Below are positions 1-64,000 of a stretch of 64,000 nucleotides of DNA, one piece after another. The position numbers and the translations under genes were made by a program. The stretch is from a virus. The notes under the pieces were generated by a model. That model saw nothing but the letters and a program-made list of their open reading frames with translations. It ran no database searches and was not told the origin of the DNA. Positions within the stretch are counted from its first letter, which is position 1, and each line of letters starts with the position of its first letter. The stretch lies in IMG/VR virus record IMGVR_UViG_3300028394_000040, one strand, 5' to 3'.

Positions 1-232
1 TATCTGATTGAAGTCTTCTAATTTTAAATATAGCTGCTACTAAAGCGGCTACTGTTATTACATTTGTTACTATTAAAACTATCATAATTTATTTTGTCTT
101 CGTTTTCTACGTTTATAAAGATGGATTAAAAATCCATAAAAAAATACAAAAGTAACTATAAATGCTGAACCGATAGTTATAAAAAATATCCATTCTAAAA
201 TATTTACAAGCATACTAGCAATCTGTTCCATT

Positions 233-472
233 TTATATACTAATTAAAGATTTTTTTATATTTTCCCAATGATCCTTAGTAAGAAGACTATTTTCTTGAC
301 TTGAATGAGAAGATTTAGAGTTGTCTTGTAAGTACTTAACTGTTAGTATAGCACTAGCTTTTACAAGTACAGTTAATGTTTCCTCATCTATACTTTCACC
401 TCCTAAGGAAGAAAGAATTGAATAATGCTCTCTAAGTAATTTTTCTGCTTGGTAATCGTATACTAATTTCAT
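233..472 (-). CDS. hypothetical protein
   Basis: 79-aa ORF in the minus-strand gene run; no recognisable motif. Confidence 0.5.
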   Translation of the reverse strand: MKLVYDYQAEKLLREHYSILSSLGGESIDEETLTVLVKASAILTVKYLQDNSKSSHSSQENSLLTKDHWENIKKSLISI

Positions 473-495
473 CTTATTTAAGTAGTTAAAGGTTT

Positions 496-1119
496 CTATT
501 TTATTTTAACATAGTAGCCCAAAGTTAAATATGGAGATATACCATAATTTTCATCTTGCCTCATAGACATTCCTGCTCCTACATGCAGCAAAGATTCATC
601 TTTAGATTTAAATAATAAATTAGCACCCCAGAAATTAAATAAGCCATTAAAATTAGTTGATGCACTAGCCCCGAAATAAATTTTAGAACGGTCTTGCATA
701 ACTACTATGTGATCTTTAGTAATAAATCTAGGAGTAATCTCTGCATGCCAATGCCTTCCTACGTGTCTGTTATAAGCTAAAGTATCCACAATAAATACCC
801 AACCTTGGTTATTAGGAAGTTTTATAGTTTCCTTATAGATATTTTTAGAATGGTACTTCTCTATAATAGCTAAAGTATCTATTGCTGTAGGAGGAGAAGG
901 AATTGTAACTATACTATACACAGGTACCTTAACTATCTTCGGTACTTTCTTTATCTTTACTCTAGTTACTACCTTATATACCGTATCCGGTTTAGGGTAT
1001 GGGATTTGTTTAATTATTTTAGCCTTACCATTAGTATAGGATGTTATTGTTATATACTTAGGCTTCTGAGCTAAAGCAGTTATGCTAACTAGCATCAATA
1101 ATAATATAAATTTTTTCAT
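496..1119 (-). CDS. secreted/envelope protein, possibly with C-terminal beta-strands
   Basis: N-terminal signal peptide MKKFILLLMLVSITALA; C-terminal alternating aromatic strands (PYLTLGYYVKIK). Confidence 0.55.
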   Translation of the reverse strand: MKKFILLLMLVSITALAQKPKYITITSYTNGKAKIIKQIPYPKPDTVYKVVTRVKIKKVPKIVKVPVYSIVTIPSPPTAIDTLAIIEKYHSKNIYKETIKLPNNQGWVFIVDTLAYNRHVGRHWHAEITPRFITKDHIVVMQDRSKIYFGASASTNFNGLFNFWGANLLFKSKDESLLHVGAGMSMRQDENYGISPYLTLGYYVKIK

Positions 1120-1123
1120 GATT

Positions 1124-1474
1124 TTATTTTGTTTTTTTAACAGTAGTTTTTTTCTTTACAGTCTTTTTAACTGCTCCTTTATTATAAGTTAATCCTGCAA
1201 CTAGGCCAGGAAGCCCTTCATTTAAAAATAAACGATAAGCATTAATAGTTTGAATCTTAGCCATTAAATCAATCTTATAGCATAAAGATTCAGCATTATA
1301 CTTTCTAGTACCTATTGTAACATAATCTAAATAAGAAGATGATAAAGCTTCATTCATTATAGCCCTCTTCATTTTCTCTCCACAAACATAAGCCGATGCT
1401 GTTACCTTAACGCCTACTTCAGAATCTGGTTTAGTTGATCTTATTTTATTCTCTGATGTTTTATATAACTCCAT
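1124..1474 (-). CDS. hypothetical protein with basic C-terminal tail
   Basis: ORF ends in KKTVKKKTTVKKTK. Confidence 0.5.
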   Translation of the reverse strand: MELYKTSENKIRSTKPDSEVGVKVTASAYVCGEKMKRAIMNEALSSSYLDYVTIGTRKYNAESLCYKIDLMAKIQTINAYRLFLNEGLPGLVAGLTYNKGAVKKTVKKKTTVKKTK

Positions 1475-1808
1475 TCTCTTCTTTAACTAAATTTAAAAAT
1501 TCTTTTAAGGCTTTTCTATTCTCAATAATAAAGTTCCTTGCTTGAGCGATACTAGTAAAGCCATTATCTACCATTTTAAGCCATACGTTAATCTCTGCAT
1601 CAGTATCATAATCCCCGATCTCTTCAGATAACTCGATCATCCTTTTAAGAAAGATCTGCCTTCGATCAAAGGAAGATAAGTCTCTTCTATCATCAAAGAT
1701 ACTTCTATCGCAATAATTACACCAATCTGTATTGTCTAGATCGATAACTTGATTACAATATTGACATGTTACAGTATTACTGGACATAATCCTCTTCGAA
1801 TAACTCAT
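1461..1808 (-). CDS. hypothetical zinc-ribbon protein
   Basis: CQYC...CNYC motif. Confidence 0.5.
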   Translation of the reverse strand: MSYSKRIMSSNTVTCQYCNQVIDLDNTDWCNYCDRSIFDDRRDLSSFDRRQIFLKRMIELSEEIGDYDTDAEINVWLKMVDNGFTSIAQARNFIIENRKALKEFLNLVKEENGVI

Positions 1809-2076
1809 GTGGGTTAACTAAAGCTAAAGCTGAAATAGCTTTATCATATTGCTTCCAAAACTCTTGCTCTGATATAGCTACATGAGAACAACCTACTACA
1901 CTAACAACAAAGTTTAATGAAGTTGTAATAGTAATCTCTGCCGGAAGCTGAGAACGAAAAGAAGGACGAAAGTTTACTCTTAAGACTGAATCATTAACGG
2001 TATCTAAAGCGACATAGTCGAATATAGTACCTGATACTAGAAGGTTTTTGCCGAAGCGAGTGTAATTTGATTTCAT
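1777..2076 (-). CDS. hypothetical protein
   Basis: 99-aa ORF with an A-rich upstream region. Confidence 0.5.
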   Translation of the reverse strand: MKSNYTRFGKNLLVSGTIFDYVALDTVNDSVLRVNFRPSFRSQLPAEITITTSLNFVVSVVGCSHVAISEQEFWKQYDKAISALALVNPHELFEEDYVQ

Positions 2077-2249
2077 AACTTTTATTATTTAATTGATTAT
2101 TGTTTACTTAATACCTCCTATTGATATTGAAAGTATTGTCTGTAATCTGAAACATGGCAACCTCTTATGTTTTATTCTATACCTTAATGTATATACTATG
2201 TAGCAGAATAGCAACTAGAGCATAGAAAGATTTAACCTCCAAGACATAG

Positions 2250-2420
2250 TTAATACTCCAGGTAACTACCCGTAGAGTACCCCCGCGGAAGCATTGTGTA
2301 TGTTAAACTTACCGGCCCTAGCGTTGGTGTTAGCGTCTCTAGCATTCCGAATGTGTATCCGTATACCGTATGCTCTACCCTAGCCGACTTAGCCTTCTTT
2401 TCTTTCTTTTTCTTAGCCAT
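2250..2420 (-). CDS. small hypothetical protein (56 aa, not in ORF track)
   Basis: hand translation MAKKKKEKKAKSARVEHTVYGYTFGMLETLTPTLGPVSLTYTMLPRGYSTGSYLEY*. Confidence 0.35.
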   Translation of the reverse strand: MAKKKKEKKAKSARVEHTVYGYTFGMLETLTPTLGPVSLTYTMLPRGYSTGSYLEY

Positions 2421-2496
2421 AACTATGTAAATTATAAGAGAATATATATATAGAATCGCGAGCCTCGCCTAAATGGTTTGCGCCCCCCCTTTCCGT

Positions 2497-3219
2497 TTAG
2501 AAGTTATAAGTTATTATATCGTCATCCTTCGTTATAAGGATAGCAGTTTTAGACTCTACCCAATCCCCGGAGTTAAGATAATGAACTCCATTTAATACTT
2601 TATTATCTGCAGTATGAATATGTCCACAAATTGCTCCTTCACAGTTTCTTTGCTTAGCTATTCTGCATGCATTTTCTTCAAAGTTATTTATAAACGATAC
2701 TGCTTGTTTAACTCTATGTTTGATTTGCCTGGATATAGAAAGGTACGGTTTTCCTCGTAGTTTTCGATACCTGTTGTAAAAAGTGTTAATAGATAAAGCT
2801 AAGTCATATCCTATCGATCCTAATTTGGCAACCCATTTCCATGTTGAACTAAATACATCTAGGATATCTCCATGAAATACTAGATAGTTCTTTGATCCTA
2901 TTTTAAGCTTATAGTCTTCTAAAATTTCTATATTACCTTTTATAGATACTTTAAAAAAATCTTTAATAAAATCATCATGATTACCTCTAAGGTAAATAAG
3001 CTTAGTATTTTTCGAAATAGTTAAGAGCTTCTTAATAACTTTAGTGTGTTGCTTTCTCCATTTGCTCCCTCTTTCTAAAGCCCAAGCATCTATAATATCT
3101 CCATTTAATATTAAAGTATTACAAGAGTAATTATCTAAGAACTCAATAAATTCTTTAGCCTGACTGTCTTTAGTTCCTAAATGAATATCAGATACTATAA
3201 TTGTTTTATACTTGGTCAT
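2497..3219 (-). CDS. LpxH/PlcP-like metallophosphoesterase (UDP-2,3-diacylglucosamine hydrolase family)
   Basis: SDIHLG, GDIIDAW, GNHD, HGD, GHIH and NSGDWVES motifs. Confidence 0.85.
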   Translation of the reverse strand: MTKYKTIIVSDIHLGTKDSQAKEFIEFLDNYSCNTLILNGDIIDAWALERGSKWRKQHTKVIKKLLTISKNTKLIYLRGNHDDFIKDFFKVSIKGNIEILEDYKLKIGSKNYLVFHGDILDVFSSTWKWVAKLGSIGYDLALSINTFYNRYRKLRGKPYLSISRQIKHRVKQAVSFINNFEENACRIAKQRNCEGAICGHIHTADNKVLNGVHYLNSGDWVESKTAILITKDDDIITYNF

Positions 3220-4210
3220 ATAGTACGTTTTCTATTGCTTGTAGTACTTCTTCGTCTGTTGATATTTTAAAATCATTCTGAATACCTGATTCAAATGTTT
3301 TATATAGGAAATGTTCTAAATATACTGGAGCTAATGTACCTTTATAACCATTAGGAAATCTACTTGCTGCAGTTGCATTACATTCCTGTTCATATTGTCC
3401 TTTAATTGGTATTGTTAGTACAGGTTTATTTAAGTATAATGCTTCAGCTACTGTTTCAAATCCACCACCTGTAATTACTCCCCTACATTGTAGCAAAGCA
3501 TACATAAATTCAGATTGATTAGCTGATCTAAATTTAACATTTGAGTTATTCCAGCCTGGTTTGTCTATTTGAGATGAGAATATCACAAATTTAAAATCCT
3601 TATATTTGCTAAATATATTAACTAAGTCTTCTACTTTATATGCTGATAAGTAAACTAATATGTAATTTTTACGTTCAGTTTTATCTTTATTATCACGTAT
3701 AACACTTCTGATGTGAGGTGCTAATATAAAGTCATCATACTTATCAAAATGGAATCCAACATTATATTTACACGGAGCGTAATTCTTTAATATCCATTCA
3801 GCCATATGATCTATTTTATATGGTCGAGGAGTATTCTTAGATAAGAACGCAGCATGATGAGATAAGGATAGGGACTTTACTACTCTTAACTTAGCAGCAT
3901 ATGCTGATATAGGTTCAAAATCAGATATAACTAAGTCGTACTGTGTAACATCTAATGTGAATATGTTTTTTATAAACTCTAATACATTAAGCTGTCTAAA
4001 TGTCTTCCAGTAGCTAACCTTTCCGGAACTATACACAAAGGTAAATCCTTTGAAACGGTATTTTATTTTATATCCAATATCGATAGGATTCATTTCTCCG
4101 GATACTAAAATATCTACTTCATGATGTTGTAATAACGGTAAGATAGAAATTGCACGTGAAGCGTGTCCATAACCGGTACCGTTAAAAGCATATAAAATCT
4201 TTAGACTCAT
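3206..4210 (-). CDS. GT-B glycosyltransferase, MJ1255/VC2487-like family
   Basis: GTGYGHASR, ISDFEP, GGGFETVAEALYLNKP, GQYEQECNA. Confidence 0.85.
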   Translation of the reverse strand: MSLKILYAFNGTGYGHASRAISILPLLQHHEVDILVSGEMNPIDIGYKIKYRFKGFTFVYSSGKVSYWKTFRQLNVLEFIKNIFTLDVTQYDLVISDFEPISAYAAKLRVVKSLSLSHHAAFLSKNTPRPYKIDHMAEWILKNYAPCKYNVGFHFDKYDDFILAPHIRSVIRDNKDKTERKNYILVYLSAYKVEDLVNIFSKYKDFKFVIFSSQIDKPGWNNSNVKFRSANQSEFMYALLQCRGVITGGGFETVAEALYLNKPVLTIPIKGQYEQECNATAASRFPNGYKGTLAPVYLEHFLYKTFESGIQNDFKISTDEEVLQAIENVLYDQV

Positions 4211-4225
4211 AAAGTTTAATGTTAA

Positions 4226-4438
4226 TTAATTACCTTCTTCCTCTATTATTCCTTGCTCTTCCTCATTCCACTGCACTGTCCCCGTAGTATCCCCTAAAGG
4301 TAAAGTAAAGACAACAAACCCCTTACTGTAATGAGGCTTCTCTACAGGTTTTTCTTTTTTGAATATAGTTGCTATAACAGGAGAAAAAAGGAGAAGTAAT
4401 GATACTATAAACAAACAGCCTTTTAAGAATTTTCTCAT
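4226..4438 (-). CDS. small membrane protein
   Basis: N-terminal hydrophobic helix. Confidence 0.45.
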   Translation of the reverse strand: MRKFLKGCLFIVSLLLLFSPVIATIFKKEKPVEKPHYSKGFVVFTLPLGDTTGTVQWNEEEQGIIEEEGN

Positions 4439-4443
4439 ACCTT

Positions 4444-4716
4444 TTAATCTAGTTTAATGTACTTTACTTTATTATAATTTCTGATGTAGTTTAGCCTTGT
4501 CTTTTCTTCTGAAATTGCAGCTAAGGCTTGTTCTTTAGTCAACAATTGATAATTAGCTAAAGGAACCCATTCTTTCAATATACCGCTTGCTTTCTTTTTT
4601 ACAAATGGAATGTAAATAGTCCTATCTCCGTAGACTCTAACTTCGATTCTAAATTTATCTCTTGCATCGGAGGTAATTACTATACCTAAAAGAAACATTA
4701 CTATTAATTTTTTCAT
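4444..4716 (-). CDS. small secreted protein
   Basis: signal-peptide-like N-terminus. Confidence 0.45.
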   Translation of the reverse strand: MKKLIVMFLLGIVITSDARDKFRIEVRVYGDRTIYIPFVKKKASGILKEWVPLANYQLLTKEQALAAISEEKTRLNYIRNYNKVKYIKLD

Positions 4717-4736
4717 AACTTTTTAAATTTAATTTA

Positions 4737-4967
4737 TTAATTTTTGTTAAATAACCTTTTAATACTATCCGATAACTCGAAATATAAAGGTACTAATATT
4801 ACTAAAGATACTATTGAAATAATAGGGAAAAAAACTATAGCCCAAGAAATATCTATACCCCATTCTAATTTTACTATTGCTAATATTACAGATGGAACAA
4901 AAGTAACTATAATAAAAAAATCAGCTCCGCTATTAACAGTTTCTTTAATTTTATTTTCCTTTTTCAT
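4737..4967 (-). CDS. small two-TM membrane protein
   Basis: two hydrophobic segments linked by KLEWGIDISW. Confidence 0.5.
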   Translation of the reverse strand: MKKENKIKETVNSGADFFIIVTFVPSVILAIVKLEWGIDISWAIVFFPIISIVSLVILVPLYFELSDSIKRLFNKN

Positions 4968-4981
4968 ACCTATTTTTTTAG

Positions 4982-5078
4982 TAGCCAGGACAGGATTCGA
5001 ACCTATACCGCGGCAAGTGAATAGTACTGACCTTTCGGTTACTCCCGTTTCCGCTTTCTACCATTAAACTACCTGACT
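4982..5078 (-). ncRNA. tRNA-like RNA lacking a canonical anticodon loop (97 nt)
   Basis: acceptor AGTCAGG/CCTGGCT; D-arm-like TAGTTTAATGGTAGAA; T-arm ATAGG-TTCGAAT-CCTGT; anticodon arm replaced by a long GCGG..CCGC stem containing ACC-GAAA-GGT. Confidence 0.7.
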
Positions 5079-5080
5079 AT

Positions 5081-5190
5081 GTACGGGTCTCTCCCCGTTC
5101 GTCACCACTCGCATTTTGGCCATCAATTTGAATTTGCTTCCGAAAAGCTTTTTCTCTTATCTATTATAGCTGCGACCGTGGTTCTCACTA
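5081..5190 (-). ncRNA. putative structured RNA between the two tRNA-like elements
   Basis: CCAC-gg-TCGCA/TGCGA-GTGG pairing; ACGGG-GAGAGA-CCCGT hairpin; GC-richer non-coding gap. Confidence 0.4.
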
Positions 5191-5194
5191 CTCG

Positions 5195-5328
5195 TAGTCA
5201 GGACAGGATTCGAACCTGCACAGTCTCAAGAGTTGACATTGCTTGATGCATCAAGGAGACTTCCGGCATTTTACTCTAGTAGCGTCTACCGTCGGCAGGG
5301 ATCCCCCTACCCATTCCGCCACCTGACT
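5195..5328 (-). ncRNA. tRNA-like RNA (Leu-like D arm) with insertions and no clear anticodon (134 nt)
   Basis: acceptor AGTCAGG/CCTGACT; TGGCGGAATGG...GGTAGACGC D arm with inserted GTAGGG-GGAT-CCCTGC hairpin; T-arm GCAGG-TTCGAAT-CCTGT. Confidence 0.7.
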
Positions 5329-5331
5329 GTT

Positions 5332-5997
5332 TTACTCTACTCTTTTAATATGATGATCAAATTCAAATCCAGAAGCTATAGGTTGATAGTGCATCTTATT
5401 AATAACCTTTTTAATATTAATCGGATCTAAATCATTACCATCTACCCCTACGTCCATCATTTTACCTTTGCCCATTCTTTTATTAGGAGGTAAGTGAACA
5501 TGACCATGAAGATGTATTACCTTATCATTCATTTTATTCCAAGACATTAACGGGTAATGCATTAACACAAAATTAGCTTCAAAAGTATCATGCATTTGAT
5601 CCATTTTTTTAGCTCCATTCTTCTTTACTTCTAATTCTAAGTACTGATGTACTGAAGAGAATAAACCTCTTATACCTTCTCTGTCTCTATCTATATGGTG
5701 ATCATGGTTACCTAGTACTAGATGAATATTCTTACAGCTGATTCTATTTCGGAACTGCTCTATCATTTCAAAACCTCCAAATGACCAATCACCTAAATGA
5801 AATAAAATATCATCCTGACCTACTAGAGAATTGAGTCCGTTAACGATTCGATCATTCATCTGATCTAATGTCTTAAAATCTCTAGTAATATCATCTGCAT
5901 CTACCCAATTCGTTACTCCTCTACAGATATTTTTATGCATGTAGTGAGTATCTGAAGTAAAAAATAGTTGCTGATTAGGCTCTAATTTGATTTTCAT
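5332..5997 (-). CDS. calcineurin-like metallophosphoesterase
   Basis: SDTH, LGD, GNHD, HYP and HGHVH motifs. Confidence 0.85.
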   Translation of the reverse strand: MKIKLEPNQQLFFTSDTHYMHKNICRGVTNWVDADDITRDFKTLDQMNDRIVNGLNSLVGQDDILFHLGDWSFGGFEMIEQFRNRISCKNIHLVLGNHDHHIDRDREGIRGLFSSVHQYLELEVKKNGAKKMDQMHDTFEANFVLMHYPLMSWNKMNDKVIHLHGHVHLPPNKRMGKGKMMDVGVDGNDLDPINIKKVINKMHYQPIASGFEFDHHIKRVE

Positions 5998-6152
5998 CCT
6001 ATTTGATTTTTATCGTCTTCATCGAATCCGAATAAGTCGTTACCTTTATAATCAGGATGATTCGTATTCATGTAATCAAATCCACGTATCCATAACCAAA
6101 TAAATGGTGATGCTAATAATACAATAAGTCCAAATAATGCTAAAAGTTCCAT
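5994..6152 (-). CDS. small membrane protein (52 aa, not in ORF track)
   Basis: hand translation MELLALFGLIVLLASPFIWLWIRGFDYMNTNHPDYKGNDLFGFDEDDKNQIG*; ATGA overlap with the next gene. Confidence 0.55.
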   Translation of the reverse strand: MELLALFGLIVLLASPFIWLWIRGFDYMNTNHPDYKGNDLFGFDEDDKNQIG

Positions 6153-6156
6153 AAAA

Positions 6157-6390
6157 TTATATACCTATGTGATCATCTTCTCTAACAAACTCTTTCCATT
6201 TCTCTCCGTACTTTTGTTCAAAGTAATTATTGAAGTTCCCGTTAGGGCCATCTATAATACCATGCACATAAGCTTGCCTAAGCATCTCTCTCATTAAACG
6301 TCTAGCTTTAACTCTGTACTCATCAGTAGTGCTGGCCCATACTGCAGTCCAAACCTCTGCCATTTCATCAGGAGTAAAATTAGCTTTCAT
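6157..6390 (-). CDS. hypothetical protein
   Basis: ORF, ATGA-coupled to the upstream gene. Confidence 0.5.
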   Translation of the reverse strand: MKANFTPDEMAEVWTAVWASTTDEYRVKARRLMREMLRQAYVHGIIDGPNGNFNNYFEQKYGEKWKEFVREDDHIGI

Positions 6391-6665
6391 CGTGAAATTT
6401 TTTGAGTATTAGAATAAGGAACTACTATATTAGTCCTATACAAGTAAACAGGGCCATGATACTCAGAAGTAAACATTAGCTCATCGTTTTCAGTTATTTT
6501 AGCATAATGCCTAGTATTACCAGGAAGGCTTACTCTACGAGGTCCGTCAAAAGATCTAAACTCAGTTGCTATAACTCTAAACCAAGTATCTTTTATATAA
6601 ACCTCTAATACTCCTTCACATCTAAAGTCGTTAATTAGCTTACCAGTAAAACCTCTCTTTTCCAT
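6387..6665 (-). CDS. hypothetical protein
   Basis: 92-aa ORF. Confidence 0.55.
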   Translation of the reverse strand: MEKRGFTGKLINDFRCEGVLEVYIKDTWFRVIATEFRSFDGPRRVSLPGNTRHYAKITENDELMFTSEYHGPVYLYRTNIVVPYSNTQKISR

Positions 6666-6705
6666 AACCTTTATTTTTATTGTGACTAAATATAGATACT
6701 TAGGT

Positions 6706-8520
6706 TCAATTATGCAACAGTTCTTTAGACTTTTTTCTAGTTTCTTCTACGTCAAATAGCTCCTCGTATTGTGCAAGCATAGCTTCTACTACTGGATGTC
6801 TGTGATTAGTTTTTAACATTATAGTCTCTACATCCTTTACTTTCTTAGATACCGTTAATAAGAATCTAAAACCGCTTTCGTTTTTATACTTTAAATCTAC
6901 TTGAGCTGTATCTCCACAAATAATCATCTTACTCCTAACTCCTAATCTAGATATAATCATGCTCATTTGTTCGTTAGTACAGTTTTGAGCTTCATCTACT
7001 ATTACTATAGAATCTAAAAAAGTATTATGGGTTACCTGACAGTTATCTGTTATATATAGCGAATCTTCTGCTGATACTGATATACACTGTGTCTCTTCAA
7101 AGGAGTATTCTTCAATAGAGACTATTCTTCTAGAAGGTTTTTCCCTAACTTCAAATAAAGATGCTTTTCGTTCTAAAGAGAAAGGATTAAATGCTTCAGG
7201 CATTCTTATCGACAGGTTGTAGCAATCGTGGTTGTAGTTTCTTCCGTACTTATCTACAGTTCCTGCAATTTTATTTAAAGCTACCTTTACTGTACCCCCT
7301 AAAGATTCTACTAAGAATTTTACTCCTTCAGCTAGCTTGTCTGAGATAGTATAGTAATGAGCAACAGAAGAGGTTTTTCTTTTAGTATGTGCACCTCCTG
7401 AGAATATACTCCCATCTGTATCCATAAGACCTCTAAGAAGATCTAATCTTTGCTGGATAGAACCTAGTAGGTATACTCCAGGGATAAACTTTGTTAAAGA
7501 AGAAGTACCTATTAGCTCTAATTCATCTAGTAAATTATAAAGGTTATTTTTAGCGTGACTAGATCTTACTACCTTACCGATGCCGTAATCATATAACGAA
7601 CCTACTCTCTTCTTTATAACAGTACCTTCAGGAAGAAGCTCTTGTACTTTGTCGATAAGCTCTGTATCTGCACTACAGAACGATATTCCTCCTCTTATAC
7701 ATCCATCTCCTAATAATAGTCCTAGAAGGTAAGGGCTAAGCGTTAGCTGCTTCTCTTTAAAATCTACAGCCTCTACCATTGGAAGAGACCATTTCTTTTT
7801 GTTAGTACCTGGTTGAAATATTTGCTCTTTTAACTCTAGAGTAGATTTTACTATCTTTGATTTGATTAACGGTTTGTTTGTATCTGTTACCTCCCATAAG
7901 TGATTTCCAGAAGCAAGTACCGATGAACCATCTGTAAAGCTGATCTTGTATACCTGCTCTGTACCCTGAGGAAATACTCCGGTAATCTTACATGGCTTTC
8001 CGTTTCTTCCTATAACCTCTTCACCTACTTGAAGGCTTCCCATTTCTTTCCATCCTTCAGGGGTTAGCACCTTACTATGTAAAGGCTGAGCTCTTCCACG
8101 CATGAAGGCTACAGGAACTATCTCTACTGTTTCATCTTTAATAATGCCGTCTATCTTATCTTTATTATAAAGCTGATAAAAGTTAGAGTAGATTGGTTGC
8201 ATCCAAGGTTGCATTTTATCTTTTAAGTCTCCTGGAAGGAATCCTATCTCTTCTCTTGAAACTGTAGGACGAGTTACTACTATCTTCTTTACTTGCTTTT
8301 TAAATAACATATCTAAAGCAACGTTACAAGCTAGTAATGTCTTACCACTTCCTGCCTGTCCTGAAAGTATAGATACAGTTGTGTTAAGGATTATTTCTTT
8401 TGCTGCTTTTTGTTCTTCGTTAAGTTGTAATTGAAATTTAATAGGTGCTTTTTTGTTTGCTTTCTCTTCTCTAATTTGTTCGGTAATTGAATCGAACTTC
8501 TCTGATCTATTTTCAGCCAT
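6706..8520 (-). CDS. phoH: PhoH-family ATPase interrupted by an intein
   Basis: Walker A GQAGSGKT; TRP, EIGFLPGDL, FMRGR|TF, DEAQN and GDTAQVDL motifs. Confidence 0.93.
   Translation of the reverse strand: MAENRSEKFDSITEQIREEKANKKAPIKFQLQLNEEQKAAKEIILNTTVSILSGQAGSGKTLLACNVALDMLFKKQVKKIVVTRPTVSREEIGFLPGDLKDKMQPWMQPIYSNFYQLYNKDKIDGIIKDETVEIVPVAFMRGRAQPLHSKVLTPEGWKEMGSLQVGEEVIGRNGKPCKITGVFPQGTEQVYKISFTDGSSVLASGNHLWEVTDTNKPLIKSKIVKSTLELKEQIFQPGTNKKKWSLPMVEAVDFKEKQLTLSPYLLGLLLGDGCIRGGISFCSADTELIDKVQELLPEGTVIKKRVGSLYDYGIGKVVRSSHAKNNLYNLLDELELIGTSSLTKFIPGVYLLGSIQQRLDLLRGLMDTDGSIFSGGAHTKRKTSSVAHYYTISDKLAEGVKFLVESLGGTVKVALNKIAGTVDKYGRNYNHDCYNLSIRMPEAFNPFSLERKASLFEVREKPSRRIVSIEEYSFEETQCISVSAEDSLYITDNCQVTHNTFLDSIVIVDEAQNCTNEQMSMIISRLGVRSKMIICGDTAQVDLKYKNESGFRFLLTVSKKVKDVETIMLKTNHRHPVVEAMLAQYEELFDVEETRKKSKELLHN
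7024..8091 (-). mobile_element. intein with LAGLIDADG homing endonuclease (356 aa, Ala-start, class 3-like)
   Basis: begins AQPLHSKVLTPEGW and ends VTHN|T; LAGLIDADG blocks LLGLLLGDG and LLRGLMDTDG. Confidence 0.92.
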
Positions 8521-8631
8521 GTAACAGTTATTTAGTATAAATACTATAAGGTGTACTTTTAAACGAGCTTAATGCCGTATTTCTCTTCTATATAAGCTTT
8601 AAATTCTGCAGCTCTTTCTTTAGTATACTTC

Positions 8632-8859
8632 CTAGATCTTTTCATCGCCAATTCCTAAATCATCTTCAGTAGTTGTTATTTCTGAATAGTCCATATCTTC
8701 TAGAGCATGAATTATTTTATTTCTATCTGTTGTTGGTCGTAGAGTAATTATAGCTCCTGCTTGAGCTTTCTCTCTTTCGTCTTCTAAACTATCAAAATAA
8801 GATAGTACCTTATTAAAGTGATAGTCCTTACCGGACATTTCTTTTATAGAATTTTTCAT
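8632..8859 (-). CDS. hypothetical protein
   Basis: ORF preceded by the TATTTAT motif. Confidence 0.5.
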   Translation of the reverse strand: MKNSIKEMSGKDYHFNKVLSYFDSLEDEREKAQAGAIITLRPTTDRNKIIHALEDMDYSEITTTEDDLGIGDEKI

Positions 8860-8881
8860 AATTCTTTATTAATAAATATTA

Positions 8882-9622
8882 CTACAACACTTTGATAGTT
8901 CTTCCTATTTCGAAAAGTAATGGCTTATTAACTATGTCGTAATGCTCATTACAGGAACTAGCGTTAGCATATAGGTTATTACCATCTCCATAGACTCCAT
9001 ATCCTTCGTGAATATGGCCGTATACATGGAGTAAAGGTTTAATTCTGTAATCTAGTTCATCTCGTAAGTCATCACAGCCAACATATTCTTCGGTACTAGG
9101 AATAAAGTCTCCCTTAAAAGAAGGAGGTCCATGAGTTACTACTACATGAGTGCCTTCAGGTATGGTAGCCCATACTTCTCTTATACCATAACCCCTATGC
9201 TTATTGAATGCCCAACGATCTCCATGGAACCATGGTGTTATAGGTGAGCCCCAAATGACTACGTCATCTACAATTATCCAATCGTTCTCTAAGTATTTTA
9301 CACTGAGGTTATCTTGCTCTATCTCTTCAAGTATCTGTCTTAACCAAAACGGTTTATTCTTTCTAGATACCTCCACCTCATCTTCTAAAAAGAATTCTAA
9401 CTCTCCAAAGTTAACATCAAAAGATATATCATGGTTACCTGCTATAAAGACTATGCCATGCTTAAAGTTAGGAGCTATTTCTTTAAACCACTTAAATACA
9501 TCTTCAACTTCATATCTTCTACCGACGCCGGTTAAATCCCCGGCATGTATAAGAAGATCTGCTTCCGGTAAATTTAATTCCCGATGCTTGTTGTGTGTAT
9601 CACTTATGCAACATATTTTCAT
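8882..9622 (-). CDS. metallophosphoesterase (239FB/MPPED-like)
   Basis: ISDTH, HAGD, AGNHD, THGPP and GHIHE motifs. Confidence 0.88.
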   Translation of the reverse strand: MKICCISDTHNKHRELNLPEADLLIHAGDLTGVGRRYEVEDVFKWFKEIAPNFKHGIVFIAGNHDISFDVNFGELEFFLEDEVEVSRKNKPFWLRQILEEIEQDNLSVKYLENDWIIVDDVVIWGSPITPWFHGDRWAFNKHRGYGIREVWATIPEGTHVVVTHGPPSFKGDFIPSTEEYVGCDDLRDELDYRIKPLLHVYGHIHEGYGVYGDGNNLYANASSCNEHYDIVNKPLLFEIGRTIKVL

Positions 9623-9655
9623 AACTACATTATTTTTTTCTACGATTTAATTTTT

Positions 9656-10408
9656 TCAATCTATTTGATTACTTTTTGCCCAATTCTCTAATGCTTTTAA
9701 ATATCCATCACCCATATGGTCTTTTATGTTCTTACCAGAAAATATTGATTTAACATATAACCAAAATGATTTTAGAGATTTATCTCTTTTTAATTCATTT
9801 CCATTGTTATCTAATCTTAACTGATAGTTAACGTGGTAAAATTTAATATAGGGTGTATGAGTTACTAAATCGTTGTTGTGAACTATTCGCAAAGTATCTA
9901 TACTGCTATTATCATAATTTTCCTTAAATACTTTATTACCTACTCTTGGACTTCCTATAGTTGTTGAACTGACATTATAATTAGAATAATGTTTTTTTAT
10001 TGAATAAGCATAAAGCGTTGCTATTGCCCCTCCTAAACTATGTCCAGTTACTACAATGTTGATAGCTTCACCCTGTAAATTTTCTAATGCATTATCAATT
10101 GCGTTATATGTATCTTCTAATACTGATTCCCAAGCGCTTTTAAATCCAATGTGAACTTTTTCACCTTCGTTTATAAACGGTACTTTATCAATTGAAGCAT
10201 CGTTTTGAAAATCCTTCTTTGATTCGCTGCCTCTCCACGTAATATAAATTGTTTTGCCCTTTATCGCAACAAATCCTTGTGTATCTGATTTTTTATTCTC
10301 AATCCACTTTACTAATAATAATCCATACTCTTCCCAATTTATCTGGTCTCTATTTGAGTAAGCTAATACTGCTAATTTTGAATTATATAATGCTTCTTTC
10401 CTTGTCAT
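9656..10408 (-). CDS. class 3 lipase
   Basis: RGS, VHIGF, TGHSLGGA nucleophile elbow, GSPRVGN, DLVTHTP. Confidence 0.9.
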   Translation of the reverse strand: MTRKEALYNSKLAVLAYSNRDQINWEEYGLLLVKWIENKKSDTQGFVAIKGKTIYITWRGSESKKDFQNDASIDKVPFINEGEKVHIGFKSAWESVLEDTYNAIDNALENLQGEAINIVVTGHSLGGAIATLYAYSIKKHYSNYNVSSTTIGSPRVGNKVFKENYDNSSIDTLRIVHNNDLVTHTPYIKFYHVNYQLRLDNNGNELKRDKSLKSFWLYVKSIFSGKNIKDHMGDGYLKALENWAKSNQID

Positions 10409-10593
10409 AATTTTAATTTTTGTAATAAGGATCCATATGGTCTATTACGTACCCTAATCCAACTACTACTTTATTTTGCCCAATAAAGACATCATCATCT
10501 TCATCGTAAGTATATACAATGTAATCTTCGTTTCTTGTTTTCCACTGCTTAGGCATTAATGACGGGAATATAGTATATAATATTTTTTTCATA

Positions 10594-11652
10594 TTATTTA
10601 AAATAGCTTCTCCAGATTTTATTTGTTTTCTTTGTATATGATTTCAATAAGCATTGATTAACATAAACATTAGTACGAGGGTAATTATACGTATTAAGTA
10701 AAGTATCAAATATATCATTTGTATTAGTTTGACGTGTTGTAAACCAATGACTACTCCAAGGTATCTCAGGTGATGCTACTAACGGTATACCTTGTGACAC
10801 CATATCAGCTCCTACAATATTAAATGTTTCGTTAAAGGATACTTGCATTCCTATATCCATTTTAGAACATAATTCTAAAAATTCTTCTCGTGATGCCCAT
10901 TTATGAATTACTAACCTATGTCCTTTACTCTCCAATTGTTCAAATAAAGCAACTAAATTGTTAAATATGGGTTCGCCTTTTTGCTCTAACCTAAAGTTAA
11001 TATGAAAATTAAGCTTCTTATTAATTTTATCAGCTAATCCTACAGCAGCTATTGCCTGTATTAAATGGTTTTTTAATGGACGAACAGCACCAAAGCAAGC
11101 TATCTCAATACTATCTTTTGATTTATTTAACTTTTTAGATTTGTATTCTTGAGGGTAGTAATTAGGTAGGAATATTACTCGCTGTTTTTGCAATTTCTTA
11201 TTCCAGTCATTTTTATGACCTAGGTAAAATTGAATGTCTTTAGTTGTCTGTGGGGAATTACAAGCTACAACTACATTATCGTACTTACTATAGTTACCTA
11301 ACCAGTCCATTGCCATTCCTTCATTAGCTAAAAATGGCACTTCACTATGTAAACGGACTACCCATTTAACATTTGGATGTAACTTAGTTAGTACATCAAA
11401 CTTAGACGGAACTACCCATAGAGCTTCAATAATAACATGTGATGGTTTAAATTCAGTTACTTCCCGATCAATATCATTATTATCAGTTACAATTACCATT
11501 TTAGATTCTATATGATCTTTGTTAAGCATCTCATTCATAAAGAGAGCTGAGTTGTACAGGCCGGTGCTTAATCCTACGTGAGAATATTGTTCGGCTCCAT
11601 AATTTTCGTTGCGTTTTAAAATAAAGAGTACTTTATTTTTGTTGGGTTTCAT
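10594..11652 (-). CDS. GT-B (GT4-like) glycosyltransferase
   Basis: FGAVRPLKN, SFNETFNIVGADMVSQGIP. Confidence 0.75.
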   Translation of the reverse strand: MKPNKNKVLFILKRNENYGAEQYSHVGLSTGLYNSALFMNEMLNKDHIESKMVIVTDNNDIDREVTEFKPSHVIIEALWVVPSKFDVLTKLHPNVKWVVRLHSEVPFLANEGMAMDWLGNYSKYDNVVVACNSPQTTKDIQFYLGHKNDWNKKLQKQRVIFLPNYYPQEYKSKKLNKSKDSIEIACFGAVRPLKNHLIQAIAAVGLADKINKKLNFHINFRLEQKGEPIFNNLVALFEQLESKGHRLVIHKWASREEFLELCSKMDIGMQVSFNETFNIVGADMVSQGIPLVASPEIPWSSHWFTTRQTNTNDIFDTLLNTYNYPRTNVYVNQCLLKSYTKKTNKIWRSYFK

Positions 11653-11712
11653 AAAAGGTTTGAATAGACATTATTATATAAATATCTATATCTGAACTGT
11701 CTTTTATGTTAA

Positions 11713-11904
11713 TTAATTTAATGATGGAGTCTTAATCTTAACTTCAAATTTATCACAAGTATGTTCCCGATGCTCGATAATCTTTGGCGGACTTGATAGT
11801 TTACAGCGAAGTCCTAAACCTAAGCCAACCATCCACATCATTTGTTCGCAATTAAAGCAAATTTTTCTACCTTCGTAAGAAGTAGCTTTTATCTTCTCAT
11901 CCAT
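11713..11904 (-). CDS. small Cys-rich protein
   Basis: CFNC...C...C motif. Confidence 0.45.
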   Translation of the reverse strand: MDEKIKATSYEGRKICFNCEQMMWMVGLGLGLRCKLSSPPKIIEHREHTCDKFEVKIKTPSLN

Positions 11905-11907
11905 AAC

Positions 11908-12132
11908 TTATGATAATAATTTGTCTAAATCGATATTATATTCATTCATCATTTGAATAAATTTCTCTCTGTACTCATATGCTCCTTCATTACCGCCATG
12001 TTTATATTCCGATCGTAAATGCTGGTCATATTTCCACATCATTAGTACTAAATCCAATGACATGATAGCTCTTAAATGTGCTTGTTTATCTTCTGGGTCG
12101 TTTAAATCGAACGTTAGAGTTGCTGTTGCCAT
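11908..12132 (-). CDS. hypothetical phage protein
   Basis: ATLTFDLNDPED N-terminus typical of small phage proteins. Confidence 0.6.
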   Translation of the reverse strand: MATATLTFDLNDPEDKQAHLRAIMSLDLVLMMWKYDQHLRSEYKHGGNEGAYEYREKFIQMMNEYNIDLDKLLS

Positions 12133-12133
12133 A

Positions 12134-12490
12134 TTATCTATCTAGTCTAACTTGCTCTTTGAAATCTTTTTCTACATCATAACTAAAATCTTCTCTTAAC
12201 ATAGCTATTCTAACTATTTTCTTATATGTAGCTGGGTCATAATCCTTAATGTAGCCTAACCCATACTGATAATGAAATATAATACTTTCATATCGTTTTT
12301 CTTTATTTTCCCATCCTTCTCTTTGTATTTCGTGTTCGGTAGTTAATGAGTCTATCACATTTTGTAACGAATCATCTTTACATACTGGAGACGCCGGCAT
12401 AGATTCCGGACTAACTTTTCTATAAGTAGCCGTCCACAAAACTGCTGATAATAAAGTAACTACTGTGATAATAGCGATTATTAGTTTCAT
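12134..12490 (-). CDS. membrane-anchored hypothetical protein
   Basis: N-terminal TM followed by a coiled coil. Confidence 0.5.
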   Translation of the reverse strand: MKLIIAIITVVTLLSAVLWTATYRKVSPESMPASPVCKDDSLQNVIDSLTTEHEIQREGWENKEKRYESIIFHYQYGLGYIKDYDPATYKKIVRIAMLREDFSYDVEKDFKEQVRLDR

Positions 12491-12502
12491 ATTATAATTT
12501 AA

Positions 12503-12928
12503 TTAATTTTCTTCGTACCATTTTTCTACTATAAATTGAAGCTCTAAAATCTCAATTTTAGTATACTCTTTATTAACAAATGCAATTACTTTAAAACCTC
12601 CCGATTCTAGTACAAGAGGTATATCTTCTGTATTGTTATGTTTTTTAGACTTAGCGTATGTAATTGCAGTAAGGAGTTCTTTTTTAGCCTTACGTCTCAA
12701 TTCAACTACAGTTGGTATTTCAGAACCGTTTGTTGTTGCCCATTTCCATTTTAAAGCAGTCATAGCTTTATGAACCTTATTAAAATTAAAATTATTCATA
12801 ATGCTAGTAACTAATTGCTGTTCTGATTTTATAGGTTCTATACTGCTTATAGATGAATTTGCTATAATGCTGTTTTTGAATAATAATTTACCTATTACTA
12901 ATTTTATCTTATTTATTAAAGTTTTCAT
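12503..12928 (-). CDS. hypothetical phage protein
   Basis: FNFNKVHKAMTALKWKW...SGGF motif. Confidence 0.6.
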   Translation of the reverse strand: MKTLINKIKLVIGKLLFKNSIIANSSISSIEPIKSEQQLVTSIMNNFNFNKVHKAMTALKWKWATTNGSEIPTVVELRRKAKKELLTAITYAKSKKHNNTEDIPLVLESGGFKVIAFVNKEYTKIEILELQFIVEKWYEEN

Positions 12929-12964
12929 ACTAATTAGAAAGTTAAATTAATTACCAATTGCTGT

Positions 12965-13369
12965 TTATTTTAATATATCTAAAACCGATAAAAGTCCAAC
13001 ACTTCTCTGATCCTTGAACTGAGCTTCTTCACTGTCTACTAGTTCTCTAAGCTTGGTGTCAAACATTTTATGTAGCTTAACCATAACTTCATGACCTAAT
13101 TCTAAATGATAACTAAAATTATGATTTGTTATTTCTATAACATAACTAGATAAGACGATAAACATGCCCTTGTTTTCTAGCTTAATAATTCGTTTACTTT
13201 CTATGGGTGAATATAGTAACTTAGCAGAAGGATCTTTAACTGCTATTCTGAATATTGAAGATGCGGTACTGATTAATATTTTATCAGCAGAGTATTTGTC
13301 GCTGGTAACTAGCGGTGTTAATGATCGTGAATACCAAACTGCTAATCTTTTTTTATATCTTGATAACAT
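12965..13369 (-). CDS. hypothetical protein
   Basis: ORF downstream of a Bacteroidota-type promoter. Confidence 0.55.
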   Translation of the reverse strand: MLSRYKKRLAVWYSRSLTPLVTSDKYSADKILISTASSIFRIAVKDPSAKLLYSPIESKRIIKLENKGMFIVLSSYVIEITNHNFSYHLELGHEVMVKLHKMFDTKLRELVDSEEAQFKDQRSVGLLSVLDILK

Positions 13370-13421
13370 AACCTTTTATATTTTATAACCTTAATTTAAC
13401 TTTATAATTTTTTAAAACAAA

Positions 13422-14051
13422 CTATATATCTATTCTTATTTCAGCTAATGCTTTTACTGCCTCTACAGGCACTTTATTATTTTCGAAACCATCTGGTCTA
13501 GACTGATTATTTGAAAAAATAAACGCTATAACTCTTTTCTCTTTTTTAATATAAATAATTTTCCAGCAAGAAATAGGGACAGAAACAGTTCCTATCTTCT
13601 TAAGCTCACCAGAAGAGCCGCATATAACTCTTATGGAGTCTTTCTCTAATGCTAAATTACGGGTATACTCTTCTAAAGATTTCCAATCACCTCTGTTAAG
13701 AGACGGATACTGAGCAGTCATATTCGAAAAGTAGAAACTCTCTCTCATACTAACAGGGTCGCAAGCAGCATCAGCAGCATTATAATTATGACCCCTATCG
13801 AATCCTGAACCTGTATAGCTATCTTGAAGATTAGTTCCGGTTACAAATAATGGGTCTTGGATAAATTTATCAGTTCTCGGTACTTTTTTTACACAGCTTA
13901 ACATTTCTTTAGTAAGCCACCATTCTACCTTAACAGGATAGTTCTTGCTTTTACTATAATGAATAGTATATGCTTTATGTGGTAGAACTACTACGTCATT
14001 AAGCTGTACATACTGTAAAATTAAAAAAGTAAGAGAGACAATTAAATTCAT
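13422..14051 (-). CDS. DNA/RNA non-specific endonuclease (NucA/EndA-like)
   Basis: FDRGH active site; ESFYFSNMTAQ...LNRGDWKSLE; signal-like N-terminus. Confidence 0.9.
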   Translation of the reverse strand: MNLIVSLTFLILQYVQLNDVVVLPHKAYTIHYSKSKNYPVKVEWWLTKEMLSCVKKVPRTDKFIQDPLFVTGTNLQDSYTGSGFDRGHNYNAADAACDPVSMRESFYFSNMTAQYPSLNRGDWKSLEEYTRNLALEKDSIRVICGSSGELKKIGTVSVPISCWKIIYIKKEKRVIAFIFSNNQSRPDGFENNKVPVEAVKALAEIRIDI

Positions 14052-14197
14052 TTAGAATATTTTTGCTTCATTGATTCCCAATAAGCTTGTTGTTTGCGAC
14101 CGTTTACAAAGAACCATCCGATATAAATATCGAAAATGTATGTGAGTGTTTCATTCAATTTTAAATTTTTCATAACCATTTATTTTTAAGTGTGATG

Positions 14198-14228
14198 TAA
14201 AGGTATTATAATAAATTTAAAAAGCAAA
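14198..14228 (-). promoter_or_regulatory. Bacteroidota-type housekeeping sigma promoter
   Basis: TTTG-N19-TACCTTTA (consensus TTTG at -33, TAnnTTTG at -7). Confidence 0.6.
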
Positions 14229-14528
14229 CTAAATTCTATTTTTTTCTTGATGTATTAAATCATATACCTCCTTACATTGTTCATATAACTCGTCTCTAGT
14301 ATATGCATCTAAAATTCCCTCTAAAGTAAAAGACCACTGCTCTTTATCTAAAAAGAAATCAAATCTTACTCCAGGTTGATCATTTACTTCAAAAGCAAAT
14401 ACTTTTACTCTTTTATAATTCTTTAATAAACCTTTCCTAATAGCTTTAAGCATGTAGTTACATATTACTGTTTCACCATTACTTATTCTATCTTTAAAGT
14501 CATCAAAAGAATATGCTTGAAATACCAT
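14229..14528 (-). CDS. hypothetical protein (paralog of 15542..15910)
   Basis: shared W..xL...I......E/D.Y/FE.C.E C-terminal motif. Confidence 0.55.
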   Translation of the reverse strand: MVFQAYSFDDFKDRISNGETVICNYMLKAIRKGLLKNYKRVKVFAFEVNDQPGVRFDFFLDKEQWSFTLEGILDAYTRDELYEQCKEVYDLIHQEKNRI

Positions 14529-15176
14529 TTAAAATTTGCTTATAAATTCTGATCCTTCTTCTTTTTCTCTGTCAACTAATCCCAGACTTCTAAAATGTTC
14601 TAGGTAATAATCGTCTAACTCCCATTCTTGCTCCTGTACTCTTAAAGAAGGAGCCCCAAAGTCTTCTATACTCTTCTCTTGTTTCTTCGATAAAAAATCC
14701 CCTATGAACAAGAAATAACAATTATAACATAAAAACTCTAAATTATCTAAAGTCCAGTTAGTCTTGTTACCATCTCTGTAATTTAATAACAAAGGAGCTT
14801 TATGATCTAGAACTCTTGTTTCGTTAAAGCCGCATCTATTGCATTTACATTCAACTATTCCTTCGTAAATTAACCTAGCCTTAAGCTTATCTATGCTGTA
14901 AGATTCTAGATACATACCTTCTTTTAATAGGTCTGTCAATTTCGGCTCTCTACTATCTTCAAAAAATTTCTTTATTCCTTTCCCTGAAGCATTTTTATGT
15001 ACTTCGAAAAGAGTTTTACCTTCTTTAACATCGAAGTATAAACGAGCATAATGCCTATAAGTATAGTACCCAACATTTAATACTCTTGCTGCCGCTCTAT
15101 TACTCAAAGTACGACCCATAGCATATTTAATTTGCTGCTCTGTTAGATTAGCTGCTGTCCTACCTTTCTTCTTCAT
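14529..15176 (-). CDS. HNH-like protein, possibly with an N-terminal HTH
   Basis: CNRC...DGNKTNWTLDNLEFLCYNC. Confidence 0.7.
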   Translation of the reverse strand: MKKKGRTAANLTEQQIKYAMGRTLSNRAAARVLNVGYYTYRHYARLYFDVKEGKTLFEVHKNASGKGIKKFFEDSREPKLTDLLKEGMYLESYSIDKLKARLIYEGIVECKCNRCGFNETRVLDHKAPLLLNYRDGNKTNWTLDNLEFLCYNCYFLFIGDFLSKKQEKSIEDFGAPSLRVQEQEWELDDYYLEHFRSLGLVDREKEEGSEFISKF

Positions 15177-15579
15177 CTAATAGTTTAGGGTTAAGGAAAA
15201 TTAAATAATTCCAGAGGTCTTCTGCGTTTTTAAGTTCAATAGTATTTCCGTCAGCGTCCTCAAATTTACATCCTGTTACTTCTTCGTCAACAGTTCTTTC
15301 ATTTATATAGAACGAAATTATCTCTCCACATTTGTACCCAAAGTGCATTAGTATTAAACCGTCTATGATAGCGTAATATGCATCTTCGAATGTAGACAGG
15401 TCTAGGTTAAGATCTAAAAATGCTAAATTAGACCTATTAGCAACTTTTTCTATATTAGTAACTATAGCTGTAAACAGCTCCTTTCTAGGAATTCGTTTTT
15501 TATTTATAACTACCTTAGTACTATCTACATTTAATATAGAATCAACTGTCTCCTTTATTGGATCTTGTAACCTTGTCAT
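15160..15579 (-). CDS. hypothetical protein
   Basis: 139-aa ORF. Confidence 0.55.
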   Translation of the reverse strand: MTRLQDPIKETVDSILNVDSTKVVINKKRIPRKELFTAIVTNIEKVANRSNLAFLDLNLDLSTFEDAYYAIIDGLILMHFGYKCGEIISFYINERTVDEEVTGCKFEDADGNTIELKNAEDLWNYLIFLNPKLLDEEER

Positions 15580-15910
15580 TTACTTTTTTAGTATTTAATT
15601 TATCTAGTAAAGTCGAAATTTCCATACATATTTCAAAATCATCTGCTTTAATATGAAAATCGATACAACTATTTAACGCTTGTGCCCAATCCTTTTTATC
15701 TATACCGTAAAAAACTTCTTTACCATTTAAACTAAATAGAGTCGCAACTTTCTTTTTAGAGGCATAAGCATCTTTTATCGATCTGAATGTCTCTGCTATA
15801 ACAAATTGTCTTACTTTATCGTCTTCTAGAATAGTTTTTCTAGTATTCTCGTTTATAGGGAATACATTTAAAATAGGGATCTTTCTACTTATTCTAGTTT
15901 GCTTTGCCAT
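15542..15910 (-). CDS. hypothetical protein (paralog of 14229..14528)
   Basis: DWAQALNSCIDFHIKADDFEICME. Confidence 0.55.
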   Translation of the reverse strand: MAKQTRISRKIPILNVFPINENTRKTILEDDKVRQFVIAETFRSIKDAYASKKKVATLFSLNGKEVFYGIDKKDWAQALNSCIDFHIKADDFEICMEISTLLDKLNTKKVNDKVTRSNKGDS

Positions 15911-16230
15911 TACTCTCCTCCTTTAAGAACTTTTTTCATTATAAATTCAGATACAGAACTTAGAGGCATTATAAAGCCTATAACCATAGGATCTTTTACC
16001 TCCGTATCTCTTTCAATTAGTAAATTAAAGTCTGCAAATCTTTTTTGAAGAGCCACTGCTATTTGATCAGCTTGAGTACTTAGTTTACGTATATCTATGT
16101 TCTGATTAGTAGGTTCAAATCGAATCTTAACTCCTCTTTTTGTGGGGTTAATATTTGTATCGAATACAACATTAAATTCTTCTCCTCCTAATGTAGCTTT
16201 GTATAAAGGCTTAGGTACTATTGATGCCAT
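15910..16230 (-). CDS. hypothetical protein
   Basis: ORF preceded by TATTTATA. Confidence 0.55.
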   Translation of the reverse strand: MASIVPKPLYKATLGGEEFNVVFDTNINPTKRGVKIRFEPTNQNIDIRKLSTQADQIAVALQKRFADFNLLIERDTEVKDPMVIGFIMPLSSVSEFIMKKVLKGGE

Positions 16231-16252
16231 GTCTGTCTTTTTATATAAATAG

Positions 16253-17434
16253 TTACAAGTTAATCAATTCATGCTCATATGTATCTAAAGCATAAATATT
16301 GATTTTAAAAATACCAACTTCGAATGTACCTATTTCCCCGGACTCTGCTAATATCTCAGGTAACTGAGTTATAATGTTAAAGCCTGACTGATCTAACTTA
16401 GCAGCATCAAATTCTACAACTATCTGATTATTAGGTTGGCTGTATTTGGTAACCTTAAGTTTGTTTTTGAGATTAAACTTAGTGTTTGGTTGCTCTAATC
16501 CACAATATTCAGCTTCTAGTACTCCCATTTCATCATCAGAGTATAAAGTACTACACCATGGTTCAAGTAATGTCATGGATTGCAAAGTAATATTCTTAAT
16601 TACAAAACCTATGTCATATTTATGAGGTACAATAGGCATTAAAAACTCATCATGCTTAACAAAATGTCCCCATTTACGAATAAAGTTTCTAGTAGACCTA
16701 GCATTTTGTTTTTCCCACTCATCAGAATTCTTACCAGGAGTAGTTAATGTAGGATTAAACCTACTTCCTCTACAAGTCATATGATAGATAGCAGCATCCC
16801 ATACCTGAACGAATGAATAACCTGCTAACAAGAAACGATTAAAGATATCACTATCCTCTTTTGATTGAGGAGCATATAATGGGTCGTGACCACCTATTGC
16901 TTGGAAGTCTTCTTTTAACAAAAACCAAGGAGCAAAGATACCTTCGGTAGTCTTATGTTCTACTCCAGGTTGATATTCTTCATACCATTTTAAAAACTCT
17001 TCTTCAGGAAAGTCTTCTGGTTCTGTTTTAAAATCCATTAATACTTTCTCTGGTCCAGGAGGATGTAAAGGTGGCTCTATACGAGTTAATGATACTATAT
17101 GTTTAGATCTTACTGTATCAACAATCTTCTCGACAGTACGAGGAGTCATATACATATCAGCATGGAAGATCCCTACTATGTCATTAGTAGCTACTTCGTT
17201 GATTAATGTATCGTATAAGATAGTATGACCTAAACGAGTAGGACCTTCATTACGAATAGCTTTGAAGTAAGGATCTACTTCCATCCTCTCTTTACACCAT
17301 TCCCAAGTACCGTCATTACTAAAATCATCTGCTACACAATACTCTACAGAAGCAGGAGCATTCTTCCTTACAGAAGCATAAGCCCATTTAAGGTACTTTA
17401 GATTATTTCTACTCGGCGATATTAAACTTATCAT
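16253..17434 (-). CDS. GT2 glycosyltransferase
   Basis: DDFSNDGT, HADM (DxD-like), GGHD...EDSD. Confidence 0.85.
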   Translation of the reverse strand: MISLISPSRNNLKYLKWAYASVRKNAPASVEYCVADDFSNDGTWEWCKERMEVDPYFKAIRNEGPTRLGHTILYDTLINEVATNDIVGIFHADMYMTPRTVEKIVDTVRSKHIVSLTRIEPPLHPPGPEKVLMDFKTEPEDFPEEEFLKWYEEYQPGVEHKTTEGIFAPWFLLKEDFQAIGGHDPLYAPQSKEDSDIFNRFLLAGYSFVQVWDAAIYHMTCRGSRFNPTLTTPGKNSDEWEKQNARSTRNFIRKWGHFVKHDEFLMPIVPHKYDIGFVIKNITLQSMTLLEPWCSTLYSDDEMGVLEAEYCGLEQPNTKFNLKNKLKVTKYSQPNNQIVVEFDAAKLDQSGFNIITQLPEILAESGEIGTFEVGIFKINIYALDTYEHELINL

Positions 17435-18362
17435 AAAAATGTATTTTAAAACTCTCTTCGTTGTAAATGTTATTATAATTTGTTTTAGCTATTTCAGATT
17501 GGTCTTTATAAAAATCTTCATCAGTAACTAGCATTTGCATTCTACTCTTAGCTGCTTCTATGTCTCCCATCTCTACTGTTAAGTTAGGGTGTAAAACTTC
17601 TTGAGTATCTAAACCATAATAGCCAATATTAGGTATGCCTAAATATGCGCAATTAAGAGCGAAAGTACCAGCAGCTTGTGTAGGCATTAAATGAATAGCA
17701 TATTTAAATTTACTCAGTTCATAAATCCAATTTGTCCAATTAGTATAAGGAATATGAATAACTAACTGCTCTTCTCCTGGCTGTCTTCTTCCCATTGAGG
17801 TAGCATACACAGTAGGGAAGTACTGACTAGCAACTATAAAAGAGTCAAACCCTCCGTACCACTTAACAAAGTTTCCTCCAATTATAACTCCATCTCTTTT
17901 TTCACTAGGTATTAATTTAGAACTGTCTAAGGATGCTTCTATCATTGTCGATTTTAAAATACGAACATCACTATGATTAGTTAACCCTCTTAAATATTTC
18001 ATATCTTGATAGTTATGAGCAAATAAAATATCTACAGAGCATAACGTATTGTAGAACCAAACCTGTTGGTCTAAAGGATAGTCTTGGAAAAACCAGCTAG
18101 GTCCTTCCTGCATAATAGCTACCTTCTTACATATCGTACTTATCTTCTCTAAAGAATTCTTTGACATACAATATTCTATATTCTTCTTAGGAATAATCCA
18201 AATACCTAAATCGAACTTAGGTAAATCCTTTGGCCATTCTTGCATTAAAGGCAAATGAAAAGCTTCTAAAGCTATTTGCCAAGCCAGGTCTACTCTAGAA
18301 TTATCGAACTCACGAGTAATTTTTCCGATATAGTTACCTTCTGTAAAAAATGCTATATTCAT
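17409..18362 (-). CDS. GT-B glycosyltransferase-like protein
   Basis: AAGTFALNCAYLGIPNIG; lies in the GT cluster. Confidence 0.65.
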   Translation of the reverse strand: MNIAFFTEGNYIGKITREFDNSRVDLAWQIALEAFHLPLMQEWPKDLPKFDLGIWIIPKKNIEYCMSKNSLEKISTICKKVAIMQEGPSWFFQDYPLDQQVWFYNTLCSVDILFAHNYQDMKYLRGLTNHSDVRILKSTMIEASLDSSKLIPSEKRDGVIIGGNFVKWYGGFDSFIVASQYFPTVYATSMGRRQPGEEQLVIHIPYTNWTNWIYELSKFKYAIHLMPTQAAGTFALNCAYLGIPNIGYYGLDTQEVLHPNLTVEMGDIEAAKSRMQMLVTDEDFYKDQSEIAKTNYNNIYNEESFKIHFYDKFNIAE

Positions 18363-19183
18363 TCTTTGTTAATTAGTTCCCAGTAATAGTCAAAATCTAA
18401 ATTACGTTGATTAAATGAGCCCCACATACTATGATAAAAAGCTTCTGTTAGTAATCGTGGATTAAAATCTTTCCAATCATCTATTATAAGCAACGGAAAA
18501 TACTTAGCTAGTTGTGTGGTTACATAACTCTTTGTTACTACCGGAATTGCATTCATGTATAAGGCCTCCCATGTACGATGGCAATCTATACCGTTACCAT
18601 TCGGGGATAAAACAAAACAGGAGCTTTGAAGCTTTTTAAGATATGTTGTCTGGGTAGAGAAGTAATTGGCTGTAGTAGATGTATCTAAATAGAAATCATT
18701 TTCTATCCCGAAGTTCTTAGCTACATCTATACATTTATTTCTTTCTAAAGGATTACTACCTGGATGTACATTTAAGTAATGTAATATAGTCTTGTGTCCT
18801 GGGTTAGCTCTTAATTCGTCGAATAGAGGCCATTTACAAAAGCGTTGATTTTCTATACCAATAGGAATAGGTATAACACCTTCGAAGTTACCATTTTGTG
18901 AAAACCATTTTGTACAGTCAGCTATAGGAGCAATAACTTCGTTATCACTGTTATGAGTAATTAAAGTTCTCCCTTCAGTATAATCTAATCCTGCTACATT
19001 AACTAAATGAGTAGCAGCGAAAAAGATTCCGTTATCTCCTCTTTCATAAAACATAATATCATTATGTTCTAACCTACCTACTAACTCTTGAGGTAGATCT
19101 AATTTACCATCTATACCTCTATAAACGAAATCTAGAACTGTACCTGCTTTATCTCTAAAAGAATCACCACAAATGTACTTCAT
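18359..19183 (-). CDS. exostosin/GT47-like glycosyltransferase
   Basis: FVLSPNGNGIDCHRTWEALYMNAIPVV. Confidence 0.8.
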   Translation of the reverse strand: MKYICGDSFRDKAGTVLDFVYRGIDGKLDLPQELVGRLEHNDIMFYERGDNGIFFAATHLVNVAGLDYTEGRTLITHNSDNEVIAPIADCTKWFSQNGNFEGVIPIPIGIENQRFCKWPLFDELRANPGHKTILHYLNVHPGSNPLERNKCIDVAKNFGIENDFYLDTSTTANYFSTQTTYLKKLQSSCFVLSPNGNGIDCHRTWEALYMNAIPVVTKSYVTTQLAKYFPLLIIDDWKDFNPRLLTEAFYHSMWGSFNQRNLDFDYYWELINKE

Positions 19184-19869
19184 AAGAATAAATCGCTTAT
19201 TGTTTTAAATTTAATATTACATTCTGTAGTCAGATTAATAAGCCAGGTTCGAAGATTATCATAGTTATCTTCATTCCAAACATTTTTATTCCAATCTCCA
19301 GCTATATGACTCTGAAACATTATATTATTATTACCATGCTGGTTAATATCGTTTTCGTTTATTCCATCAGCTCCAAATACCATTTTACATGGGTTCCATT
19401 CCATTCCATGATTATGTTCGTAATGAACTGCAGCCCAATGGAAATTATGCTTTAATTGTAATTGAGATTGTTGCGAGCAAAGCCAGCCTGGGTTCCTCCA
19501 GCCAACAGGTTTGTAATTTACTTTCTGCCATTCTGAATTCATTATAGCTATTCTATCTGTAATATCTCTTTCGTTTTGTAGGAAAGCAAATTCGCATTCT
19601 CCGTATAAGTTTCTATCAGGTGTCTCATGGAAGTGACCATGTGCTGCTAGTTCGAAATATCCTTTTGAAACCATCCAATCGATCCAGTCCTTATATTGAG
19701 AAATAGGATAGTTCATATGATAATTTGAAGGAATAAATAATGTAAACTTGGCTCCGAACTCTTTGTTTAAAGAATCTAGCATTCCCATTTGCCTATCTCC
19801 TTCTACACCCCAACCAGTTTCTGGATGGTTATCGTCTATCGATATTGTTAAGTTATATGTAGGTTTCAC
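19180..19869 (-). CDS. polysaccharide deacetylase-like (CE4/DUF2334) protein
   Basis: SIDD, ELAAHGHFH, GWRNPGW. Confidence 0.75.
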   Translation of the reverse strand: MKPTYNLTISIDDNHPETGWGVEGDRQMGMLDSLNKEFGAKFTLFIPSNYHMNYPISQYKDWIDWMVSKGYFELAAHGHFHETPDRNLYGECEFAFLQNERDITDRIAIMNSEWQKVNYKPVGWRNPGWLCSQQSQLQLKHNFHWAAVHYEHNHGMEWNPCKMVFGADGINENDINQHGNNNIMFQSHIAGDWNKNVWNEDNYDNLRTWLINLTTECNIKFKTISDLFL

Positions 19870-20722
19870 ATTTAATATAGTTACCGTTTGATGATATGTC
19901 TTCTAAGCTAGGAGTAGCGATAGTATAAACCTTACTATACCTGGCTACTATGTCCATTACTCCTGATATAAATCCTACATTGAATACTGCATTACACCTA
20001 ATGTTTGTTTGGAGTCTTATGTCTCCCAACTTACTTAGATCTCCTAACGTGCAATATTTCTCAAAGGGTGTTTCATTTATTGGAATCGAACTGTAGTAAT
20101 ATAAAGGTAAGTTATACTCCTGTAAAATGCCAAGTATTTTAGAAAAATATTCCTCTCTATTAACATTTATTTCTTCAGGTTTATTAGGTATAAGAAGACA
20201 GCCATACTTTGCTCCTTCAGTTATAGTTAACCTCTCTATTTCCTCTTGAGAATCAAAGTATAACTCAGGGCATGAATCTTCAATTTCAGAATCTTGAAAC
20301 CCGTATACCTTTAACATCTGTTCTGGAAGAGGTATATAAATGTTATCTTCGTCGTATACTCTATAATGATCTGTAAATACTTCTCCAGGAATACTATCTA
20401 CTACTCCATCAATATAAGGATTATTCTTAAATATTAATCCAGGATTTAAAAAAGGATCATTCCAATTTCCCCATTGAGATGGATTAAATAACTTACTTAG
20501 TAATTCTCTACTAGGATAAGCTACTTTAGCGTTTGGATACTTCTCTTTAATAAGACGAGGCATAGCTGATACTATACCCCAGTCCCCTATCCCATGACAA
20601 GTTCTAAATATAATAAAGATTTCTTTACTGAATTCAGATATAGGAGAGATTTTGTTGAAACCTAGTCTAGGTACTTCTCCCCCGCTATATAGCTTATCAT
20701 CTATAATTCTAAAGAATATCAT
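19853..20722 (-). CDS. GT9-like (ADP-heptosyltransferase-like) glycosyltransferase
   Basis: HGIGDW, IFKNNPYID, PELYF, VGFISG. Confidence 0.65.
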   Translation of the reverse strand: MIFFRIIDDKLYSGGEVPRLGFNKISPISEFSKEIFIIFRTCHGIGDWGIVSAMPRLIKEKYPNAKVAYPSRELLSKLFNPSQWGNWNDPFLNPGLIFKNNPYIDGVVDSIPGEVFTDHYRVYDEDNIYIPLPEQMLKVYGFQDSEIEDSCPELYFDSQEEIERLTITEGAKYGCLLIPNKPEEINVNREEYFSKILGILQEYNLPLYYYSSIPINETPFEKYCTLGDLSKLGDIRLQTNIRCNAVFNVGFISGVMDIVARYSKVYTIATPSLEDISSNGNYIKCETYI

Positions 20723-21348
20723 TTCTTTTTAATAATAGCAGTAATACTATCTCTTCCTCCATCTCTATAGAAGATCTCTACAAAGTCAGTATTCTCTTTT
20801 AAGTAAGCAGCTTCCTCTTCACTCATATATTGAGTATACAAAGTACCTTCTTTTAATAACTCTAACATTTTTAATGTAGTTACATCTACCGAAGCATCAT
20901 ACCAGTCTGGAAATAAATCAAAATGAGAAGTATGTAAATCTTCTACTATAAAGTATCCACCTGGTTTAACAAATTTAAATAAGTACCCTAGGGTAGTTTG
21001 CTGATGAGGTATTAAATGGGAACCATCGTCTAGGATAAGATCATAGTGTATCGAAGTATCATCTATTACTCCTTGCAATTCGATATTATTTCCTTGATCA
21101 GCTAAGAAGATTTTTATCCTATCTTCTTCGTATTGAAACTTATCTTGATTATCTACTCCTACTATAGTAGCGTTAGGGAAGTAATCCTCCCACATACGTA
21201 AGCTAGAGTTACTTAATACCCCAATTTCCATAATCCACCTAGCATCTTCTCTCATATCTTGGAGATAGTTATGGTAGAAATTAGTAAATTGATGATTAGT
21301 AGCTTTATCAGTACCGTACTGAAGGCCTAATTGTGTTAATTGATCCAT
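20719..21348 (-). CDS. class I SAM-dependent (sugar O-)methyltransferase
   Basis: YGTDK, EIGV, ILDDGSH, GGYFIVEDLHTS. Confidence 0.85.
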   Translation of the reverse strand: MDQLTQLGLQYGTDKATNHQFTNFYHNYLQDMREDARWIMEIGVLSNSSLRMWEDYFPNATIVGVDNQDKFQYEEDRIKIFLADQGNNIELQGVIDDTSIHYDLILDDGSHLIPHQQTTLGYLFKFVKPGGYFIVEDLHTSHFDLFPDWYDASVDVTTLKMLELLKEGTLYTQYMSEEEAAYLKENTDFVEIFYRDGGRDSITAIIKKK

Positions 21349-21349
21349 A

Positions 21350-21895
21350 TTATAATTTGACTAACCAAGATGTGTCTTTAAATGTTTCGTAACTATTTCC
21401 TAACTCTTCTGTTATTGCCTGTCTTACTTGCCACATACATGAATCATGACCGCCAATATATCCTCCAGCTTTAATTTTAGGAAGCCATGCTTTAATTTCT
21501 CTCTTTACTGTATCTACTTCATGGAATGCATCTAAGTAGACAAAGTCAAAAAAACCATCCTCAAAATCTAAAGAAGCTTCTACGCTATCTTTTTTTACCT
21601 TAGTCACATTTTTATAACGTTTCATAAAAGCGTCAAATCGTCTCTCTCCTTCAATTAAAATTGTCGGGTCTCCTATCTCGGCATAAGTAGACCATAAATC
21701 TACACAGTAAATTTGCTTAACACTTCTAGCAAATACTTCTGATGATACACCTGCAAAAGATCCTACTTCAGCTATGATACTGTCTTTTGTTGTTGCTTTC
21801 TCAATTAAAGGAACTAATCCTCTGCATACATTTTGTTCTCTTTCTGCACTTTCATAGTACATTCTAGGTTGATCTAGTAAATCAATTTCTGTCAT
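21350..21895 (-). CDS. class I SAM methyltransferase (Methyltransf_24-like)
   Basis: EVGSFAGVS, DFVYLDAFH, GGYIGGHD. Confidence 0.85.
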   Translation of the reverse strand: MTEIDLLDQPRMYYESAEREQNVCRGLVPLIEKATTKDSIIAEVGSFAGVSSEVFARSVKQIYCVDLWSTYAEIGDPTILIEGERRFDAFMKRYKNVTKVKKDSVEASLDFEDGFFDFVYLDAFHEVDTVKREIKAWLPKIKAGGYIGGHDSCMWQVRQAITEELGNSYETFKDTSWLVKL

Positions 21896-23126
21896 TATCG
21901 TATATTTTAAAATTTGGTAATAGAGTAATAAAGTTTCCTGTAAAATTAACTTCGTCTTTAAATGACTCTACTATATGATCAGCAAAATTATGAGCTAAAA
22001 TAAGCATATAATCTACCTTATGTATTTCTAAAATATCTCTTGAAACTATTTCTATGCCTGTTCCTGGCATATACTTTCCTTGCTTGATATCTGTATCGTC
22101 TATAATAAAATCTATCAGGTTATTATCTGCTCTGATACTATTAAGAAATATACAACCTTTAGCTGCTGCTCCAAATGCTGCTATGCTCATCCCTTTATCT
22201 TTCAGGTTACGTAAATAATTCTTAGCTAGATCTAAATGAGTATTTATTGTATCACCCCATTCAGTATAGTATTTAAGATCATAAGCTTTTTCTCTTTGTA
22301 AGAATTCACTAACAGTTCCGTCTTCCTTTAATTTAGAATTTTCCTTAACTATTGTTACTCTCAAAGTACCTCCATGGATTACTTGCTTCTCTACATTTAC
22401 TATTCGTAATCCATGTTTCTTTAATAACTTAGTTAAAGGAGTTATAGAATAATAGTAAACATGCTCATGGTAAATCTGATCGAATTGATTAGTAACCATG
22501 TCGTGAATCCAATAAGGAAACTCTAGTACCCAAATCCCATCATCTCTTAAAAGTAATTCAATACCCTCGACAAAGGAATTAATATCTAATAAATGCTGAA
22601 AGACATTTGTGGAAGTAATAATTTTTACTTTAGGTATTAGTTTAGCAACTTTAGCTGAGAAGAAATCTACTAATACTGAAATACCCTTTTGTTGACTTAG
22701 TTCCGCTAGGTTTCTTGATGGGTCTATATTCAAACACTTTAACGGTACATCTGATACAGATTTAAACGCAGAGAGTAAAGTTCCATCATTACCGCCGATA
22801 TCAACAACTGCATCATTATCAGCTAACCTAACATACTTATTAATGTGGGTAAACATATTCTTGCAATGTTCAATGTAAGGTATATTTACTCCGGATTTAA
22901 ATAAGTAATTACAAAATAATAACTCTCCGTTAACAGCATGTGTCAATGCAGAAAGTCCAGAGGAAGGATAGTAAGTAACCTCGAGAGGGAACCTCTTACA
23001 GTTAAGAGAATCTTCTCTACTTTCATTGAGATTATTAACCAATGGAAAATTTCCTAGATTAAAATAAAATAATCTTTCAGTACTGTCCGTTATAGGGCAA
23101 GCTTTAATTATTGAATATTCTGTCAT
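21882..23126 (-). CDS. NDP-hexose C-methyltransferase
   Basis: DIGGNDGTLL, FDQIYHEH, HGGTLR, FGAAAKG, ILAHNFA. Confidence 0.88.
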   Translation of the reverse strand: MTEYSIIKACPITDSTERLFYFNLGNFPLVNNLNESREDSLNCKRFPLEVTYYPSSGLSALTHAVNGELLFCNYLFKSGVNIPYIEHCKNMFTHINKYVRLADNDAVVDIGGNDGTLLSAFKSVSDVPLKCLNIDPSRNLAELSQQKGISVLVDFFSAKVAKLIPKVKIITSTNVFQHLLDINSFVEGIELLLRDDGIWVLEFPYWIHDMVTNQFDQIYHEHVYYYSITPLTKLLKKHGLRIVNVEKQVIHGGTLRVTIVKENSKLKEDGTVSEFLQREKAYDLKYYTEWGDTINTHLDLAKNYLRNLKDKGMSIAAFGAAAKGCIFLNSIRADNNLIDFIIDDTDIKQGKYMPGTGIEIVSRDILEIHKVDYMLILAHNFADHIVESFKDEVNFTGNFITLLPNFKIYDNDRN

Positions 23127-23787
23127 AAAATTCTGTGTTCAAACTAAAATCTCTTTCGTAAGGAAAACTGGCATCTTTTACTTCCGGGTTCCGCCTTCTG
23201 GCAAACTCTAACATGGTTTTACTTTCTGTCCCTATGTTAATAACTCCTTGTATGTTACTCTTTGCTACCTTTAAAATTTTTGGAGCTATAATATCTACAT
23301 AGTCTTTACTTGTCCTAAGATTAGAATAAGCTTGATCATATGGAAATTTAGGTGAACCAAAGTTTGTCCTTATTATACAACTATTTTCTACTAGTCTGCT
23401 AGAACACTCTCCTCCTAATTTAGTCCAAGCATATTCATTAAAAGGTAATACCTTATCTGATTCTTTATTATTACCATGTTCCCAATTATAAATGTAATCG
23501 GTACTTATATAAGCTAGTCTTATTTTTGCATCTAGACAATACTTAGTAACATTAGCAGCTCCTATTATATTAGTGTTGATTGCTTTGTATGGATTTTCTC
23601 CTATGTCTATTGAATTTATTTCAGCAGCTGCATTTATAATAATATCAGGTCTGATTGACATTAATTTTTCATATAGTTTTTGGAAATCAGTTATATTAAC
23701 ATCTTTACCAAAACATATTAGATCTTTATCTATTTTTTGAAGTTCATTACCTAGTAACCCTGTACCTCCTAATACAACTACCTTCAT
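23104..23787 (-). CDS. rmlD: dTDP-4-dehydrorhamnose reductase-like (RmlD family)
   Basis: GGTGLLG, INAAA, ISTDY, YAWTK. Confidence 0.8.
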   Translation of the reverse strand: MKVVVLGGTGLLGNELQKIDKDLICFGKDVNITDFQKLYEKLMSIRPDIIINAAAEINSIDIGENPYKAINTNIIGAANVTKYCLDAKIRLAYISTDYIYNWEHGNNKESDKVLPFNEYAWTKLGGECSSRLVENSCIIRTNFGSPKFPYDQAYSNLRTSKDYVDIIAPKILKVAKSNIQGVINIGTESKTMLEFARRRNPEVKDASFPYERDFSLNTEFYDRIFNN

Positions 23788-24416
23788 TACATTTGATCAT
23801 AACTACTGTTTTGCCTCTCTTGTCTATCTATAGTCTTATGATGCTGTAAAGCCCACTCCTCTAATGGAGGTAAATGACTACCGTTATTCCAGTTGGTGAG
23901 TCTTTCATGAACTTTACCTACCCATTTTATACCTGATCTATTTTTACAAATTCTGGATTGATAGTCTGGCCAGTTAACCCATCCTTTATCATTTACTCCC
24001 CAACACCAGTCTTTAATATGCTTTTCAGTTAAACCTTCGACTATATTAACTCTTGGGATTGATATACAATCTACATCAGGGTTGGATTCTAGTACAAATT
24101 TAATAGTAGAGAAGAATGTTTCTGTTAAATACTCGTCTGCATCAATAAAGACTAAATAGTCTCTACTACAAAAATCCATAGCATTATTTTTAAATGCTGC
24201 GAAGTCCATATTTAAATCGCAATGAATTCTATGATACTCGTATCTTGAGCCTGTATTGTACTTTTCAGAAACGCTTTTAACTTCTGTAGTACATCTTGTA
24301 TCTAACTGAACTAGTACTTCATCTTCTGAATCGATATACTCGTTGAGTTGATCTAGTAACCTTTCTAATTCTACATGCTCGTTACATGCAGTAACTACAT
24401 AACTTATTGTTGCCAT
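23787..24416 (-). CDS. GT2 glycosyltransferase
   Basis: DFAAFKN, FIDADE, WPDYQSRI, WVGKVHE. Confidence 0.85.
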   Translation of the reverse strand: MATISYVVTACNEHVELERLLDQLNEYIDSEDEVLVQLDTRCTTEVKSVSEKYNTGSRYEYHRIHCDLNMDFAAFKNNAMDFCSRDYLVFIDADEYLTETFFSTIKFVLESNPDVDCISIPRVNIVEGLTEKHIKDWCWGVNDKGWVNWPDYQSRICKNRSGIKWVGKVHERLTNWNNGSHLPPLEEWALQHHKTIDRQERQNSSYDQM

Positions 24417-24418
24417 AA

Positions 24419-24859
24419 CTATAAATCAAAATAACCTAAATAATCTAACGACTCTATAAAGTCTTTACCAAAATTCTTTAATGTTGTGCTGTCTGATTTA
24501 TGATCAATATCCTTATTAGATAGTTGTTCTTTTTCTTCATCAGTTAAAGGACGAACTTTTATTGCAGTCCAACCCCAATTATCTGCTGTTCTACCGCTGG
24601 CAAATACAGTTCCTTTATCAGAAATATTAATTGCGTTAGGATACCATACTCTTCCTTTACTGTCTACTTTTTTTAAATCCTTGTAAAGAAGAGGAAGCTC
24701 TGCTTCATATTGCTCTACATCGTATTCTCCTTCTACAATAAAATCATTTCCAATAAAACCACATCCAAAGCAACTATAACTGTTTTTAGTTTCATTTAAT
24801 GGAGTAGAGTAACATGCATCAGAACCACATAGTGGGCAGGTAATTAATTCATCAGACAT
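24419..24859 (-). CDS. zinc-ribbon hypothetical protein
   Basis: CPLC...CFGCG. Confidence 0.6.
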   Translation of the reverse strand: MSDELITCPLCGSDACYSTPLNETKNSYSCFGCGFIGNDFIVEGEYDVEQYEAELPLLYKDLKKVDSKGRVWYPNAINISDKGTVFASGRTADNWGWTAIKVRPLTDEEKEQLSNKDIDHKSDSTTLKNFGKDFIESLDYLGYFDL

Positions 24860-24860
24860 T

Positions 24861-26141
24861 TTATATTCTTTTTAGTGTTGGTAATTTTAAAGGTGATATT
24901 TTTATAAAATTTTTATCTATTAACTCTCTCAATTTCTCTTCCATTTTATCCATAGAAAACTTTTCCTTATTTTCTAATGCTAATTCTGAAGCTAAAGGTA
25001 AAAACGTTGCATAGTTTTTATAAATCATATTCCACATTTTCACTACCTCCATTTCGTCAGGGTAAAACCATCTAGCTTCTTGAATTATTAATCCTTTACT
25101 TACTGCTGATCGGTGAACTTTATCTACCTTACCTCCTATTAAATAAGCTTTTTCTTTAGGTAAAAAATCTAATAACCCCGACCATCCTGAAGCTGCTATA
25201 GGTTTTTTAGATCTAGTAAACTCTAAAAGAGGTCTTCCAAATCCTTCTCCTTTAGTTAAACTTACCATTGCTTTAACTTTAGGATGATTATATAGTAAAT
25301 TTATATCTTTATCTTCTAATTCGCCATGAAGAAGGTAAATATTTGGCATATCTCCTTTAACTTCTTTTCGAATTTTTTGAATTCTTTTCTCTATTTCATC
25401 CCTATCCATTATAGAAGAACCCCCAACTGCTGTCTTAATAATTAATGCAGGTTTCGTCTTTACATTACGGAATGTAGTTAAGAAGCTTTTCAGCATGTAC
25501 CCTACATTTTTTCTATCATGACCTAACTCTCCCTGTAGCCAGTGTCCTACAAATAGAAAACAAAAATCTTCTTTAATAGAATTTAACTCAGTAGTTAAAT
25601 CTGTCTTAGGGTACTCTTTAGGGCTAATATAAAAGTACTTAGATAGATCTAAGCCTTCAAATAATACTTCAACAGGTTTTTCTAACTGTAAAGGTTTACC
25701 ACTACTCTTCTCTTTAAAAACGCTATTAGTAAATGTTGTCTTAGCAAATTCGGATGATACTAAAGTTAAATTCATCTTATTAATACCCTCAATTAAACTA
25801 GGGTCACAAATATCTGTTTCAACTCCCGCTGTAACACCTACATTATAAACTCTACCTAATGGCGTAAATTCGTTAGGAACAGTTATCATAAACCAATAAT
25901 CCGGTTGACGAGGTACATTTAAACCTAACCCTAAGTCTACTTTATCTAATATCCATCCCCAGTCATCTATATTGTCTTCTAAATATCCCCAAGGAGTAGC
26001 ACCCCATCTTTGAGATAAAACTCTAATTTCCCATTCATCTTTTTTAAGATTATAAAGAGCTCTTACAAAGTCTCTACTTCTTTGTCCGTACCCAGAGTAG
26101 GAGTCAATTGGGCAGGAAATATAACATAACGGTTTATTCAT
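24861..26141 (-). CDS. GT4 glycosyltransferase
   Basis: SGYG, DRKNV, GEGFGRPLLE, WSGLLDF. Confidence 0.88.
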   Translation of the reverse strand: MNKPLCYISCPIDSYSGYGQRSRDFVRALYNLKKDEWEIRVLSQRWGATPWGYLEDNIDDWGWILDKVDLGLGLNVPRQPDYWFMITVPNEFTPLGRVYNVGVTAGVETDICDPSLIEGINKMNLTLVSSEFAKTTFTNSVFKEKSSGKPLQLEKPVEVLFEGLDLSKYFYISPKEYPKTDLTTELNSIKEDFCFLFVGHWLQGELGHDRKNVGYMLKSFLTTFRNVKTKPALIIKTAVGGSSIMDRDEIEKRIQKIRKEVKGDMPNIYLLHGELEDKDINLLYNHPKVKAMVSLTKGEGFGRPLLEFTRSKKPIAASGWSGLLDFLPKEKAYLIGGKVDKVHRSAVSKGLIIQEARWFYPDEMEVVKMWNMIYKNYATFLPLASELALENKEKFSMDKMEEKLRELIDKNFIKISPLKLPTLKRI

Positions 26142-26142
26142 T

Positions 26143-27594
26143 TTAATATATCAATTTGTGCTTTATAGCTCTTCTTTTTTTATCTTCTATTTTTAAAAGT
26201 TGATATCTTTTTCTAGGTTTAAAAGTTGTGAAAGTCTCTTCTAAAGTACTTATAACATTTTTACACATATTAGTAGAAGACATCATTGACTCATTAGATG
26301 TAACCCATTCTCTAGCTTTTACGCCAATTGACTTTAAACGATCTGGGTCCTGAGTTTTAATAATATAAACTTCCTCAATTTTTTTAGCTATGTCTCTAAA
26401 ATCGGATCTATCGTCAAAGATATATGGAGTAGGAACAGAACCGACAATACTAGTGTTAGTAGGAAAGACTGGGAATGCCCATTCACCTGCATCTGTATAA
26501 GTTCCGAAGTGATTAGAACAGAATTCACTATCAAAATCTATCCAATTACCTTTTTCATTAGTAAATCTCATTTGATCTTGCATACCTCCTGTTACTGTAG
26601 CTATGATAGGTTTACCCGCCATCATACCTTCAGTCAAACTTAAACCCCATCCTTCGTTAGAAGAAGGTAAAGCAACAACATCACATAAATTATACAGGAA
26701 ATTAATTTCTTCTATACCTAATCTATGTTCTGATATCTTTACATTTACGTACTCTGGATCACATAAGAGATCTATTACTTCAGGAAGGTCAGTTCCGTTT
26801 TCATCTACAGCTTGAGTATGTAATAATAAAAGACATTTACTAGCTTTCTCTTTACCTATCTTATCGCAGAAAATCGAATAAGCAGCTATTAGATCACTTA
26901 CACATTTTCTTCTAATATTTCTAGCATTATAAAGCAGTACGAAATTATAGCTTTTACCTTCTAATATATGGTGTCTAAACTTGGAGAGATCAATGTTTTC
27001 CTTTTCCATAGAAGAATCTATAGGAAAGAAATGTTTCTCGTTTATCCCATGAGGAACATAACGTAGCACTTTGTCTTTAGCTTTATCACCTAATACTAAT
27101 TTATTAATATTTAAAGTCTGCTTCGATATAGCCATTAGAGCATCACAAGATTCATAATAAGGCTCATTGTAAAGTGGTGCCGGATAATCATCCCAGATGT
27201 TTAAATAGACTAACGGTATTTTTTTCCTGATTTCATTTTCGATTTGGAATAACCATATCCAATATCTAGGATCTGTGAAGATCATAATAGCGTCAGGTTT
27301 TTCTATCGATATAAGCTGTCTAATAGATTCTGGACTGCCGTACCCGTTATGAGGGTAAATAATGACATTAGCGTCTTCTATACCGTTATACTTGTTAGTT
27401 TCACCACTCAAATCTAACTTCTTACCATGCTCAGGGTGATCTATACCTGCAGCTACATTTACCCAGTTAAACCTATGTGATGTACCTACTACTATTTCTC
27501 TAGCCATAGTAGCTATTCCTGAATGCATTCTAATATCGTCGCATAACAGAAGAATTTTTTTTCTTTCTTCTTTTACAATGTAACCTTCTTTCAT
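26143..27594 (-). CDS. GT4 glycosyltransferase
   Basis: VPHG, RNIRRK, NEGWGLSLTEGMMAGKP. Confidence 0.9.
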   Translation of the reverse strand: MKEGYIVKEERKKILLLCDDIRMHSGIATMAREIVVGTSHRFNWVNVAAGIDHPEHGKKLDLSGETNKYNGIEDANVIIYPHNGYGSPESIRQLISIEKPDAIMIFTDPRYWIWLFQIENEIRKKIPLVYLNIWDDYPAPLYNEPYYESCDALMAISKQTLNINKLVLGDKAKDKVLRYVPHGINEKHFFPIDSSMEKENIDLSKFRHHILEGKSYNFVLLYNARNIRRKCVSDLIAAYSIFCDKIGKEKASKCLLLLHTQAVDENGTDLPEVIDLLCDPEYVNVKISEHRLGIEEINFLYNLCDVVALPSSNEGWGLSLTEGMMAGKPIIATVTGGMQDQMRFTNEKGNWIDFDSEFCSNHFGTYTDAGEWAFPVFPTNTSIVGSVPTPYIFDDRSDFRDIAKKIEEVYIIKTQDPDRLKSIGVKAREWVTSNESMMSSTNMCKNVISTLEETFTTFKPRKRYQLLKIEDKKRRAIKHKLIY

Positions 27595-27600
27595 TAATAC

Positions 27601-27801
27601 TTATTTTAAACTTCCTGAAAATTCTGTGTTAAAATGACTATGTAGCATTCCTCTGAATGTCTCGTCTGTGATGTATAAATGTAACCCTCTGTCGGTTAAT
27701 TTTTGTAGCGAAAACTTAGTTCTTACACACAATACTTTGAATTCATCGAATAGCTTTTTGTCAACTTTAACAGATGTTAGCTGTTGATTAATATTTGCCA
27801 T
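27601..27801 (-). CDS. ribbon-helix-helix DNA-binding protein
   Basis: LTSVKVDKKLFDEFK...SLQKL beta-alpha-alpha pattern. Confidence 0.6.
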   Translation of the reverse strand: MANINQQLTSVKVDKKLFDEFKVLCVRTKFSLQKLTDRGLHLYITDETFRGMLHSHFNTEFSGSLK

Positions 27802-27849
27802 AATTTATTTATTTATAATAAATATATGAATATATACTAAACACTCCAA

Positions 27850-28725
27850 TTAATTTATTTTTTTATCACAAAGGTCGGGTTTGTTATCAAATGGACACCA
27901 GTGACAAAGCTTAGTCGGGTTCTTTTTGTACTCCTGTTCTATATATTCTCCATCTTTAGTAAACACTTCATTTATAAATTCAGAGAAATCCTCATAAGCG
28001 TCTTTAACTTTCTTAGTTCCATTAGCAGGTTTGAATTCCTGTATTCGTTTAATAGGATATTCGCTAACCTCCGGTACTTTCCTTTTTACAATAAAGAAAA
28101 CTACGTCAATCTTATCTTCCGGTACATTCTTTAGAAGGCTGAAGTATTTCTTATATAATAGAATTTGATTAATTTTTGTTTGGTCTTTCTTCTCCTTATC
28201 CCCCCATCCTCTTGTAGATGTTTTAATATCGTAAATAGTATACCTATCTGCTAGTTCACTATAAAGAACAAAATCTATAAAACCTTTGACGGTAATATTC
28301 TGTATTTCAGTACTAGCAGATGTACTAATAGGAATTTCGATACCTTCTAACTTAGTATTTTTCTTACTAAAATACTCAGCTCTATTCTTCTTAAAGAATG
28401 AAAGTATAGCAACTCCATCTGAATGAAACTCAGATAGTTCTTGAGGAGTTGAAAAATGTACTCCATTGGTTATAGCTTGCTTGTAGTTTTCTACTAACCT
28501 TTCCTTAAGGTACGAGTCTAGTTCTATTTCATCTGCCTCCTTTCCTGTTTTTTCAAACATAACTTGGAGATAATGTTGAAGTGTTTCATGAAAACTAGTT
28601 CCAAAAGTTAAATGAATACTTGGTTTGAATTCCCTAAGACCTTTAACATACGTAAGATACCATTGATGGGAGCATTGACGAAACAGAGAGTATTGTGAGT
28701 AGGATACAGATTTACTCATTTGCAC
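27850..28725 (-). CDS. PD-(D/E)XK (RecB/Cas4-like) exonuclease
   Basis: SYSQ...C, GTSFHE, GFID...YDIKTS, Q..LY, CHWCPF. Confidence 0.85.
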   Translation of the reverse strand: MQMSKSVSYSQYSLFRQCSHQWYLTYVKGLREFKPSIHLTFGTSFHETLQHYLQVMFEKTGKEADEIELDSYLKERLVENYKQAITNGVHFSTPQELSEFHSDGVAILSFFKKNRAEYFSKKNTKLEGIEIPISTSASTEIQNITVKGFIDFVLYSELADRYTIYDIKTSTRGWGDKEKKDQTKINQILLYKKYFSLLKNVPEDKIDVVFFIVKRKVPEVSEYPIKRIQEFKPANGTKKVKDAYEDFSEFINEVFTKDGEYIEQEYKKNPTKLCHWCPFDNKPDLCDKKIN

Positions 28726-28915
28726 TCTGCTTTAGCTTTTCTAAATAAAGAATTCCGTCTAACAACTCTTCTTGTGCATGTTGAATCCAATCTAATGTAG
28801 ATAGATCTTGTCTGTCTAGATCTGTGTTGTACTTTTCTTTACCTTTTCTTGCTCTAGCTTTTATCTGCTCAATTACAGATAACACTACTGAATCGTATTT
28901 GAAGTCTTCGCTCAT
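28712..28915 (-). CDS. small all-alpha NTP-pyrophosphatase-like phage protein
   Basis: GKEKYNTDLDR...WIQHAQEELLDGILYLEK. Confidence 0.55.
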   Translation of the reverse strand: MSEDFKYDSVVLSVIEQIKARARKGKEKYNTDLDRQDLSTLDWIQHAQEELLDGILYLEKLKQSANE

Positions 28916-28953
28916 ATAAATTTTAAATTATTATAACGTAACCTTCATTACAT

Positions 28954-28984
28954 TAAAGGTAATTAATAAAAATTTATGAGCAAA
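28954..28984 (-). promoter_or_regulatory. Bacteroidota-type housekeeping sigma promoter
   Basis: TTTG-N19-TACCTTTA. Confidence 0.6.
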
Positions 28985-28986
28985 CT

Positions 28987-30453
28987 TTAAAGCATTATTT
29001 TTGAGCCTATAAGCATGAAACTTAAGGCAGGGGTACCTGGAACAGAAGATACGTTTAATTTATAATCGCAGGCTATAGAGAACTTTTTAGATATTCTTAA
29101 GTTATACCCAACCCCACCCATTACCGAAAATGCATCTGAGAGATTCCAACCGGAACTAGTACTGTAGGATACAGGAGCAGACATAACAAATACTCCTGGA
29201 GAAATAGAATGCCTAGGGGTAAGTTGAACTGGTTTGGTCCAGAAGCCAGTAAGTGATTTTACAAAAGAATAAGATTCAGGTAAGGCTAATCCTATAAGTC
29301 CAAAGTTAGCTCCTACAACGCCTATTTTTTTAGTTGGCTTAATATAGGTATAACCTCCTATTAACATTTTAGTATTAGCAACATACGCTCCTGTAATGGA
29401 ATAATTACCTATACTTTTTAGTTTACCATCTTTAAAATTCATCAATGTAGTTCTACCTGATAATGCAAATTGCTGTAGGTCTGACCAAATTATTGCACTT
29501 ACACCCCAACTAGATTGACCTGTCATAGATGATTTAGAATAACCTAATGCAAGCATTGTAGTAAACTTATTCCTGTCGGCCTGAGCTACAGTTAAGTCCG
29601 AAGATACCATTATAGGATTAAGTCTTACTGCTTGTTTTTTCTCACCCTTCTTCTCTTCCTTCTTCTCTTCTTTCTTCTCTTCTTTTTTTTCTTCTTTCTT
29701 CTCTTCTTTTTTTTCTTCTTTAGATTCTTCTTTCTTTTCTTCCTTTTTACTTTCTGATTTAGATTCAGACTTACTTTCTTCTTTCGATTCAGATTTACTT
29801 TCGGATTTAGATTCCGTTTTAGTTTCAGTCTTAGTCTCTGTTTTAGTCTCAGAACTGCTAGATGAACTACCTCCTCCTGATGAGCTACTACTTCCTCCAC
29901 TACTAGATGAACTAGAAGGAGTAGAACTAGCTGCTGGAGCTGGAGTAGATGTTGTGGAAGGAGTAGGTGTAGAAGCTGCTGCTGAACTAGCTGTAGAGGA
30001 TGCTGCTGAACTAGCACTAGAAGAAGCAGCTGAACTGGCACTTGAGGCTGCGGCCGATGATGCACTTGAGGCAGCTGAGCTAGCTGCAGATGAAGCGGCT
30101 GTTGCTGCAGAAGAGGCAGCTGCTGTAGCGGCGGTAGAAGCAGCAGATGAAGCGGCGTTAACAGCAGCAGTTACAGCATTATTAATAACATTAGTTACTA
30201 CTGTCTGTTGTTGAGGGCAAGGTATTATAACTGACATAGTTGCTATCCAGGCTTGTAATGCTCCTGTTGTAATATCATCGGCAGTTACTACTCTATAGGC
30301 TCCTCTATAAACAATGGTGACTGCACCATTAACTAAAGGCACAGTCACAGTTGTGATTTTTCCGTCACAAGGGTCTAAAATCGTAGTTGTTAAAACTTGA
30401 GATTTAAGGGTAAACGTACATATGATTAACAGAACCGTTAATACATATTTCAT
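28987..30453 (-). CDS. secreted protein with a long low-complexity linker and predicted C-terminal outer-membrane beta-barrel
   Basis: signal peptide; A/S-rich then EKK-rich linker; ~200 aa of amphipathic beta-strands. Confidence 0.7.
   Translation of the reverse strand: MKYVLTVLLIICTFTLKSQVLTTTILDPCDGKITTVTVPLVNGAVTIVYRGAYRVVTADDITTGALQAWIATMSVIIPCPQQQTVVTNVINNAVTAAVNAASSAASTAATAAASSAATAASSAASSAASSASSAAASSASSAASSSASSAASSTASSAAASTPTPSTTSTPAPAASSTPSSSSSSGGSSSSSGGGSSSSSSETKTETKTETKTESKSESKSESKEESKSESKSESKKEEKKEESKEEKKEEKKEEKKEEKKEEKKEEKKGEKKQAVRLNPIMVSSDLTVAQADRNKFTTMLALGYSKSSMTGQSSWGVSAIIWSDLQQFALSGRTTLMNFKDGKLKSIGNYSITGAYVANTKMLIGGYTYIKPTKKIGVVGANFGLIGLALPESYSFVKSLTGFWTKPVQLTPRHSISPGVFVMSAPVSYSTSSGWNLSDAFSVMGGVGYNLRISKKFSIACDYKLNVSSVPGTPALSFMLIGSKIML
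29640..30180 (-). repeat. coding low-complexity tandem repeats (AASS, ETK/ESK, EEKK)
   Basis: degenerate 12-nt period repeats visible in both DNA and protein. Confidence 0.85.
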
Positions 30454-30782
30454 TACTTTTTAGTATAATATCGACGTTTTTTCTTTTTTAGTAACTTCAT
30501 ATCTTTTGCTTCTTCAGCAGCTGCTTCTGTAATAGCTGCTGGTACCTCTTCCGGTATTACTGGCTCAGTACTACCTACTACAGTAAGTTGTGGATCCTGT
30601 ACTACTACCTCTTCTAAACTAGATGAAGGTTCCGCGGGTACGTCCGGTAAAGGAGGTCTAGAATCAATATTCTTTAAAACTTCTTTTACCAGAATCTCTT
30701 CTGAGTTAGTTGATGTCTTATACTTCTTATAAAGGAAGTATCCCGAAACTGCTAATGCCAATACGATTATAACTGTTAACAT
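30453..30782 (-). CDS. single-TM membrane protein
   Basis: N-terminal TM, Pro/Glu-rich middle, basic tail. Confidence 0.55.
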   Translation of the reverse strand: MLTVIIVLALAVSGYFLYKKYKTSTNSEEILVKEVLKNIDSRPPLPDVPAEPSSSLEEVVVQDPQLTVVGSTEPVIPEEVPAAITEAAAEEAKDMKLLKKKKRRYYTKK

Positions 30783-30794
30783 AAAATTGATTGT

Positions 30795-31529
30795 TTAATT
30801 TTTAAAAATACGTTTCTTAATCATTCTTACAAGGATTCTAGATGATGCAATTTCTAAAGCTTTTTTTGTAGTCGTACCTATAGTAGACTGATTAAATTTA
30901 ACTTCTGAAAAGTTATCATCATTCATTAAAGTAAGCTCTCTAACTGTCTTAGCTTCCCCTAAACCTGAACCTGTAAAGTATTCCCCGGTTTCTGCATCGA
31001 CAAATTTAACCTGTAGGCCCATTCTAGTTACTACAGTGTTTTTAACTCCATTTTTGAGATTTACTGTTTCGTCTTCACTGACGCTAAAATCATAAACCTC
31101 AATATAGACAAAGTATCTAGCAAGTTTTATCTTACCTCTTCCGTCTAATTTATTCTCTGTTATACCTGATTGGCTAGCTTGAAACTGCTTAACCATTCGA
31201 TTTTTGATCTCTGCTTTATCTTCTGTAAAAGTAAATCTTCCCGTCTCTTCCAAAAACTCCACAACAATATTTGTAACCCCTAATCCTACTCTTTTGTCTT
31301 TTAATTCGGGATATGCGGCATAAACTTCTTCGTTTATACCTAACTGAAGTAACTGTACTGGAATCGTTGGTCCATCGTAATTCATTAGAGAGTCGATATT
31401 GATTTTTTTTTCAAAGGAAGCTTGATATGCTTCTGTCTTTGTTGAACCAACTACCTGACTTACTGCCGGTAAAGATAGTAAAGTAAAAAGTAAAAACCAA
31501 ATTTTAGTCATATGATTCATCAGTATCAT
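30795..31529 (-). CDS. CsgG/HfaB-like secreted protein
   Basis: signal peptide; L..TGRF.F.E, KIKLARYFVYIEVYDF and QVKFVDAETGE pattern of the CsgG fold. Confidence 0.7.
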   Translation of the reverse strand: MILMNHMTKIWFLLFTLLSLPAVSQVVGSTKTEAYQASFEKKINIDSLMNYDGPTIPVQLLQLGINEEVYAAYPELKDKRVGLGVTNIVVEFLEETGRFTFTEDKAEIKNRMVKQFQASQSGITENKLDGRGKIKLARYFVYIEVYDFSVSEDETVNLKNGVKNTVVTRMGLQVKFVDAETGEYFTGSGLGEAKTVRELTLMNDDNFSEVKFNQSTIGTTTKKALEIASSRILVRMIKKRIFKN

Positions 31530-31803
31530 TTTGTACAGGCTTAGTTGCCTTAGCTACCTTATCTTTCATTCCAGTAAATTTATCTACAGAAGATAAACCT
31601 AAAGCCCCGAACGCTAATAATGCTACCGCATTAACTAAAGAGTCAGCAGGAGCAATATGTGCTTCAGAAAAAGAATTAGAGTACATAGTAATACATAATG
31701 TAAGTGCAGCTAACAAGCCAACAAATCTTTTAGATGATACAGCTCCTTTTTCATCAGCTAATAAAGAATTAGCACCATCCATAAATTTTTTTAAAATTTC
31801 CAT
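31504..31803 (-). CDS. two-TM membrane protein (holin-like); likely start at 31803
   Basis: SSKRFVGLL plus two TM helices; TAATG coupling to the upstream ORF. Confidence 0.6.
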   Translation of the reverse strand: MEILKKFMDGANSLLADEKGAVSSKRFVGLLAALTLCITMYSNSFSEAHIAPADSLVNAVALLAFGALGLSSVDKFTGMKDKVAKATKPVQNDTDESYD

Positions 31804-31955
31804 TACCAAGGTTGTTTAGAGATTATGGCCGATATCTGCTTAGCTTTTAAGTTTTGGTCTGTAAAATGTAAGTATACAAAATACGATTGGAATGCTAAAG
31901 CAACAAAGATCCAAGCCAAAACCAAATTCGAAAATATTTTATATAACTTATTCAT
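31803..31955 (-). CDS. small membrane protein (50 aa, not in ORF track)
   Basis: hand translation MNKLYKIFSNLVLAWIFVALAFQSYFVYLHFTDQNLKAKQISAIISKQPW*. Confidence 0.55.
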   Translation of the reverse strand: MNKLYKIFSNLVLAWIFVALAFQSYFVYLHFTDQNLKAKQISAIISKQPW

Positions 31956-31962
31956 TTTATTA

Positions 31963-32538
31963 TTAATCTATATTATCCTTAATTTTTCCACATTTTAAAC
32001 ATTCCTCATCTCCATCCCCGTCCGAGTCACCCCATACATGGTCACATTGACGATGTTCAAAGTATTCATCTATCTTACCATCACCGTCAAAATCCAAACC
32101 ATCCATAGTTCCATCTCCGTCTTCATCAACCTCCACACCTTTCTTTCCCTCTGACTTCTTAGCTGTAGAATCAGTAATCGCATTGGTAAATGCTTCAGGA
32201 ATAATCGGAGTTGAAGCAGGGGTAGCGGCATCCCCTCCAGCTGTGTTAGATAAAGAAATTCCATCTTCCTCATCCATTTTTTGAACCAACATTTTATCTT
32301 TGTCAGTATCAGAGAACCAGTAATCAATAATCTTTCCATATGATCCGATAAATGCTCCTAACAATAGTAGTAATAACTCTTTCCATTCACCTTCTATAGT
32401 AGTACCTTTAACTATAGCTAGAAAGATACCACCTATAATAAACATAAAACCACCAAGAACCATAGCTGTAATAAGCCATCTTCTTGTCATCATTTGATTT
32501 AACAGGTCTTTAAACCCTGTTGCATTAGACTGTAACAT
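31963..32538 (-). CDS. two-TM protein with acidic Ca-binding-like DxDGDG repeats
   Basis: DEDGDG, DFDGDG and DSDGDG; C-terminal CDH...CLKC. Confidence 0.65.
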   Translation of the reverse strand: MLQSNATGFKDLLNQMMTRRWLITAMVLGGFMFIIGGIFLAIVKGTTIEGEWKELLLLLLGAFIGSYGKIIDYWFSDTDKDKMLVQKMDEEDGISLSNTAGGDAATPASTPIIPEAFTNAITDSTAKKSEGKKGVEVDEDGDGTMDGLDFDGDGKIDEYFEHRQCDHVWGDSDGDGDEECLKCGKIKDNID

Positions 32539-32555
32539 ATTTTATACTTTTTTAA

Positions 32556-32864
32556 TTACCACTTTGGTTCTTCTTTCAAAGCTTCCTTTTCTGTCTTTGC
32601 TTTAGGTTTAGCAGGTTTTTCCACTACTCTCTCAATAACCTTAGTTCCGCCACCGGCTGCTTGTTGTTGAGAGTTATTAGTAGTAATATTAATTACCGGG
32701 GCAGGAGCAGTAACAGCTGCTGGTTGTGCTGATTCTGCTTCTTTTTCACCACCGAATATATGTGATGCCAACCAAGTACCAGCACCTACTATAAGAGTTC
32801 CTCCTGTAGCTACTGCTGTTTTGATCAATCCTGACCAAGTTCCATCATTATTTTCTTCTGACAT
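32556..32864 (-). CDS. single-TM protein
   Basis: TM followed by APAPVINITT. Confidence 0.55.
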   Translation of the reverse strand: MSEENNDGTWSGLIKTAVATGGTLIVGAGTWLASHIFGGEKEAESAQPAAVTAPAPVINITTNNSQQQAAGGGTKVIERVVEKPAKPKAKTEKEALKEEPKW

Positions 32865-32868
32865 TATC

Positions 32869-33237
32869 TTATCTTTTAATTACTAATGGTTTTTTAACTG
32901 ATACTCCGGATACGTCTGTTAAGGTAAGATCGTAAAGTCCATCTTCCAAATCTGTAAAATCGTATATCTTTGTTACAATTTGTTCTTCAGCAGTTAAAGG
33001 TAAAGTCTTACTTGGTTCAGAAGCAGCAAATTTATAAACTTGAACAGAATATTTTGCTCCAGCAGTAACTGCGTATTGAACCGTAACCTTTCCACCAACT
33101 GAATTTATACTTATGATACCTGTAGATTTAGAAGTAGCGCCTAAATTAATACTTGGCTCTGTTAACACATCTACATCTGAGCATCCTATTATAAATAGAG
33201 ATGAAACTAGTACTCCTAATATTAATAAGTTTTTCAT
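32869..33237 (-). CDS. lipoprotein with Ig-like, T9SS-CTD-like domain
   Basis: lipobox-like FIIG-C; C-terminus DFTDLEDGLYDLTLTDVSGVSVKKPLVIKR. Confidence 0.6.
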   Translation of the reverse strand: MKNLLILGVLVSSLFIIGCSDVDVLTEPSINLGATSKSTGIISINSVGGKVTVQYAVTAGAKYSVQVYKFAASEPSKTLPLTAEEQIVTKIYDFTDLEDGLYDLTLTDVSGVSVKKPLVIKR

Positions 33238-33239
33238 AG

Positions 33240-35042
33240 TTAAAAATTGTTATATCCAGTTAATTTTATTGAATCTGTATTTAGATTTATACCTAATTGA
33301 GAACCTTTATTATCTGCTGCATCCATAGCAGGAGTCACTTTTATTAAGGAGTTTATATCTAATCCGTTGTTAATAGTAGAGAACTTTAAAACAAAAGGAG
33401 TAAGAGAACCTTTTATAGGAGTTTTAAAATCTTTATCTACTCCACCAAATTTTATTGTACCTGTTACATTATTAGCAAAAATTTGCCATGTTTCAGGTAA
33501 TGTAGATTTCATACTTTCAAATTTAATTTTAGAAGAGTCGTATTTAAATTCAAATTGTAAAGCAGAAATATTAGCTCCGTCGATATTAACCGGAATTTCT
33601 ATAGTATTAGATGTCACTGTAGTATTTTTTAAACTAACACTAATTGAAGGTACATTTTGAGGTGTGTTAATAAATGCTTCACTACGATTCATACTAGGAC
33701 CGGAAGCATATAATTTATTAGCTATACTTCTTTTTAATGACGGAATAGCATTTGTCTGTATATTACCGTTCTGAACTACTTGTGAAGAATGTGAACGATT
33801 TACATCACCAGGTAAAACATATTTAATGTCTATAGTAAGTGGATTTCCTGATGTTGCAGGAGATGTATATTCAAATACAGCTTGTGATGTTTTTGGTGCA
33901 TCAGTTTTCCAATTTGAAGGTGTCAATCCATCAAAATGTGCTGCTTTGAATGTAGGTACACTCATATGCCCTCCACTTCCTTGAACATATCCAGAAGGTA
34001 TTGTAATTAATTGATTTACACCAACTGCTTGTGCATATAATCTAGTTAAATCACCACCATCAAAACTGTCACTTCTATTAACATCAGCTGCCCAATATCC
34101 CATACCAGTTTTAATACTTTGATTACCATATGTTTTATCTAAGTTTTGAGTTATAAATTCAGCATCAGCTGTTGTATAATCAGATACTGATACCGCGGAA
34201 TTCATTATGCCCGGTAATTGATCCATATTAATGAATGTCATAATCTTATATGCTGTATTAGCTGTTATCAAAGTATCAATAACATTTACCTTACCATCTG
34301 CTGTAACATCAAATAATGGACCTGTATTGTCTGCTTTTAAAAAACCAACTTTAACATGAGCTGGATTAATATTTCCATTTAAATCTAATTTAGCATAAAA
34401 GAATTTTTTAGCTAATGGATTTAATGTAATTACGTTAGTTAATGGAATTTCGTTTATTGCAGCACCTGATGAGCCGTTTTGGTTAAATGATGCAGCAAAG
34501 TTCATTTTAATTGGATTCCATGTATCACCTACTGCTGTTGATTTTAATCTAAAGCGGAGTCTCAGTACATCACTATAAGCATTATAAGGTAGAGGTGAAT
34601 TAGAAGCCCAGTTTAAATAAACACGAATAATAGTTTTAGGACCACCTTGAGTATAATTGTAACCAGCATTGTTGTAGTTAGTATTACCATTTGCTGTCGT
34701 ATTATTTGCATTTCCAGCAAAAGAATAACCTGGGTATGTATAATTACTTATTGTAATTGATGATCCTGCTGGCAATACTCCACCATTTCCTCCAGTGCCA
34801 GTATGAGCCACACTTATAAAATCAAAGGCTGTATTTTGAAATTCGAAATCAAAATAAAGAGAACGAGCAGTTGTATTGCCGTTTCCATTTAATTGAACAG
34901 GAACAAAAAACTCATCACCTTTCATGATAGTTGTACCACCAACATTAATTTTCGTGGAATCAGAAGATAACCTAATTTTAGGTTCTTGAGCAAATGCAGT
35001 TAAACTTACCAAGGTTAATAGTAAGACTAAAAATTTTTTCAT
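33240..35042 (-). CDS. secreted cohesin-dockerin-cohesin domain protein
   Basis: signal peptide; cohesin-like GDEFFVPVQL..SLYFDFEF and IEIPVNI..ISALQFEFKYDSSKIKF; dockerin-like AADVNRSDSFDGGD and PGDVNRS. Confidence 0.75.
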   Translation of the reverse strand: MKKFLVLLLTLVSLTAFAQEPKIRLSSDSTKINVGGTTIMKGDEFFVPVQLNGNGNTTARSLYFDFEFQNTAFDFISVAHTGTGGNGGVLPAGSSITISNYTYPGYSFAGNANNTTANGNTNYNNAGYNYTQGGPKTIIRVYLNWASNSPLPYNAYSDVLRLRFRLKSTAVGDTWNPIKMNFAASFNQNGSSGAAINEIPLTNVITLNPLAKKFFYAKLDLNGNINPAHVKVGFLKADNTGPLFDVTADGKVNVIDTLITANTAYKIMTFINMDQLPGIMNSAVSVSDYTTADAEFITQNLDKTYGNQSIKTGMGYWAADVNRSDSFDGGDLTRLYAQAVGVNQLITIPSGYVQGSGGHMSVPTFKAAHFDGLTPSNWKTDAPKTSQAVFEYTSPATSGNPLTIDIKYVLPGDVNRSHSSQVVQNGNIQTNAIPSLKRSIANKLYASGPSMNRSEAFINTPQNVPSISVSLKNTTVTSNTIEIPVNIDGANISALQFEFKYDSSKIKFESMKSTLPETWQIFANNVTGTIKFGGVDKDFKTPIKGSLTPFVLKFSTINNGLDINSLIKVTPAMDAADNKGSQLGINLNTDSIKLTGYNNF

Positions 35043-35542
35043 AGTTTGTCTAGTAGTTTAGTGACTAAGGAAACCGATGCCTTTTTTAAAGCATTACGAA
35101 GTGATTGTTGATTAAAACCTCCGGCTTCAGAAATCAATAAAGTAGACATTGAAATTTCTGATGACTTTTCTGTAGCGGTCTTAGTACGAAGTACTTTACC
35201 TTTTTGAACTAATTGCCCTTTTAAAGTTATTATAACTGAATTTACGTCCTTGTGAAATACTGATAGGTTAGAGTTAACTTGTTCAACATCTAAATAGATT
35301 ACCTCTACTTCTATTGAGTAGTCAGCTTCTTCTTTATTAGATGATAAAGAGTAACTTTCAGATACTAATTCTTCTAATATATTTTTTACTCCAAAGGTTA
35401 ATTTAAAATTACCTGCTAAAGGTCCAACAACTACTTTGTTGTCCACCTTGTTAATAAAAAGACTTTTAGGATTACTTTGTGCTTGAATAGAACAAAGGGG
35501 TATTATACTTAATAAAAAAGCAACTAATAATTTCATATTCAT
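35039..35542 (-). CDS. secreted alpha/beta protein (LptE/CsgG-like fold possible)
   Basis: signal peptide; ADYSIEVEV and NALKKASVSLV resemble the 30795..31529 C-terminus. Confidence 0.5.
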   Translation of the reverse strand: MNMKLLVAFLLSIIPLCSIQAQSNPKSLFINKVDNKVVVGPLAGNFKLTFGVKNILEELVSESYSLSSNKEEADYSIEVEVIYLDVEQVNSNLSVFHKDVNSVIITLKGQLVQKGKVLRTKTATEKSSEISMSTLLISEAGGFNQQSLRNALKKASVSLVTKLLDKL

Positions 35543-35590
35543 AGTTAGGTCGAATATAAATAGAATAGTTACTTAGAAACTTTCTAAAAT

Positions 35591-35620
35591 AAAAAAAAAA
35601 GCCTGCTACTGCAGGCCTTT
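35591..35620 (-). terminator. intrinsic terminator
   Basis: GCCTGC-AGTA-GCAGGC followed by a ~10-nt T tract on the minus strand. Confidence 0.8.
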
Positions 35621-35652
35621 TCTTCGATATTTAATACTTTATATTGATATAC

Positions 35653-36156
35653 TTAATCCCACCATGAACTAATATTTTTCTCCAATATAGAGAATAGTAA
35701 TTTTTTAGCTCTGTTATGATTTAAAATGCCAATTGATAAAGCTACTCCGAAATCTGTATCAGTATTTACTATAGGTTTTTTCATAGACATAACTTGCTTA
35801 CGAGATTTTCTATATTTCTTAAAAAACTCTGTATAGTCTTCATGTAAAACTTTTACCTTTAAGTACCCATTATCCTCTACATTAAACTCAGCTTGCTGAC
35901 ATTCATGGGATTCATTAATATAATCTTCGTTGTTAACTTTATCCATTAACCTACAACATAAAAGCATAATCTCAGCATCTCGTTTTGCATTGAGATGACG
36001 ATTATTGCCTCCTATATGTTCAGCTTGATTCTTTAATTTGAATTTAAAAATCTCATAGATGTAGTGCTGGTCCCAGTCTTGGTCTTTCCATATGATTGGA
36101 AACCATCTGTAGAGGTTATAAATTCTCTTAAAAAATTGCTTCAAACTATAGTACAT
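35653..36156 (-). CDS. conserved hypothetical phage protein
   Basis: RWFPIIWKDQDWD...WWD. Confidence 0.65.
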   Translation of the reverse strand: MYYSLKQFFKRIYNLYRWFPIIWKDQDWDQHYIYEIFKFKLKNQAEHIGGNNRHLNAKRDAEIMLLCCRLMDKVNNEDYINESHECQQAEFNVEDNGYLKVKVLHEDYTEFFKKYRKSRKQVMSMKKPIVNTDTDFGVALSIGILNHNRAKKLLFSILEKNISSWWD

Positions 36157-36161
36157 TAGAA

Positions 36162-36389
36162 TTATACTGCTTTAGAATCATCCTGTGAAACAACAGCTAC
36201 GATATTAGCTTTTGAAGCTGCTTTAACTTCAAAATCACTAGCTCCACTTTTTATTAAAAATTGCGTTATACGTACCTCGGCTTCTGTTACGGACATTGCA
36301 TCTACTAAGTATGAATACTTTTGTTTTTTTAATTTACCACGCTCGTCAAAAGCTTCGAATTCTACGCGTACTGTGAAATAATTTACCAT
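36162..36389 (-). CDS. DUF4494-like protein
   Basis: KYSYLVDAMSVTEAEVRI, characteristic of a Bacteroidota family. Confidence 0.7.
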   Translation of the reverse strand: MVNYFTVRVEFEAFDERGKLKKQKYSYLVDAMSVTEAEVRITQFLIKSGASDFEVKAASKANIVAVVSQDDSKAV

Positions 36390-36393
36390 ACTT

Positions 36394-36609
36394 TTAGTTG
36401 TTTATTGTTAATTTATAATTTGGTGAAGTAGTTGCTAGACTTATATTACCATTAGAATATATTCGCATACGTTCTACTCCATTTACTCCAATACTCATAT
36501 CAGCATTACTTGTGTGCTTTGCTAAAGATAGTTTTTTAGGTTTTGAGTTAGGCACAAATGCGGCTCCTGCTAGTAATCCCAGTGATGCTAAAAAGTCTTT
36601 ACGTTTCAT
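36394..36609 (-). CDS. small protein with a Tat-like leader and one tail-fibre-type repeat
   Basis: MKRKDFL leader; ERMRIYSNGNISLATTSPNYKL. Confidence 0.55.
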   Translation of the reverse strand: MKRKDFLASLGLLAGAAFVPNSKPKKLSLAKHTSNADMSIGVNGVERMRIYSNGNISLATTSPNYKLTINN

Positions 36610-36610
36610 A

Positions 36611-36889
36611 CTATGTTGTTTTTCTTAGTTCTCCCGGCATGAATTCATCGTTTACATGGCTACACTTACTGCATACAAATACAGGTATCGGCACTAAGGC
36701 ATCTTGGTGAGACCCTATTAGAATCTTAGATGCTTTTCGTAGTAATGTTCCTTCTTGAAATATACTGTTACCGCATTCTTCACAAACGATAGGAGTCGTC
36801 TTGTCTAATGAAATGTTTAATTTTGGAGTACTTGACATATTTAGCTTTATTTTAAAACTAAATGTATTTAATTTGCTTATAAAAAGCAA
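36611..36889 (-). CDS. zinc-ribbon protein (likely start 36838)
   Basis: CEECG...CSKCSHVN. Confidence 0.6.
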   Translation of the reverse strand: MLFISKLNTFSFKIKLNMSSTPKLNISLDKTTPIVCEECGNSIFQEGTLLRKASKILIGSHQDALVPIPVFVCSKCSHVNDEFMPGELRKTT

Positions 36890-37306
36890 CTACATAGAAA
36901 GCTTTATTCTTACCCGAATACAGGTCTGCGGTAATTTTTGATTTTTTAAATAATTGTTAACATAACCCATCATATTAGCAGAACCAATAGGGTTAGCTGA
37001 ATGTATGTAAATTTGAGGTAATGGAATACTTGTGGACATACTTTCTGCTACTAAAAACCTAGCACAGTCCATTCCTGTTTTTTCCAAGATATTATTATAA
37101 TCTAAGGTATAGTTAGGCGATCCATTTAAAATGTACTCTTGAATAGCTGAGTCTCCTAAGTCGTGATCTAAAGATATTACATCGTAGTTTTCTAAACCTA
37201 CTTGCTGAATATGTTTAACTAATTCTTCGAAGGTTCTTACAACTTCCCATTCTTTATCTAAAGGTGTTCTAATATCGTCTAGGTACAGTTTTATTTTATT
37301 CTCCAT
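36890..37306 (-). CDS. cyclic-phosphate-processing receiver-like domain protein
   Basis: LYLDDIRTP, ISLDHDLG, TGMDCARFL, HSANPIG. Confidence 0.75.
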   Translation of the reverse strand: MENKIKLYLDDIRTPLDKEWEVVRTFEELVKHIQQVGLENYDVISLDHDLGDSAIQEYILNGSPNYTLDYNNILEKTGMDCARFLVAESMSTSIPLPQIYIHSANPIGSANMMGYVNNYLKNQKLPQTCIRVRIKLSM

Positions 37307-37343
37307 TATATTACATAGTTAAAAACACCACCGTTAATTAACT

Positions 37344-37598
37344 TTATTTTTTAGTTATAAATTTATTTTCTAATTTATCTAATCTCGAATCCATTTGAGA
37401 GAAGACGTTATTTTCTAGTTCATCGATTCTTCGATGCGTATCAGACAAATCCCTTTCTAATTTCTGGAAAATGTCTGAAATCAAATGCTCCATTTCTTTT
37501 TCTATTTTTCTTACCTTAACGAAAGATATAACTGCAACTATCGATAATCCGATAACCACAACTAATGCAATCCCTAAAATGAATGATAAAATATCCAT
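37344..37598 (-). CDS. TM-anchored coiled-coil protein
   Basis: ATG at 37598 preceded by AGGAG; N-terminal TM plus heptads (DSRLDKLE). Confidence 0.65.
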   Translation of the reverse strand: MDILSFILGIALVVVIGLSIVAVISFVKVRKIEKEMEHLISDIFQKLERDLSDTHRRIDELENNVFSQMDSRLDKLENKFITKK

Positions 37599-37637
37599 GA
37601 TTAATTTTCTCCTATATGTCAAAGAACGGTGGTGTAG

Positions 37638-37709
37638 TGGACCCGGAGGATTACGATACCCCGGCCTAATGATTATGAGTCATTTGCTCTACCTCTGAGC
37701 TACAAGTCC
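37638..37709 (-). tRNA. tRNA with CAT anticodon (Ile2-like or Met)
   Basis: acceptor GGACTTG/CGGGTCC; D arm GCTC..GAGC; anticodon arm AATGA-CTCATAA-TCATT; atypical T loop. Confidence 0.85.
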
Positions 37710-37849
37710 ATAATTAAAGAGCTTTACTTTTTATCGTCGGTACTCTTTATGAAGGAGTGTCTAATTGGGCGCTCCTAACCCTGGTTCAGCACGTTTGTGT
37801 CGTCTAACCAGCCTCATCAGTTCTCGGCACAACCCTAGATGAGAGTCTG

Positions 37850-38007
37850 CTGTAGTAGATGGATTCGAACCACCAAGTGGACTTTAGGAACAAAACATGA
37901 TTGATGGTCAACCTCCACCGGGTGATATCCCGATTGTATTTTGTCTTTATCAGTTGTTCCACGTCCCCGAGACAGGAGGATGCGTAGGCCAGTTCCGCCA
38001 CACTACA
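37850..38007 (-). tRNA. tRNA-Asp(GTC) with an 89-nt variable-arm insertion
   Basis: acceptor TGTAGTG/TACTACA with G discriminator; anticodon arm TCCTC-CTGTCTC-GGGGA; T-arm GGTGG-TTCGAAT-CCATC. Confidence 0.75.
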
Positions 38008-38011
38008 GTAA

Positions 38012-38122
38012 GTATAGGAAAGTAGAAGATGGGTGCGTGGACATCTACTTTTACGATTGGCGTTTCTTACCGGTCGTATCCGCCCTTTCTACAGTTAAAG
38101 GATACATTCCAATCAACCTAAT
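38012..38122 (-). ncRNA. putative structured ncRNA upstream of the tRNAs
   Basis: helices TAGG/CCTA, GATTGG/CCAATC, GTATCC/GGATAC and AAAGTAGA/TCTACTTT. Confidence 0.5.
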
Positions 38123-38176
38123 AACACAAAAGGGGACTAGCCCCTATTATGTTACTAAAATTAAAAAAAGCAAAAA

Positions 38177-38596
38177 TTAAAAAACTATCTTTTCTAGTTT
38201 ATAAGTTAAACCAAGACCAGGAGTAAAGCTACTTCCTACTAAGTTTCCTATAACCCAAATCTTTAAACCTTCCGATTTCAATGGTGCATACCCTACCCAA
38301 ACATTAGGCTTTGTAACCCCTCCTTGTGGCTGTATACCTGCTCCTAGCATTAATCTTTCTCCTGAGAACATTCTTATTACGCCTAGTTTCATGCTGCTTC
38401 CGAAGCTACCAGTTTTAGTACTTATCATCGGATCTTCATTGTATAAAAACCCAGTGTAAATACCCCATCCTTTTTTTACGTACCCAGCTGTTAAATAGCC
38501 GTCACCGCTTTTATTAGTAGCGGAACCAAAGAATTCCTGTGCGTTAGCTACTAAGCTTGAGCATAGAATTAAAGCAATAAATAATAATTTTTTCAT
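38177..38596 (-). CDS. small predicted outer-membrane beta-barrel protein
   Basis: signal peptide; Gly/aromatic amphipathic strands; terminal F. Confidence 0.6.
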   Translation of the reverse strand: MKKLLFIALILCSSLVANAQEFFGSATNKSGDGYLTAGYVKKGWGIYTGFLYNEDPMISTKTGSFGSSMKLGVIRMFSGERLMLGAGIQPQGGVTKPNVWVGYAPLKSEGLKIWVIGNLVGSSFTPGLGLTYKLEKIVF

Positions 38597-38617
38597 AATT
38601 ATGTTTTAGTATAAATA

Positions 38618-38956
38618 TCAAAGATTTACCTCAGTAGGGATAATCCTATCTAGTGAATCTTTTTCAATAATAGATTTTAGAACCTTTATTTTTTGTCTTG
38701 TCTCTTTTAATCTACCTTTGGCCATTATTTCCCTTTCATGTAATTTTGATGACTCTACTGTTTTTTTAGCTTTATCATCAACAGATACTTCTGTCCACAT
38801 TTTTTGGTAATCAACAGTCTTAAGCTCTGAAAGGTATTTCTGCTCGTTTGTGATTTCTGTAGATAGTTTCTGCCTATAAAAATTCATTTCGACATTAGCA
38901 TTCGATGTTCCTGCTATTATACCAAGTGTAACTAATAGTTTATTTAACTCAAACAT
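38618..38956 (-). CDS. secreted coiled-coil protein
   Basis: signal-like N-terminus. Confidence 0.45.
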   Translation of the reverse strand: MFELNKLLVTLGIIAGTSNANVEMNFYRQKLSTEITNEQKYLSELKTVDYQKMWTEVSVDDKAKKTVESSKLHEREIMAKGRLKETRQKIKVLKSIIEKDSLDRIIPTEVNL

Positions 38957-39043
38957 AATACATTTCTGTTTAGTTTACCTGTAAATATAATTACCCTTTA
39001 AAATAAAACCTACTATACAGTTAACTTTGCTCTATTATAATTA

Positions 39044-40687
39044 CTAGTAACCTACCTGCATATTAGAATTTTCCTCCTCTTTTTCATCTTTTTTCTCAAA
39101 GATTACAGATTCCGTTGTAAGGATCGTACCTGCTACGGAAGAGGCATTTTCTAAAGCTAACCGTGTTACCTTTACTGGATCGATAATTCCTGCTTCTCTT
39201 GCATCAACTACTAATCTTGTTTTAACATTTAAAGTAGCATTTTTTTCTGTTGAAGTAAGAACCTCATACAAAAACTTATATGGATTATCTTCACCAGAAT
39301 TTTCTAATATTTTCTGGAATGGTGCATAGCAAGCAGATTTTATAATTGCTTTAGCAAGAGTATCTTCAAATGAGACTACGTCTTTCGTGTTCTCCTCAAT
39401 GATATTAAATGCTTTGATTAATGCTATTCCTCCACCCTCGACAGTTCCTTCTGCTAAAGCTGCTTTAGTTGCAAACAATGCATCTTCTACTCGGTCTTTC
39501 TTTTCTTTAATTTCGATCTCACTATTACCTCCTACAGAAATGACAGCAACACCTCCAATTAACTTTCCTAAACGTTCTTGAAGCTTTTCTTTTTCGAAAT
39601 TAGAAGTAGCTTTATCTATCTGCTCTTTAATTTCTTCAGCTCGTACTTTAATATCTTCTTCTTCCCCATGGCCGTCTACTATAGTTGTTGACTCTTTATC
39701 TACCGTAACTGTTCTGGCTTTACCTAAAAACTGATCTAATTGATTAGCTGGTAGTTTATCTAACTTAATACCTTTTTCTTTTGAAAGAACTTGTCCTCCT
39801 GTCAAGACAGCCATATCTTCTAAAAGTAGAGTACGTCTTTCACCAAAATCAGGTGCTTTAACAGCTACTACTTTAGCAATGCCTCGCATTTTATTAACAA
39901 TAAGAACAGCTAATGCTTCGTCACCGAAATCATGAGCAACGAGAAGAAGCGCTTTATTCTCGGCATTTGCTTTAGTAAGAACTTGTAGAAGCTCCGCAGC
40001 AGTAGAAATGTTACCATCGTACATAAAAATATACGCATCTTCTAAAACCGCTTGCATAGTATTGTTATTTGTAACAAAATAAGGAGATTTATATCCTTTA
40101 TCGAATTGCATACCCTCTACAATCTCTAATTGAGTTTCTCCAGATTTAGATTCTTCTAACGAAACTAACCCATCACGTCCTACAGCATCTAATGCAGAAG
40201 ATATTAAGTCTCCTATTTCTTCATCGTTGTTACCTGAGATTACAGCTACTTGACGTATTTGATCTTCAGAATCTATACTTAATGAAGCTTTCTTTAACTC
40301 AGCTACAACAAGCTTTACATACTTGTCTATACCTTTTTTAATTTCTACCGGATTAGTTCCTTGAGTAATAAGTTTTAAACCCTCTTGTACCATTACTGTT
40401 GTCAGTAACGTAGATGTTGTTGTACCGTCACCAGCTTCATTAGCCGATTTAATAGCTACTTGCTTTACTAACTGAGCTCCTATGTTCTCGATTTCATCTT
40501 CTAATTTAGCAAAAGCCTTTGCAACTGATACACCGTCTTTAGTTACACGTATACCTGAAGTTGAATCATCTATAAGAACAGTTCTACCTGAAGGTCCTAA
40601 TGTTGAACTAACTGAGTGATTTAATTTTTGAATACCCGATAAAAGCTTTGATTTTAATTCGGTTCCTGATAATGATATTGTTGACAT
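39044..40687 (-). CDS. groEL: chaperonin GroEL
   Basis: TLGPSGR, TKDGVSVA, AGDGTTT, GMQFDKGY, KAPDFG, IIDPVKVTR. Confidence 0.97.
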   Translation of the reverse strand: MSTISLSGTELKSKLLSGIQKLNHSVSSTLGPSGRTVLIDDSTSGIRVTKDGVSVAKAFAKLEDEIENIGAQLVKQVAIKSANEAGDGTTTSTLLTTVMVQEGLKLITQGTNPVEIKKGIDKYVKLVVAELKKASLSIDSEDQIRQVAVISGNNDEEIGDLISSALDAVGRDGLVSLEESKSGETQLEIVEGMQFDKGYKSPYFVTNNNTMQAVLEDAYIFMYDGNISTAAELLQVLTKANAENKALLLVAHDFGDEALAVLIVNKMRGIAKVVAVKAPDFGERRTLLLEDMAVLTGGQVLSKEKGIKLDKLPANQLDQFLGKARTVTVDKESTTIVDGHGEEEDIKVRAEEIKEQIDKATSNFEKEKLQERLGKLIGGVAVISVGGNSEIEIKEKKDRVEDALFATKAALAEGTVEGGGIALIKAFNIIEENTKDVVSFEDTLAKAIIKSACYAPFQKILENSGEDNPYKFLYEVLTSTEKNATLNVKTRLVVDAREAGIIDPVKVTRLALENASSVAGTILTTESVIFEKKDEKEEENSNMQVGY

Positions 40688-40691
40688 ATTT

Positions 40692-40997
40692 TTATTTTAT
40701 AACTCCTAAAATTTCTGATTCTTTAATGATAATATAATCTTCTCCTTCTACGCTTACTTTCATAGCTGCCATTTTCGGTATTAGTACCTTATCTCCAGGT
40801 ATTAAAATAGAAGCTACGCTTTCTCCTAAATTCCAGTTATATGAAGGGCTGGACGATACTACTACTCCCATTTCAGGTCTCTCTTTACCCATATCAGGTA
40901 AAACGATATTCCCGTAAGTCATTTCCGACTCTTCAACAGGTTTTAAAATAACATTACCGTTCAATGGGGTAATTGACGAAACTACTTGTTCTGACAT
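40692..40997 (-). CDS. groES: co-chaperonin GroES
   Basis: PLNGNVILKP, GNIVLPD, GDKVL, IIKESEILG; adjacent to groEL. Confidence 0.93.
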   Translation of the reverse strand: MSEQVVSSITPLNGNVILKPVEESEMTYGNIVLPDMGKERPEMGVVVSSSPSYNWNLGESVASILIPGDKVLIPKMAAMKVSVEGEDYIIIKESEILGVIK

Positions 40998-41000
40998 ATA

Positions 41001-41195
41001 TTAATTGTTTAATGTTTCTGTATAATCGATATCTGGTACTATTTCTAAAAAATACATCTGTCCTTCTTTCAAGAGAACTGTGTCTGCCCCTAATCGGTCT
41101 TTCCAGTATTCAACGTCTGCGTTTAAATCTTGTCTGATTATTTTTTTCAGGATATACAACCTATCGTTAAAGTTAACGAATTGAGATTTAAACAT
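41001..41195 (-). CDS. hypothetical protein
   Basis: ORF with TATTTATA upstream. Confidence 0.55.
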   Translation of the reverse strand: MFKSQFVNFNDRLYILKKIIRQDLNADVEYWKDRLGADTVLLKEGQMYFLEIVPDIDYTETLNN

Positions 41196-41238
41196 AACTA
41201 CTTATATCTTTTATATAAATATATAAAATTTAACTAAA

Positions 41239-43554
41239 CTAGTGCCCATCTCTAAAATTTTTCGCAATTGCAGGAGGTGCTTTTAATGTTACCCCTTCTA
41301 GCTTAGTAGTGTTTTCCATTAAGTCTTGAACGAATTCGGCTACTTCATGTGCGTACTCTTCAGGTACGTTTACTACTAACTGGTCATGCACTTGAGCCTG
41401 TACACGTCCATCTATACCTCTCTTTATTAACTCTCTATTAATAGCTACAGCAGCTCGGTTAACTACGGCGGCAGCTAAACTCTGTAATTGGTAATTTAAA
41501 CAGTTGTTTAATCCGTTACGATAATCTCTGTAAACATTAGTTACTTGCTCTCTTCCATATTGGTCTTCTAAATCTTTTCTAGCTCTCCAATCTAAAATAG
41601 CATCACCCATTAAGTCGTGAATTTTTTTAACAGAAGGTAAATGACGAATACGTCCTACCTTATTACTAATATAACCATGCTCTTTAACAAACTTTCTAGA
41701 CTCTTCTCTCCAACGTTTTAAGTCTGGGAATCCATCTAAATAACCTTGTACAAGTACGTCTGCTTCTTTTTGACTGATCTCTAACGTCTTACTCAGAGCA
41801 AACGATTCCATACCGTATGCAATACCTAATGAGTAAGCTTTAGCTTTATTACGTTTAACCGGGTCTACTTTCTTTAAAAAGTTATCTGCTTTCTTATCAG
41901 CACTAACTCCTTCTAGTTTTTCAGTACGAATAGCTACAGTAGAATAAAAATCATGGTTCTTATTAAAGATCTCTCTTAAATTTTCATCACCAGTTACCGA
42001 AGCAAAGCAGTGAGGTTCTAAAGATTCGTAGTCACAATCGATAAGTATTCGACCTTCTTCTGCTATTAAGAATGCCCTTACTACATTATTATAATGAACT
42101 ATTATAGGTGCAGCTTCTCCATCCTCTTTAGGTTTAGGTAACTGTTGCATATCAGAACCATACCTTCCTGATACAGTTCCGTTTTGCTTAAAGTAAAAGT
42201 AGTACCTACCATCTTCGTGTCTGTCGAAAAACCTATCTACGTAAGTTGACTTTACTTTAAGAAGCTTATTATATATACGTAAATTCTCAGCCCAAGGATG
42301 GTCTTTAGATATCGATTCAATCATATCATCATCGAATTGAGCTTTTCCTTTTGTTGTTGTTGATAATGGTGTTACCCCAAGAACATCAAAAGCTATTTTG
42401 CCTAATTGGTCTTTAGATTGAATATTAAAAAACTTACCTTCATTCTCCTCTTTCCATAACTCTAAGCTAACTTTTAATCTAGTGTTTTGAGGTAAGAATT
42501 TCTCATCACCAGATATTAAAAAATCCTTTATAGCAGATTCTGGTAAAGTTAGTAATGAAGCTTTATTTAAAACATACTTATTAGATTTATCTGATTTAGG
42601 TAGGTCAATGCCTTCTAAGTCACATAGTTTTTGAGCGTAAGTACCTTTGTTATTGCAAGGATAACTCGCAACAGCGGTCTGGATAACCCAAGCTCTTACA
42701 TCGTCAATTTTTAATAATTCTTCTGCAACTAACTTACTATGCTTTAATAAATCTGCCTCTATATCTATTTTAGTTTTCTGCAATAAATCTAGGTCTACCT
42801 TTACTCCAAACTCCTCCATTGGTATAGTTACTTCTTTGTAGATAGGCATTACCTCATCTACGTAAAAGAAATCTACTAAATTCTCTTCTATTAATACTTT
42901 AGAGAAGTGATTAAATATTCTTAAAGTTAAGTCTGTATCAGCTGCAGCATATTCTGATAATATATGTAAGTCTGCTTTATAGATTTCGTAATTAGTCTTA
43001 GTAATAGACCCACCGTTACGTTTAATATTCTCTTTTAGTATTAACTGCTCTTCGTTAGCTTTAGTCTCAATATCTAAACCTATCTCTCTCTGTACCATAA
43101 TAGCAATTTCCTTGAGACCAAAAGGTTTACCACCAAAACCAAAAGCTCCTTCTTCCTTTACCGTATGAACTAATAAAGCCGTATCTGCATGTAAGGAAGG
43201 AATTAAATCTTCACCGTAGAAGTTTTTAGTAAAACGACCGTCAAAAGAAGCATTATGCATAATTAACTTCTTACCGTGAAGTAAACTTAAGGTTTTCTTA
43301 GCTAATGCATGACAGCCGTGACCATCTATTTCACACTCAACTAACTCTTCCTTGTTTCTATCCCATACCATAGTAGGCATATAGAAACCTATACCTTCAT
43401 CACCAGACACAGAGAAACCAATAATCTTTCCTTTACGGACATTAAGACTATTGGTCTCGGTATCGTATGCGATATACTCACTCTCTTTTATATGCTGAAC
43501 TAAAAGTTCAAGAGTAGCTCTATCAGTAACGGTATAATACTTCTTCTCTATCAT
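41239..43554 (-). CDS. polA: family A DNA polymerase with 3'-5' exonuclease
   Basis: Exo motifs YDTET, HNASFD, YAAAD; polymerase motifs A DYESLE, B RNKAKAYSLGIAYG, C QVHDQ. Confidence 0.95.
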   Translation of the reverse strand: MIEKKYYTVTDRATLELLVQHIKESEYIAYDTETNSLNVRKGKIIGFSVSGDEGIGFYMPTMVWDRNKEELVECEIDGHGCHALAKKTLSLLHGKKLIMHNASFDGRFTKNFYGEDLIPSLHADTALLVHTVKEEGAFGFGGKPFGLKEIAIMVQREIGLDIETKANEEQLILKENIKRNGGSITKTNYEIYKADLHILSEYAAADTDLTLRIFNHFSKVLIEENLVDFFYVDEVMPIYKEVTIPMEEFGVKVDLDLLQKTKIDIEADLLKHSKLVAEELLKIDDVRAWVIQTAVASYPCNNKGTYAQKLCDLEGIDLPKSDKSNKYVLNKASLLTLPESAIKDFLISGDEKFLPQNTRLKVSLELWKEENEGKFFNIQSKDQLGKIAFDVLGVTPLSTTTKGKAQFDDDMIESISKDHPWAENLRIYNKLLKVKSTYVDRFFDRHEDGRYYFYFKQNGTVSGRYGSDMQQLPKPKEDGEAAPIIVHYNNVVRAFLIAEEGRILIDCDYESLEPHCFASVTGDENLREIFNKNHDFYSTVAIRTEKLEGVSADKKADNFLKKVDPVKRNKAKAYSLGIAYGMESFALSKTLEISQKEADVLVQGYLDGFPDLKRWREESRKFVKEHGYISNKVGRIRHLPSVKKIHDLMGDAILDWRARKDLEDQYGREQVTNVYRDYRNGLNNCLNYQLQSLAAAVVNRAAVAINRELIKRGIDGRVQAQVHDQLVVNVPEEYAHEVAEFVQDLMENTTKLEGVTLKAPPAIAKNFRDGH

Positions 43555-43588
43555 GTCTAAATATAGATTGAAATATTTAAAAAAACAA

Positions 43589-43912
43589 CTACACTTCTTC
43601 TAAAATACCATCTTTAGCAAGTAGTATTAACCTAGGATGTAACGATGTTCCTTTTTTAACTAAAACTGTGTTACCTACTCTATACTGCACTCCTTCTATA
43701 ATGGCATCTTTTAAAAATCTTACTTGACGAGTAGTTTCTTCGTATGGAAATAACTCGTTTAGATACTCCCTACGTTCCTTACATCCACAACCTTCAGCTC
43801 CTGCTAACTTAGCTACAGCATCAGCTAATCTATCTATTCCTAGAAAGTTAGTTACTTTTGCTATAGAATCTCCAAAGCCAGTAGAAGGTTTAGTAGAATC
43901 AAAATCGTTCAT
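43589..43912 (-). CDS. conserved phage protein
   Basis: GFGDSIAKVT...GCGCKERREYLNELFPY. Confidence 0.65.
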   Translation of the reverse strand: MNDFDSTKPSTGFGDSIAKVTNFLGIDRLADAVAKLAGAEGCGCKERREYLNELFPYEETTRQVRFLKDAIIEGVQYRVGNTVLVKKGTSLHPRLILLAKDGILEEV

Positions 43913-43914
43913 TA

Positions 43915-44490
43915 TTATCTCTGTCTATCGTATTGAAATTGTCCGTTGTAAAGATTCTCTACAGCTACTTCATCGCAATGGTGAAAGTAAATTTGAGCAA
44001 CTCTAGCATCACACTCTATAAATAGCGTACAGTTAACTGTGAGAATACATCCCATGTTCGATGTTTCGAAACCAGGGTCAAAAACAGAACTATGCATTAC
44101 AGCTCCATTCCTTAATAAAGAAGATCTTTGACGAATAAAACCTGCTAGATTAGAAGGTATTTTGCACCCTTCCCAAAACGTAATATCATACACTCCTTCG
44201 TAAAGTAAATAACCTTCTTTACCTTCTATCTTCTTGGTCTCAACAGGTCTGTATACATTCAACTCAGTCTTATCTTTAAAAATAAAACCTATCTGCGGTT
44301 GATTAGAAATGTAATGTCTCGGGTCAGAAATATTCCAATTGACATTACCTATAGCATTAATCGACTTAACTGATAAGTCGTAACCTACTTGTGCTGGTTT
44401 ACCTTTGCTATCCTCTAACTTAAGTATACCTTTTTCTATTATTTGTTCGGCGTTTAACATTTGCTTAATTTTTAGTTTTATAAAGCGCAA
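43915..44490 (-). CDS. dut: trimeric dUTPase/dCTP deaminase family protein (likely start 44460)
   Basis: GYDL, RSSLLRNG, FDPGF, ARVAQ. Confidence 0.8.
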   Translation of the reverse strand: MRFIKLKIKQMLNAEQIIEKGILKLEDSKGKPAQVGYDLSVKSINAIGNVNWNISDPRHYISNQPQIGFIFKDKTELNVYRPVETKKIEGKEGYLLYEGVYDITFWEGCKIPSNLAGFIRQRSSLLRNGAVMHSSVFDPGFETSNMGCILTVNCTLFIECDARVAQIYFHHCDEVAVENLYNGQFQYDRQR

Positions 44491-45109
44491 CAGATGAACA
44501 CATTTCTAAGAAATACTCTTCAGTCCAATTAGACTTTAATTTATTAATATCCTTATGAACCCATTGTACGTTACCAGTAATGTAACCTTTAGTACTGTCT
44601 ATCCTATCTAAAGACGCCGTATTTTTTTGATATCCGTTTTTATTTAAACTACCTAAAGATACGTCCAAAACTATATCGAAACCTGACAATGCACATATTC
44701 CTCTTTGTTTTTCAAATAATTCCCAGATCTCTTCTATTTTAACTGAAAATTCTAAATTCCTACTTTTAGCTCCGTTTTGAATAACTCGCCACATATCACC
44801 TGATATGTCTTTATAACCTTTCCAAATTTTCGATCTCCTTAGTACTCTCTGTTCTACATTTTCGAACTGTTTATACGCGGTAAGTTTTCTAGTTTCAATT
44901 AACTTTATTGCTTTCTCTTCTCCATACCTTTCGATATAGGATTTACCTTTGCTAAATTTTGAAATTGCTTCTACTGTTTCTCTAGAAGTCATTTTTGCGT
45001 TTGGAAACAGCCTTAAATATTCAGCCAACTCTAACCCGTGTTTATCCCTTAAATGAGTATTAGTAACTTTCTTAAATTTAACTTTACATATATTGCATGT
45101 TACCATCAC
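44465..45109 (-). CDS. HNH-type homing endonuclease with N-terminal Zn finger
   Basis: CNIC..H...H; CALSG, ASLDRIDSTKGYITGNVQWVHKDIN. Confidence 0.8.
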   Translation of the reverse strand: MMVTCNICKVKFKKVTNTHLRDKHGLELAEYLRLFPNAKMTSRETVEAISKFSKGKSYIERYGEEKAIKLIETRKLTAYKQFENVEQRVLRRSKIWKGYKDISGDMWRVIQNGAKSRNLEFSVKIEEIWELFEKQRGICALSGFDIVLDVSLGSLNKNGYQKNTASLDRIDSTKGYITGNVQWVHKDINKLKSNWTEEYFLEMCSSVALYKTKN

Positions 45110-45153
45110 TTTCTTTCTATATAAATAGTGGTGTTAACACACAAAACGAAAAC

Positions 45154-45864
45154 CTACTCAGAAATTTTATAACTTCTCGTAAACTCATAGAATTCTGCTC
45201 TTGCTGAATCTTCATCTAAGAAGCATCCTGATAGTTTTGCTGTTTTCATGGATGCTCCGTGATGTTTGACACCCCTGCAGGAAACACATGCATGAGTCGC
45301 TTCGATCAAAACGGCTACACCTTGATTCCCTTCGCAGATTTTATTTACTGCATTGTGAATAGCTACTGTTAACTGCTCTTGGATAGCGCCTCGTCTCCCA
45401 AAGTTCTCAACGATTCTATTAAGCTTTGATAAGCCTACTACCCTACCGTTTTCAGAAGCAATATATGCTATATGTACTTTACCTTTTATTAAGCCGTGAT
45501 GATGACTACACATAGAAACCAGTGGAATACCGCCCTCAAAAACGATTCATGTATATCCATCGCTAGGGAATGCAGTAACTTTATCTAAAGGTTCATAACG
45601 ACCAGCCCATAAATGATTAACGTAGGCTTTAGCTACTCGATGAGGAGTTTCGGATGAGTTTGGATCGTTTTCCCAATCACATCCTAAAGCAGATAAGAAC
45701 CAACCGAACGCTTCAGCAGCATCTTCGATAATTATTTGCTTATCTAAATCAGTTAAACGAGCTTCAGGGCCGTTAATTGCTTGTTTGGCTGCCAATTGCG
45801 TTGATATACCATTAGCGAATCCTGCTTGAACTAGTTCAGTTCCTTCAATAAATTTTTTTGACAT
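45154..45864 (-). CDS. folE: GTP cyclohydrolase I with one in-frame TGA at 45547-45549
   Basis: ETPHRVAKAY...DGYT*IVFEGGIPLVSMCSHH...GLSKLNR...IQEQLT...HACVSCRG, all in one frame. Confidence 0.88.
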
Positions 45865-45897
45865 TTGTGTTTGTTTTTAAGTGGTGCTACGACACTA
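45865..45897 (-). promoter_or_regulatory. candidate preQ1-I-like riboswitch aptamer
   Basis: AGTG-TCGTAGCAC-CACT-TAAAAACAAACAC immediately 5' of the folE ATG. Confidence 0.45.
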
Positions 45898-45917
45898 CAT
45901 AACCGAAAGTAAAGTTA

Positions 45918-46340
45918 TTACTTTTTTAAATAATCTTGTATAGTTTCTGAATCTTTATTTTCCCAAGGGAAAACTATCCATGCATTAGAATCAATTGACT
46001 CTGCATAATATTCTGGAATATATTTAGAATTAGTTCTCCAAAGTAGGCTTGCAGTAGTAAATCCACAGTAATGAAAATCTACAAAAGTTTGACCAGAATC
46101 GCATATGTCATCAATAAGCAATGTCTTAGCCCTAATGTCTTCCTTTAACATTATAGCATCTTCTACAGATAAAAATTCTATACCAAGCTTATGTGATAGG
46201 AGTACTGCCGGTATTAATCCACCTCTAGCAGGACCTGTAACATACTTCAAATTTTTATTTAACAATACCCATTTTTCGATAGCATATATGTACTCCTCTA
46301 CTCCCGACCATGACAGGTGAATTTTATCTGGTGTTTCCAT
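45918..46340 (-). CDS. type I purine phosphoribosyltransferase (Gpt-like)
   Basis: RGGLIPA; PRPP motif LLIDDICDSGQT; WIVFPWE. Confidence 0.88.
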   Translation of the reverse strand: METPDKIHLSWSGVEEYIYAIEKWVLLNKNLKYVTGPARGGLIPAVLLSHKLGIEFLSVEDAIMLKEDIRAKTLLIDDICDSGQTFVDFHYCGFTTASLLWRTNSKYIPEYYAESIDSNAWIVFPWENKDSETIQDYLKK

Positions 46341-47194
46341 TATACATTAAGTATGCGATCCCAAGCTGAAATGTGCAAACGAGTCAAGCCTGTAAATTTA
46401 TATTTCTTAGCCATTTCCAATACAAATTGAGTACGCTCATGAAAATCATCCTGACTGTCTAGACCTGGCATACAAACTACATTCTTTAAAGGAATGTTAA
46501 ATGGCTCAACGAAATCGCGGAATACTTCTTTAACATCTTCTTCATTAGAGATAACAAACTTAAATTGATAGTTTTGATGCTTCATTATCTGCTCTATAAC
46601 TTCTGGCTTAATACGCTGCTTTACAGTCATACCTGAGTTCTCTAATTTAGGAGAGCAATTAATTTGAGTTAGCCGTACGAACATATCCGGTGAAAATTCT
46701 ACAGTACCGTTAGTTTCAATTTCATTATAAACAAGAAAATCTACTTTTAATAAACCATTACTATAGGATTCGTACTTTGCCCAGTAGTCAATAAAGTTTA
46801 TAATAGCTTCTTGATGTTTTTTCATTGCGGGTTCTCCACCTGTCCAAATTAAATGGATAGTTCCATTTAAAATATCATCGTAGATACCTTGCTCTTTCCA
46901 AGTATCTATTAAGTATTGGAAGTCTTTATTTTCCCCTCTCCATGCCCATTGTGAAGTACTATCACAAGTCCATGTTGCTTTACCTTCTAATTCTAAATCT
47001 CCTTTAAAGATTTCACCATCGGCAAGTTCTTTGCCGTTAATTAAGTTCTTTAAAAATCTAGTAGACATACCACAAGTCAAGTTACACAAACCTAAACGGA
47101 TAAAGTAAGAAGGTACTCCTGTAGATTTTCCTTCGCCCTGTACTGAGTAGAAGTCAGAACTTATTAATAATTTGTTAGGATCTATAGTAGACAT
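46340..47194 (-). CDS. queE: 7-carboxy-7-deazaguanine synthase (radical SAM)
   Basis: SVQGEG, FIRLGLCNLTC...CDS, TGGEP, ETNGT, SPKL, RLH. Confidence 0.93.
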   Translation of the reverse strand: MSTIDPNKLLISSDFYSVQGEGKSTGVPSYFIRLGLCNLTCGMSTRFLKNLINGKELADGEIFKGDLELEGKATWTCDSTSQWAWRGENKDFQYLIDTWKEQGIYDDILNGTIHLIWTGGEPAMKKHQEAIINFIDYWAKYESYSNGLLKVDFLVYNEIETNGTVEFSPDMFVRLTQINCSPKLENSGMTVKQRIKPEVIEQIMKHQNYQFKFVISNEEDVKEVFRDFVEPFNIPLKNVVCMPGLDSQDDFHERTQFVLEMAKKYKFTGLTRLHISAWDRILNV

Positions 47195-47195
47195 A

Positions 47196-47426
47196 TTATT
47201 CGTTGTTAATTTTTTTGTAGACTGAGTTGGTAATGGCTAAAGCCCAAATAGCTAAAAGAACTCTCCACCAAATAGACCAATTAGCTATATTTAAATCCCA
47301 ATTTATAAAGGAAATAATAACATAAGGAATAAATGTTGAGGCAAGAATTAAAATAACATAAGCTAGGAAAGGTAATTTTTTCATCGAATTAAGGAATGTA
47401 TATTGCTGAATTTCTATCGTTTTCAA
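47196..47426 (-). CDS. small two-TM membrane protein (likely start 47384)
   Basis: SFINWDLNIANWSIWWR. Confidence 0.55.
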   Translation of the reverse strand: MKTIEIQQYTFLNSMKKLPFLAYVILILASTFIPYVIISFINWDLNIANWSIWWRVLLAIWALAITNSVYKKINNE

Positions 47427-47853
47427 AGAATTCTACTTTTGTAACTTGGACTCTTCCTGAGGTCTCTTCTATAACAAAAGGATTAACCTTGCTATAAATA
47501 AACTCAGCGAATTTCTCTGCACCTACATCCGGGAGTAGTCTTAACTGTATTACTCCTAGACCGTCCATAGTTTTGTACCCATTTATACCTGGATCGTCTT
47601 CTGCTACTAAACAAGTATGGTCAAACATATAGTCCATCCACTCTTTAGGATTCTTACCATCTATAGTACCTTTAGCTCTTTTCATGCCGCCAAAATCCCA
47701 TACCCAATTTCGCTCATCTAAATCTCCTTCAAACCATAAACGAAAAGATATACCATATCCATGTATAAATTTACAATGAGTGCCTTCGGCTCTCCACTGA
47801 CGGAAAATAGTACTGTATCCGTCAAACAGCTTTGTTGAAATAAACTTTGCCAT
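47389..47853 (-). CDS. queD: 6-carboxytetrahydropterin synthase
   Basis: HCKFIHGY, WDFG, FDHT, GAEKFA, ENDRNSA. Confidence 0.92.
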   Translation of the reverse strand: MAKFISTKLFDGYSTIFRQWRAEGTHCKFIHGYGISFRLWFEGDLDERNWVWDFGGMKRAKGTIDGKNPKEWMDYMFDHTCLVAEDDPGINGYKTMDGLGVIQLRLLPDVGAEKFAEFIYSKVNPFVIEETSGRVQVTKVEFFENDRNSAIYIP

Positions 47854-47862
47854 AATTTTAAA

Positions 47863-48372
47863 TTAAAGGTATTTACTTATTATATCTAATCTCTCCTCAA
47901 CTGACCCTGTTACTTTAATAATTTTTTCAGTCGGTATATGTTTTTCCATAAAGCTTACTATAACAGCGTCTACTTTATTTTGTAACTCCTCGTTAAGTCT
48001 ATCCGGGTCGTAAACAAATCCGAATTCAATAGGAATATAAAAAAAATGTTCTACCTGTTCCTGTGTTTGGTCAAACAACTTAACCATCTCCGATGTATCC
48101 ATCGTAGGATTAATAATTTGGGTATACAAAATACAGTCTACAATACTTCTAGTCGAGATCACGTACTTATGGGAAAGGTAATTTTGATAAGCCCAAGTCG
48201 ATAACTCATTGATTACTAATTGCTTTTCGTAATCAGAGAAGTCTAACTGCTTAGCTATCTTAAATACAGGTCTAGAAAACCCGTCTGTTACATAATAGTT
48301 AGCAAATTTTTCACTAACAGCTTTTAACAACGTACTCTTACCTACACCATGACTTCCTAATAAGATTTTCAT
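47863..48372 (-). CDS. P-loop (d)NMP kinase-like protein (AAA_28-type)
   Basis: GSHGVGKST, TRSIVD, YIPIEF, GSVEER. Confidence 0.75.
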   Translation of the reverse strand: MKILLGSHGVGKSTLLKAVSEKFANYYVTDGFSRPVFKIAKQLDFSDYEKQLVINELSTWAYQNYLSHKYVISTRSIVDCILYTQIINPTMDTSEMVKLFDQTQEQVEHFFYIPIEFGFVYDPDRLNEELQNKVDAVIVSFMEKHIPTEKIIKVTGSVEERLDIISKYL

Positions 48373-49001
48373 ACTTCGAATTCTAAATTTTCTACGGTCT
48401 CTTTTCCTAAAGGTAGTAATTTTGATTTAAGTAAAAAAGTAATCCAACAAGTAAATGATGTACTTTTTAGAATATCATACATACTATCTAAGGATCTAGC
48501 TATATTACTAGTACTGCATTGCATTACTATATCCCCCTCATCTACTCCTTCTGTTACTTTATGAACTACCGAACCGACCTCTCTATACTTACCTTCCCAT
48601 GCCTTAATTTGTGGGTCTTTACCTTTTAATTCCGGATATGAACTAATTAAACCAGGATGGCCGTTGTAGATACTTCCTTTAAAGTTCTTGATAAAAGATG
48701 CAGGTAAAATTCTGAGATATCCGTGTAACGTTATTAAATTACAATTATTTAAAATTTCACTATGATAACTCTCTTCTGTAGGCCTAAAAGGCAGTTTAAC
48801 TATTTCTACATTATTTTTCTTGAAAAATTTTAAGGAATTAGCAGATAATTTATTAAAGTTATTAGTTAACAAATATCCAGGAGTTATATTTAATGCATTG
48901 CATACTTCTACTACTTCCGAACCTGTTTGTGATACAAATACTGCCCATTTAGAAACTTTCATTCTATTGTCCTTGTGCTTTTTTAGTATAAAATCCAACA
49001 T
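48369..49001 (-). CDS. dpdN: PurN-like formyltransferase (candidate DpdN, preQ1 formyltransferase; likely start 48962)
   Basis: SQTGSE, HGYLRIL, NGHPG, VHKVTEGVDEG; directly downstream of queF. Confidence 0.75.
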   Translation of the reverse strand: MLDFILKKHKDNRMKVSKWAVFVSQTGSEVVEVCNALNITPGYLLTNNFNKLSANSLKFFKKNNVEIVKLPFRPTEESYHSEILNNCNLITLHGYLRILPASFIKNFKGSIYNGHPGLISSYPELKGKDPQIKAWEGKYREVGSVVHKVTEGVDEGDIVMQCSTSNIARSLDSMYDILKSTSFTCWITFLLKSKLLPLGKETVENLEFEV

Positions 49002-49884
49002 TTTTTAATGCAGAAGAGATTAACATAGTAGATGATGCCCTGACTGGATTAATATCTAATGAACCACGTCTAGCGTATAATAACATAACTGAACATTCAT
49101 GGACTAAAGGGTTTTTCATTATTTCCAAGTATAACTTTTCACAGCAGAATTCATGGAATTCATTTACTTCTCTTAAAGATATAACTAATTTTAATAATTC
49201 CTTACCGTATACCGAACCTCTTTTAGTTATAATTTTAAAATAAGCAGCACCTGTATCTTTTTGCTTTGTATGTCTACATCTAGAACGAAGAACATTAGTA
49301 AAAGATTTGTTAACCTCTCCTAGCGGATCATCGTCAATAATAATATTATACGATTCTTGAGAGTTATAATCTGTTATTACTAAATTCTGTAATTCAGCTA
49401 GACTAACCGACTTATATAAATCTCGATATCCTTCACCTGGGTCTCTTTCATATATTTTATCTTCTCCAGAACTAAAAAACTTCACCTCGACGTCTGCACC
49501 AATACATTTGCTTATATCTAGTATGACTTGATTCTCATAATTCTCTATAGCTTCTTCAAAAGTAGAGCCCATCTTACACATATCAAAAGAATTTAAATAT
49601 AATTTAAAGCTTTTTGATTCAACCATAAATTCTGAATTAGCCGGACAAATAATTTTTAACGTTCCTGCTACTGGTAAGCCATTATTTAACAAAAACGTAG
49701 CTTCATGACAATGCCAAACATCATAACCTACAAACTCATTTCCGGTAATACCCCAATCACCTCTGGCTGCTGCCCTTGGCATTGGATTTAATAATGATGC
49801 ATCGAATTTATCAGTATAAATTGCATAGGAGTTCTCTGAACCTAGAGACTTACTAGCAAATTCATTCATATTACCACTTGACAT
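48964..49884 (-). CDS. queF: NADPH-dependent 7-cyano-7-deazaguanine reductase (bimodular)
   Basis: VESKSFKLYL, LRSRCRHTKQKDTG, EFHE, YARRGSLDINP. Confidence 0.93.
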   Translation of the reverse strand: MSSGNMNEFASKSLGSENSYAIYTDKFDASLLNPMPRAAARGDWGITGNEFVGYDVWHCHEATFLLNNGLPVAGTLKIICPANSEFMVESKSFKLYLNSFDMCKMGSTFEEAIENYENQVILDISKCIGADVEVKFFSSGEDKIYERDPGEGYRDLYKSVSLAELQNLVITDYNSQESYNIIIDDDPLGEVNKSFTNVLRSRCRHTKQKDTGAAYFKIITKRGSVYGKELLKLVISLREVNEFHEFCCEKLYLEIMKNPLVHECSVMLLYARRGSLDINPVRASSTMLISSALKNVGFYTKKAQGQ

Positions 49885-50671
49885 AGTTCTTAAAAGTTTT
49901 TACGTTTTTATAAATTAATTCTATTTGTTCTTTTTCTAATTTAGTATCTAAATTATCTGCAAGTTTTAAACTAGGTTTTGGTGCTAGTAAGCCATGTTCT
50001 GTAAACTCATTACCTACCCATCCGTTAATAATAGGAGAACTAGTATCTATAGAGTAGATGTAATCAGCTACGGACTGCCCTTTAAATAATTCAAATTCAA
50101 CTGGGTTTAGAGTACCTAGTAAATGAATTTTTAATGCTATAGCCTCATGCAGTTTAAATTTATGCTTATACCACCATTGTAAAAATCTGAATCTTACGGT
50201 AACATAATCAGACTTTTCTATTAAGTCAAAAGGTAAAGCTATAATGTCTATATCTTCACTTAGAAAATAGGACATACAGCTATAAATTTCGTCAAAAGTA
50301 TCTCCTTGGCATACTCCCATATACTTTTGGTCTTTAACTTTATACTTAGCTAAATACTCCTTTGCATTATCTAATGTAACTCTATAGTCATTAACCTTAT
50401 CAGGTAAAACCAAATGTGTTGGTTTATACTCATTACATAATTCAGCTAATTCTTCTAATGGTATAGACTCACCTAATTCAAAAGCAGAATTATCTAAAAT
50501 AGAATAAGAAGATGATGCTAGTTTATTTTTATAAAAGTCTGCATACTCCTTATCCTTATTAAGTAAATGACCTAATACATAAGGGTAATCACTAATTTTA
50601 TCATGCTCACTGAATAACTGCTTAGGAATTTCGTGAGATACTAAAGGTCTTCTCATATACTTACTTCGCAT
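49871..50671 (-). CDS. dpdA: TGT-like TIM-barrel deazaguanine transglycosylase (DpdA, probably DpdA3-like)
   Basis: LDNSAFE, LPD, VCQG, IHLLG, SIDTSS; lies between queC and queF. Confidence 0.72.
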   Translation of the reverse strand: MRSKYMRRPLVSHEIPKQLFSEHDKISDYPYVLGHLLNKDKEYADFYKNKLASSSYSILDNSAFELGESIPLEELAELCNEYKPTHLVLPDKVNDYRVTLDNAKEYLAKYKVKDQKYMGVCQGDTFDEIYSCMSYFLSEDIDIIALPFDLIEKSDYVTVRFRFLQWWYKHKFKLHEAIALKIHLLGTLNPVEFELFKGQSVADYIYSIDTSSPIINGWVGNEFTEHGLLAPKPSLKLADNLDTKLEKEQIELIYKNVKTFKNYVKW

Positions 50672-51554
50672 ATTCGGCTAGTACTTTCTCTACTGATGCT
50701 CTAGCTACATCCCAGCTAACAGGTCCTGTTTCATCTGCATATGCCACCGGATCTGGACGTCCTAAACGAATAAATGCTTCTATACGTTCTACTGATGCTG
50801 CTGATTTATAATCAGAATACCAGTTACCTATCTTCCATCCTTCACTTGTAGGTTGATCTTGTATAAAAATTGGCTTATAAGATGTATTAGTACGTTTATA
50901 TACCTCATTAAAATTTAAACCTAATTTCTCACAAGCTACTAACCCATCTTCTAAAATTTCAAATTTGCTTACTTCTAGATACGGAGTATAGTGGTATACT
51001 AATTCAGAATCCCAATTACCTACTTTAAATGCCTCAAAATCAGCATCACGAAACTCTTGACGACAGTCAGGGTAAATAGCATGATCTCCAGCGTGAATAC
51101 CCATTGCGATAGCTACTTCTTGCTTATCGCCTTTAGTTGCTACAGATAATGCAGCGGCTTGAATTAAAGAAGCGAAAATCTTATTACGATTAGGTACGAC
51201 AGTTTCTTTCATGTTGTCTTGCTCATAATGTCCTTCTGGAACTTCATCACCTCCTGTAACTAAAGCAGAATGTAGTAAGTTTTGTAATCCATCTAATTTA
51301 ATGATTTGATGTTTTACTATAGGATATGCTTCTTCAAATCCACCGAATACATGGTCAGTATGAGTAATTCTCATAGGATTTGTATTAATGTATTCTACTA
51401 AAGATTTAGCCCGGTCTAATTCAACACGGTGTTTTTGACCGTAATCAAACCCTAATGCGGTAACTTCATAGCCGTTAGCTAATAAATGAAGTAATAAAGT
51501 AGAGGAATCCATCCCTCCGCTGAGTGATAAAACTGCTTTTTTTGTACTAAACAT
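50661..51554 (-). CDS. queC: 7-cyano-7-deazaguanine synthase
   Basis: SGGMDS, FDYGQKH, VPNRN, HAGDHAIYPDCR. Confidence 0.95.
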   Translation of the reverse strand: MFSTKKAVLSLSGGMDSSTLLLHLLANGYEVTALGFDYGQKHRVELDRAKSLVEYINTNPMRITHTDHVFGGFEEAYPIVKHQIIKLDGLQNLLHSALVTGGDEVPEGHYEQDNMKETVVPNRNKIFASLIQAAALSVATKGDKQEVAIAMGIHAGDHAIYPDCRQEFRDADFEAFKVGNWDSELVYHYTPYLEVSKFEILEDGLVACEKLGLNFNEVYKRTNTSYKPIFIQDQPTSEGWKIGNWYSDYKSAASVERIEAFIRLGRPDPVAYADETGPVSWDVARASVEKVLAEYAK

Positions 51555-51574
51555 ATAACTTTATTTATAAAATT

Positions 51575-51616
51575 AAGACGTATTATTTTATTGATCGATT
51601 AGTCCCGGTAACCGAT
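51575..51616 (-). promoter_or_regulatory. candidate H-type pseudoknot in the queC leader
   Basis: ATCGGTTA-CCGGGAC-TAATCGAT, A-rich linker, then GTCTT complementary to loop GGGAC. Confidence 0.35.
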
Positions 51617-52062
51617 TAGAATAACTCTCTAATTACTGAACTTTTTACTGGCAGACAGTATAAATCCTTATTTCTACCTACTCTTTTAAGCTCTCTTCCT
51701 TGAACGTAATTTCTCATTTCTTTAAGAGAGTATTCGTAGCATTTATTATTTTCAATATCATAAGTTAAAATTTTATCAGCCTGGGAGGTATAAAACCATC
51801 CTGGCATTCCTGAAGGAGATTTTTCTACTTCTAAAAAAGTAAAACCATTTCTCACATTAGTTTTTATATCGGCCCTATCCCATTCCTTGGTAACTGCATT
51901 ATAATATTCAATATCATATCCTTTCAACTGCTTATGCTTGAAAGTATCAAAATCGTTCGTATAGTCTTTAATCTCATAGCCTCTTGTTGTCATTTCTGCT
52001 ATAACATTAATTTCTCCTGATCTACCTTTTTGGTAGTTTACCGATAACTCAAATTTGCTCAT
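51616..52062 (-). CDS. PD-(D/E)XK restriction-like nuclease
   Basis: G..GE, GYD, ADIKT, FLE, GWFYTSQAD. Confidence 0.6.
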   Translation of the reverse strand: MSKFELSVNYQKGRSGEINVIAEMTTRGYEIKDYTNDFDTFKHKQLKGYDIEYYNAVTKEWDRADIKTNVRNGFTFLEVEKSPSGMPGWFYTSQADKILTYDIENNKCYEYSLKEMRNYVQGRELKRVGRNKDLYCLPVKSSVIRELF

Positions 52063-52079
52063 TTTGTTAGTTTTAAAGT

Positions 52080-53795
52080 TTAACCACCACAGCTTAAACA
52101 GTCTTCAGAAGTTCTACTTCCAATATCACCGTTAATAACCGAATCGGTCCTTATATAATATAACGTTTTAACTCCTAATTTCCAAGCTGTTTGATGTACT
52201 AAATTAATAAATCTAGGATTATCTGTTGGATCAAAGAACAAATTTAGTGATTGAGCTTGGTCTATATACCTCTGCCTTACAGCTGCCTGCTCAACAAGGC
52301 CTAGCTGGTTTATTTCTACTGCGGTTAAAAAAACTTCTTTATCATCTGCAGGCATAACCTCTTCAGGTAGATTAGCTATAGATCCTCTATCTTTCATAAT
52401 CTGATCCCATACCTCTTCAGTATTATGCCCTCTGTTCTCTAAGTACTTAGATAATTCATCATTACGTCTGATAAAAGTACCTTTAGGTCCATTAAAAGTG
52501 TAAATATTAGCTATTACAGGTTCAATACCTGCAGATACTCCTCCTGAGATTGTAGCATTAGATAATGTAGGTGCGATAGCTATTAGATGCGAGTTTCTCA
52601 TACCTGTACCTTTACACCAAACAGGCTCTCCGTATTCGTTAGCTAACTTTCTTGAAGCTGCTTCTGCTTGAGATTTTATCTGAGAGAAAATAGTATTTGT
52701 ATAAGAGGTAGAAGCTATCGATAAGAAAGGAATTTCTTTAGATTGTAAGAATGTATGCCATCCTAAGACTCCTAATCCTAATGCTCGTCCTTTCTTAGCT
52801 GATCTATGAGTTCTAATCATTGATTCTTTACCGTTAGTTTTAGCTAGGAATTCTTCTAATACTCCATCAAGGAAGTAAATAGAAGTTTCAATTAAATCAG
52901 AATCTTTCCATTCGTCATACTTTGCTAAGTTAACAGATGATAAGCAGCAAATAAAGCTATGTTCTTCGTCGGTATGTAAAGCAATTTCAGTACAGATGTT
53001 AGTCATAGTAACATCTAGGTTATTCTTTACATAAGCAGGAGGATTTACTTTATTAACGTTATCCTTATACATTACGAAAGGCTCACCTGTCTCTATTCTA
53101 GTTTTTAAAATTTCTATCCACAACTCCATAGCTTCTGGATCTCTATGCTCTAACTTAAGCATAAATTTATCATCTACTACAACGCATTGGTGTAAATTTA
53201 AACATTGACGATTGGGGTCTCCTTTAGGTCGCCTAATCTGCAAAAACTCCTTTATATCTGGGTGATTAATATCTAGATTAACCGATGATGCACCTCTACG
53301 TACAGTTCCTTGATTAGTAGCTATAATAGTAGAATCATAAATCTTAGCCCAAGGTACAACACCTTCTGACTGACCTAATCCTTCTTTACCTATTTTAATT
53401 CCTCTTCCTCTAATTCTAGATAAACTAATACCTACCCCACCACCAACTGAGGTTAGTTTCATTAACTCAGCGTTAGTTAAACCTATACCTCTTATAGAAT
53501 CTGGTGTATCTATACCAAAACATGAAATAGGTAAGCCTCTATCCGTACCTGTATTAGCTAGTACTGGAGAGGCTAGACATAACCATCCTTTCCACATATA
53601 CTTATAAAACTTAGCAGCCAGGTCCGGACGATCTAATCTCATAGCTACTGCATCAGATACTCTCTTATAAGCCTTCTTTGGAGTCTCAAGTGGAAGTAGA
53701 TAGTCTTTTGATATAGTGGCTAAAGATATTTCATTCATCCATTCAGGATAATCTTTTCCAGCTTCCCATCCGTATATGTCTAGTATAGTATTCAT
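52080..53795 (-). CDS. nrdA: class I ribonucleotide reductase large subunit (no ATP cone)
   Basis: SPVLAN, PISCF, GGGVG, TNICTEI, APT, DQAQS, KTLYY, C-terminal CLSC. Confidence 0.96.
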   Translation of the reverse strand: MNTILDIYGWEAGKDYPEWMNEISLATISKDYLLPLETPKKAYKRVSDAVAMRLDRPDLAAKFYKYMWKGWLCLASPVLANTGTDRGLPISCFGIDTPDSIRGIGLTNAELMKLTSVGGGVGISLSRIRGRGIKIGKEGLGQSEGVVPWAKIYDSTIIATNQGTVRRGASSVNLDINHPDIKEFLQIRRPKGDPNRQCLNLHQCVVVDDKFMLKLEHRDPEAMELWIEILKTRIETGEPFVMYKDNVNKVNPPAYVKNNLDVTMTNICTEIALHTDEEHSFICCLSSVNLAKYDEWKDSDLIETSIYFLDGVLEEFLAKTNGKESMIRTHRSAKKGRALGLGVLGWHTFLQSKEIPFLSIASTSYTNTIFSQIKSQAEAASRKLANEYGEPVWCKGTGMRNSHLIAIAPTLSNATISGGVSAGIEPVIANIYTFNGPKGTFIRRNDELSKYLENRGHNTEEVWDQIMKDRGSIANLPEEVMPADDKEVFLTAVEINQLGLVEQAAVRQRYIDQAQSLNLFFDPTDNPRFINLVHQTAWKLGVKTLYYIRTDSVINGDIGSRTSEDCLSCGG

Positions 53796-54421
53796 TAAAT
53801 TTTATTTTTGTACTGTTCTACTTTTTTTGTAAATATCTTATTCTGTTCAGTTTCCGAAAAATTTTTACAGTATTTAGTAATAAATTGCCTTGCTAATTGT
53901 TCTGGAGGTTTTGGCTTTCCGGTCCAAGATGGCTTTCTTCCTTTTAGTGTCGCTGAAATTGCTGCTCTTACCTCTAATCTTTTTGCAGGATTATTAATTC
54001 CTGTTTTCGTTCCCTTTAGCGAATCACTCTGCTTCTCTCTCCTTTCTACTGCCCCCTTTACTCCTAATAGTTCCTCCCAAGTCTTACCTTTCAGTGCTTT
54101 TGATATCTTAGCTCGTACTTCTACTCTTTTTGTAGGATTTTCTTCACCTATTGCAAATCCTGTTGCTAAGTTTTTCTTATTATAGCTATCTGGATTCTGC
54201 ATTGCTTTCACTTCAGTTAATATTTCTGATTCCTTTTCCCTAAAATAGATTCCCTCATATAGAATTTCTCTAGCAAAATTAACGAGTCCATGCTCCCTAA
54301 ATGCTTTCTTAATATCTGTACCGCTAGCGGTATACTTGTCTCCAGCTGTTCCTTTATGTGATCCAATATACCACTTTCCATTGAGGTTATTGGTCCATTT
54401 GTAAACTATTCCTGTTTTCAT
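53795..54421 (-). CDS. GIY-YIG homing endonuclease with NUMOD3-like repeats
   Basis: GIVY...WYIG; RAKISKALKGK-type repeats; inserted between nrdB and nrdA. Confidence 0.88.
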   Translation of the reverse strand: MKTGIVYKWTNNLNGKWYIGSHKGTAGDKYTASGTDIKKAFREHGLVNFAREILYEGIYFREKESEILTEVKAMQNPDSYNKKNLATGFAIGEENPTKRVEVRAKISKALKGKTWEELLGVKGAVERREKQSDSLKGTKTGINNPAKRLEVRAAISATLKGRKPSWTGKPKPPEQLARQFITKYCKNFSETEQNKIFTKKVEQYKNKI

Positions 54422-54554
54422 AATAAAAAAAGCTTAGGCTTTCGAGGTCGTAGTACCTACTACCGTAAGCTTTGGTTGATATTTTATCTACAATTGAAGC
54501 TACGACTCTCCATATCTATATAATAACTTTTAGTAGTATCTCTTACTAGCTTAG

Positions 54555-55538
54555 TTAGAAAACAGCAGAAGAGTCCCACGACATATGACCTTTTGAATAA
54601 TTTGTTACTCTATTCGCAAAAAAGTCTGTTTGCTGTTTACCAGCTATAACAGCATCAAACCATTTCATAGTCTTTAATGCTCCTTTATCTATTTCGCTAG
54701 AAGGTATTAAAGGTTTTAAACCTAAATCTCCCATCTTAGTATTTACTCTATGTTTAATAAAGTTTTTTAAGTCTTCCTTAGATAAATTCTCTAAATCGCC
54801 CATTTCAAAAACTTTATCGATAAAATCGAATTCCAATTTAATAGCTAGTCTAGCAGCAGTCTCTATTTCGTCTATTAATATAGGTGAAAGTAGTTTAGGA
54901 TTTTCACCAACAAGCTCTCTAAATAACCAACAACCAGCTTCTGAATGTAATGATTCGTCTCTTACTGACCATTCTACTATTTGGCCTACTCCTTTAAGTT
55001 TATTTCTCATCTTAAAAGAGAGTAAAACAGCGAAAGAAGAAAATAAGTTTACTCCTTCTGTAAATGCTGAAAAGATAGCTAGAGATTTAGCAATTTCATG
55101 CCAGTCTTTTTTACCATCATGACTACTTGCAACATTCATTAAAGACTGTATTTTAGCTTTTGTTGCTTCATCTTCCATAAACTCAGCAAAGTTATCTAAG
55201 CCTAATTGTTCGTTTAAAAGAGAATATGCTTCAGCATGAATAGTTTCAAAGGAACCAAAGGTAGTAGCCATCATAATGACTTCCGGCTTTCTAAACCATT
55301 TTGTTACTAACCCAGTCCAATAATCATTAACTACAGTTTCCGTCTGGGCAAAGCCTTTTAAAATTCCTCCTATAACGTTCTTTTCGTTATCTTTTAAATT
55401 TGAATTCCAATCTGTTATATCTTGGGACATCGGCACTTCAGTATGAAGCCAATGTGCTTGCTGCTGTTTTAACCAGTAATCATATGCCTTAGGATACTCA
55501 AAAGGCTTATAGACAACTCGTTCTTCGATTAAACTCAT
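54555..55538 (-). CDS. nrdB: class I ribonucleotide reductase small subunit
   Basis: KPFEY, ETIHAEAY, EGVNLFSSF, RDESLH, DFF. Confidence 0.96.
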   Translation of the reverse strand: MSLIEERVVYKPFEYPKAYDYWLKQQQAHWLHTEVPMSQDITDWNSNLKDNEKNVIGGILKGFAQTETVVNDYWTGLVTKWFRKPEVIMMATTFGSFETIHAEAYSLLNEQLGLDNFAEFMEDEATKAKIQSLMNVASSHDGKKDWHEIAKSLAIFSAFTEGVNLFSSFAVLLSFKMRNKLKGVGQIVEWSVRDESLHSEAGCWLFRELVGENPKLLSPILIDEIETAARLAIKLEFDFIDKVFEMGDLENLSKEDLKNFIKHRVNTKMGDLGLKPLIPSSEIDKGALKTMKWFDAVIAGKQQTDFFANRVTNYSKGHMSWDSSAVF

Positions 55539-55619
55539 AGTTAAAAGATTTATTTTTTAAAGATAGAAAATACGACTAAATTAGACAACTAAAATAGAAT
55601 TATTTAAAAAAAATTTTAC

Positions 55620-55862
55620 TTACTTAATGGAATCTGTGTACTTTACTGGTGGTTTAGGTAGATCGTACTTAGACTGGAATTTAGCTAGGTCGTTGTGGGG
55701 TAAACTATATGGAGTTTCCCTACCTGCTGTATTAACCAATACACCTTTATTTTTAGATTGAAACAGGGCTTTAATGTAAGAACTAGCAGAATTTTTTGAT
55801 GCCTTACCTGGTGCGGTATTTGAATTCTTGGAAGATGATTTAAATAGTTCTAAAATGTTCAT
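55620..55862 (-). CDS. hypothetical protein
   Basis: ORF preceded by TATTTAT. Confidence 0.45.
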   Translation of the reverse strand: MNILELFKSSSKNSNTAPGKASKNSASSYIKALFQSKNKGVLVNTAGRETPYSLPHNDLAKFQSKYDLPKPPVKYTDSIK

Positions 55863-55897
55863 AGATAGCCTCTTTTAGATAAATATAAGTTTGTCAA

Positions 55898-57286
55898 TTA
55901 TAATGAACTTAACTCAAAGAATTTTTTACTTAATACCTCCCTATCATCTCTACTAAAGTTAGCAAAAGAGTTACTCCCCGATGTTTGTTGAGGAGAGCCA
56001 GGAGGACTAAACATTGAATCGTCTAATTCACTTGTACTTATTTCAATATGACCAATGCTTGTATTGATTTTAGCTGAGTAAGTCATTCCGTCCATTCCGT
56101 ACCTGTTCTTCATTAAATGTATACGTCCGGTTCCGTTAACTTTATCTTGACGTTTTCTAGATAAAGATAAAGCAAAATCAGCAATCATAATTTTATCGTA
56201 TGAACCTGCTGCTTTATCTGCTTCTATTATATCATCCTTTGCACCCATTCTATTTACCTGTGAAACAGTCCAAATAGGAATTTTTAAATCTCTAGCTAAT
56301 CCTTTAGTTGCTGTATAGACATCATCTATTTCGTCTTTCTTCTCTCTATTTGTCTTTTTAGATCTAAGTAAATCAACGTAGTCAATTAGTACTAAATCTG
56401 GTTTGTTTCCTAAATCAGTACATTTTTGAATATGAGATTCTAAAGTAGATATTCCTACTTTGCCGGGTGAATATTCTTTAACTATAAGCTTTCCTGGTAA
56501 TCCTGTAACTACTTTTTCTACGCTCTCTCTATTAAAAGCAACCTTATCAGTATCAATACCTGTAAAACATGCATCAAAACGTTTTCCTACATAGGTTTCT
56601 GATAATTCTAAAGTATAATATATAACGTTATACCCTAACTTTACTGCCATAGCCCCTATAGCTACTAAACACCAAGATTTACCACCTCCAGGATTACCGA
56701 AAATTAAACCTAAATCTCCTGATCCTAATCCTCCTCCTAGAAGCTCGTCTATAATAGACCAACCAGTAGGTATAGGAGAACGTTCTTCTATCCTATAACG
56801 GCTTTCTATATCAATGTTATACTCGTGCCCTATATTTTTTTCAGTACCAGCCTTTCTGGTTTTATCCATTAGACCCCAAATGCTATCTATATCACCTTTC
56901 TCGTATAATTCTACTGATAAAAATAGAGCTTTTTTCAGCTGTTGGTTTCTACAAAAATTAGCAAACTCTTGTTCAACGAACTCTTTATCGTCATTAGTAA
57001 TTTTATAGGCTTCTTTTAATTGTTCTACAATAGAAACTCGTAAAACTTCATTCTCAATTTTTTTTACCTCTACGCTTAAAAAATCTAAAGAAGGTGTAGT
57101 ATGGTATAGAGTATAAAATAAAAGGGTTTCTTCTACTATCCATTTATGAGCGGGATTATCAAAAGATTCCGCTTCTAAAATATCGTTAATGTTAATAAGA
57201 AATTCTTTATTTTTTAATAGAGAGTTAAGAACCTTTACCTGGAAACCTACCCCGTAAGCTGATAATTGATTAAGTGTTTTGCTCAT
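55898..57286 (-). CDS. dnaB: DnaB/gp41-like replicative helicase
   Basis: GNPGGGKS, TLEL, IDYVDLL, TVSQVNR, KNRYG. Confidence 0.93.
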   Translation of the reverse strand: MSKTLNQLSAYGVGFQVKVLNSLLKNKEFLININDILEAESFDNPAHKWIVEETLLFYTLYHTTPSLDFLSVEVKKIENEVLRVSIVEQLKEAYKITNDDKEFVEQEFANFCRNQQLKKALFLSVELYEKGDIDSIWGLMDKTRKAGTEKNIGHEYNIDIESRYRIEERSPIPTGWSIIDELLGGGLGSGDLGLIFGNPGGGKSWCLVAIGAMAVKLGYNVIYYTLELSETYVGKRFDACFTGIDTDKVAFNRESVEKVVTGLPGKLIVKEYSPGKVGISTLESHIQKCTDLGNKPDLVLIDYVDLLRSKKTNREKKDEIDDVYTATKGLARDLKIPIWTVSQVNRMGAKDDIIEADKAAGSYDKIMIADFALSLSRKRQDKVNGTGRIHLMKNRYGMDGMTYSAKINTSIGHIEISTSELDDSMFSPPGSPQQTSGSNSFANFSRDDREVLSKKFFELSSL

Positions 57287-58313
57287 AGTCTAATTTGTAA
57301 TGCTGTAACTTATTAAAATTATCAAATAACCACATCTCTGTATTTGGTATCGAATTTTCTAACTTATCTTCTTTGTAAAGATATAAAAAAGCTTTCTTAT
57401 TCAATAATTGGTTTGGGGTAATAAGCATTTCGTTGATTTCTTCTAATGCATCATCCGGAATGTTTGGATTATGTAAATCCATTAGTTTCTCGTTAACGAT
57501 TAATTGATGTTTAAAATTAACGATATTTTCGTATGCTCTCTTCTCATTCCTTTGATTCTCGCTTATATCTAGCAATTCGTTAAGACTCATACGTCTTTTA
57601 TTAGATAACCCGGGAAACAAAGAGAGAATCGTTTTCTTACCTATACCTCGCACTCCTGGTACATTGTCAGAATCATCCCCCATTAAAATTTTATAATTCA
57701 GGTAATTAACAGCTTCTACCCCGAATTCTTCTTTTACTGTTTCTGGGTAGTAGAATTTTTTCTTAACAGGTGAGTATACTGTAATATTCTCGTCTATTAA
57801 CTGAATATAATCTTTATCAGAAGACATTATGGTTACTTTCTTGGGTAGCTTTTTAGCTATATAACCTATTACGTCATCTGCTTCTATTTTATCTATAATA
57901 ATTAAATCAACAGGAAGGCATTGAAGGTAAGATATTAGTCTAATTATTTGATTTGTTATAGATTCTGCTTCTTCGTCTTTAGAATCAAATCCATCCCAGT
58001 TAGTAATTCTCTTAGTAGTTCTATTAGCTTTGTAATCAGGATAAAGATATCTTTTATTAGTACTACCACCAATTCCATCAAATGCAAGAATAACTCTTGT
58101 TGGAGCTGTTAACCTAATAATATACCCTAACGATTTTAAAAACCCAGTTAACCCGCCGATATGGTTACCGGCAGGGTTTAAATGGTGTATCACTACAAAG
58201 TTTCTTAAAAAAGTATTTAGAGAATCTACAATTAATACATTGTCATTAATATGAATATCTGTCTCTTTTTCTTCTTTGAGATTAGCTATAATATCTGCAT
58301 AGCGTTTATTCAT
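57270..58313 (-). CDS. 5'-3' exonuclease (PolI N-terminal/T4 RNase H-like)
   Basis: YPDYKANR, EADDVI, SSDKDYIQL, GDDSDNVPGVRGIGKKT. Confidence 0.92.
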   Translation of the reverse strand: MNKRYADIIANLKEEKETDIHINDNVLIVDSLNTFLRNFVVIHHLNPAGNHIGGLTGFLKSLGYIIRLTAPTRVILAFDGIGGSTNKRYLYPDYKANRTTKRITNWDGFDSKDEEAESITNQIIRLISYLQCLPVDLIIIDKIEADDVIGYIAKKLPKKVTIMSSDKDYIQLIDENITVYSPVKKKFYYPETVKEEFGVEAVNYLNYKILMGDDSDNVPGVRGIGKKTILSLFPGLSNKRRMSLNELLDISENQRNEKRAYENIVNFKHQLIVNEKLMDLHNPNIPDDALEEINEMLITPNQLLNKKAFLYLYKEDKLENSIPNTEMWLFDNFNKLQHYKLDYEQNT

Positions 58314-59442
58314 CTGATGTATCGAAAATATCTCTGCTTTCTTCTTCTGTCTCTACTACTATATCAAAATCTTCAGAACCTAAGACTCCTAACCACTCTT
58401 TTGAATGTGCCTTCTTGTAGTTATTAAGTGCAGAAGGTGTATCAGGGATAAATCCGTGAATAGTCATAATTACTTTATTCAGAGTAGTTATACCCGTTAC
58501 GTGGTTCTTATCACAACTAATCTTGGTACGTTTTGCAAACTCTACGTCCTTACCGTTCTTAGTAGCTTTTATCTTATTTGTACCGCTACTAGTTACATTC
58601 CCAAAAGTAATAATTAAAGAAGCATCAAAGTACATTGTATCACCTCCTTTGTTTTTCATTTTAGGTTGTGACATTACTGTTTCTGCTTTAGCTACCCATA
58701 CCTTATTAATAGCTACAAATGTATTTGTATAAGGTTGGTTTTCTTTTCTAGATAAAACAATTTTCTGATTAACGAAGTTACCAAATTGCTGAGACATTGC
58801 TCCAGCATTCCATTCGTTATTATTCTTATTAGATTCAACTGATAACCTACAGGGAATACTACCTACGCTATCCCAGAAGAAGCATAATTCATAAGGCAAG
58901 TTTCCTTTTTTCTGCTCGTCTAAAAGATCTAATACAAAAGCAGATACATCTTCTATCGTATTTAATTTTTCTCTATCTGCATAGATAAAAAATCCATTAT
59001 AGTCAATTACAGCTCCATTCTCGTCTAAAACCTCATCAAAAAGTAATCCCATAGTCTTAGCATGTTCCCAAGACCATTTCATCTCCGTAATGATAAACAC
59101 AGGTAAAATACCCATTTTCTGAGCAGAAACTGCTCCTTCTAATAATGCAGTAGTCTTCCCGGTATCTGAATGACCTCTTAATAGGGTAATATGACCTTTC
59201 GGAATTCCTGGTATAGATAATGCTTCTTGGAAAGCTTTAGATATTGGAATCCATAATTGCTCTTTAAACTTTACGGAAGAAGAAGAGAGATTCTTTGTCT
59301 TCTTAAACCTATCTAGATTAAATGGCCCTTTTATGGCTTCCGAAACAGCAGCGTTAAGAGATTTCTTACCTTGCTTCTTTTCGTTGACTTCCGCGGACTC
59401 ACTATCCTCTCGGAATTCGCTTCCTAATATTTGATTCGACAT
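58306..59442 (-). CDS. recA: RecA/UvsX-like recombinase
   Basis: GIPKGHITLLRGHSDTGKT, WDSVG, INK, KGG. Confidence 0.85.
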   Translation of the reverse strand: MSNQILGSEFREDSESAEVNEKKQGKKSLNAAVSEAIKGPFNLDRFKKTKNLSSSSVKFKEQLWIPISKAFQEALSIPGIPKGHITLLRGHSDTGKTTALLEGAVSAQKMGILPVFIITEMKWSWEHAKTMGLLFDEVLDENGAVIDYNGFFIYADREKLNTIEDVSAFVLDLLDEQKKGNLPYELCFFWDSVGSIPCRLSVESNKNNNEWNAGAMSQQFGNFVNQKIVLSRKENQPYTNTFVAINKVWVAKAETVMSQPKMKNKGGDTMYFDASLIITFGNVTSSGTNKIKATKNGKDVEFAKRTKISCDKNHVTGITTLNKVIMTIHGFIPDTPSALNNYKKAHSKEWLGVLGSEDFDIVVETEEESRDIFDTSDE

Positions 59443-59458
59443 AGTTGATTTTAGTTAA

Positions 59459-60274
59459 TTAAAACGGTGCACCTTCACTGTTTGGTGCCTCACCAAATAA
59501 AGTAGCAAAATCAGCATCAATATCTGCTTTCTTTGCTTTTACATCTAAAGTGTAACTAGTCTTAGGTGCTTCTACTTCAGGTTCAGATGTAACTGTTGCT
59601 GTAGTAGTATCATCAGGATTTAACCAGCTAAGTAAAGCAGACTTCATTTCATCGTATGAATGCTTTTTAAACAAGGTTAAAGGTTCTGGTTGCTCAGTCA
59701 TCCATCTTTGAACTTCTTGAGAGTTCTCTGACAAGGCTGTTGTCTTTGTACGTACCCTGACGGTCGTCTTATTAAACGATCTACCTGATTGATCTGGGCC
59801 TACAGTGTCGATAGTTAAGTCTCTACCTGTTACTGGGTCAGTATAGTCTTGTACGTCTTCGTCTTCAGCGATAGAAAGTAATTCCATGTAGACTTCTTTA
59901 CCGAATTCCCATAACCTTACTCCTTTATCTTCTTCTCCTCTTACAACAATAGGTGCAAATACCCGCATTTTAGGGCTAAGTTTTTTAGCTAAATCGCGAC
60001 TATCTTGGTCACTGGCTTTACGTAACTCATTAGCGAATTCAACTATAGGGTCTTTTTCGCCGAAATTCTGCAAAGATATCATAGTCTTTGCGCCTACCCC
60101 GTAATGAAAAGTAATCTCTTTAAAAGGGTTAGCTTTATCGTACATAGAAGGTATCATTCTAATAGAATGTTTACCAACAGATGGCTTCCAGATAATTTTT
60201 GCTAAATCGTTCTTTGGGCCTGTTTGTCTTGTCTGCAAGGAAGACAGCTTTGATTTGATTTGTGATAAATCCAT
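59459..60274 (-). CDS. gp32-like single-stranded DNA-binding protein
   Basis: WKP, IRMIP, LWEFGK, DYTDPVTGRD; acidic C-terminus ending in PF. Confidence 0.85.
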   Translation of the reverse strand: MDLSQIKSKLSSLQTRQTGPKNDLAKIIWKPSVGKHSIRMIPSMYDKANPFKEITFHYGVGAKTMISLQNFGEKDPIVEFANELRKASDQDSRDLAKKLSPKMRVFAPIVVRGEEDKGVRLWEFGKEVYMELLSIAEDEDVQDYTDPVTGRDLTIDTVGPDQSGRSFNKTTVRVRTKTTALSENSQEVQRWMTEQPEPLTLFKKHSYDEMKSALLSWLNPDDTTTATVTSEPEVEAPKTSYTLDVKAKKADIDADFATLFGEAPNSEGAPF

Positions 60275-60305
60275 AACTAATTATTTAAATGTAAAACTAA
60301 ATATA

Positions 60306-60740
60306 CTAAGCTTTTACAGTAGCTTCTACTATACTGTGCACTTTAGTATGGATTTTTCTTAAATCCGGACCTTGTGTTAGTAGAACTGTATTTTTGAAGT
60401 CTGGCCAAACTATACGATAATTTGGATCTAAAACACCACCGTTTAATTCTTTAATCAAAAGATTAAGTGCGTTAATGGTGTACAGAGTATTAGTTTCCTT
60501 TTTACGATGCAAAAGGATTGTATTAGGTAATATCTTGAAACTGGAATTATTTGGGTCAATATTATACGTACATAAAAACTCGTCTGAATCTGGTGACTCT
60601 AAAACGAATACTTTATCGTATAATATAGTGTAATGGCTCTTTATCCCTTCTAGTATTGAATCTAAATCTTCTTTTGGGGAGAAAGTACAGAACAGTTTGT
60701 TCATAATTTCCTGTAACGTGAATTCTTTTTCTACTATCAT
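60306..60740 (-). CDS. conserved hypothetical phage protein
   Basis: NKLFCTF...HRKKETNTLYTINALN. Confidence 0.65.
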   Translation of the reverse strand: MIVEKEFTLQEIMNKLFCTFSPKEDLDSILEGIKSHYTILYDKVFVLESPDSDEFLCTYNIDPNNSSFKILPNTILLHRKKETNTLYTINALNLLIKELNGGVLDPNYRIVWPDFKNTVLLTQGPDLRKIHTKVHSIVEATVKA

Positions 60741-62107
60741 AAATAGTTTGTTTTTCTAAGAGAGTTATAATTTGAGCCGTACTTAACTTTACTAGTTAAG
60801 CCTTTTTTGTATATGATATCTTTAATCGTCGTTAAAACTTCCTTTCCGTCTTCAAAATTAAAATCAATAAGAATAGAATCATACACCACTAAAGTTATAA
60901 AACTTTTCTTGTCTTTCAAATAATCTTGTATACTCTCTAGTAAAAACAGGTTACTAATTGTTTCACAATTTTGCAAATAATAATTAAAAAGCTTCTGTGG
61001 ATACATTCCCTCTATACTTCTCAATCTTCTACCGGTAGGTAAGTCAAGGTACCCATTTAAACTATACGTCTCCCATAATTGCTCAATGAATGCGCTTATC
61101 TTTTTGAAGAATGGTATATTCTTATAGTCATCGGAGATACCCCCGTAGATCTGTTTAAAACTAAGCTCTTTTGACTGCTTGTATTGATCTTCAGTTAATT
61201 CCTCTACGTTGAAATACATCCTACCTAAAACTGTATGTATAGATTCGGATGAGTTGAAATCAAACCGGATAAGTTTACTTATTAATTTAAGGTGGTATCC
61301 TTCAAAGTCGTACTCTACAAATGCATTATTAATAGGTAAGAATGCTTCTCTACAGCCATTATCTTTATTTAATGCTAAAAAATTTACTGTATTAAATGAG
61401 TTGGTAGGTCTACCGGTAATGTTATGTAGGTTGTAATAAGAATAAAGTAATCCATCGTGGATAGAGTAGGGCTTCCATTTAGTTTCAAAGTACTTATCTA
61501 ATATTTTTTCATCTACTCTAATTCCTCTACATTCAATACTTCTGTATACTTTCTCTATTCTCTTAACTACCGAACCTGTCCCTTCTTCCTTCATGTAGGG
61601 CTTTACTTTTTCATAAAGGCATTCTGATTTTTCATATAGTTTAGAAATAGGTATTACTCTATTTAAGTCCTTCTTGTGGTAAAGCCTAGTATAAAGATCT
61701 CTTTGTATTTTCGTATCGCAATATAAATCAGGTAACTTAGATATCTCATCTATCATTATCTGGGAAAGGTCTTGTAAGTTATCTGTAGTAATATAGTATC
61801 TGGTAAGTTTACTATCTAAACAGAATACTCTGTCGTGATTATCTAAAAAAGCTTGTATTTCAAGAATAGGTAAGCTTAATGCTTCGGAATGATTTACTGG
61901 GAGAATATAGCCTTTCTGTCTGTTATGGTAGTATAAAACAGATATAGAATTAATAGCAGGATGGAAATTGTCGTTTAATGTTATAATATCTATAAAACAG
62001 TCTTCACTTGGTTTTAACTTAGCTAACTGTTCTGATGTTTCAACGATATAATACATGAACCTTAATTTAGTAAGAATATAACCGATTAATTTAAAACCTT
62101 TGAACAT
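60737..62107 (-). CDS. second, compact and divergent family A DNA polymerase-like protein (likely start 62056)
   Basis: TGRPTN; motif A YDFEGYH; motif B SKELSFKQIYG; motif C VYDSIL. Confidence 0.8.
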   Translation of the reverse strand: MFKGFKLIGYILTKLRFMYYIVETSEQLAKLKPSEDCFIDIITLNDNFHPAINSISVLYYHNRQKGYILPVNHSEALSLPILEIQAFLDNHDRVFCLDSKLTRYYITTDNLQDLSQIMIDEISKLPDLYCDTKIQRDLYTRLYHKKDLNRVIPISKLYEKSECLYEKVKPYMKEEGTGSVVKRIEKVYRSIECRGIRVDEKILDKYFETKWKPYSIHDGLLYSYYNLHNITGRPTNSFNTVNFLALNKDNGCREAFLPINNAFVEYDFEGYHLKLISKLIRFDFNSSESIHTVLGRMYFNVEELTEDQYKQSKELSFKQIYGGISDDYKNIPFFKKISAFIEQLWETYSLNGYLDLPTGRRLRSIEGMYPQKLFNYYLQNCETISNLFLLESIQDYLKDKKSFITLVVYDSILIDFNFEDGKEVLTTIKDIIYKKGLTSKVKYGSNYNSLRKTNYL

Positions 62108-62136
62108 AAACCTTAATTTAGTAAAAGTAACTTTAA

Positions 62137-62787
62137 CTATCTAGGTTTAGCAAATTTAGTATAGTTACCTCCTATGAACTCTTCTAAACCTCTAAACTTA
62201 ATGGACTTAGACGCTACTAATCGTTTATTTGTATCAATTATTCCAGATACCCTAACACCATTAGTCTGTACGTAATCATTTAATGGTCCTGATATTTGCC
62301 AGAAGAGATCTATAGCTATGTTAGCTATGTAGTCATATTCGCTACTTACGTCTTGTAAAGATAAAAATGTTTCTTTATTCACTTCAACTATTCCCCCTTC
62401 TAAATTTCGTTTTTTGCAAAAATACCTCATAATAAAGCCTTTACTGTAGTCTTTTAAAGTAGGGTTAGGATAATAAGGTATTGGCTGTTTAAACTCACCT
62501 AAATCAACTGGGTTAATTTTTCTACTAGCTAGATAGTCTGCTGATTCGTTAAAAGCGGTTATATCTGAGTTAATAAACGTATTCCCGGCACTTGAGTCTG
62601 TTCCTGTGTTTAAAATTTTAATCGGTACTAATAGCTTGTTTGAACCGACAACAGGGTTATAGCCTGCAAGGGCTTTATTATCAAAAGTTTTGTAGTAAGG
62701 TCCCGTATACGGTACTCCGTCTACTGTAAACTCAGTACCATTAGTTTTATAACCAGTAACGATTCTACTAGATGGGTAGTATTTCAT
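62137..62787 (-). CDS. hypothetical protein, possibly virion-associated
   Basis: YYPNPT..DY..G...RYF motif; adjacent to the M23 protein. Confidence 0.55.
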   Translation of the reverse strand: MKYYPSSRIVTGYKTNGTEFTVDGVPYTGPYYKTFDNKALAGYNPVVGSNKLLVPIKILNTGTDSSAGNTFINSDITAFNESADYLASRKINPVDLGEFKQPIPYYPNPTLKDYSKGFIMRYFCKKRNLEGGIVEVNKETFLSLQDVSSEYDYIANIAIDLFWQISGPLNDYVQTNGVRVSGIIDTNKRLVASKSIKFRGLEEFIGGNYTKFAKPR

Positions 62788-62788
62788 T

Positions 62789-63994
62789 TTAACTGTATTG
62801 AATTTTAGTGTTCATTACTTGACTTGCTACATTACCTCCGTCTAATTGAAAGAAAGGTAAATAATCTACAGGGTCTAGAAGTTTACCTGTTTTAAAATCA
62901 CCTTCCCATAATTCAAAATGTAAATGGTATCCTTTAGAGGCTCCTTCGTTTCCTATATAAGCTATATGTTGGGCTTTAGTAACTTTCTCATTAACGTTTA
63001 CTTCAATACTCTTTAAAGGCATATGTCCGTATACCGAAGTATAGTTAATACTGTTTACTACATGATTTATAAAGATTGCGTACCCAAAACCCGAAACAGC
63101 TCCTGCTCTAGTAACAGTTCCGTCTCCTATAGCAAAAATCATATCCCCTGTAGTTCCATTTCCCCCTAGTATATTACTTAATGTTGTATTTACATTTCCT
63201 AAATTAGGGCCTATAATATCTATACCTTCGTGTGCTGACCTAAAATTAACAGGAGTTCTATACTGTTTAGTTTGAGCCCGGTAAATAAAACTGCTGAAAA
63301 AGTAAGGTTTTGATACAGGTATAGTAAAATTAAAAGAAGATACAGCATTAGGAGGAGGTTGGGGAGCTCCTGAGCCCCCAGCCGGTCTAGGTGTTCTACC
63401 TCCTTTACGTCTAAAACTAGAAGATACTCGTCCGGTCTGTAACGGAATATTTATCATCATTGAACGTACAGCTGTGACCCATTCTTGATTTTCTATAGTA
63501 TGAGAGAGCCCATATACAGTAAATCCTATTCTAGTTTTATTACCTTCTTTATATTGGGCAGGTAATCTGTCTAATGGTAATATAAATGCTTGATATAACT
63601 TTATACCGCTTAATCCATCTAATGTAAAATTAGCTGCTAGAGGAAGTATACCTCTTGCTGTAACATCGTTTGCCTCTACTACATTATTTCCATTCTTATT
63701 TACTAGTTCAGTTTTTAAACTGTTCAATGTTTCAGGATAATACTGAATACAGGTTTCTATGTCACCAACGTTAAATCCAGTTAATGCATAAATATTTCTA
63801 ATATGATTATTAAATAAATTAGCTGAATCCGTTAAACCGTCAATGTTCTCTGAATTAGTAGATTCTAAACTACCTGATGCTTCAGTTACAATTGATTCTC
63901 TTACCGGCATTAACCTATCCCTTAGTCTACTGTTTAACGCAGTAAACGCTGATCCATCTTCGTTACCGGCAACAGGACGTCTTTCCCCAGCCAT
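62789..63994 (-). CDS. C-terminal part of a protein with an M23 peptidase domain (probably extends past the window end)
   Basis: HEGID, YGHM, GYHLHFE; frame stays open upstream of 63994. Confidence 0.8.
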   Translation of the reverse strand: MAGERRPVAGNEDGSAFTALNSRLRDRLMPVRESIVTEASGSLESTNSENIDGLTDSANLFNNHIRNIYALTGFNVGDIETCIQYYPETLNSLKTELVNKNGNNVVEANDVTARGILPLAANFTLDGLSGIKLYQAFILPLDRLPAQYKEGNKTRIGFTVYGLSHTIENQEWVTAVRSMMINIPLQTGRVSSSFRRKGGRTPRPAGGSGAPQPPPNAVSSFNFTIPVSKPYFFSSFIYRAQTKQYRTPVNFRSAHEGIDIIGPNLGNVNTTLSNILGGNGTTGDMIFAIGDGTVTRAGAVSGFGYAIFINHVVNSINYTSVYGHMPLKSIEVNVNEKVTKAQHIAYIGNEGASKGYHLHFELWEGDFKTGKLLDPVDYLPFFQLDGGNVASQVMNTKIQYS

Positions 63995-64000
63995 AGCTGT

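Follow-up and report, generated by a model that had tools for sequence, protein, structure and literature searches.

A conserved phage gene module encoding a CsgG-superfamily protein, a predicted outer-membrane barrel and a cohesin protein linked to the T9SS

Layout and genomic setting of the module

Within the window, the whole 64,000-nucleotide stretch of viral DNA analysed, the minus strand between positions 28987 and 35542 carries ten co-oriented genes (g1–g10; Table 1), packed so tightly in the ORF listing that neighbours overlap or are separated by only 0–17 bases, as the earlier note on this DNA had described. The terminator that the same note had placed upstream of the cluster is likewise present; it is strong, combining a 15-pair stem containing 5 G-C pairs with a T9 tail. 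A 71-base gap follows g10. Read from the translations, all ten products carry an export signal in the form of a signal peptide, lipobox or hydrophobic segments, in agreement with the earlier claim that every product is secreted or membrane-bound. A sigma-70 promoter scan, whose model does not cover Bacteroidota promoters, returned 36 sites against 30 expected from shuffles and thus performed no better than the shuffles.

Table 1. Genes and transcriptional features of the module.
Feature	Position	Strand	Length	Description
g1	35039-35542	-	167 aa	exported protein, short CsgG/YajG-like paralogue of g8 (by family comparison)
g2	33240-35042	-	600 aa	secreted; cohesin-like N domain, Ca-loop (dockerin-like) middle, cohesin C domain
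g3	32869-33237	-	122 aa	lipoprotein; T9SS C-terminal-sorting-domain-like beta-sandwich
g4	32556-32864	-	102 aa	single-pass membrane protein; Pro/Ala- and Lys-rich tail
g5	31963-32538	-	191 aa	membrane protein; DxDGDG Ca-loop repeats, HxxC...CxxC motif; accessory
g6	31803-31955	-	50 aa	single-TM protein; accessory, rare
g7	31504-31809	-	101 aa	two-TM, holin-like topology; accessory
g8	30795-31529	-	244 aa	CsgG-superfamily protein (by profile and predicted fold); type I signal peptide
g9	30453-30782	-	109 aa	single-TM; acidic/Pro-rich region, basic tail
g10	28987-30453	-	488 aa	outer-membrane protein with predicted 12-stranded beta-barrel
intrinsic terminator	35592-35625	-		closes the upstream unit; just upstream of g1
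module leader	35543-35591	-		after the terminator, before g1

Genes for replication and nucleotide metabolism surround the module, and the neighbourhood (GroEL, family A DNA polymerase, ribonucleotide reductase, exonuclease and glycosyltransferases) matches that of a large phage. The source is a large freshwater phage whose host is inferred to be a member of the Bacteroidota with a T9SS. Since the flanking genes in the tblastn loci vary between phages, the context is uninformative on function. Against known and candidate defence proteins, PADLOC gave no genuine match: its single hit fell on the low-complexity stalk of g10.

Folds and families of the module proteins

Conservation within the module is by far the highest for g8, which profile comparisons and a predicted fold place in the CsgG superfamily. 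The protein itself lies below every Pfam threshold, and the Pfam CsgG model has no direct match in the related phage genomes. Of 40 diverse relatives, 19 are recognised by Pfam CsgG (best 1.9e-17) and 10 by LpoB; in the PDB, the family profile finds E. coli CsgG at E 2e-5. For the AF2 model (pLDDT 84.7), CsgG is the top match both in Foldseek (4uv2, E 3.8e-7) and in VIA (6lqh, Z 13.4 over 177 aligned residues), where LptE-like proteins, FlgT and PelC come next; the nearest structural neighbours, namely CsgG, LptE-like proteins, FlgT, PelC in PelBC, PqiC and TraT, are all outer-membrane-proximal ring or plug proteins. In addition, a profile alignment brings the conserved YP motif of g8 onto the YP of CsgG, which is the constriction loop of that channel. 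In this lineage, g8 has no lipid anchor or lipobox, its TM1-equivalent hairpin is charged and six residues shorter than that of CsgG, and its TM2-equivalent is predicted to form a strand plus a short helix. Because the lipid anchor is missing and the hairpins are short and charged, g8 probably forms no CsgG-type channel and is probably a periplasmic ring instead; g10, with its barrel, is a better candidate for the pore or anchor of the module. The earlier description of a CsgG-like protein therefore holds for superfamily and fold, and a channel function is unlikely.

The earlier note had listed g1 as an alpha/beta secreted protein, a description that is right about export and incomplete, as family comparison identifies g1 as a short CsgG/YajG-like paralogue of g8. 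Of 33 family members, 17 score against Pfam Lipoprotein_16 (YajG; best E 7.4e-5) and 3 against TraT, and hhalign relates the g1 and g8 families with 88% probability over a C-terminal helix motif. In a marine lineage, the counterpart is a 170-aa gene that the HMMs of g8 and g1 both recognise (1e-11 to 1e-15). The g1 protein of the window has no Pfam match of its own.

From its N-terminus, g10 comprises a signal peptide, a disulfide domain of about 60 residues, a low-complexity stalk that is first A/S/T-rich and then E/K-rich, and a barrel (residues 281–487). AF2 models the barrel at pLDDT 85–93 and the N-domain at about 80, and leaves residues 97–238 disordered, so that the beta-barrel and long disordered linker proposed before are both recovered. 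VIA aligns the model with the NalP translocator (Z 21.0), KdgM (Z 20.1, rmsd 1.8) and FapF (Z 19.6), and Foldseek ranks FapF on top (E 1.8e-7); the C-terminus is confidently predicted to be a 12-stranded outer-membrane barrel of the autotransporter/FapF/KdgM kind. Residues Q19, D27, C29, W69, P78 and C79 are invariant, and the g10 gene directly follows g8 in most loci.

Profile matching identifies a bona fide cohesin domain in g2, at residues 474–533 (Pfam Cohesin, 28.3 bits; cut-off 24.1). The same model detects 23 of 36 relatives (best 1.5e-11), and the N and C domains cross-match weakly. The cohesin part of the cohesin-dockerin-cohesin architecture put forward earlier is thereby upheld, whereas the dockerin is weakly supported, with Dockerin_1 matched by a single relative of the 36 (5e-4). 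In the alignment, D320, D328, G330 and D331 are invariant and N322 and G329 nearly so. All nine 630-aa variants of g2 included in the alignment match Por_Secre_tail (best 1.1e-8), and gp015 of the cultured Flavobacterium phage immuto, like several short g2 forms, consists of cohesin plus CTD. In most lineages, the cohesin protein accordingly ends in a canonical T9SS sorting domain, which argues for its export by the host T9SS as secreted cargo. The g2 of the window's lineage has no sorting domain, which counts against surface display there.

In that lineage, the sorting domain appears to stand on the separate lipoprotein g3, an arrangement that looks like gene fission. The lipobox Cys19 of g3 is invariant, 11 of 27 family members match Por_Secre_tail (best 5.9e-5), and hhalign pairs the family with the genuine CTD carried by 630-aa variants of g2 (87% probability, E 3.7e-6), in support of the T9SS-CTD-like lipoprotein reported before. 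The g3 protein itself is below every CTD model threshold, and no g3 was detected at loci with a CTD-bearing g2.

Family searches are less informative for the small membrane proteins. The core member g4, whose immuto counterpart gp016 is 45% identical, has no significant family match; g5 and g7 have none, and g6 shows a weak T4SS_pilin match below cut-off (E 0.0021). The g9 position is a variable slot between g8 and g10, occupied in other loci by different genes or by none.

Recurrence in phages and cells and relation to known systems

Conservation was assessed by tblastn over 80 related IMG/VR contigs and immuto (locus L001). The search recovered g8 in 80, g10 and g2 in 78 each with immuto counted, and g1 in 77; of all 81 loci, g4 occurs in 60, g5 in 34, g7 in 13 and g6 in 3. 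The order g1-g2-(g3)-g4-g8-g10 is shared by about 77 of the 80 viral contigs, and g8 lies next to g10, with both conserved together, in about 78; recurrence in the same order shows that the cluster is not a chance arrangement. The earlier note had staked its reading on CsgG and cohesin folds and on synteny, and the CsgG-like fold of g8, the above-threshold cohesin match of g2 and the conserved order are all found. Across the IMG/VR loci, g8 is 69–87% identical, whereas g1, g2 and g10 range from 22 to 80%, mostly 25–55%, a contrast consistent with one conserved machine component and exposed partners that evolve quickly. The core also extends to immuto, where g8, g10 and a g1-like gene occur together, and to a further viral lineage that includes Tara (marine) members, in which g8 is about 43% identical and again accompanied by g10 and a g1-like gene.

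Cellular relatives of g8 occur in many phyla, including Desulfuromonadota, Nitrospinota, Ignavibacteria, Fibrobacterota and KSB1, on contigs of up to 4.6 Mb (loci L100–L128; nearest relatives 33–44% identical). As in the phage module, a second, weaker CsgG-like paralogue is always present, and the tandem pair is followed by a gene for a 320–420-aa protein, most of which finish in an outer-membrane-barrel signature; three of five tested gave weak barrel-type or FlgT_N Pfam matches. Homology between this downstream barrel and g10 is not detectable (hhalign 18%), and the parallel between phages and cells is therefore positional only. Unlike phage g8, the cellular proteins have lipoboxes, and their clusters lack cohesin and CTD genes. 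To our knowledge, this cellular arrangement has neither a name nor an assigned function.

The earlier statement that no such system had been described is too strong, since curli-type csgG/csgF clusters of marine phages (PMC7029224, PMC9004378) and phage-encoded T9SS cargo (PMC7468147) are on record; what is new here is the set of partners around the CsgG-like protein. The 'partial curli operon' of pelagimyophages (HTVC008M gp014-gp016) and the cluster of OM43 phage Melnitz likewise group a CsgG-superfamily protein with other exported proteins in large lytic myovirus-type phages, without recognisable curlin subunits. However, HTVC008M encodes a canonical Pfam CsgG (E 1.8e-54) together with an annotated CsgF, whereas g8 is linked to CsgG only via intermediate sequences, lacks a lipobox and has hairpins that are shortened. 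The 12-stranded barrel, the short paralogue, the cohesin T9SS cargo and the CTD-like lipoprotein find no match in the HTVC008M cluster, which shares no detectable family with the module. From the E. coli curli system, whose channel (PDB 4uv2/4uv3/6lqh; Pfam PF03783) is the best fold match of g8, CsgE, CsgF, CsgA and CsgB are missing. The 'Cryophage' cargoes (PMC7468147) resemble the module in carrying type A T9SS sorting domains on phage genes, with presumed hijack of host secretion, but variable islands encode them, and they comprise enzymes and a PA14 protein. The cargo here is a cohesin protein whose gene belongs to a conserved envelope module of many genes, and in the lineage of the window its tag stands apart as g3.

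A different kind of likeness is offered by PelC-PelB (PDB 9h80, 5t0z) and LptE-LptD, in which ring or plug lipoproteins of the g8-type fold work with a separate outer-membrane barrel. The match of g8 to PelC (Z 10.3) and LptE-type proteins (Z 9–12), together with its position beside a co-conserved barrel gene, leads to a working model of ring or plug plus barrel; the likeness is structural, with no sequence relationship shown. Unlike PelBC and LptDE, the module is not linked to a polysaccharide or LPS pathway in other phages. The 12-stranded barrel of g10 is also smaller than those of PelB and LptD, which have 16 and 26 strands. Like type Va autotransporter translocators (NalP, BrkA, AIDA-I) and FapF, g10 has a C-terminal 12-stranded barrel (Z 19–21), a preceding helix and an N-terminal extension. 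The Pfam Autotransporter and FapF families do not match it, however, the extension is a disulfide domain and low-complexity stalk rather than a beta-helix passenger or coiled coil, and the predicted helix is an E/K run not kept in relatives.

A tentative reading and its alternatives

Tentatively, at a probability of roughly 0.45, the module is a conserved phage operon that remodels the host envelope through a g8-g1-g10 outer-membrane complex and a surface cohesin protein, altering the cell surface. Folds, family relationships, synteny and the T9SS tag come directly from the analysis; the physical complex, its localisation and its benefit to the phage are what we infer. The core would comprise five proteins, namely g8, its short paralogue g1, the g10 barrel, the single-pass inner-membrane protein g4 and the cohesin protein g2. 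During infection, g10 would insert into the outer membrane and g8 with g1 would form a ring or plug on its periplasmic face, as proteins of the same fold do with their barrels (PelC-PelB, LptE-LptD), while the cohesin protein, which also has Ca-binding loops, would be displayed on the cell surface.

A lysis or lysis-timing device, in which the outer-membrane complex and g4–g7 and g9, as holin- or spanin-like parts, breach or permeabilise the envelope late, is unlikely. The two-TM holin-like topology of g7, the bitopic g4 and g9 with their extended periplasmic tails and the absence of an identified spanin among the ten module proteins and ten other ORFs screened in the window would suit it, as would the lysis-timing role that Buchholz et al. 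proposed for Melnitz CsgGF (PMC9004378). Yet the holin-like g6 and g7 occur in just 3 and 13 of 81 loci, the T9SS-secreted cohesin protein has no obvious lytic role, the setting is one of replication and nucleotide metabolism, and the immuto endolysin gp236, about 8 kb from the module there, has no homologue in the window. Ranking below lysis is true type VIII (curli-like) or Fap-like secretion, with g8 as a CsgG-type or g10 as a FapF-type channel for an unfolded substrate whose fibres aggregate cells, the 'sibling capture' proposed for pelagimyophage curli clusters (PMC7029224). Although g8 resembles CsgG most closely in structure and profile and FapF heads the Foldseek matches of g10, the module contains no Pfam or NCBIfam match to CsgA/B, CsgE, CsgF or FapC, g8 has no lipid anchor and a TM1-equivalent hairpin that is charged and shorter by six residues, the FapF score (Z 19.6) is no better than those of the generic 12-stranded barrels NalP (21.0) and KdgM (20.1), and the HTVC008M curli cluster has no detectable family in common with the module.

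More doubtful again is a nutrient-uptake aid, in which g10 would act as a KdgM/NanC-type oligosaccharide porin and surface cohesin and lectin-type proteins would catch substrate that fuels the infected cell. An uptake role has been suggested for phage CsgG (PMC7029224), a gene with a C-type lectin domain lies two genes upstream of the cohesin gene in immuto, and the g10 barrel superposes on NanC as well as on KdgM (rmsd 1.8 Å over 166 residues, Z 20.1); g10 and KdgM nevertheless share no sequence similarity (6% identity), and the conserved N-terminal domain, long stalk and obligatory g8/g1 partners are foreign to simple porins. The least probable alternative is T9SS interference, whereby g3 or the CTD-tagged cohesin protein occupies the host translocon or shuttle and blocks export of the gliding adhesins that serve as phage receptors. 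Resistance of Flavobacterium to phages often maps to gliding/T9SS genes, and g3 consists of a lipid anchor and a CTD-like domain with nothing else, but the protein itself is below every CTD model threshold and interference leaves the conserved g8-g10-g1 core unexplained, a core that cellular relatives possess without any CTD protein.

For an operon that remodels the host envelope, the benefit to the phage would most likely be a changed or masked cell surface. If true, such a surface could serve in superinfection exclusion, in preventing the adsorption of progeny to infected cells and to debris, or in cell-cell adhesion.

Organization and conservation of the gene cluster

The window belongs to a large phage, and all of its genes lie on the minus strand; their products include a chaperonin of the GroEL type, a family A DNA polymerase, a ribonucleotide reductase, an exonuclease and glycosyltransferases. 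One related viral record is a complete genome of 168,946 bp with terminal repeats. Ten of the window's genes, g1–g10, form a compact cluster delimited by a terminator at one end and an intergenic gap at the other. An earlier note had described these genes as tightly packed, with products that are all exported or membrane-bound, and the ORF listing and translations bear this description out, each product showing either a signal peptide or a lipobox, or else hydrophobic segments. A PHROGs search with all ten proteins returned nothing significant, PADLOC gave a single match, located within the low-complexity stalk of the barrel protein g10, and no Pfam or NCBIfam match to the curli partners CsgE, CsgF or CsgA/B was obtained among the ten. 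The membrane protein g5 (31963–32538) contains three Ca-loop repeats of the DxDGDG type and, after them, an HxxC...CxxC arrangement resembling a small zinc ribbon.

Positions of the main features of the g1–g10 cluster
Feature	Coordinates	Strand	Description
Strong terminator	35592–35625	minus	one boundary of the ten-gene cluster
g1	35039–35542	minus	short g8 paralogue
g8	30795–31529	minus	CsgG superfamily
g10	28987–30453	minus	signal peptide, disulfide domain, stalk, barrel
71-base gap	after 28987		other boundary of the ten-gene cluster

Of 80 viral contigs, about 77 keep the order g1-g2-(g3)-g4-(g5)-g8-(variable)-g10, and the smallest form of the module comprises six genes. Across the IMG/VR loci, g8 is 69–87% identical and its partners are 22–80% identical (mostly 25–55%). 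A g8 search over 1.8 billion representatives yielded 246 clusters. Near-length g8 homologues amount to 6279 clusters at 90% identity, mostly from metagenomes and many of them carrying the JGI name CsgG, and the family is present in 346 viral contigs; the module is therefore common in large Bacteroidota phages, especially in freshwater. Relatives of the P0195 type were found in none of the viral contigs. Among cultured phages, megablast and tblastn matched Flavobacterium phage immuto only, whose module consists of a five-gene core (a cohesin-CTD protein, g4, g8, g10 and g1; CTD, the C-terminal sorting domain of a type IX secretion system or T9SS). A further lineage with marine (Tara) members has g8, with a lipobox, together with g10 and g1. 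In this lineage (L084:5584-6459 and 9191-9886; also L086 and L088), other genes flank the g8-g10-g1 core, encoding another putative outer-membrane protein of about 285 aa that ends in ...GFEI/F, a 130-aa TM protein and a 231–242-aa TM/beta protein, and these flanking proteins stand where the large cohesin protein is found elsewhere.

The CsgG-superfamily proteins and the stalked barrel

Alone, g8 gives no Pfam (E<=1), PHROG or PDB sequence match, and a PF03783 search of two related complete phage genomes and immuto returned nothing. When 40 diverse full-length relatives are considered, 19 match CsgG (Pfam, best 1.9e-17) and 10 match LpoB, while a PDB search with the g8 family profile reaches E. 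coli CsgG (E 2e-5); in sequence, the homology between g8 and CsgG is visible at the profile level only. The predicted structures uphold both folds that the earlier note had proposed, a CsgG-like g8 and a beta-barrel g10. Specifically, the AF2 model of g8 (pLDDT 84.7) has CsgG as its closest Foldseek match (E 3.8e-7, TM about 0.5), and VIA-align places CsgG (6lqh) at the top of 48,161 chains with Z 13.4 and rmsd 4.2 over 177 aligned residues, followed by LptE-like proteins, FlgT, PelC, PqiC and TraT, all of which form rings or plugs at the outer membrane.

Three features speak against g8 being a secretion channel of the CsgG kind. Whereas CsgG is an outer-membrane lipoprotein with an N-terminal lipobox cysteine, the signal peptides of the window g8 and its close relatives end in ...AQ/V and are lipobox-free; cellular relatives and the phages of the marine lineage do have a lipobox. 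In the profile alignment, the hairpin equivalent to TM1 lacks six residues relative to E. coli CsgG, and its tip (about residues 149–167) is charged and variable; the TM2-equivalent is predicted by AF2 as a strand and a short helix. The 36-stranded transmembrane barrel of CsgG is built from two amphipathic hairpins of sufficient length, and the traits of g8 lean against a channel. Because the lipobox is absent, the TM1-equivalent short and charged, and the TM2-equivalent a strand with a short helix, g8 is probably a CsgG-superfamily member that does not act as a channel.

The first gene of the cluster, g1, is on profile evidence a short paralogue of g8. Its C-terminal motif aligns with that of g8 at 88% hhalign probability, and in a second viral lineage the g1-equivalent gene matches both the g8 and the g1 profiles. 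Among 33 g1 relatives, 17 match YajG (Pfam PF03923, Lipoprotein_16; best 7.4e-5, all below cut-off) and three match TraT; the window g1 itself has neither a YajG match nor a lipobox, and its PDB sequence search gave no significant match.

The g10 family shares a plan in which a signal peptide is followed by a domain of 60 aa in which two cysteines are invariant, a variable stalk and a C-terminal domain of 200 aa. AF2 predicts strands at pLDDT 85–93 across residues 281–487, and the C-terminal domain is confidently barrel-shaped. Foldseek returns FapF as the top match, and comparison with 12-stranded barrels gives Z scores of 21.0 for NalP, 20.3 for COG4313, 20.1 for KdgM (rmsd 1.8) and 19.6 for FapF, so that the modelled domain can confidently be assigned to the 12-stranded outer-membrane barrels of the autotransporter translocator/FapF/KdgM/NanC kind. 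Pfam searches of 26 family members gave low-complexity noise only, with no membership in Autotransporter, OMP_b-brl or FapF, and the protein atlas offers a weak lead to OMP_b-brl.

The mature N-terminus of g10 resembles the N-terminal motif of CsgF. A CsgF-like plug at this position is unsupported, CsgF being absent from the Pfam results for the 26 relatives and the N-domain profile having no PDB match. The stalk itself (residues about 97–276) is of extremely low complexity, passing from A/S/T runs to S/G and then to (E/K)n repeats, with the E/K run drawn by AF2 as one helix (242–269), and it differs in length between phages, with about 40 residues in the shortest and 250 in the longest. Between stalk length and the g8 lipid anchor, as scored with a crude lipobox pattern, there is no clean correlation. 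Two antisense ORFs (29625–30065 and 29954–30214) are artefacts of this low-complexity region.

The cohesin protein and its sorting domain

For g2, the earlier note had proposed a cohesin-dockerin-cohesin arrangement, of which the C-terminal cohesin is the best supported part. Residues 474–533 match Cohesin (Pfam PF00963), scoring 28.3 bits where the cut-off is 24.1 (E 2.2e-6), and 23 of 36 relatives match it too (best 1.5e-11). The N-terminal domain is only weakly cohesin-like, and the dockerin is weakly supported: Dockerin type I (Pfam PF00404) reaches E 0.091, below cut-off, with one of the 36 relatives at 5e-4. Ca-loop-like motifs with conserved Asp and Gly are present in g2, but its two loops lie about 75 residues apart, where the family model has paired Ca-binding loop-helix repeats.

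In other lineages, g2 is a cargo protein that has a Sec signal and ends in the CTD: a canonical CTD follows the cohesin domain in all nine 630-aa variants, and the same combination occurs in several short forms, among them immuto gp015. The g2 proteins of L097 and L082 are tagged as well. No CTD stands at the end of a cargo protein in the window, where g3 is a lipoprotein lacking a cargo part. Although g3 itself does not match Por_Secre_tail (Pfam PF18962), 11 of 27 members of its family do (best 5.9e-5), and hhalign pairs the family with the CTD of the 630-aa g2 variants at 87% probability (E 3.7e-6). Because g3 is detected in none of the loci with a CTD-tagged g2, the stand-alone gene of the window lineage is best read as a product of gene fission from g2.

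In the g3 family (alignment A4), acidic residues mostly occupy positions +2 and +4 after the lipobox cysteine (CxDxE; window residues 19–23), a pattern resembling the export signal that leads to surface exposure of lipoproteins in Bacteroidota. Directly upstream of the immuto cohesin gene lie gp013 and gp014 (L001:4788-6950), encoding a protein with a C-type lectin domain and a secreted protein of 363 aa that ends in a GDVNGTG Ca-loop-like motif; these two may provide the dockerin-like partner that, in the window lineage, has become part of g2.

Cellular relatives and proposed role in the infected cell

Cellular relatives were located in 29 loci from MAGs of many phyla, several on contigs >1 Mb, and in most of these loci the CsgG-like genes form a tandem pair. 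In 23 loci the pair is followed by a gene of 320–420 aa (once 690 aa), whose product in most cases ends in an outer-membrane-barrel signature; weak matches to Autotransporter, OMP_b-brl or FlgT_N were obtained for three of five such proteins tested. In the loci inspected, the g8-like member has a lipobox, and the putative barrel ends in ...F. Tandem CsgG-like genes and putative barrel make up an apparently unnamed three-gene cluster of many phyla. Homology between the cellular barrel and g10 is not detectable (hhalign probability of 18% only) and is not claimed, and the cellular loci contain no cohesin or CTD genes. The cluster (for example L127:7355-9881 and L113:7207-9697) is seen on chromosomal contigs of Desulfuromonadota, Nitrospinota, Ignavibacteria, Fibrobacterota, KSB1 and others, and its neighbours sometimes include a caspase-like peptidase (L127) or a transglutaminase-like protein (L100).

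Clusters of csgG and csgF have been published for pelagimyophages (PMC7029224) and phage Melnitz (PMC9004378), and there is one report of T9SS cargo encoded by a phage (PMC7468147). The cluster of the pelagimyophage HTVC008M has a canonical CsgG but shares no detectable family with g1–g10; the present module differs in its partners from the published clusters, yet is of their general kind.

In the best-supported reading, g8 and g1 would form an outer-membrane ring-and-barrel complex with g10, the cohesin protein would be delivered to the cell surface, and the surface of the infected cell would thereby be remodelled. A virion structural module is rejected, since all products carry export signals, lipoboxes or TM segments and an outer-membrane barrel is among them. 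Several glycosyltransferase-type genes lie directly downstream (16253–27594), two of them confirmed by PHROG matches, and a tie to this island is set aside because flanking genes are not shared between related loci; a functional link is unlikely, the one flanking glycosyltransferase gene tested (26143–27594) having no counterpart there. Rivals to surface remodelling are a role in lysis timing, secretion of a fibre, uptake of nutrients and blockade of the T9SS; as to lysis, the window contains no homologue of the immuto endolysin.

In its full form, surface remodelling would mean that these phages build an outer-membrane nanomachine, a CsgG-fold ring with a stalked 12-stranded barrel, hijack the host T9SS and cover the cell in a cohesin scaffold that associates with itself, using a machinery derived from the cellular system of tandem CsgG-like genes and a barrel. 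We regard this as tentative, with a probability of roughly 0.3.

The module joins two published puzzles, phage curli-type secretion genes and phage T9SS-tagged cargo, both so far genomic observations only, and immuto, a cultured phage of host LMO8 that carries the five-gene core, offers a way to test both. It also points to an unnamed cellular system of two CsgG-like lipoproteins and a barrel across many phyla. If the full reading is true, freshwater and marine Bacteroidota phages would engage in a widespread, undescribed re-engineering of the cell surface, which would serve exclusion, progeny protection or aggregation.

Follow-up and report, generated by a model that had tools for sequence, protein, structure and literature searches.

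A tRNA-Asp(GUC)-like RNA with a giant variable arm in a freshwater phage, and its relatives in other phages and in Bacteroidota

The RNA-gene island and the anatomy of the Asp-like RNA

The source of the window (the whole stretch of DNA that was analysed, 64,000 nucleotides) is a freshwater phage, and its minus strand folds into a full cloverleaf between 38007 and 37850 (RNA position i corresponds to window coordinate 38008-i). This tRNA-Asp(GUC)-like RNA, referred to here as the Asp-like RNA, belongs to an island that is ordered, on the minus strand, as a terminator-like hairpin (38145-38131), a structured ncRNA (38119-38015), the Asp-like RNA, a 137-nt element and tRNA-Met(CAU) (37709-37637). 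The features of the Asp-like RNA and of two of its neighbours are the following:

37850..38007, minus strand: whole tRNA-Asp(GUC)-like RNA gene, 158 nt (read directly, and matched by the covariance model R1)
38001..38007, minus strand: acceptor 5' strand UGUAGUG (read directly; family alignment)
37982..37998, minus strand: D arm GCG/CGC, 3 bp, Leu-type (read directly; alignments)
37964..37980, minus strand: anticodon arm UCCUC-CUGUCUC-GGGGA (read directly; the stem covaries among relatives)
37875..37963, minus strand: variable region of 89 nt, composed of C, the arm and UU (read directly; relatives compared)
37958..37962, minus strand: 5' strand GUGGA of the arm closing helix P1 (pairs with UCCAC at 37877-37881; covariation)
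37945..37957, minus strand: 5' junction ACAACUGAUAAAG with the conserved word GAUAAA (alignments A4 and A5)
37890..37944, minus strand: arm helix P2 and the variable distal part that it encloses (RNAalifold on alignment A4)
37882..37889, minus strand: 3' junction UCCUAAAG with the conserved word CUAA (alignments)
37858..37874, minus strand: T arm GGUGG-UUCGAAU-CCAUC (read directly; family alignment)
37850..37857, minus strand: acceptor 3' strand UACUACA and discriminator G73 (G73 at 37850; 37849 is C)
38015..38119, minus strand: structured ncRNA of about 105 nt, 7 nt upstream of the Asp-like RNA
37711..37847, minus strand: 137-nt multi-hairpin element between the Asp-like RNA and tRNA-Met

The acceptor strands UGUAGUG (38007-38001) and UACUACA (37857-37851) form six Watson-Crick pairs plus G7-U66, and U8 and G9 are present. 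The D arm reads GCG(G)/(A)CGC, with a G13-A22 mismatch and with A14, A15, G18 and G19 in its loop, and the anticodon GUC (37973-37971) is followed by U at position 37 and C at position 38. The original prediction had described an intact acceptor stem, a G discriminator, a GUC anticodon arm and a canonical T arm, all of which were borne out on direct reading, and the same holds for its 89-nt variable region (37875-37963), closed by GUGGA/UCCAC and containing an inner helix and sub-hairpins. In this region, P2 pairs ACAAAAU (37944-37938) with GUUUUGU (37896-37890), plus an (A)/(U) inner extension, and the distal arm holds two hairpins, CGGG-AUAUCA-CCCG and the T-arm-like GGUGG-AGGUUGA-CCAUC, which bears the family word GGUUGACCA.

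The gene has the structural features of a tRNA, namely a 7-bp acceptor, the D, anticodon and T arms, U8, A14, G18, G19 and the T-loop UUCGAAU. The identity set of the Escherichia coli aspartyl-tRNA synthetase (AspRS) comprises G73, G2-C71, G34, U35, C36, C38 and G10, and it is complete in the window copy, with G10 being variable (A, U or G) across the family. Two features of an elongator tRNA-Asp fail, as position 37 is U instead of a purine and the variable region spans 89 nt instead of a 4–5-nt loop. Class II tRNAs carry a helical arm of about 10–24 nt, with which the position and the closing helix of the present arm agree but its 89-nt length does not; the shortest relatives, with a 26-nt region, conform to this class. 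Because of the 89-nt insertion, both ARAGORN and the tRNA family of Rfam fail on this gene: ARAGORN, suggested at the outset as a means of detecting it, does not call it with or without introns and reports only tRNA-Met(CAU) nearby, and Rfam gives no match, RF00005 included, at the gathering score or at E<=10. A 95-nt relative is labelled by ARAGORN as a plain tRNA-Asp. Rfam 15 contains no model for a long-armed Asp-type tRNA-like RNA, and a full-text literature search found no published description of such an RNA.

The neighbouring 105-nt ncRNA is made of a helix GAUUGG/CCAAUC round a variable domain, followed by a hairpin whose 17-nt loop, UGUCCACGCACCCAUCU, is invariant. This exact loop word is found in >120 IMG/VR contigs, nearly always beside tRNA genes; both helices are compensated, and no Rfam family corresponds to the ncRNA. 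Of 43 distinct phage contexts, 26 have the ncRNA directly downstream of the Asp-like RNA, an arrangement seen in 0 of the 120 bacterial loci among the matches listed. RNA-library contigs cover 38015-38068 at a depth of at most 101, derived from diverged copies and with possible DNA carry-over, and among the contigs of a single RNA run none lies over the Asp-like RNA gene. The 137-nt element is precisely absent in phage G001, in L052 and in one contig of run X4, and L142 (489-617) contains a relative with 71% identity. We regard the element as a probable third RNA gene of the island, and an optional one.

Several candidate interactions and activities of these RNAs were rejected. A hammerhead (CUGAUGAG in the 137-nt spacer, CUGAUAAAG in the arm) has no Rfam match at E<=10, and its word is unconserved in bacterial copies. 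Pairing of the ncRNA loop UCCACG with CGUGGA of the arm is lost in GGUGA-type arms, and the complementarity of the arm word GACCAC to the T stem, present in phage copies, does not extend to bacterial ones.

Other elements of the window also deserve a description. About 550 nt downstream of the island, 36890-37306 (minus strand) encodes a 138-aa protein of the cREC_REC family (PF20274, E 5.8e-23), a cyclic-phosphate-processing receiver family that is tied to RNA-repair systems. A PhoH-like ATPase gene (6706-8520, minus strand) is interrupted by a LAGLIDADG_3 domain (residues 359-414), in an intein-like arrangement. Two more tRNA scaffolds are located on the minus strand at 4982-5078 and 5195-5328, with Rfam tRNA scores of 38.8 and 30.5 bits, respectively; they share the acceptor AGUCAGG/CCUG(A/G)CU, A73, a Leu-type D arm and a canonical T arm, and unrelated structured inserts replace the normal anticodon region. 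Relatives of these scaffolds are found directly downstream of GroEL in L009, L019, L034 and L025, and L035 (7629-7743) has the core of 5195-5328, with compensatory changes. In a related phage, a different tRNA-like scaffold of ~113 nt (L006, 7722-7834; acceptor UAUCGGAG/CUCCGAUA, T loop UGCAAGU) precedes tRNA-Met, that is, it occupies the slot of the Asp-like RNA in the window.

Relatives in phages and in Bacteroidota chromosomes

An identical copy of the gene is present in G001, which is the nearest record, and in one metagenome contig, both of which are without the 137-nt element. A BLAST search by synteny via GroEL in 47 related phages gave no homologue besides the near-identical G001, and the exact 3'-end word, sought in IMG/VR and JGI metagenomes, returned the same allele only. 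In freshwater metagenome contigs, the stretch just upstream of the gene appears at very high depth and in many diverged contigs, and many of the contigs with the upstream ncRNA loop word have, directly upstream of it, a gene sharing the T arm and the 3' end of the window copy. A degenerate 3'-end pattern recovered at least 55 viral IMG/VR contigs, which yielded 24 distinct sequences of 95-170 nt. In species-representative genomes, a pattern in which the anticodon loop is joined to the T loop across 62-92 nt recovered at least 120 contigs, almost all from Bacteroidota, against an author's chance estimate of 8-16 matches. Carriers among the matches listed include Aquirufa, Algoriphagus, Cyclobacterium, Spirosoma, Marivirga, Flammeovirga, Saprospiraceae, Chitinophagales and others, the host groups of the family being Cytophagales, Chitinophagales, Saprospiraceae and their relatives, and the RNA was found in 13 of 151 evenly sampled Bacteroidota genomes (9%). 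Some chromosomes bear tandem arrays of 3-5 long-armed copies ~200-250 nt apart (L252, from Flammeovirga pacifica; L310; L234, from Marivirga sericea), and adjacent copies differ in their arms in L224, L225, L229 and L237. In 53 of ~110 bacterial loci, a divergent Lrp/AsnC-family regulator is encoded at a distance of ~175 nt, and this neighbour is simply a generic Lrp/AsnC-type regulator; the conserved phage neighbours of the Asp-like RNA have no informative Pfam family.

Covariance model R1, built from 65 bacterial chromosomal copies only, matches the window gene with 92 bits (E 7e-29) over model positions 1-147 of 147, and other phage copies with 68-123 bits; it also matches host class II tRNA-sized genes of 82-86 nt with 40-54 bits. 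In an alignment of 114 distinct sequences, which was fitted to R1 and is therefore biased towards the modelled structure, 99.1% of the stem cells form standard pairs and both sides have changed in 12 of 22 pairs. None of 500 shuffles reached the observed pairing and covariation, and when the partners were slid, pairing fell to 48-62%. When 12 phage copies were analysed independently with MAFFT and RNAalifold, the acceptor, D, anticodon, P1, P2 and T helices emerged, with 8 compensated pairs, P2 (alignment A4) having 7 pairs with double changes in 4. Both sides of P1 have changed in 3 of its 4 modelled pairs (GC/AU/UA), the D stem appears as ACG/CGU, GCG/CGC or UUG/CAA, and the anticodon stem, mostly invariant in bacteria and phages, shows covariation in the 114-sequence alignment. 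Covariance among relatives, proposed beforehand as a check, thus supports all the helices.

These data bear on whether the gene could be a decayed tRNA pseudogene or a chance fold. As would be expected in that case, tRNA finders miss it, and the energy of its single-sequence fold is no better than that of shuffles (z = -0.71), so that the case rests on the relatives. The match to the independent bacterial model (E 7e-29) and the compensatory changes in every helix make decay or chance practically negligible, and the insertion, which in a decayed tRNA was expected to be unique and unstructured, is both shared and structured among the relatives.

The anticodon loop CUGUCUC, including U37, is invariant in all phage and bacterial copies, as are G73, U8, A14, A15, G18 and G19. 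Acceptor pairs 1-72, 2-71 and 3-70 (U1-A72, G2-C71, U3-A70) are identical in 113 of 113 sequences, whereas pairs 4-7 covary. A C follows G73 in 127 of 127 bacterial copies, CCA being encoded in 25, and the acceptor/T branch is 7/5 in all copies. The window copy contains the signature set, which consists of CUGUCUC, U1-A72/G2-C71/U3-A70, G73-C74 and P1 with GAUAAA and CUAA. Judged by sequence and pairing, it is a genuine member of an uncatalogued RNA family that is common to Bacteroidota and phages, and whose acceptor end and anticodon loop are, by the same measure, under strong purifying selection.

The conserved base and the exchangeable tip of the arm

Arm length ranges from 23 to ~110 nt across the family, and the phage copies form a graded series of 23, 38, 45, 73 and 86 nt (single flanking nucleotides excluded). 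In this series, the interior of the arm grows from a 13-nt loop (95-nt RNA) through a small hairpin (110- and 117-nt RNAs) to a long second helix whose large loop often carries GGGUUGACCAC (145-158-nt RNAs). The junction words are kept across relatives (5' ..ACUGAUAAAG; 3' CCUAAAG), and the combination of GAUAAA and CUAA presumably resembles the UAA/GAN internal-loop motif. Two freshwater metagenomes contain near-identical scaffolds in which exactly 37882-37957 has been swapped for 65 other letters. The swap is confined to the interior of the closing helix, and therefore the base of the arm is constrained and its distal part exchangeable.

A second subtype differs in its junction; its arm tip bears a 10-nt palindrome, and its D loop often contains an inserted hairpin. 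It is represented, with a GGUGA- or GAGGA-type arm, by L053, L057, L177, L182, L185 and similar copies, in which the tip is a perfect 10-nt palindrome, GCUUGCAAGC or GCCGGCCGGC. This palindrome varies yet stays palindromic, and it cannot form a hairpin, which suggests loop-loop self-pairing of two RNAs. The GAUAUC of the window copy was also considered as a self-pairing palindrome and discarded, since it has 6 nt only and is expected by chance in 80 nt.

The original prediction left a choice between an unusual intron, a tRNA-fused ncRNA and a tRNA mimic, and of these a mimic or atypical tRNA has gained ground, while the conserved junctions and graded sizes argue against the intron. That the 89-nt arm is an intron or a mobile insertion, to be excised to give a tRNA of ~70 nt, is very improbable. 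The insert does sit at a defined position, and the window has two further insert-bearing tRNA scaffolds and, 550 nt off, a gene for a cyclic-phosphate-processing receiver domain, all of which would fit splicing. Against this, Rfam gives no match to a group I intron, a ribozyme or any other family, the junction words that are conserved lie inside the arm, the arm is reduced to a class II-like 23 nt at its shortest but never vanishes, and no insert-free allele is found among the listed matches (at least 55 phage and at least 120 bacterial contigs). Excision would leave a 3-nt variable loop, with U37 remaining. The archaeal bulge-helix-bulge has two 3-nt bulges 4 bp apart at the exon–intron borders, whereas the borders of the arm are, on inspection, the ends of a plain 5-bp helix.

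Coexistence with canonical tRNA-Asp and candidate roles

The complete 256-kb genome of phage G003 has 30 tRNA matches, including a canonical tRNA-Asp, in addition to the long-armed copy, and phage G004 also carries both; the canonical anticodon loops of these two phages are CUGUCAC or UUGUCAC. Phage G002 (96% complete) has the long-armed RNA, the ncRNA and one tRNA-Leu only. Five carrier bacteria have kept a canonical tRNA-Asp, in all cases with G1-C72, A37, a 5-nt variable loop and a GCGGG/CCCGU T stem. The long-armed RNA has in common with canonical tRNA-Asp(GUC), which is of class I, the nucleotides G73, G2-C71, G34-U35-C36, C38 and U33, and it differs from the canonical tRNA-Asp with which it coexists in these phages and hosts in each of the four traits just listed. 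The best reading of these comparisons is that the long-armed RNA is not the working tRNA-Asp of its carriers. The invariant U37, the large family in Bacteroidota and phages, and the normal tRNA-Asp of the carriers are points that had not been anticipated.

A working tRNA-Asp isoacceptor for GAC/GAU, in which the long arm is tolerated as in class II tRNAs, is accorded a rather low probability. The full cloverleaf, the GUC anticodon and the Asp identity set speak for it, as does the 95-nt relative that ARAGORN takes for tRNA-Asp, and short-armed members may decode; moreover, G002 lacks any other Asp tRNA. However, U37 is present in every copy, versus A37 in the canonical tRNA-Asp that occurs alongside it in phages and hosts, a normal tRNA-Asp is retained by the carriers, the T stem and U1-A72 are unlike those of canonical tRNA-Asp, and an arm of ~110 nt is unprecedented in decoding tRNAs. 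Class II tRNAs themselves (tRNA-Leu, tRNA-Ser and tRNA-Tyr; RF00005) have a helical arm at the same variable position of the cloverleaf, and tRNA-Leu further resembles the Asp-like RNA in its 3-bp D arm, A14, A15, G18, G19 and the potential for A15-U48; their arms measure 10-24 nt, in contrast to 23 to ~110 nt here, and the Asp-like RNA differs from them by GUC, U37, the discriminator G with U1-A72 and the lack of an RF00005 match at E<=10.

RNAs that depart from decoding provide other terms of comparison. The non-proteinogenic tRNA-Gly of Staphylococcus, used in cell-wall synthesis, is an extra tRNA that is charged by the normal synthetase and is a poor substrate for EF-Tu and the ribosome; the Asp-like RNA is likewise an extra tRNA beside a decoding one, but the tRNA-Gly is of normal size. 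Phage T4 species 1 and 2 (rnaC, rnaD) are stable RNAs of ~120-140 nt that are encoded in the tRNA cluster and co-processed with the tRNAs. By this description they are also stable RNAs of a phage tRNA cluster, but, unlike the Asp-like RNA, they lack a full cloverleaf with an anticodon arm. Long V arms with anticodons other than those for Leu or Ser have been reported in allo-tRNAs (Mukai et al. 2017, PMC5389517), GUC being among the commonest, and in the nev-tRNAs of nematodes (PMC3333845), and both groups are thought to mistranslate or regulate. Allo-tRNAs, known from Clostridia, Proteobacteria and Acidobacteria, have an acceptor/T branch of 8/4 or 9/3 (PMC5389517), whereas the present family has a 7/5 branch, belongs to Bacteroidota and phages, and has U37, far longer arms and sequence-conserved junctions.

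The model that we favour, at somewhat better than even, proposes that the Asp-like RNA would be a stable mimic or carrier form of tRNA-Asp that does not decode and acts off the ribosome, with the arm kept in the mature RNA. RNase P and 3' processing would release it from the RNA-gene cluster, CCA would be added to the processed RNA, and the arm would stay in the mature form. To judge from the identity set, AspRS probably binds or charges it, and this recognition is plausible because G73, G2-C71, G34-U35-C36 and C38 are intact. The pyrimidine at position 37, the bulky arm and a T stem that is not of the Asp type (G49-C65, G50-U64, U51-A63) would exclude it from routine decoding; the textbook rules here are the purine at position 37 and the effects of the T stem on EF-Tu. 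The invariance of U37 therefore argues against ordinary decoding, and it is as an RNA unfit for decoding that it is read as an off-ribosome mimic or carrier. Its partners would recognise it through the acceptor end and the anticodon loop, the arm would be a docking or specificity module, and the phage copy would supply or replace the host RNA during infection.

It could also be argued that the RNA is a decoy in phage–host conflict for an enzyme that acts on Asp-type anticodon loops, its distal arm being engaged in an arms race, and this is regarded as unlikely. The target envisaged may be an anticodon nuclease or a queuine/preQ1 transglycosylase. Phage tRNAs counter tRNA-targeting defences, and the hypervariable distal arm, swapped among near-identical strains, the retention of the RNA even by tRNA-poor phages, the intact U33-G34-U35 and the production of preQ1 by the window phage would all suit a decoy. 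However, free-living bacteria also have the RNA as a chromosomal gene in conserved synteny, and no nuclease or defence gene is consistently adjacent to it. The window phage encodes FolE, QueD, QueC and QueF, and the Asp-like RNA may be a substrate or competitor in queuosine/preQ1 chemistry. The connection between a GUC tRNA and preQ1 synthesis that was drawn originally is possible, because U33-G34-U35 is intact, but its specificity was not upheld, because the family is also present in bacterial chromosomes.

An off-ribosome platform for tRNA-dependent asparagine synthesis, in which AspRS would charge the RNA with Asp and GatCAB would convert it to Asn, is decidedly improbable. U1-A72 is reportedly the identity pair for GatCAB, which on this proposal, just as doubtfully, would read U1-A72/G73, with U37, the T stem and the giant arm barring the product from translation. 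It is equally doubtful that in bacteria the adjacent Lrp/AsnC-type regulator would control the Asp-like RNA, and an idea no stronger is that AT-rich, Asn-hungry phages would bring their own copy. The tRNA-Asn-type end U1-A72 with G73 does not vary (113 of 113), in contrast to the covarying pairs elsewhere in the acceptor stem, and neither does the Asp anticodon set; the divergent Lrp/AsnC-family regulator ~175 nt away in 53 of ~110 loci would find an explanation, but the family name AsnC does not imply asparagine. GatB is present in 13 of 13 RNA-positive sampled genomes, which is not significant against a background of 126 of 151 (~0.09 by chance). Five carriers possess AsnRS and GlnRS as well as GatB, and GatCAB is therefore unneeded there for Asn-tRNA or Gln-tRNA; no AsnB-type enzyme exceeds the cut-off in 2 of 5 carriers, in favour of the platform, but the other 3 do have AsnB, which counts against it. 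Finally, the RNA occurs in only 9% of the phylum.

If the Asp-like RNA is a non-decoding mimic or carrier, its conserved 7/5 cloverleaf, Asp anticodon, pyrimidine 37 and arm of up to ~110 nt would define a new class of tRNA-derived RNA, and since few structures in biology are as constrained as that of tRNA, such a class would be notable. The long-armed RNA is unseen by tRNAscan-type tools and by Rfam, and is therefore missing from annotations. Roughly a tenth of the sampled Bacteroidota genomes carry it, often as arrays, as do many phages, and its capture by phages suggests that it is important in infection.

Follow-up and report, generated by a model that had tools for sequence, protein, structure and literature searches.

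In the window, that is, the whole 64,000-nt stretch of viral DNA that was analysed, the block at 45154-52062 on the minus strand is predicted to be a 7-deazaguanine DNA-hypermodification operon of the fdPreQ1 type, belonging to the DpdA3/DpdN class. By its gene content, the source phage, which is uncultured, is evidently related to Flavobacterium phage immuto and the block a further member of the fdPreQ1 system already published for that phage. The immuto gene set replaces every guanine of the phage DNA with formyl-preQ1, and the paper on that system mentions neither the phosphoribosyltransferase (PRTase) nor the kinase gene of immuto (PMC10516641). The neighbourhood of DpdA3 and the kinase raises the possibility that the base is swapped on free nucleotides, as opposed to finished DNA as published. 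If true, such a pre-replicative scheme, resembling that of hydroxymethyl-dC in T4, would explain complete G replacement.

All nine pathway genes listed in a preliminary description of this DNA (QueC-like, DpdA3, QueF, DpdN, AAA_28 kinase, QueD, QueE, XGPRT-like PRTase and FolE) were recovered, tightly packed and all on the minus strand (Table 1), and the flanking nrdAB, dUTPase-like and polA genes lie where they had been placed. Overlaps of QueC with DpdA3 (11 nt), DpdA3 with QueF (14 nt), DpdN with the kinase (ATGA) and QueE with the PRTase (1 nt) indicate a single operon. The cluster had been called contiguous, which stands for the nine genes with two qualifications: small ORFs of 76 and 148 aa also lie within the range, and folE, although present, is split into two ORFs by an in-frame TGA. 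These ORFs (45547-45864 and 45154-45513) share one frame, and the codon concerned, at 45547-45549, is GGA (Gly) in the relative G001 and in immuto; the C-terminal part matched GTP_cyclohydroI (7.1e-33) and the N-terminal part phrog_2197. Because of the nonsense codon, a host GTP cyclohydrolase may substitute.

Table 1. Features of the predicted operon and its flanks in the window.
Feature	Coordinates	Strand	Evidence or remark
Family A DNA polymerase (PolA) with 3'-5' exonuclease	41239..43554	-	DNA_pol_A 7.2e-62; DNA_pol_A_exo1 5.6e-11
DCD/dUTPase-family nucleotide pyrophosphatase or deaminase	43915..44490	-	Pfam DCD 5.6e-11
HNH endonuclease, outside the pathway, between folE and dUTPase-like gene	44465..45109	-	phrog_3322, phrog_3118
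folE (GTP cyclohydrolase I)	45154..45864	-	GTP_cyclohydroI, phrog_2197; in-frame TGA 45547-45549
XGPRT-like 6-oxopurine phosphoribosyltransferase	45918..46340	-	phrog_8995 1.8e-18
QueE (radical-SAM 7-carboxy-7-deazaguanine synthase)	46340..47194	-	phrog_2076 2.4e-39; weak NCBIfam QueE matches
76-aa ORF between queD and queE	47196..47426	-	no family match
QueD (6-carboxytetrahydropterin synthase)	47389..47853	-	Pfam PTPS 9.9e-13; phrog_2389 7.5e-36
AAA_28 P-loop nucleoside/nucleotide kinase	47863..48372	-	AAA_28 3.6e-6; phrog_2107; ATGA overlap with dpdN
DpdN, PurN-like preQ1 formyltransferase	48369..49001	-	Formyl_trans_N 2.1e-15
QueF, bimodular NADPH-dependent preQ0 reductase	48964..49884	-	QueF_N 3.9e-26
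DpdA3-type 7-deazaguanine transglycosylase, 266 aa	49871..50671	-	tblastn to DpdA3 of immuto, CP220, phiST
QueC-like 7-cyano-7-deazaguanine synthase	50661..51554	-	Pfam QueC 4.7e-37; SGGMDS P-loop
148-aa ORF, function unassigned, first gene of block	51616..52062	-	
NrdA, class I ribonucleotide reductase	52080-53795	-	Ribonuc_red_lgC 1.7e-100
GIY-YIG/NUMOD3 homing-endonuclease-like gene, separates NrdA and NrdB	53795-54421	-	NUMOD3 2.7e-7
NrdB, class I ribonucleotide reductase	54555-55538	-	Ribonuc_red_sm 4.6e-65

By homology, FolE (or the host cyclohydrolase), QueD, QueE and QueC would produce preQ0, which QueF would convert to preQ1, with DpdN transferring a formyl group. The QueC-like protein is divergent and lacks the four-Cys zinc site, just two Cys being conserved among 44 homologues, and QueE has a split Cys motif (C37-x3-C41 and C77) that is invariant in 43 homologues. 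QueF scored 173 bits against TIGR03138 (7.2e-51), under the curated cut-off of 293 bits, and keeps the ESKSFKLY motif and Cys203...Asp210. DpdN is 43% identical to that of immuto (1e-41) and retains the catalytic motifs N-x-H and DEG. QueF plus a PurN-like DpdN had been read as the predicted signature of fdPreQ1, and together with DpdA3 they match the set found in immuto (PMC10516641).

The same enzymes, including the PRTase (gp211) and a 'thymidylate kinase' (gp203), are carried by immuto, and in both phages PolA and GroES/GroEL come next. Identities to the window range from FolE (78%) and QueD (69%) through DpdN (43%) and the PRTase (36-37%) to DpdA3 (33%) and the kinase (25%, 6e-10). Gene order is however rearranged, DpdA3 and the kinase of the window are highly diverged, its folE has the TGA, and its DCD/dUTPase-like gene contrasts with a MazG-like 'hydrolase' beside DpdA3 in immuto. 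The DNA chemistry of immuto is published; the modification in the window is predicted from its genes.

The transglycosylase, which had been described as DpdA-like, was assigned to the DpdA3 subfamily by its similarity to the DpdA3 of immuto ('DNA guanine transglycosylase', 32.6% identity, 2e-28, tblastn), CP220 and phiST, with about 32% identity to CP220-type phages; it had no Pfam match, the TGT family included. Its AF2 model (pLDDT 94.3) is a TGT-fold barrel matching ArcTGT, TGT and the bacterial DpdA 7ui4 (VIA Z 16.5-17.2; rmsd 3.2-3.6 Å over ~235 residues). It has in common with these the TIM barrel and Asp-containing motifs, and with DpdA an aligned S-x-D-T/S segment, but is ~100-150 residues shorter and without their zinc motif. 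In the DpdA3 alignment D60, D91 and D209 are invariant, Q122 is nearly so, D209 corresponds in position to the SIDS segment in DpdA, and no conserved Cys/His zinc motif was found; all 38 aligned proteins are acidic (pI 4.6-6.4). By homology, this zinc-less barrel with its catalytic Asp pair would exchange guanine for a deazaguanine by forming a new glycosidic bond.

The kinase model (pLDDT 89.8) resembles most closely the NadR ribosylnicotinamide kinase domain, thymidylate kinase and deoxynucleoside kinase. Of the 54 IMG/VR loci that have at least 3 kb of sequence downstream of DpdA3 and so are informative, 53 carry the kinase on that side; the gap was below 50 nt in 10 loci, and in several of these the genes overlap. 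Consecutive genes encode a kinase, DpdA3 and PolA in Bacillus phage BSTP12, and MazG, an ORF, an AAA_18 kinase and DpdA3 in phiST, while in CP220 gp055 (HD and P-loop kinase), gp056 (DpdA3) and gp057 (AAA_28 kinase) form an islet within tail genes. Fusion proteins were observed between DpdA3 and a formyltransferase (P0055, P0069), between a formyltransferase (DpdN) and the kinase (P0156), and between the kinase and FolE2 (P0157). This comparative evidence suggests that the AAA_28 kinase is a near-constant, perhaps obligate, partner of DpdA3. Members of this kinase family are also present in 89 records of Streptomyces phages and can be general nucleotide kinases, since the copy in the one inspected (Jay2Jay) has no deazaguanine genes nearby.

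CP220 and phiST share with the window DpdA3, an adjacent P-loop kinase (of another family, AAA_18, in phiST) and the same small PRTase family, and have a nucleotide phosphohydrolase of HD-domain or MazG type. They differ in lacking QueF and DpdN, in ending at CDG-derived bases and in having their genes scattered over the genome. G replacement is reported to be complete in both, by dADG in CP220 and dDG in phiST (PMC10516641).

The PRTase belongs to a phage-specific family with 1vdm of P. horikoshii, Sulfolobus GpT-1/GpT-2 and E. coli XGPRT as its best PDB matches. It shares with them its size (~140-150 aa), the RGG loop, the DDxxD(S/T)G PRPP motif and a C-terminal WI(V)xPW segment, although identity is ~25-30% and NCBIfam scores lie under the curated cut-offs (NF006613 xanthine PRTase, 8.1e-10). 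The family shows no variation at RGG, DDICDSG, W121 and W126, and the XGPRT/HGPRT signature DDxxD(S/T)G, N7-contact Asp included, is kept in 13 of 13 aligned phage PRTases. In HGPRT and XGPRT that Asp is held to contact purine N7, which 7-deazaguanines do not have. Only 27 of 50,697 phage records contain the family, 26 of them in DpdA3-encoding phage groups (23 assigned by comparison, plus two Brevundimonas phages, the direct check being limited to MaInes). In the remaining record, Synechococcus phage BUCT-ZZ01, the PRTase lies amid queE, queD and folE and neither DpdA3 nor TGT was detected; deazaguanine genes lay near the PRTase in every phage record inspected. The proposal that the PRTase and the kinase are no accidental neighbours of this pathway is thus upheld; the kinase accompanies DpdA3 almost throughout, and the PRTase was detected in only 11 of 80 DpdA3 loci. 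By profile search (positive control 2.4e-51) the PRTase was absent from a CheckV-100%-complete relative with the full DpdA3/DpdN/kinase set and likewise from three partial relatives. Because the 6-oxopurine hallmarks are kept and the complete relative does without it, the PRTase is more likely an accessory guanine salvage enzyme than a 7-deazapurine PRTase. Comparative genomics would have it convert released guanine to GMP, onward to GTP for FolE, which is the recycling role that had been offered as an alternative and fits the enzyme better.

How guanine is exchanged may be explained in several ways, and we tentatively favour, at somewhat under even chances, a base exchange made on free nucleos(t)ides, after which the kinase acts. 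DpdA3 would take a free deoxynucleoside or deoxynucleotide as its substrate, DpdN would formylate the resulting small molecule much as PurN does its ribonucleotide substrate, and the kinase would rephosphorylate the product for incorporation by PolA. The broad idea of a nucleotide-level step thereby survives through the coupling of DpdA3 to the kinase, the PRTase giving it no footing. The modelled kinase fold argues for this exchange, being shared with nucleos(t)ide kinases that act on small molecules (NadR-RNK, TMPK, dNK). Indirect pointers are the acidity of DpdA3, its missing zinc motif, the gene content of the DpdA1 phage 9g, with only partial G replacement and no annotated kinase, PRTase or RNR, the failure of DpdA3 in the authors' E. 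coli model and the ADG nucleoside detected in CP220-infected cells (PMC10516641). Against it, the fold of DpdA3 is equally near to tRNA- and DNA-acting relatives, the kinase family has members in Streptomyces phages and so may serve general nucleotide metabolism, and remote DpdA3-like genes on contigs of gut MAGs are isolated, with neither kinase nor que genes. Acidity and small size are weak as arguments, since endonuclease IV is a bare barrel and yet binds DNA. The T4 hydroxymethyl-dC pathway, with dCTPase, dCMP hydroxymethylase and the gp1 dNMP kinase, reaches 100% replacement via the phage polymerase by a similar logic: the canonical dNTP is cleared, the monophosphate modified and rephosphorylated by a dedicated kinase, and the polymerase incorporates it. 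The enzyme families differ, the scheme for the window is drawn from genes, and no dGTP-clearing enzyme was identified in the window, because its pyrophosphatase has the pyrimidine-specific dUTPase/DCD fold; this too counts against free-nucleotide exchange.

Ranked second, and possible though doubtful, is an exchange in replicated DNA, as proposed for all DpdA subfamilies (PMC10516641), in which DpdA3 swaps guanine for preQ1 or fpreQ1, DpdN acts before or after insertion, and the PRTase and kinase return the stoichiometrically released guanine through GMP and GDP to GTP for FolE. The TGT/DpdA fold with its Asp pair, the intact XGPRT hallmarks and the restriction of the PRTase to phage groups with reported total G replacement, where guanine release is largest, agree with this, and the kinase-FolE2 fusion, tying the kinase to GTP consumption, suits GTP supply at least as well as free-nucleotide exchange. 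Yet the kinase is not of the guanylate kinase family and hosts already have Gmk; salvage accounts neither for the kinase, and not the PRTase, being the near-universal and often overlapping neighbour of DpdA3 nor for the DpdN-kinase fusions; and DpdA3 activity was not demonstrated in the E. coli DNA assay (PMC10516641).

The route first preferred, in which the PRTase joins a 7-deazaguanine base to PRPP, the kinase forms the diphosphate, NrdAB reduces it, PolA incorporates it and DpdA3 merely removes residual G, ranks third and is improbable. ToyH and TubE, 7-deazapurine PRTases from the toyocamycin and tubercidin pathways that act beside FolE/QueD/QueE homologues, would give it an earlier example of a PRTase that uses preQ0 or CDG, but ToyH is APRT-like whereas the phage PRTase looks XGPRT-like. 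The company of 7-deazaguanine genes, BUCT-ZZ01, and phiST and MaInes, where the PRTase adjoins a dNMP-kinase-like gene and RNR, speak for it; the invariant N7-contact Asp, the sparse distribution of the PRTase and its absence from the complete and partial relatives speak against it, and the universally conserved DpdA3 would be redundant. Least probable, and unlikely, is mere coincidence of location, the kinase, PRTase and dUTPase-like genes serving ordinary nucleotide metabolism with no specific tie to the modification: the 39-64 kb region is a replication and nucleotide module with NrdAB, PolA, a DnaB-like helicase, gp32-like SSB, a RecA-like protein and a 5'-3' exonuclease, and the Jay2Jay kinase stands away from any que genes, but this reading is opposed by the kinase linkage, overlapping frames, CP220 islet and fusions, and by the confinement of the PRTase.

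Among the flanking genes, the HNH endonuclease is absent from G001, which is otherwise collinear. The DCD/dUTPase-like gene matched the NF002598 dUTPase (6.3e-24) under the curated cut-off and is a recurrent neighbour in this lineage; of 34 long DpdA3 loci, 15 have it and 12 others have a MazG-like gene, the two never occurring together. The 148-aa ORF had no match in Pfam, PHROG or NCBIfam, the protein atlas returned viral hypothetical clusters only, and homologues occur in a few other DpdA3 loci (L050, 62%; L058 and L088, 41% each). The 76-aa ORF is 98.7% conserved in G001, and in immuto, too, a small ORF separates queD from queE.

The block of 7-deazaguanine genes is a new, diverged member of the fdPreQ1 system of the Flavobacterium phage immuto, since its DpdA3, DpdN and QueF set matches that of immuto, and 7-(formylamino)methyl-7-deazaguanine (fdPreQ1) is predicted as its product. 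All dG of immuto has been shown to be replaced by fdPreQ1, and the prediction of DpdN was based on this very set of genes (PMC10516641). The window has a G+C content of about 33%, and nearly all coding across its 64 kb is on the minus strand. All genes named in the preliminary description were found at their places. Reading frames overlap at four junctions (QueC/DpdA3, DpdA3/QueF, DpdN/kinase as ATGA, and QueE/PRTase), and the block is therefore one operon. A megablast search with the block in 50,697 phage records gave no match and so no close cultured relative; the closest sequence is G001, an IMG/VR fragment that is 94% identical over the block.

Features of the window, with the block in order of transcription
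Feature	Coordinates	Strand	Place	Match or remark
Whole block	45154-52062	-	transcribed 52062 to 45154	
Unknown ORF, 148 aa		-	1st	
QueC-like	50661-51554	-	2nd	Pfam QueC, 4.7e-37
DpdA3, 266 aa		-	3rd	no Pfam match
QueF		-	4th	QueF_N, 3.9e-26
PurN-like formyltransferase (DpdN)		-	5th	2.1e-15
AAA_28 P-loop kinase		-	6th	
QueD		-	7th	
Unknown ORF, 76 aa		-	8th	
QueE	46340-47194	-	9th	phrog_2076, 2.4e-39
Small PRTase		-	10th	phrog_8995, 1.8e-18
FolE	45154-45864	-	11th, last	
In-frame TGA of folE	45547-45549	-	within folE	
NrdA, GIY-YIG/NUMOD3 endonuclease gene, NrdB			upstream of block	
GIY-YIG/NUMOD3 gene	53795-54421		between nrdA and nrdB	homing-endonuclease-like
HNH endonuclease gene, DCD/dUTPase-family gene, 107-aa ORF, PolA, GroES/GroEL			downstream of block	
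HNH endonuclease gene	44465-45109		between folE and dUTPase-like gene	absent from collinear G001
ORF, 456 aa	60737-62107		upstream of gp32-like and RecA-like genes	partial DNA_pol_A, 3e-6, below cut-off

Judged from its sequence and its model, the transglycosylase of the block is a DpdA3. It is related to all three founding members, with E-values of 1.6e-34 for immuto (YP_010114477), 7.4e-28 for the Campylobacter phage CP220 and 8.1e-9 for the Cellulophaga phage phiST (CGPG_00065), and the family profile recovers all three (6.1e-76 and 3.6e-23). The immuto protein annotated as DNA guanine transglycosylase shares 32.6% identity with it (2e-28), and its relatives in the phage database are confined to immuto, the CP220-type Campylobacter and the phiST-type Cellulophaga phages plus a few weaker matches. 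An AlphaFold model built with 38 homologues (pLDDT 94.3) gave a bare eight-stranded TGT barrel with a Foldseek probability of 1.0 and tied Z-scores of 16.5-17.2 to ArcTGT, bacterial TGT and DpdA: 17.1 to TGT and 16.7 to 7ui4, the bacterial DNA preQ0 insertase DpdA. Among the 38 sequences D60, D91 and D209 never vary and Q122 hardly does, and S-x-D209-T-S is aligned to the SIDS segment of DpdA. No conserved Cys/His zinc motif is seen, and TGT and DpdA are longer by 100-150 residues. Relatedness to the founders, fold and catalytic Asp put it in the DpdA3 subfamily, a placement among DpdA1-4 that the preliminary description had put forward for checking. Its DpdN neighbour shares 43% identity (1e-41) with that of immuto (YP_010114479), retains both catalytic motifs (N-x-H and DEG) and lies next to the full pathway. 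The homology of DpdA3, DpdN and the que genes to immuto upholds the earlier view of an fdPreQ1-type cluster.

Of the five preQ1 pathway genes four are intact by motif, including QueF, which keeps its signature motif and Cys/Asp pair. The QueC-like protein is without the canonical four-Cys zinc site, C164 and C208 being the only conserved cysteines among 44 homologues encoded in DpdA3 loci; these proteins would seem to form a distinct QueC subfamily. QueE has a split radical-SAM Cys motif, C37-x3-C41 being followed by the third Cys only at 77; since none of the three cysteines varies among 43 phage homologues, the cluster is bound in an unusual arrangement and the gene is not damaged. Both peculiarities are family-wide traits. 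The fifth gene, folE, is otherwise well conserved but reads as two ORFs owing to a single in-frame TGA, where G001 and immuto both have GGA (Gly). Recoding is ruled out, as TGA is the normal stop of 13 window ORFs and the sole tRNA in the window is tRNA-Met, and the codon thus reflects either a nonsense change from G to T or an error in sequencing. Just downstream of it, the HHHQT and AYIP of the relatives are HHHGL and AYIA in the window. The window folE may be decaying or imported. It adjoins the HNH gene and has 82-86% nucleotide identity to G001 as against 95-99% for most neighbouring genes, which together look like the insertion of a homing endonuclease and its co-conversion tract.

The kinase is a near-constant companion of DpdA3. 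Among the 80 best of at least 518 IMG/VR DpdA3 loci, 54 were informative in having at least 3 kb of downstream sequence, and this kinase lay downstream in 53 of these; in 10 loci it immediately adjoined or overlapped DpdA3. The window protein is homologous to immuto gp203 (6e-10) and CP220 gp057. In CP220 an islet among the tail genes consists of gp055 (HD domain and P-loop kinase), gp056 (DpdA3) and gp057 (kinase), while the order is MazG, small ORF, AAA_18 kinase and DpdA3 in phiST and kinase, DpdA3-like gene and PolA in the Bacillus phage BSTP12. Fusions join DpdA3 to formyltransferase (P0055, P0069), formyltransferase to kinase (P0156) and kinase to FolE2 (P0157), and a further fusion of kinase to a GNAT acetyltransferase (P0154) possibly points to an acetylated preQ1 derivative. 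No DpdA3-kinase fusion was found among the 150 best DpdA3 representatives, whose long forms bear formyltransferase, homing endonuclease, DUF3310 (P0145) or unknown tails. The pairing is not universal, since distant DpdA3-like genes on two gut MAG contigs (L099, L100) stand alone, with neither kinase nor que neighbours. As a control, no kinase, PRTase or RNR is annotated in the DpdA1 phage 9g, where replacement is partial.

Within Pfam the window kinase matches only AAA_28 and AAA_18. The thymidylate kinase label that databases give to its homologues is not borne out: the immuto homologue scores 0.004 against Thymidylate_kin (17 bits, cut-off 27 bits) and the window protein has no match. The family profile is closest to NadR-RNK (2.4e-7), then to TMPK and dNK, and the model (pLDDT 89.8) resembles the ribosylnicotinamide kinase domain of NadR, thymidylate kinase and deoxynucleoside kinases. 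By profile and fold, the relatives of this kinase are small-molecule nucleos(t)ide kinases and not guanylate kinase. The family also occurs in 89 Streptomyces phage records; in Jay2Jay, the sole one inspected, it lies away from any que genes. The long proteins P0153 and P0155 combine the kinase with an unrelated C-terminal domain (hhalign probability <1%) of about 280 aa that has HxH and GHxG motifs.

The PRTase is a rarer element. By tblastn the family was present in only 27 of the 50,697 phage records: 14 CP220-type Campylobacter, five phiST-type Cellulophaga, four immuto, two Brevundimonas and one Synechococcus phage, and one faecal contig. Among solved structures 1vdm, Sulfolobus GpT-1/2 and E. 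coli XGPRT match best, and the enzyme looks like an ordinary 6-oxopurine type, though a divergent one (38.5 bits versus an NCBIfam equivalog cut-off of 138). The RGG PPi loop, the DDxxD(S/T)G PRPP motif, the base-stacking aromatic and C-terminal tryptophans are invariant in 13 phage PRTases. DDxxD(S/T)G includes the Asp that contacts purine N7 in HGPRT and XGPRT, and the chemistry implied by these residues points to guanine over a 7-deazapurine as substrate. The CP220-type, phiST-type and immuto groups are phages reported to replace all G (PMC10516641). In the Brevundimonas phage MaInes the gene stands beside folE, dNMP kinase, NrdAB and PolA; MaInes was considered as a PRTase phage without DpdA, a reading that was rejected when the family profile found a DpdA3-like gene next to its polymerase. 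The Synechococcus phage BUCT-ZZ01, where the gene sits among queE, queD and folE, is the sole PRTase phage with no DpdA3 family-profile match. The PRTase was detectable in only 11 of the 80 DpdA3 loci. A PRTase profile that scores G001 at 2.4e-51 found none in a CheckV-100%-complete 181-kb relative whose DpdA3/DpdN/kinase/que set is complete, and none in three partial relative genomes. Given this spread, the PRTase is system-specific but dispensable.

By homology, GTP would be converted to preQ0 and preQ1, followed by formyl transfer and base exchange by DpdA3. We tentatively prefer that the putative exchange takes place on a free deoxynucleoside or nucleotide, whose product would pass through the kinase to incorporation by PolA. 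With somewhat less than even confidence, DpdA3 would thus be a putative (deoxy)nucleoside/nucleotide : 7-deazaguanine transglycosylase rather than a DNA enzyme, feeding, with the AAA_28 kinase (and a MazG or HD hydrolase in some lineages), a modified dGTP analogue to the polymerase before replication, while the XGPRT-like enzyme would recycle the released guanine. The genes around DpdA3 speak for a nucleotide as the substrate. Free-nucleotide exchange is favoured by the near-obligate DpdA3-kinase pairing, by the DpdN-kinase and DpdA3-DpdN fusions, by the descent of DpdN from a ribonucleotide-formylating enzyme and by recurrent neighbours of DpdA3 that are nucleotide hydrolases (HD in CP220, MazG in immuto and phiST). 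So does the shape of a bare and acidic barrel, although acidity is a weak pointer against DNA binding, and so do the reported failure of DpdA3 in a DNA-level assay in E. coli and the detection of ADG nucleoside during infection (PMC10516641).

The published scheme, in which exchange occurs on DNA, joined to a salvage loop that recovers guanine, is well possible without being probable; the kinase-FolE2 fusion fits it. The preliminary description had offered guanine recycling as an alternative to a route from PRTase through kinase and RNR to PolA. That route is the least supported and is improbable, given the conserved N7-contact Asp and the complete relative genome without a PRTase. Pure coincidence of location is very unlikely. 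In the window, no enzyme was identified for the dGTP clearing of a T4-like scheme; the local pyrophosphatase belongs to the DCD/dUTPase family, which is pyrimidine-specific and so unsupportable in that role. Of 34 long loci, 15 had a DCD/dUTPase-like gene, 12 MazG, none both and seven neither, a mutual exclusion that may be phylogeny only.

A pre-replicative route was reportedly proposed in a 2019 study on Campylobacter phages. DpdA3 was discovered in 2023 and taken to act on DNA, although its activity was not demonstrable, and the pre-replicative route was set aside. Immuto, phiST and CP220 are the only cases in which virion DNA is known to have all its dG replaced (PMC10516641). The immuto system is known, and immuto encodes both PRTase (gp211) and kinase (gp203), while the role of these two enzymes is new to the literature searched, as is the challenge to the statement that all such modification is post-replicative. 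The words 'phosphoribosyl' and 'kinase' are absent from PMC10516641, a full-text literature search turned up no paper that connects DpdA to a phosphoribosyltransferase, and the few that contain both 'deazaguanine' and 'kinase' deal with other subjects. The DpdA3-kinase pair, the fusions and the accessory guanine PRTase provide a concrete hypothesis that is cheap to test in vitro, turning the question of how all G comes to be replaced into a set of simple enzyme assays. The answer bears on enzymatic synthesis of fully 7-deazaguanine-substituted DNA, on phage escape from restriction and CRISPR systems and on how metagenomic homologues, which number in the thousands (5,068 representative clusters at E ≤ 0.001), are annotated.

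Cultured Bacillus subtilis siphophages of the BSTP and BSP7 group have a DpdA3-like gene that is wrongly annotated as 'NadR' or 'polynucleotide kinase' and are candidates for heavy 7-deazaguanine substitution. In BSTP12 (MW354678.1, 15841-26365) this gene is flanked by a P-loop kinase and PolA, with Gat-QueC, QueD and FolE nearby. Two longer DpdA3 homologues, P0001 and P0002, are split by a LAGLIDADG intein. In the window, the 456-aa ORF with the weak polymerase match may be another family A polymerase-like gene, either diverged or truncated. The same operon, with a DpdA3 65% identical, was found on a 6.8-kb contig (JBBAJX010000050.1) binned with a Sediminibacterium sp. MAG, a hint rather than proof that the lineage infects freshwater Bacteroidota.

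Follow-up and report, generated by a model that had tools for sequence, protein, structure and literature searches.

The closest described systems are the class I preQ1 (preQ1-I) aptamers, above all that of T. tengcongensis (Tte), whose sequence is CUGGGUCGCAGUAACCCCAGUUAACAAAACAAG (PMC7641330). The first-pass annotation of the DNA studied here quoted this sequence with the right letters, and only the break that it placed among them was redundant (PMC7641330). In the Tte aptamer the pairs C9-G33 and G11-C30 flank A10-A32 and G8-A31 (PMC7641330), and in solved preQ1-I structures the A-rich tail lines the minor groove of P1 (PMC7641330, PMC10622847). An AC before the 3' strand of P1 is the signature of types II and III (PMC11625349). 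P1 spans 5-6 bp in representatives of all three subtypes, and a 30-mer construct of the E. coli type III aptamer has been called the smallest natural aptamer (PMC10622847).

On the phage side, all G is replaced by formyl-preQ1 in the Flavobacterium phage vB_FspM_immuto, and the end products of such pathways are unusual, namely fdPreQ1 in immuto and dDG in phiST (PMC10516641). The main paper on these guanine-replacing phages mentions no riboswitch (PMC10516641), and we found no description of a preQ1-type riboswitch in them in the literature searched, although an earlier mention is possible.

The folE leader and its gene cluster

The window, by which we mean the whole 64,000-nt stretch of viral DNA that was analysed, is a phage segment of 33% G+C with nearly all of its genes on the minus strand. 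Its nearest named relatives are immuto and the Cellulophaga phages phiST and phi13:1. The element lies inside a complete 7-deazaguanine cluster, all of it on the minus strand, which in the direction of transcription runs from QueC (50661-51554) through a DpdA3-like transglycosylase (49871-50671; 32% identical to the DpdA of immuto), QueF (48964-49884), a PurN-like formyltransferase (48369-49001), a P-loop protein (47863-48372), QueD (47389-47853), QueE (46340-47194) and a purine PRTase-like gene (45918-46340, 21 nt before P1) to folE, the gene for GTP cyclohydrolase I (45154-45864). The element sits between the last two genes, whose order is common to the window and immuto. The folE product is 77% identical to FolE of immuto and matches Pfam PF01227 on its second half.

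The folE start codon (AUG 45864) opens an ORF (45547..45864) corresponding to the N-terminal part of GTP cyclohydrolase I, with an in-frame TGA at codon 106 (45549-45547, minus strand). This site is GGA (Gly) in the 92%-identical relative L004 and encodes Gly in all aligned relatives, and a single GGA-to-TGA change relative to L004 would explain it. Recoding was considered and rejected, the window being densely coding in the standard code and nothing systematic being gained by reading TGA as sense. Judging from the aligned relatives, the TGA is a point mutation or a sequence error; given this premature stop, the gene under the putative switch may be dead in this particular genome. Immediately downstream, folE is followed by a 214-aa HNH/endonuclease VII-like gene (44465-45109, minus strand; phrog_3322, E 5e-24), possibly that of a homing endonuclease within the modification cluster.

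The full folE leader on the minus strand (45899-45862) reads UGU-AGUG-UCGUAGCAC-CACU-UAAAAA-CAAA-CACAA-AUG, in which the element itself, AGUG-UCGUAGCAC-CACU-UAAAAA-CAAA (45896-45870), has a total length of about 27 nt and ends 5 nt from the folE AUG. The letters and coordinates of the first-pass annotation are correct on this strand, its start at 45897 including one unpaired U. The 5' strand of the 4-bp P1, AGUG (45893..45896), pairs with the complementary 3' strand CACU (45880..45883), and its last G closes the stem as the counterpart of Tte G5. The loop between them, UCGUAGCAC (45884..45892), comprises L1 (UCG), the 5' strand of P2 (UAG) and L2 (CAC), the last base of which, C45884, is the putative ligand-pairing C. 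P1 is followed by the A-rich tail L3, UAAAAA (45874..45879; 6 nt here, 7 nt in most copies), and by the 3' strand of P2, CAAA (45870..45873), where C45873 would pair to G45887 of the loop and A45870 to U45889, for a P2 of two pairs, G-C and U-A, around an A-A. The 5-nt spacer CACAA (45865-45869) leads to the AUG (45864-45862). Neither the window element nor the phage copies described below contain a terminator or a Shine-Dalgarno sequence.

Set against Tte as AGUG / UCG UAG CAC / CACU / UAAAAA / CAAA, with the loop mapped onto Tte U6 C7 G8 C9 A10 G11 ... A14 C15 (PMC7641330), the motif shows the nucleotide-by-nucleotide correspondence to a preQ1-I aptamer that had been proposed for it. The counterparts of Tte G5, U6, C7, G8, A10, G11, A14, the specificity base C15, C16, A29, C30 and A31 are invariant or nearly so across the copies, and the Tte C9-G33 pair has a conserved counterpart. 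The A before the specificity C, directly 5' of the P1 3' strand, which marks types II and III, is present as AC in 48 of 48 distinct copies. Equally invariant are the bases that would read the ligand edge, that is, the first-loop U, the L3-terminal A and the P1-closing G, their roles being taken from the Tte structure (PMC7641330).

On its own, P1 is thermodynamically marginal here. The first-pass annotation had cautioned, correctly, that P1 has merely 4 bp and that an alternative GUG/CAC register exists; in ViennaRNA, P1 alone amounts to -1.0 kcal/mol versus -3.6 kcal/mol for a competing GUGU/GCAC hairpin. This difference is consistent with an aptamer whose folding requires the ligand, and is at the same time a weakness of the case. 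A fifth P1 pair is impossible in any stem version, and in the GGAG, UGAG, UAAG and CCUG versions found in other copies the 4-bp P1 is the sole possible register. Plain folding of the 71-nt intergenic stretch was no better than that of shuffled sequences (z -0.57) and picked another hairpin, which is unconserved in relatives.

Conservation in phages and bacteria

Rfam returned no relevant match for the whole window at gathering score, for stretches of 201 nt and 48 nt that include the site (E<=10), or for 14 related phage loci and 8 bacterial loci with the same core. The PreQ1 model itself (RF00522; 45 positions, gathering score 39 bits), run alone at E<=10, left the motif unscored in the window, in immuto, in the nearest virus record (G001) and in one genome each of Thalassospira, Vibrio and Marinomonas. 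The Infernal search with Rfam preQ1 models, which the first-pass annotation had named as a check, was thus negative both at gathering score and at E<=10. The reach of RF00522 is narrow, as only 1 of 14 control genomes passed its cut-off. Weak hits to rli27, let-7 and the TMV pseudoknot were dismissed as chance. By Rfam's own model the element is not a member of preQ1-I; by its sequence features it is a class I variant nearest to type II.

Related leaders tell more. Dozens of uncultured phages, and immuto as well, share the loop UCGUAGNAC and the tail UAAAAACA. The least biased sample consists of leaders fetched by FolE protein similarity alone, together with immuto, with no selection for the motif. 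Here the motif is present in 6 of 31 IMG/VR relatives (L004-L008 and L011) and in immuto. The six carry the stems AGUG, GGUG or UAAG, all fully paired, with the loops UCGUAGCAC, UCGGAGCAC, UUGAAGCAC, UUUUAACAC or UCGAAGAAC, which vary at a few positions only, and the immuto copy, in the leader L001:3098-3136, reads GGAG-UCGUAGAAC-CUCC-AUAAAAACAA and lies 6 nt from its AUG. When IMG/VR was scanned for loop and tail with the stem left free, a perfect 4-bp stem accompanied 32 of the 46 hits, the others being mostly three unrelated repeated sequences that resemble chance matches; a looser scan yielded further copies. A loose regular expression found 62 sites in the fetched loci versus 1 in shuffled copies. 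A model built from 33 copies, the window site among them, scored that site at 41.4 bits (E 1e-6, filters off) and the second-best site of the 64-kb window at 14.8 bits.

Seven stem forms occur, always complementary: AGUG/CACU, GGAG/CUCC, UGAG/CUCA, UGUG/CACA, GGUG/CACC, UAAG/CUUA and CCUG/CAGG. Over 43 distinct copies with a 7-nt L3, both sides change in three of the four P1 pairs (AU/CG/GC/UA; GC/CG; UA/AU) and the closing G-C is invariant; as a control, sliding the P1 partner by 1-3 columns abolished pairing. The main alignments were selected for a paired stem, which makes any percentage of paired stems partly a product of construction, and the case therefore rests on the unselected sets and on the seven different stems. 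Within the loop the U, the A and the final AC are invariant and the C and both G nearly so, being altered only in a few loop variants, and the five A of L3 are invariant in the 43 aligned copies. The alignment of related folE leaders, part of the refutation test set by the first-pass annotation, came out clearly positive, with a conserved loop and tail and a covarying stem. This comparative evidence indicates that the folE leader of this Flavobacteriia-type phage is a real, conserved RNA pseudoknot and not a chance structure.

The second helix varies less. Of 48 distinct copies, 47 pair a loop G with the tail C; in L008, the only copy with a loop A, the tail carries U, an A-U replacing the G-C. 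Between loop position 4 and the base three after the tail C, the 43 copies show U-A (25), U-G (6), C-G (4), G-C (1) or no pair (7, among them immuto with U-U), so that 36 of 43 are paired. Wherever loop position 4 is C or G, the matching G or C/U stands three bases after the tail C (6/6), and the neighbouring registers +1, +2, +4 and +5 show no matching changes. The four C-G cases are related sequences and may reflect one evolutionary event. Support for P2 is consistent but thin, given that these copies are close relatives and that the other pair is almost invariant. The loop variant UCACAGCAC, which replaces UCGUAGCAC in six small-ORF leaders (L273, L280, L308, L310, L314 and L325), always occurs with the tail CACG, and there the U-G/U-A of P2 becomes C-G, as in the T. 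tengcongensis aptamer.

The motif is also found in bacteria. About 25 Thalassospira genomes have an identical loop and tail, here with the stem CCUG/CAGG, in front of queC (QueC 187.9 bits). In Vibrio and Marinomonas the same core is followed by a hairpin, a second hairpin and queD, and in the Vibrio copies the first of these is an evident terminator with a U-run. The comparison of related leaders suggested by the first-pass annotation thus extends to queC and queD leaders in Proteobacteria. The second hairpin (GUGCUGCAUUGUUA...GGACAAUGCAC) is conserved and overlaps the queD ribosome-binding region (L216:3335-3430, and in L210, L223, L224 and L225; Vibrio, Marinomonas), and the two hairpins may together form an expression platform with two stages. 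Among 401 Bacteroidia genomes searched by pattern, there were 10 hits versus about 35 for the reversed control; with no enrichment in this sample, an origin of the phage motif in host chromosomes is unsupported. The genome search with model R1 was insensitive, missing known copies in 2 of 4 genomes, as it gave no score to an excess of A-rich candidates.

The phage copies are restricted to positions before genes of the 7-deazaguanine pathway or their neighbours. The motif stands before folE in many copies and also before folE2 (Pfam PF02649), a queE-like radical SAM gene and, directly, queD, which extends the comparison to four non-homologous preQ0-pathway genes. A site in leaders of queuosine/preQ0 synthesis or transport genes, as is typical of preQ1-I, is seen for folE, folE2, queD and queE in phages and for queC and queD in bacteria. 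The commonest phage setting is a 65-92-aa ORF (PDPKxHQxxSFxKSxIR...EELV) whose stop abuts queD; immuto-like contigs have a 107-aa ORF abutting queD behind the motif, and in L168 the motif precedes a 197-aa lipoprotein-like ORF near queC. In phage copies, about 2-9 nt separate the end of the aptamer from the AUG, and there are one to three copies per phage, with one in the window (filters off), one in the 160-kb immuto genome and two to three on some contigs. A general phage promoter or leader element was considered, since the AGUG version precedes many different start sequences, and was rejected because one small-ORF family abutting queD and only one to three copies per genome were found. The motif is absent from the Cellulophaga phages phiST and phi13:1, in which folE lies 15 nt after queE.

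Several features of these phage loci deserve separate mention. The small ORFs between the motif and queD (65-92 aa) combine the PDPKxHQxxSFxKSxIR signature with a hydrophobic middle and a C-terminal EELV (e.g., L045:2721-2978(-), L054:2708-2905(-), L061:4900-5154(-), L101:8086-8364(+) and L051:846-1121(+)) and have no Pfam or PHROGs match. Relatives are encoded on 452 IMG/VR contigs, with the motif upstream in 22 of the 80 fetched, and the window contains no member of the family. Most phage copies share a conserved TTATATT(A) box, probably a phage promoter element, at 8-25 nt upstream of P1 (e.g., L001:3075-3090, in immuto); it is absent from the window and L004, where the motif lies 21 nt after the PRTase gene. 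Contig L061 (7432-7854(-) and 9572-9957(-)), with four tRNAs and two motif copies, also carries a GOLLD RNA (271 bits) and a tmRNA (116 bits). Contig L218 (NYWG01000135.1, 5.9 kb), labelled as a Verrucomicrobiales MAG, has two motif copies, the small ORF with queD, the PRTase gene and folE, and resembles a phage fragment that ended up in a bacterial MAG through binning.

Proposed function and alternative explanations

Conservation, covariation, gene association and the match to the ligand pocket, all of them read from sequence, support the preQ1-I-like assignment of the first-pass annotation, and from them we infer the identity of the ligand, the OFF direction and an action that masks translation initiation rather than affecting transcription. 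We consider it likely that the leader is a minimal preQ1/preQ0-sensing variant whose bound form would fold over the A-rich, Shine-Dalgarno-less initiation region and repress translation of folE. Through this putative switch the phage would probably throttle the first step of DNA modification when the modified base piles up.

In the proposed mechanism, the FolE-QueD-QueE-QueC-QueF pathway, all of it encoded in the window, would make preQ0 and then preQ1. As free preQ1 (or preQ0) rises, it would pair with C45884 and stack with the G-C that closes P1 on one side and the G45887-C45873 pair on the other, and its binding would lock the A-rich tail into the groove of P1. The folded knot, which would cover positions -6 to -32, lies within the stretch that the 30S subunit must hold single-stranded, and initiation would be blocked. 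The GTP-consuming entry step would thus be under an OFF switch, in agreement with the feedback that the first-pass annotation had proposed, with less folE translation and GTP being spared. Bacteroidia make no use of Shine-Dalgarno sequences, and their initiation is tuned by leader structure and by upstream nucleotides, such as an A at -3 (PMC6847099). Because initiation there depends on an unstructured leader and on these nucleotides, folding should lower folE translation. That preQ1 or preQ0 is the most likely ligand follows from the use of the same core before bacterial queC and queD and from the presence of QueF in the window.

Of the other explanations, the one that survives best, though we regard it as unlikely, is that the same fold binds a different ligand of the 7-deazaguanine pathway (preQ0 only, CDG, the formyl-preQ1 base, 7-deazaguanine or guanine), in which case the phage copies would report a phage-specific intermediate. 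The preQ1-I aptamers known so far have almost the same affinity for preQ0 as for preQ1. The production of fdPreQ1 by immuto and of dDG by phiST (PMC10516641) would suit such a sensor, as would an L2 one nucleotide shorter and a P1 one pair shorter than in Tte and the blindness of the Rfam model to the motif. However, an identical loop and tail stand before queC and queD in Thalassospira, Vibrio and Marinomonas, where no DNA-modification genes are seen immediately around the leaders. Moreover, the specificity C and the ligand-edge U and A of Tte are invariant in the motif, and the QueF encoded in the window implies that preQ1 is made.

A protein rather than a metabolite might recognise the hairpin, making it a translational operator or a processing site, and this we hold to be distinctly improbable. 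Phages do use protein-bound leader operators, and the hairpin is tiny and unstable on its own, with a ligand that is only putative. On the other hand, a core present in both Bacteroidota-type phages and distantly related bacteria would require a shared protein. The Vibrio core is coupled to an intrinsic terminator, like classical riboswitches, the motif is confined to genes of one pathway, and there is a one-to-one match between its nucleotides and the ligand pocket of a metabolite aptamer of solved structure. Riboswitches are usually marked by just such a distribution, with a single motif, shared by phages and two classes of Proteobacteria, in front of five non-homologous enzymes from the same pathway. 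On these grounds a phage-specific protein operator is excluded as the simplest reading. Least probable is a functionless chance hairpin or promoter/terminator remnant between the PRTase gene and folE, for which the shuffle-like fold of the 71-nt stretch and the empty Rfam scans would speak and which is already contradicted by the comparative data, with compensatory stem changes in dozens of phages and in bacteria, placement exclusively before pathway genes and no U-run after the window stem.

Returning to the preQ1/preQ0-sensing variant, a more far-reaching version can be offered tentatively, as something we find conceivable but would not yet favour. The motif could be an uncatalogued fourth class I preQ1 subtype and the smallest natural riboswitch aptamer (about 27 nt, 4-bp P1), a Bacteroidota-phage translational switch independent of Shine-Dalgarno pairing and present in one to three copies per genome, which would balance GTP use against the wholesale replacement of DNA guanine and may be tuned to a phage-specific deazaguanine.

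If the sensing role is confirmed, phages that replace all guanine by a 7-deazaguanine derivative would not run the pathway open-loop, since a phage-borne metabolite sensor would act on its GTP-consuming entry step as well as on queD, queE and folE2. Confirmation would also imply that a P1 of 4 bp and an overall length of about 27 nt, below the 30-mer called the smallest natural aptamer (PMC10622847), are compatible with the preQ1-I fold. It would further imply that translation can be gated by a riboswitch, through folding of the A-rich leader itself, even where the host ribosomes make no use of Shine-Dalgarno sequences. As the motif family is invisible to RF00522, annotation pipelines miss its copies in phages, Thalassospira, Vibrio and Marinomonas.

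Relation to known riboswitches

The THF-II riboswitch (folE motif, RF02977) is, like the motif, a small riboswitch located before folE. It is, however, a long hairpin with internal loops and tied to folate, whereas the motif is a loop-tail pseudoknot associated with 7-deazaguanine genes, and RF02977 gave no match in the Rfam scans of the window and of 201 nt around the site.

Type III of preQ1-I, represented by Escherichia coli (PMC10622847), resembles the motif in being very compact, in its 3-nt L2 and in the AC at the specificity position. Its pyrimidine-rich loop, the conserved UU after P1 with a single-nucleotide L1, the three conserved G-C pairs of P1, the long variable linker and the GGA/AAGG Shine-Dalgarno sequence in P2 are all absent from the motif.

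The likeness is greatest to type II (Tte, PDB 6VUI; the queC leader of Bacillus subtilis), which has the H-type pseudoknot predicted for the motif and the same G-C pair closing P1. Shared features are the UCG of L1, a YAG as the 5' strand of P2, the AC right before the 3' strand of P1, an A-rich L3 ending in A before the P2 C and a site before queuosine/preQ0 genes, and the putative P2 of the motif likewise has two canonical pairs around an A-A. As in Tte, the translational platform comes directly after the knot (PMC7641330, PMC11625349). In contrast to type II, the motif has a P1 of 4 bp instead of 5, an L2 of 3 nt instead of 4-6 and an L3 of 6-7 nt instead of 9, which amounts to a total of about 27-28 nt instead of 33-34, and RF00522 leaves it unscored. 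Its P2 holds no Shine-Dalgarno sequence, and the phage copies run into an A-rich, Shine-Dalgarno-less leader. Finally, where type II serves tRNA queuosine synthesis, the putative target of the phage motif is the DNA-modification pathway.
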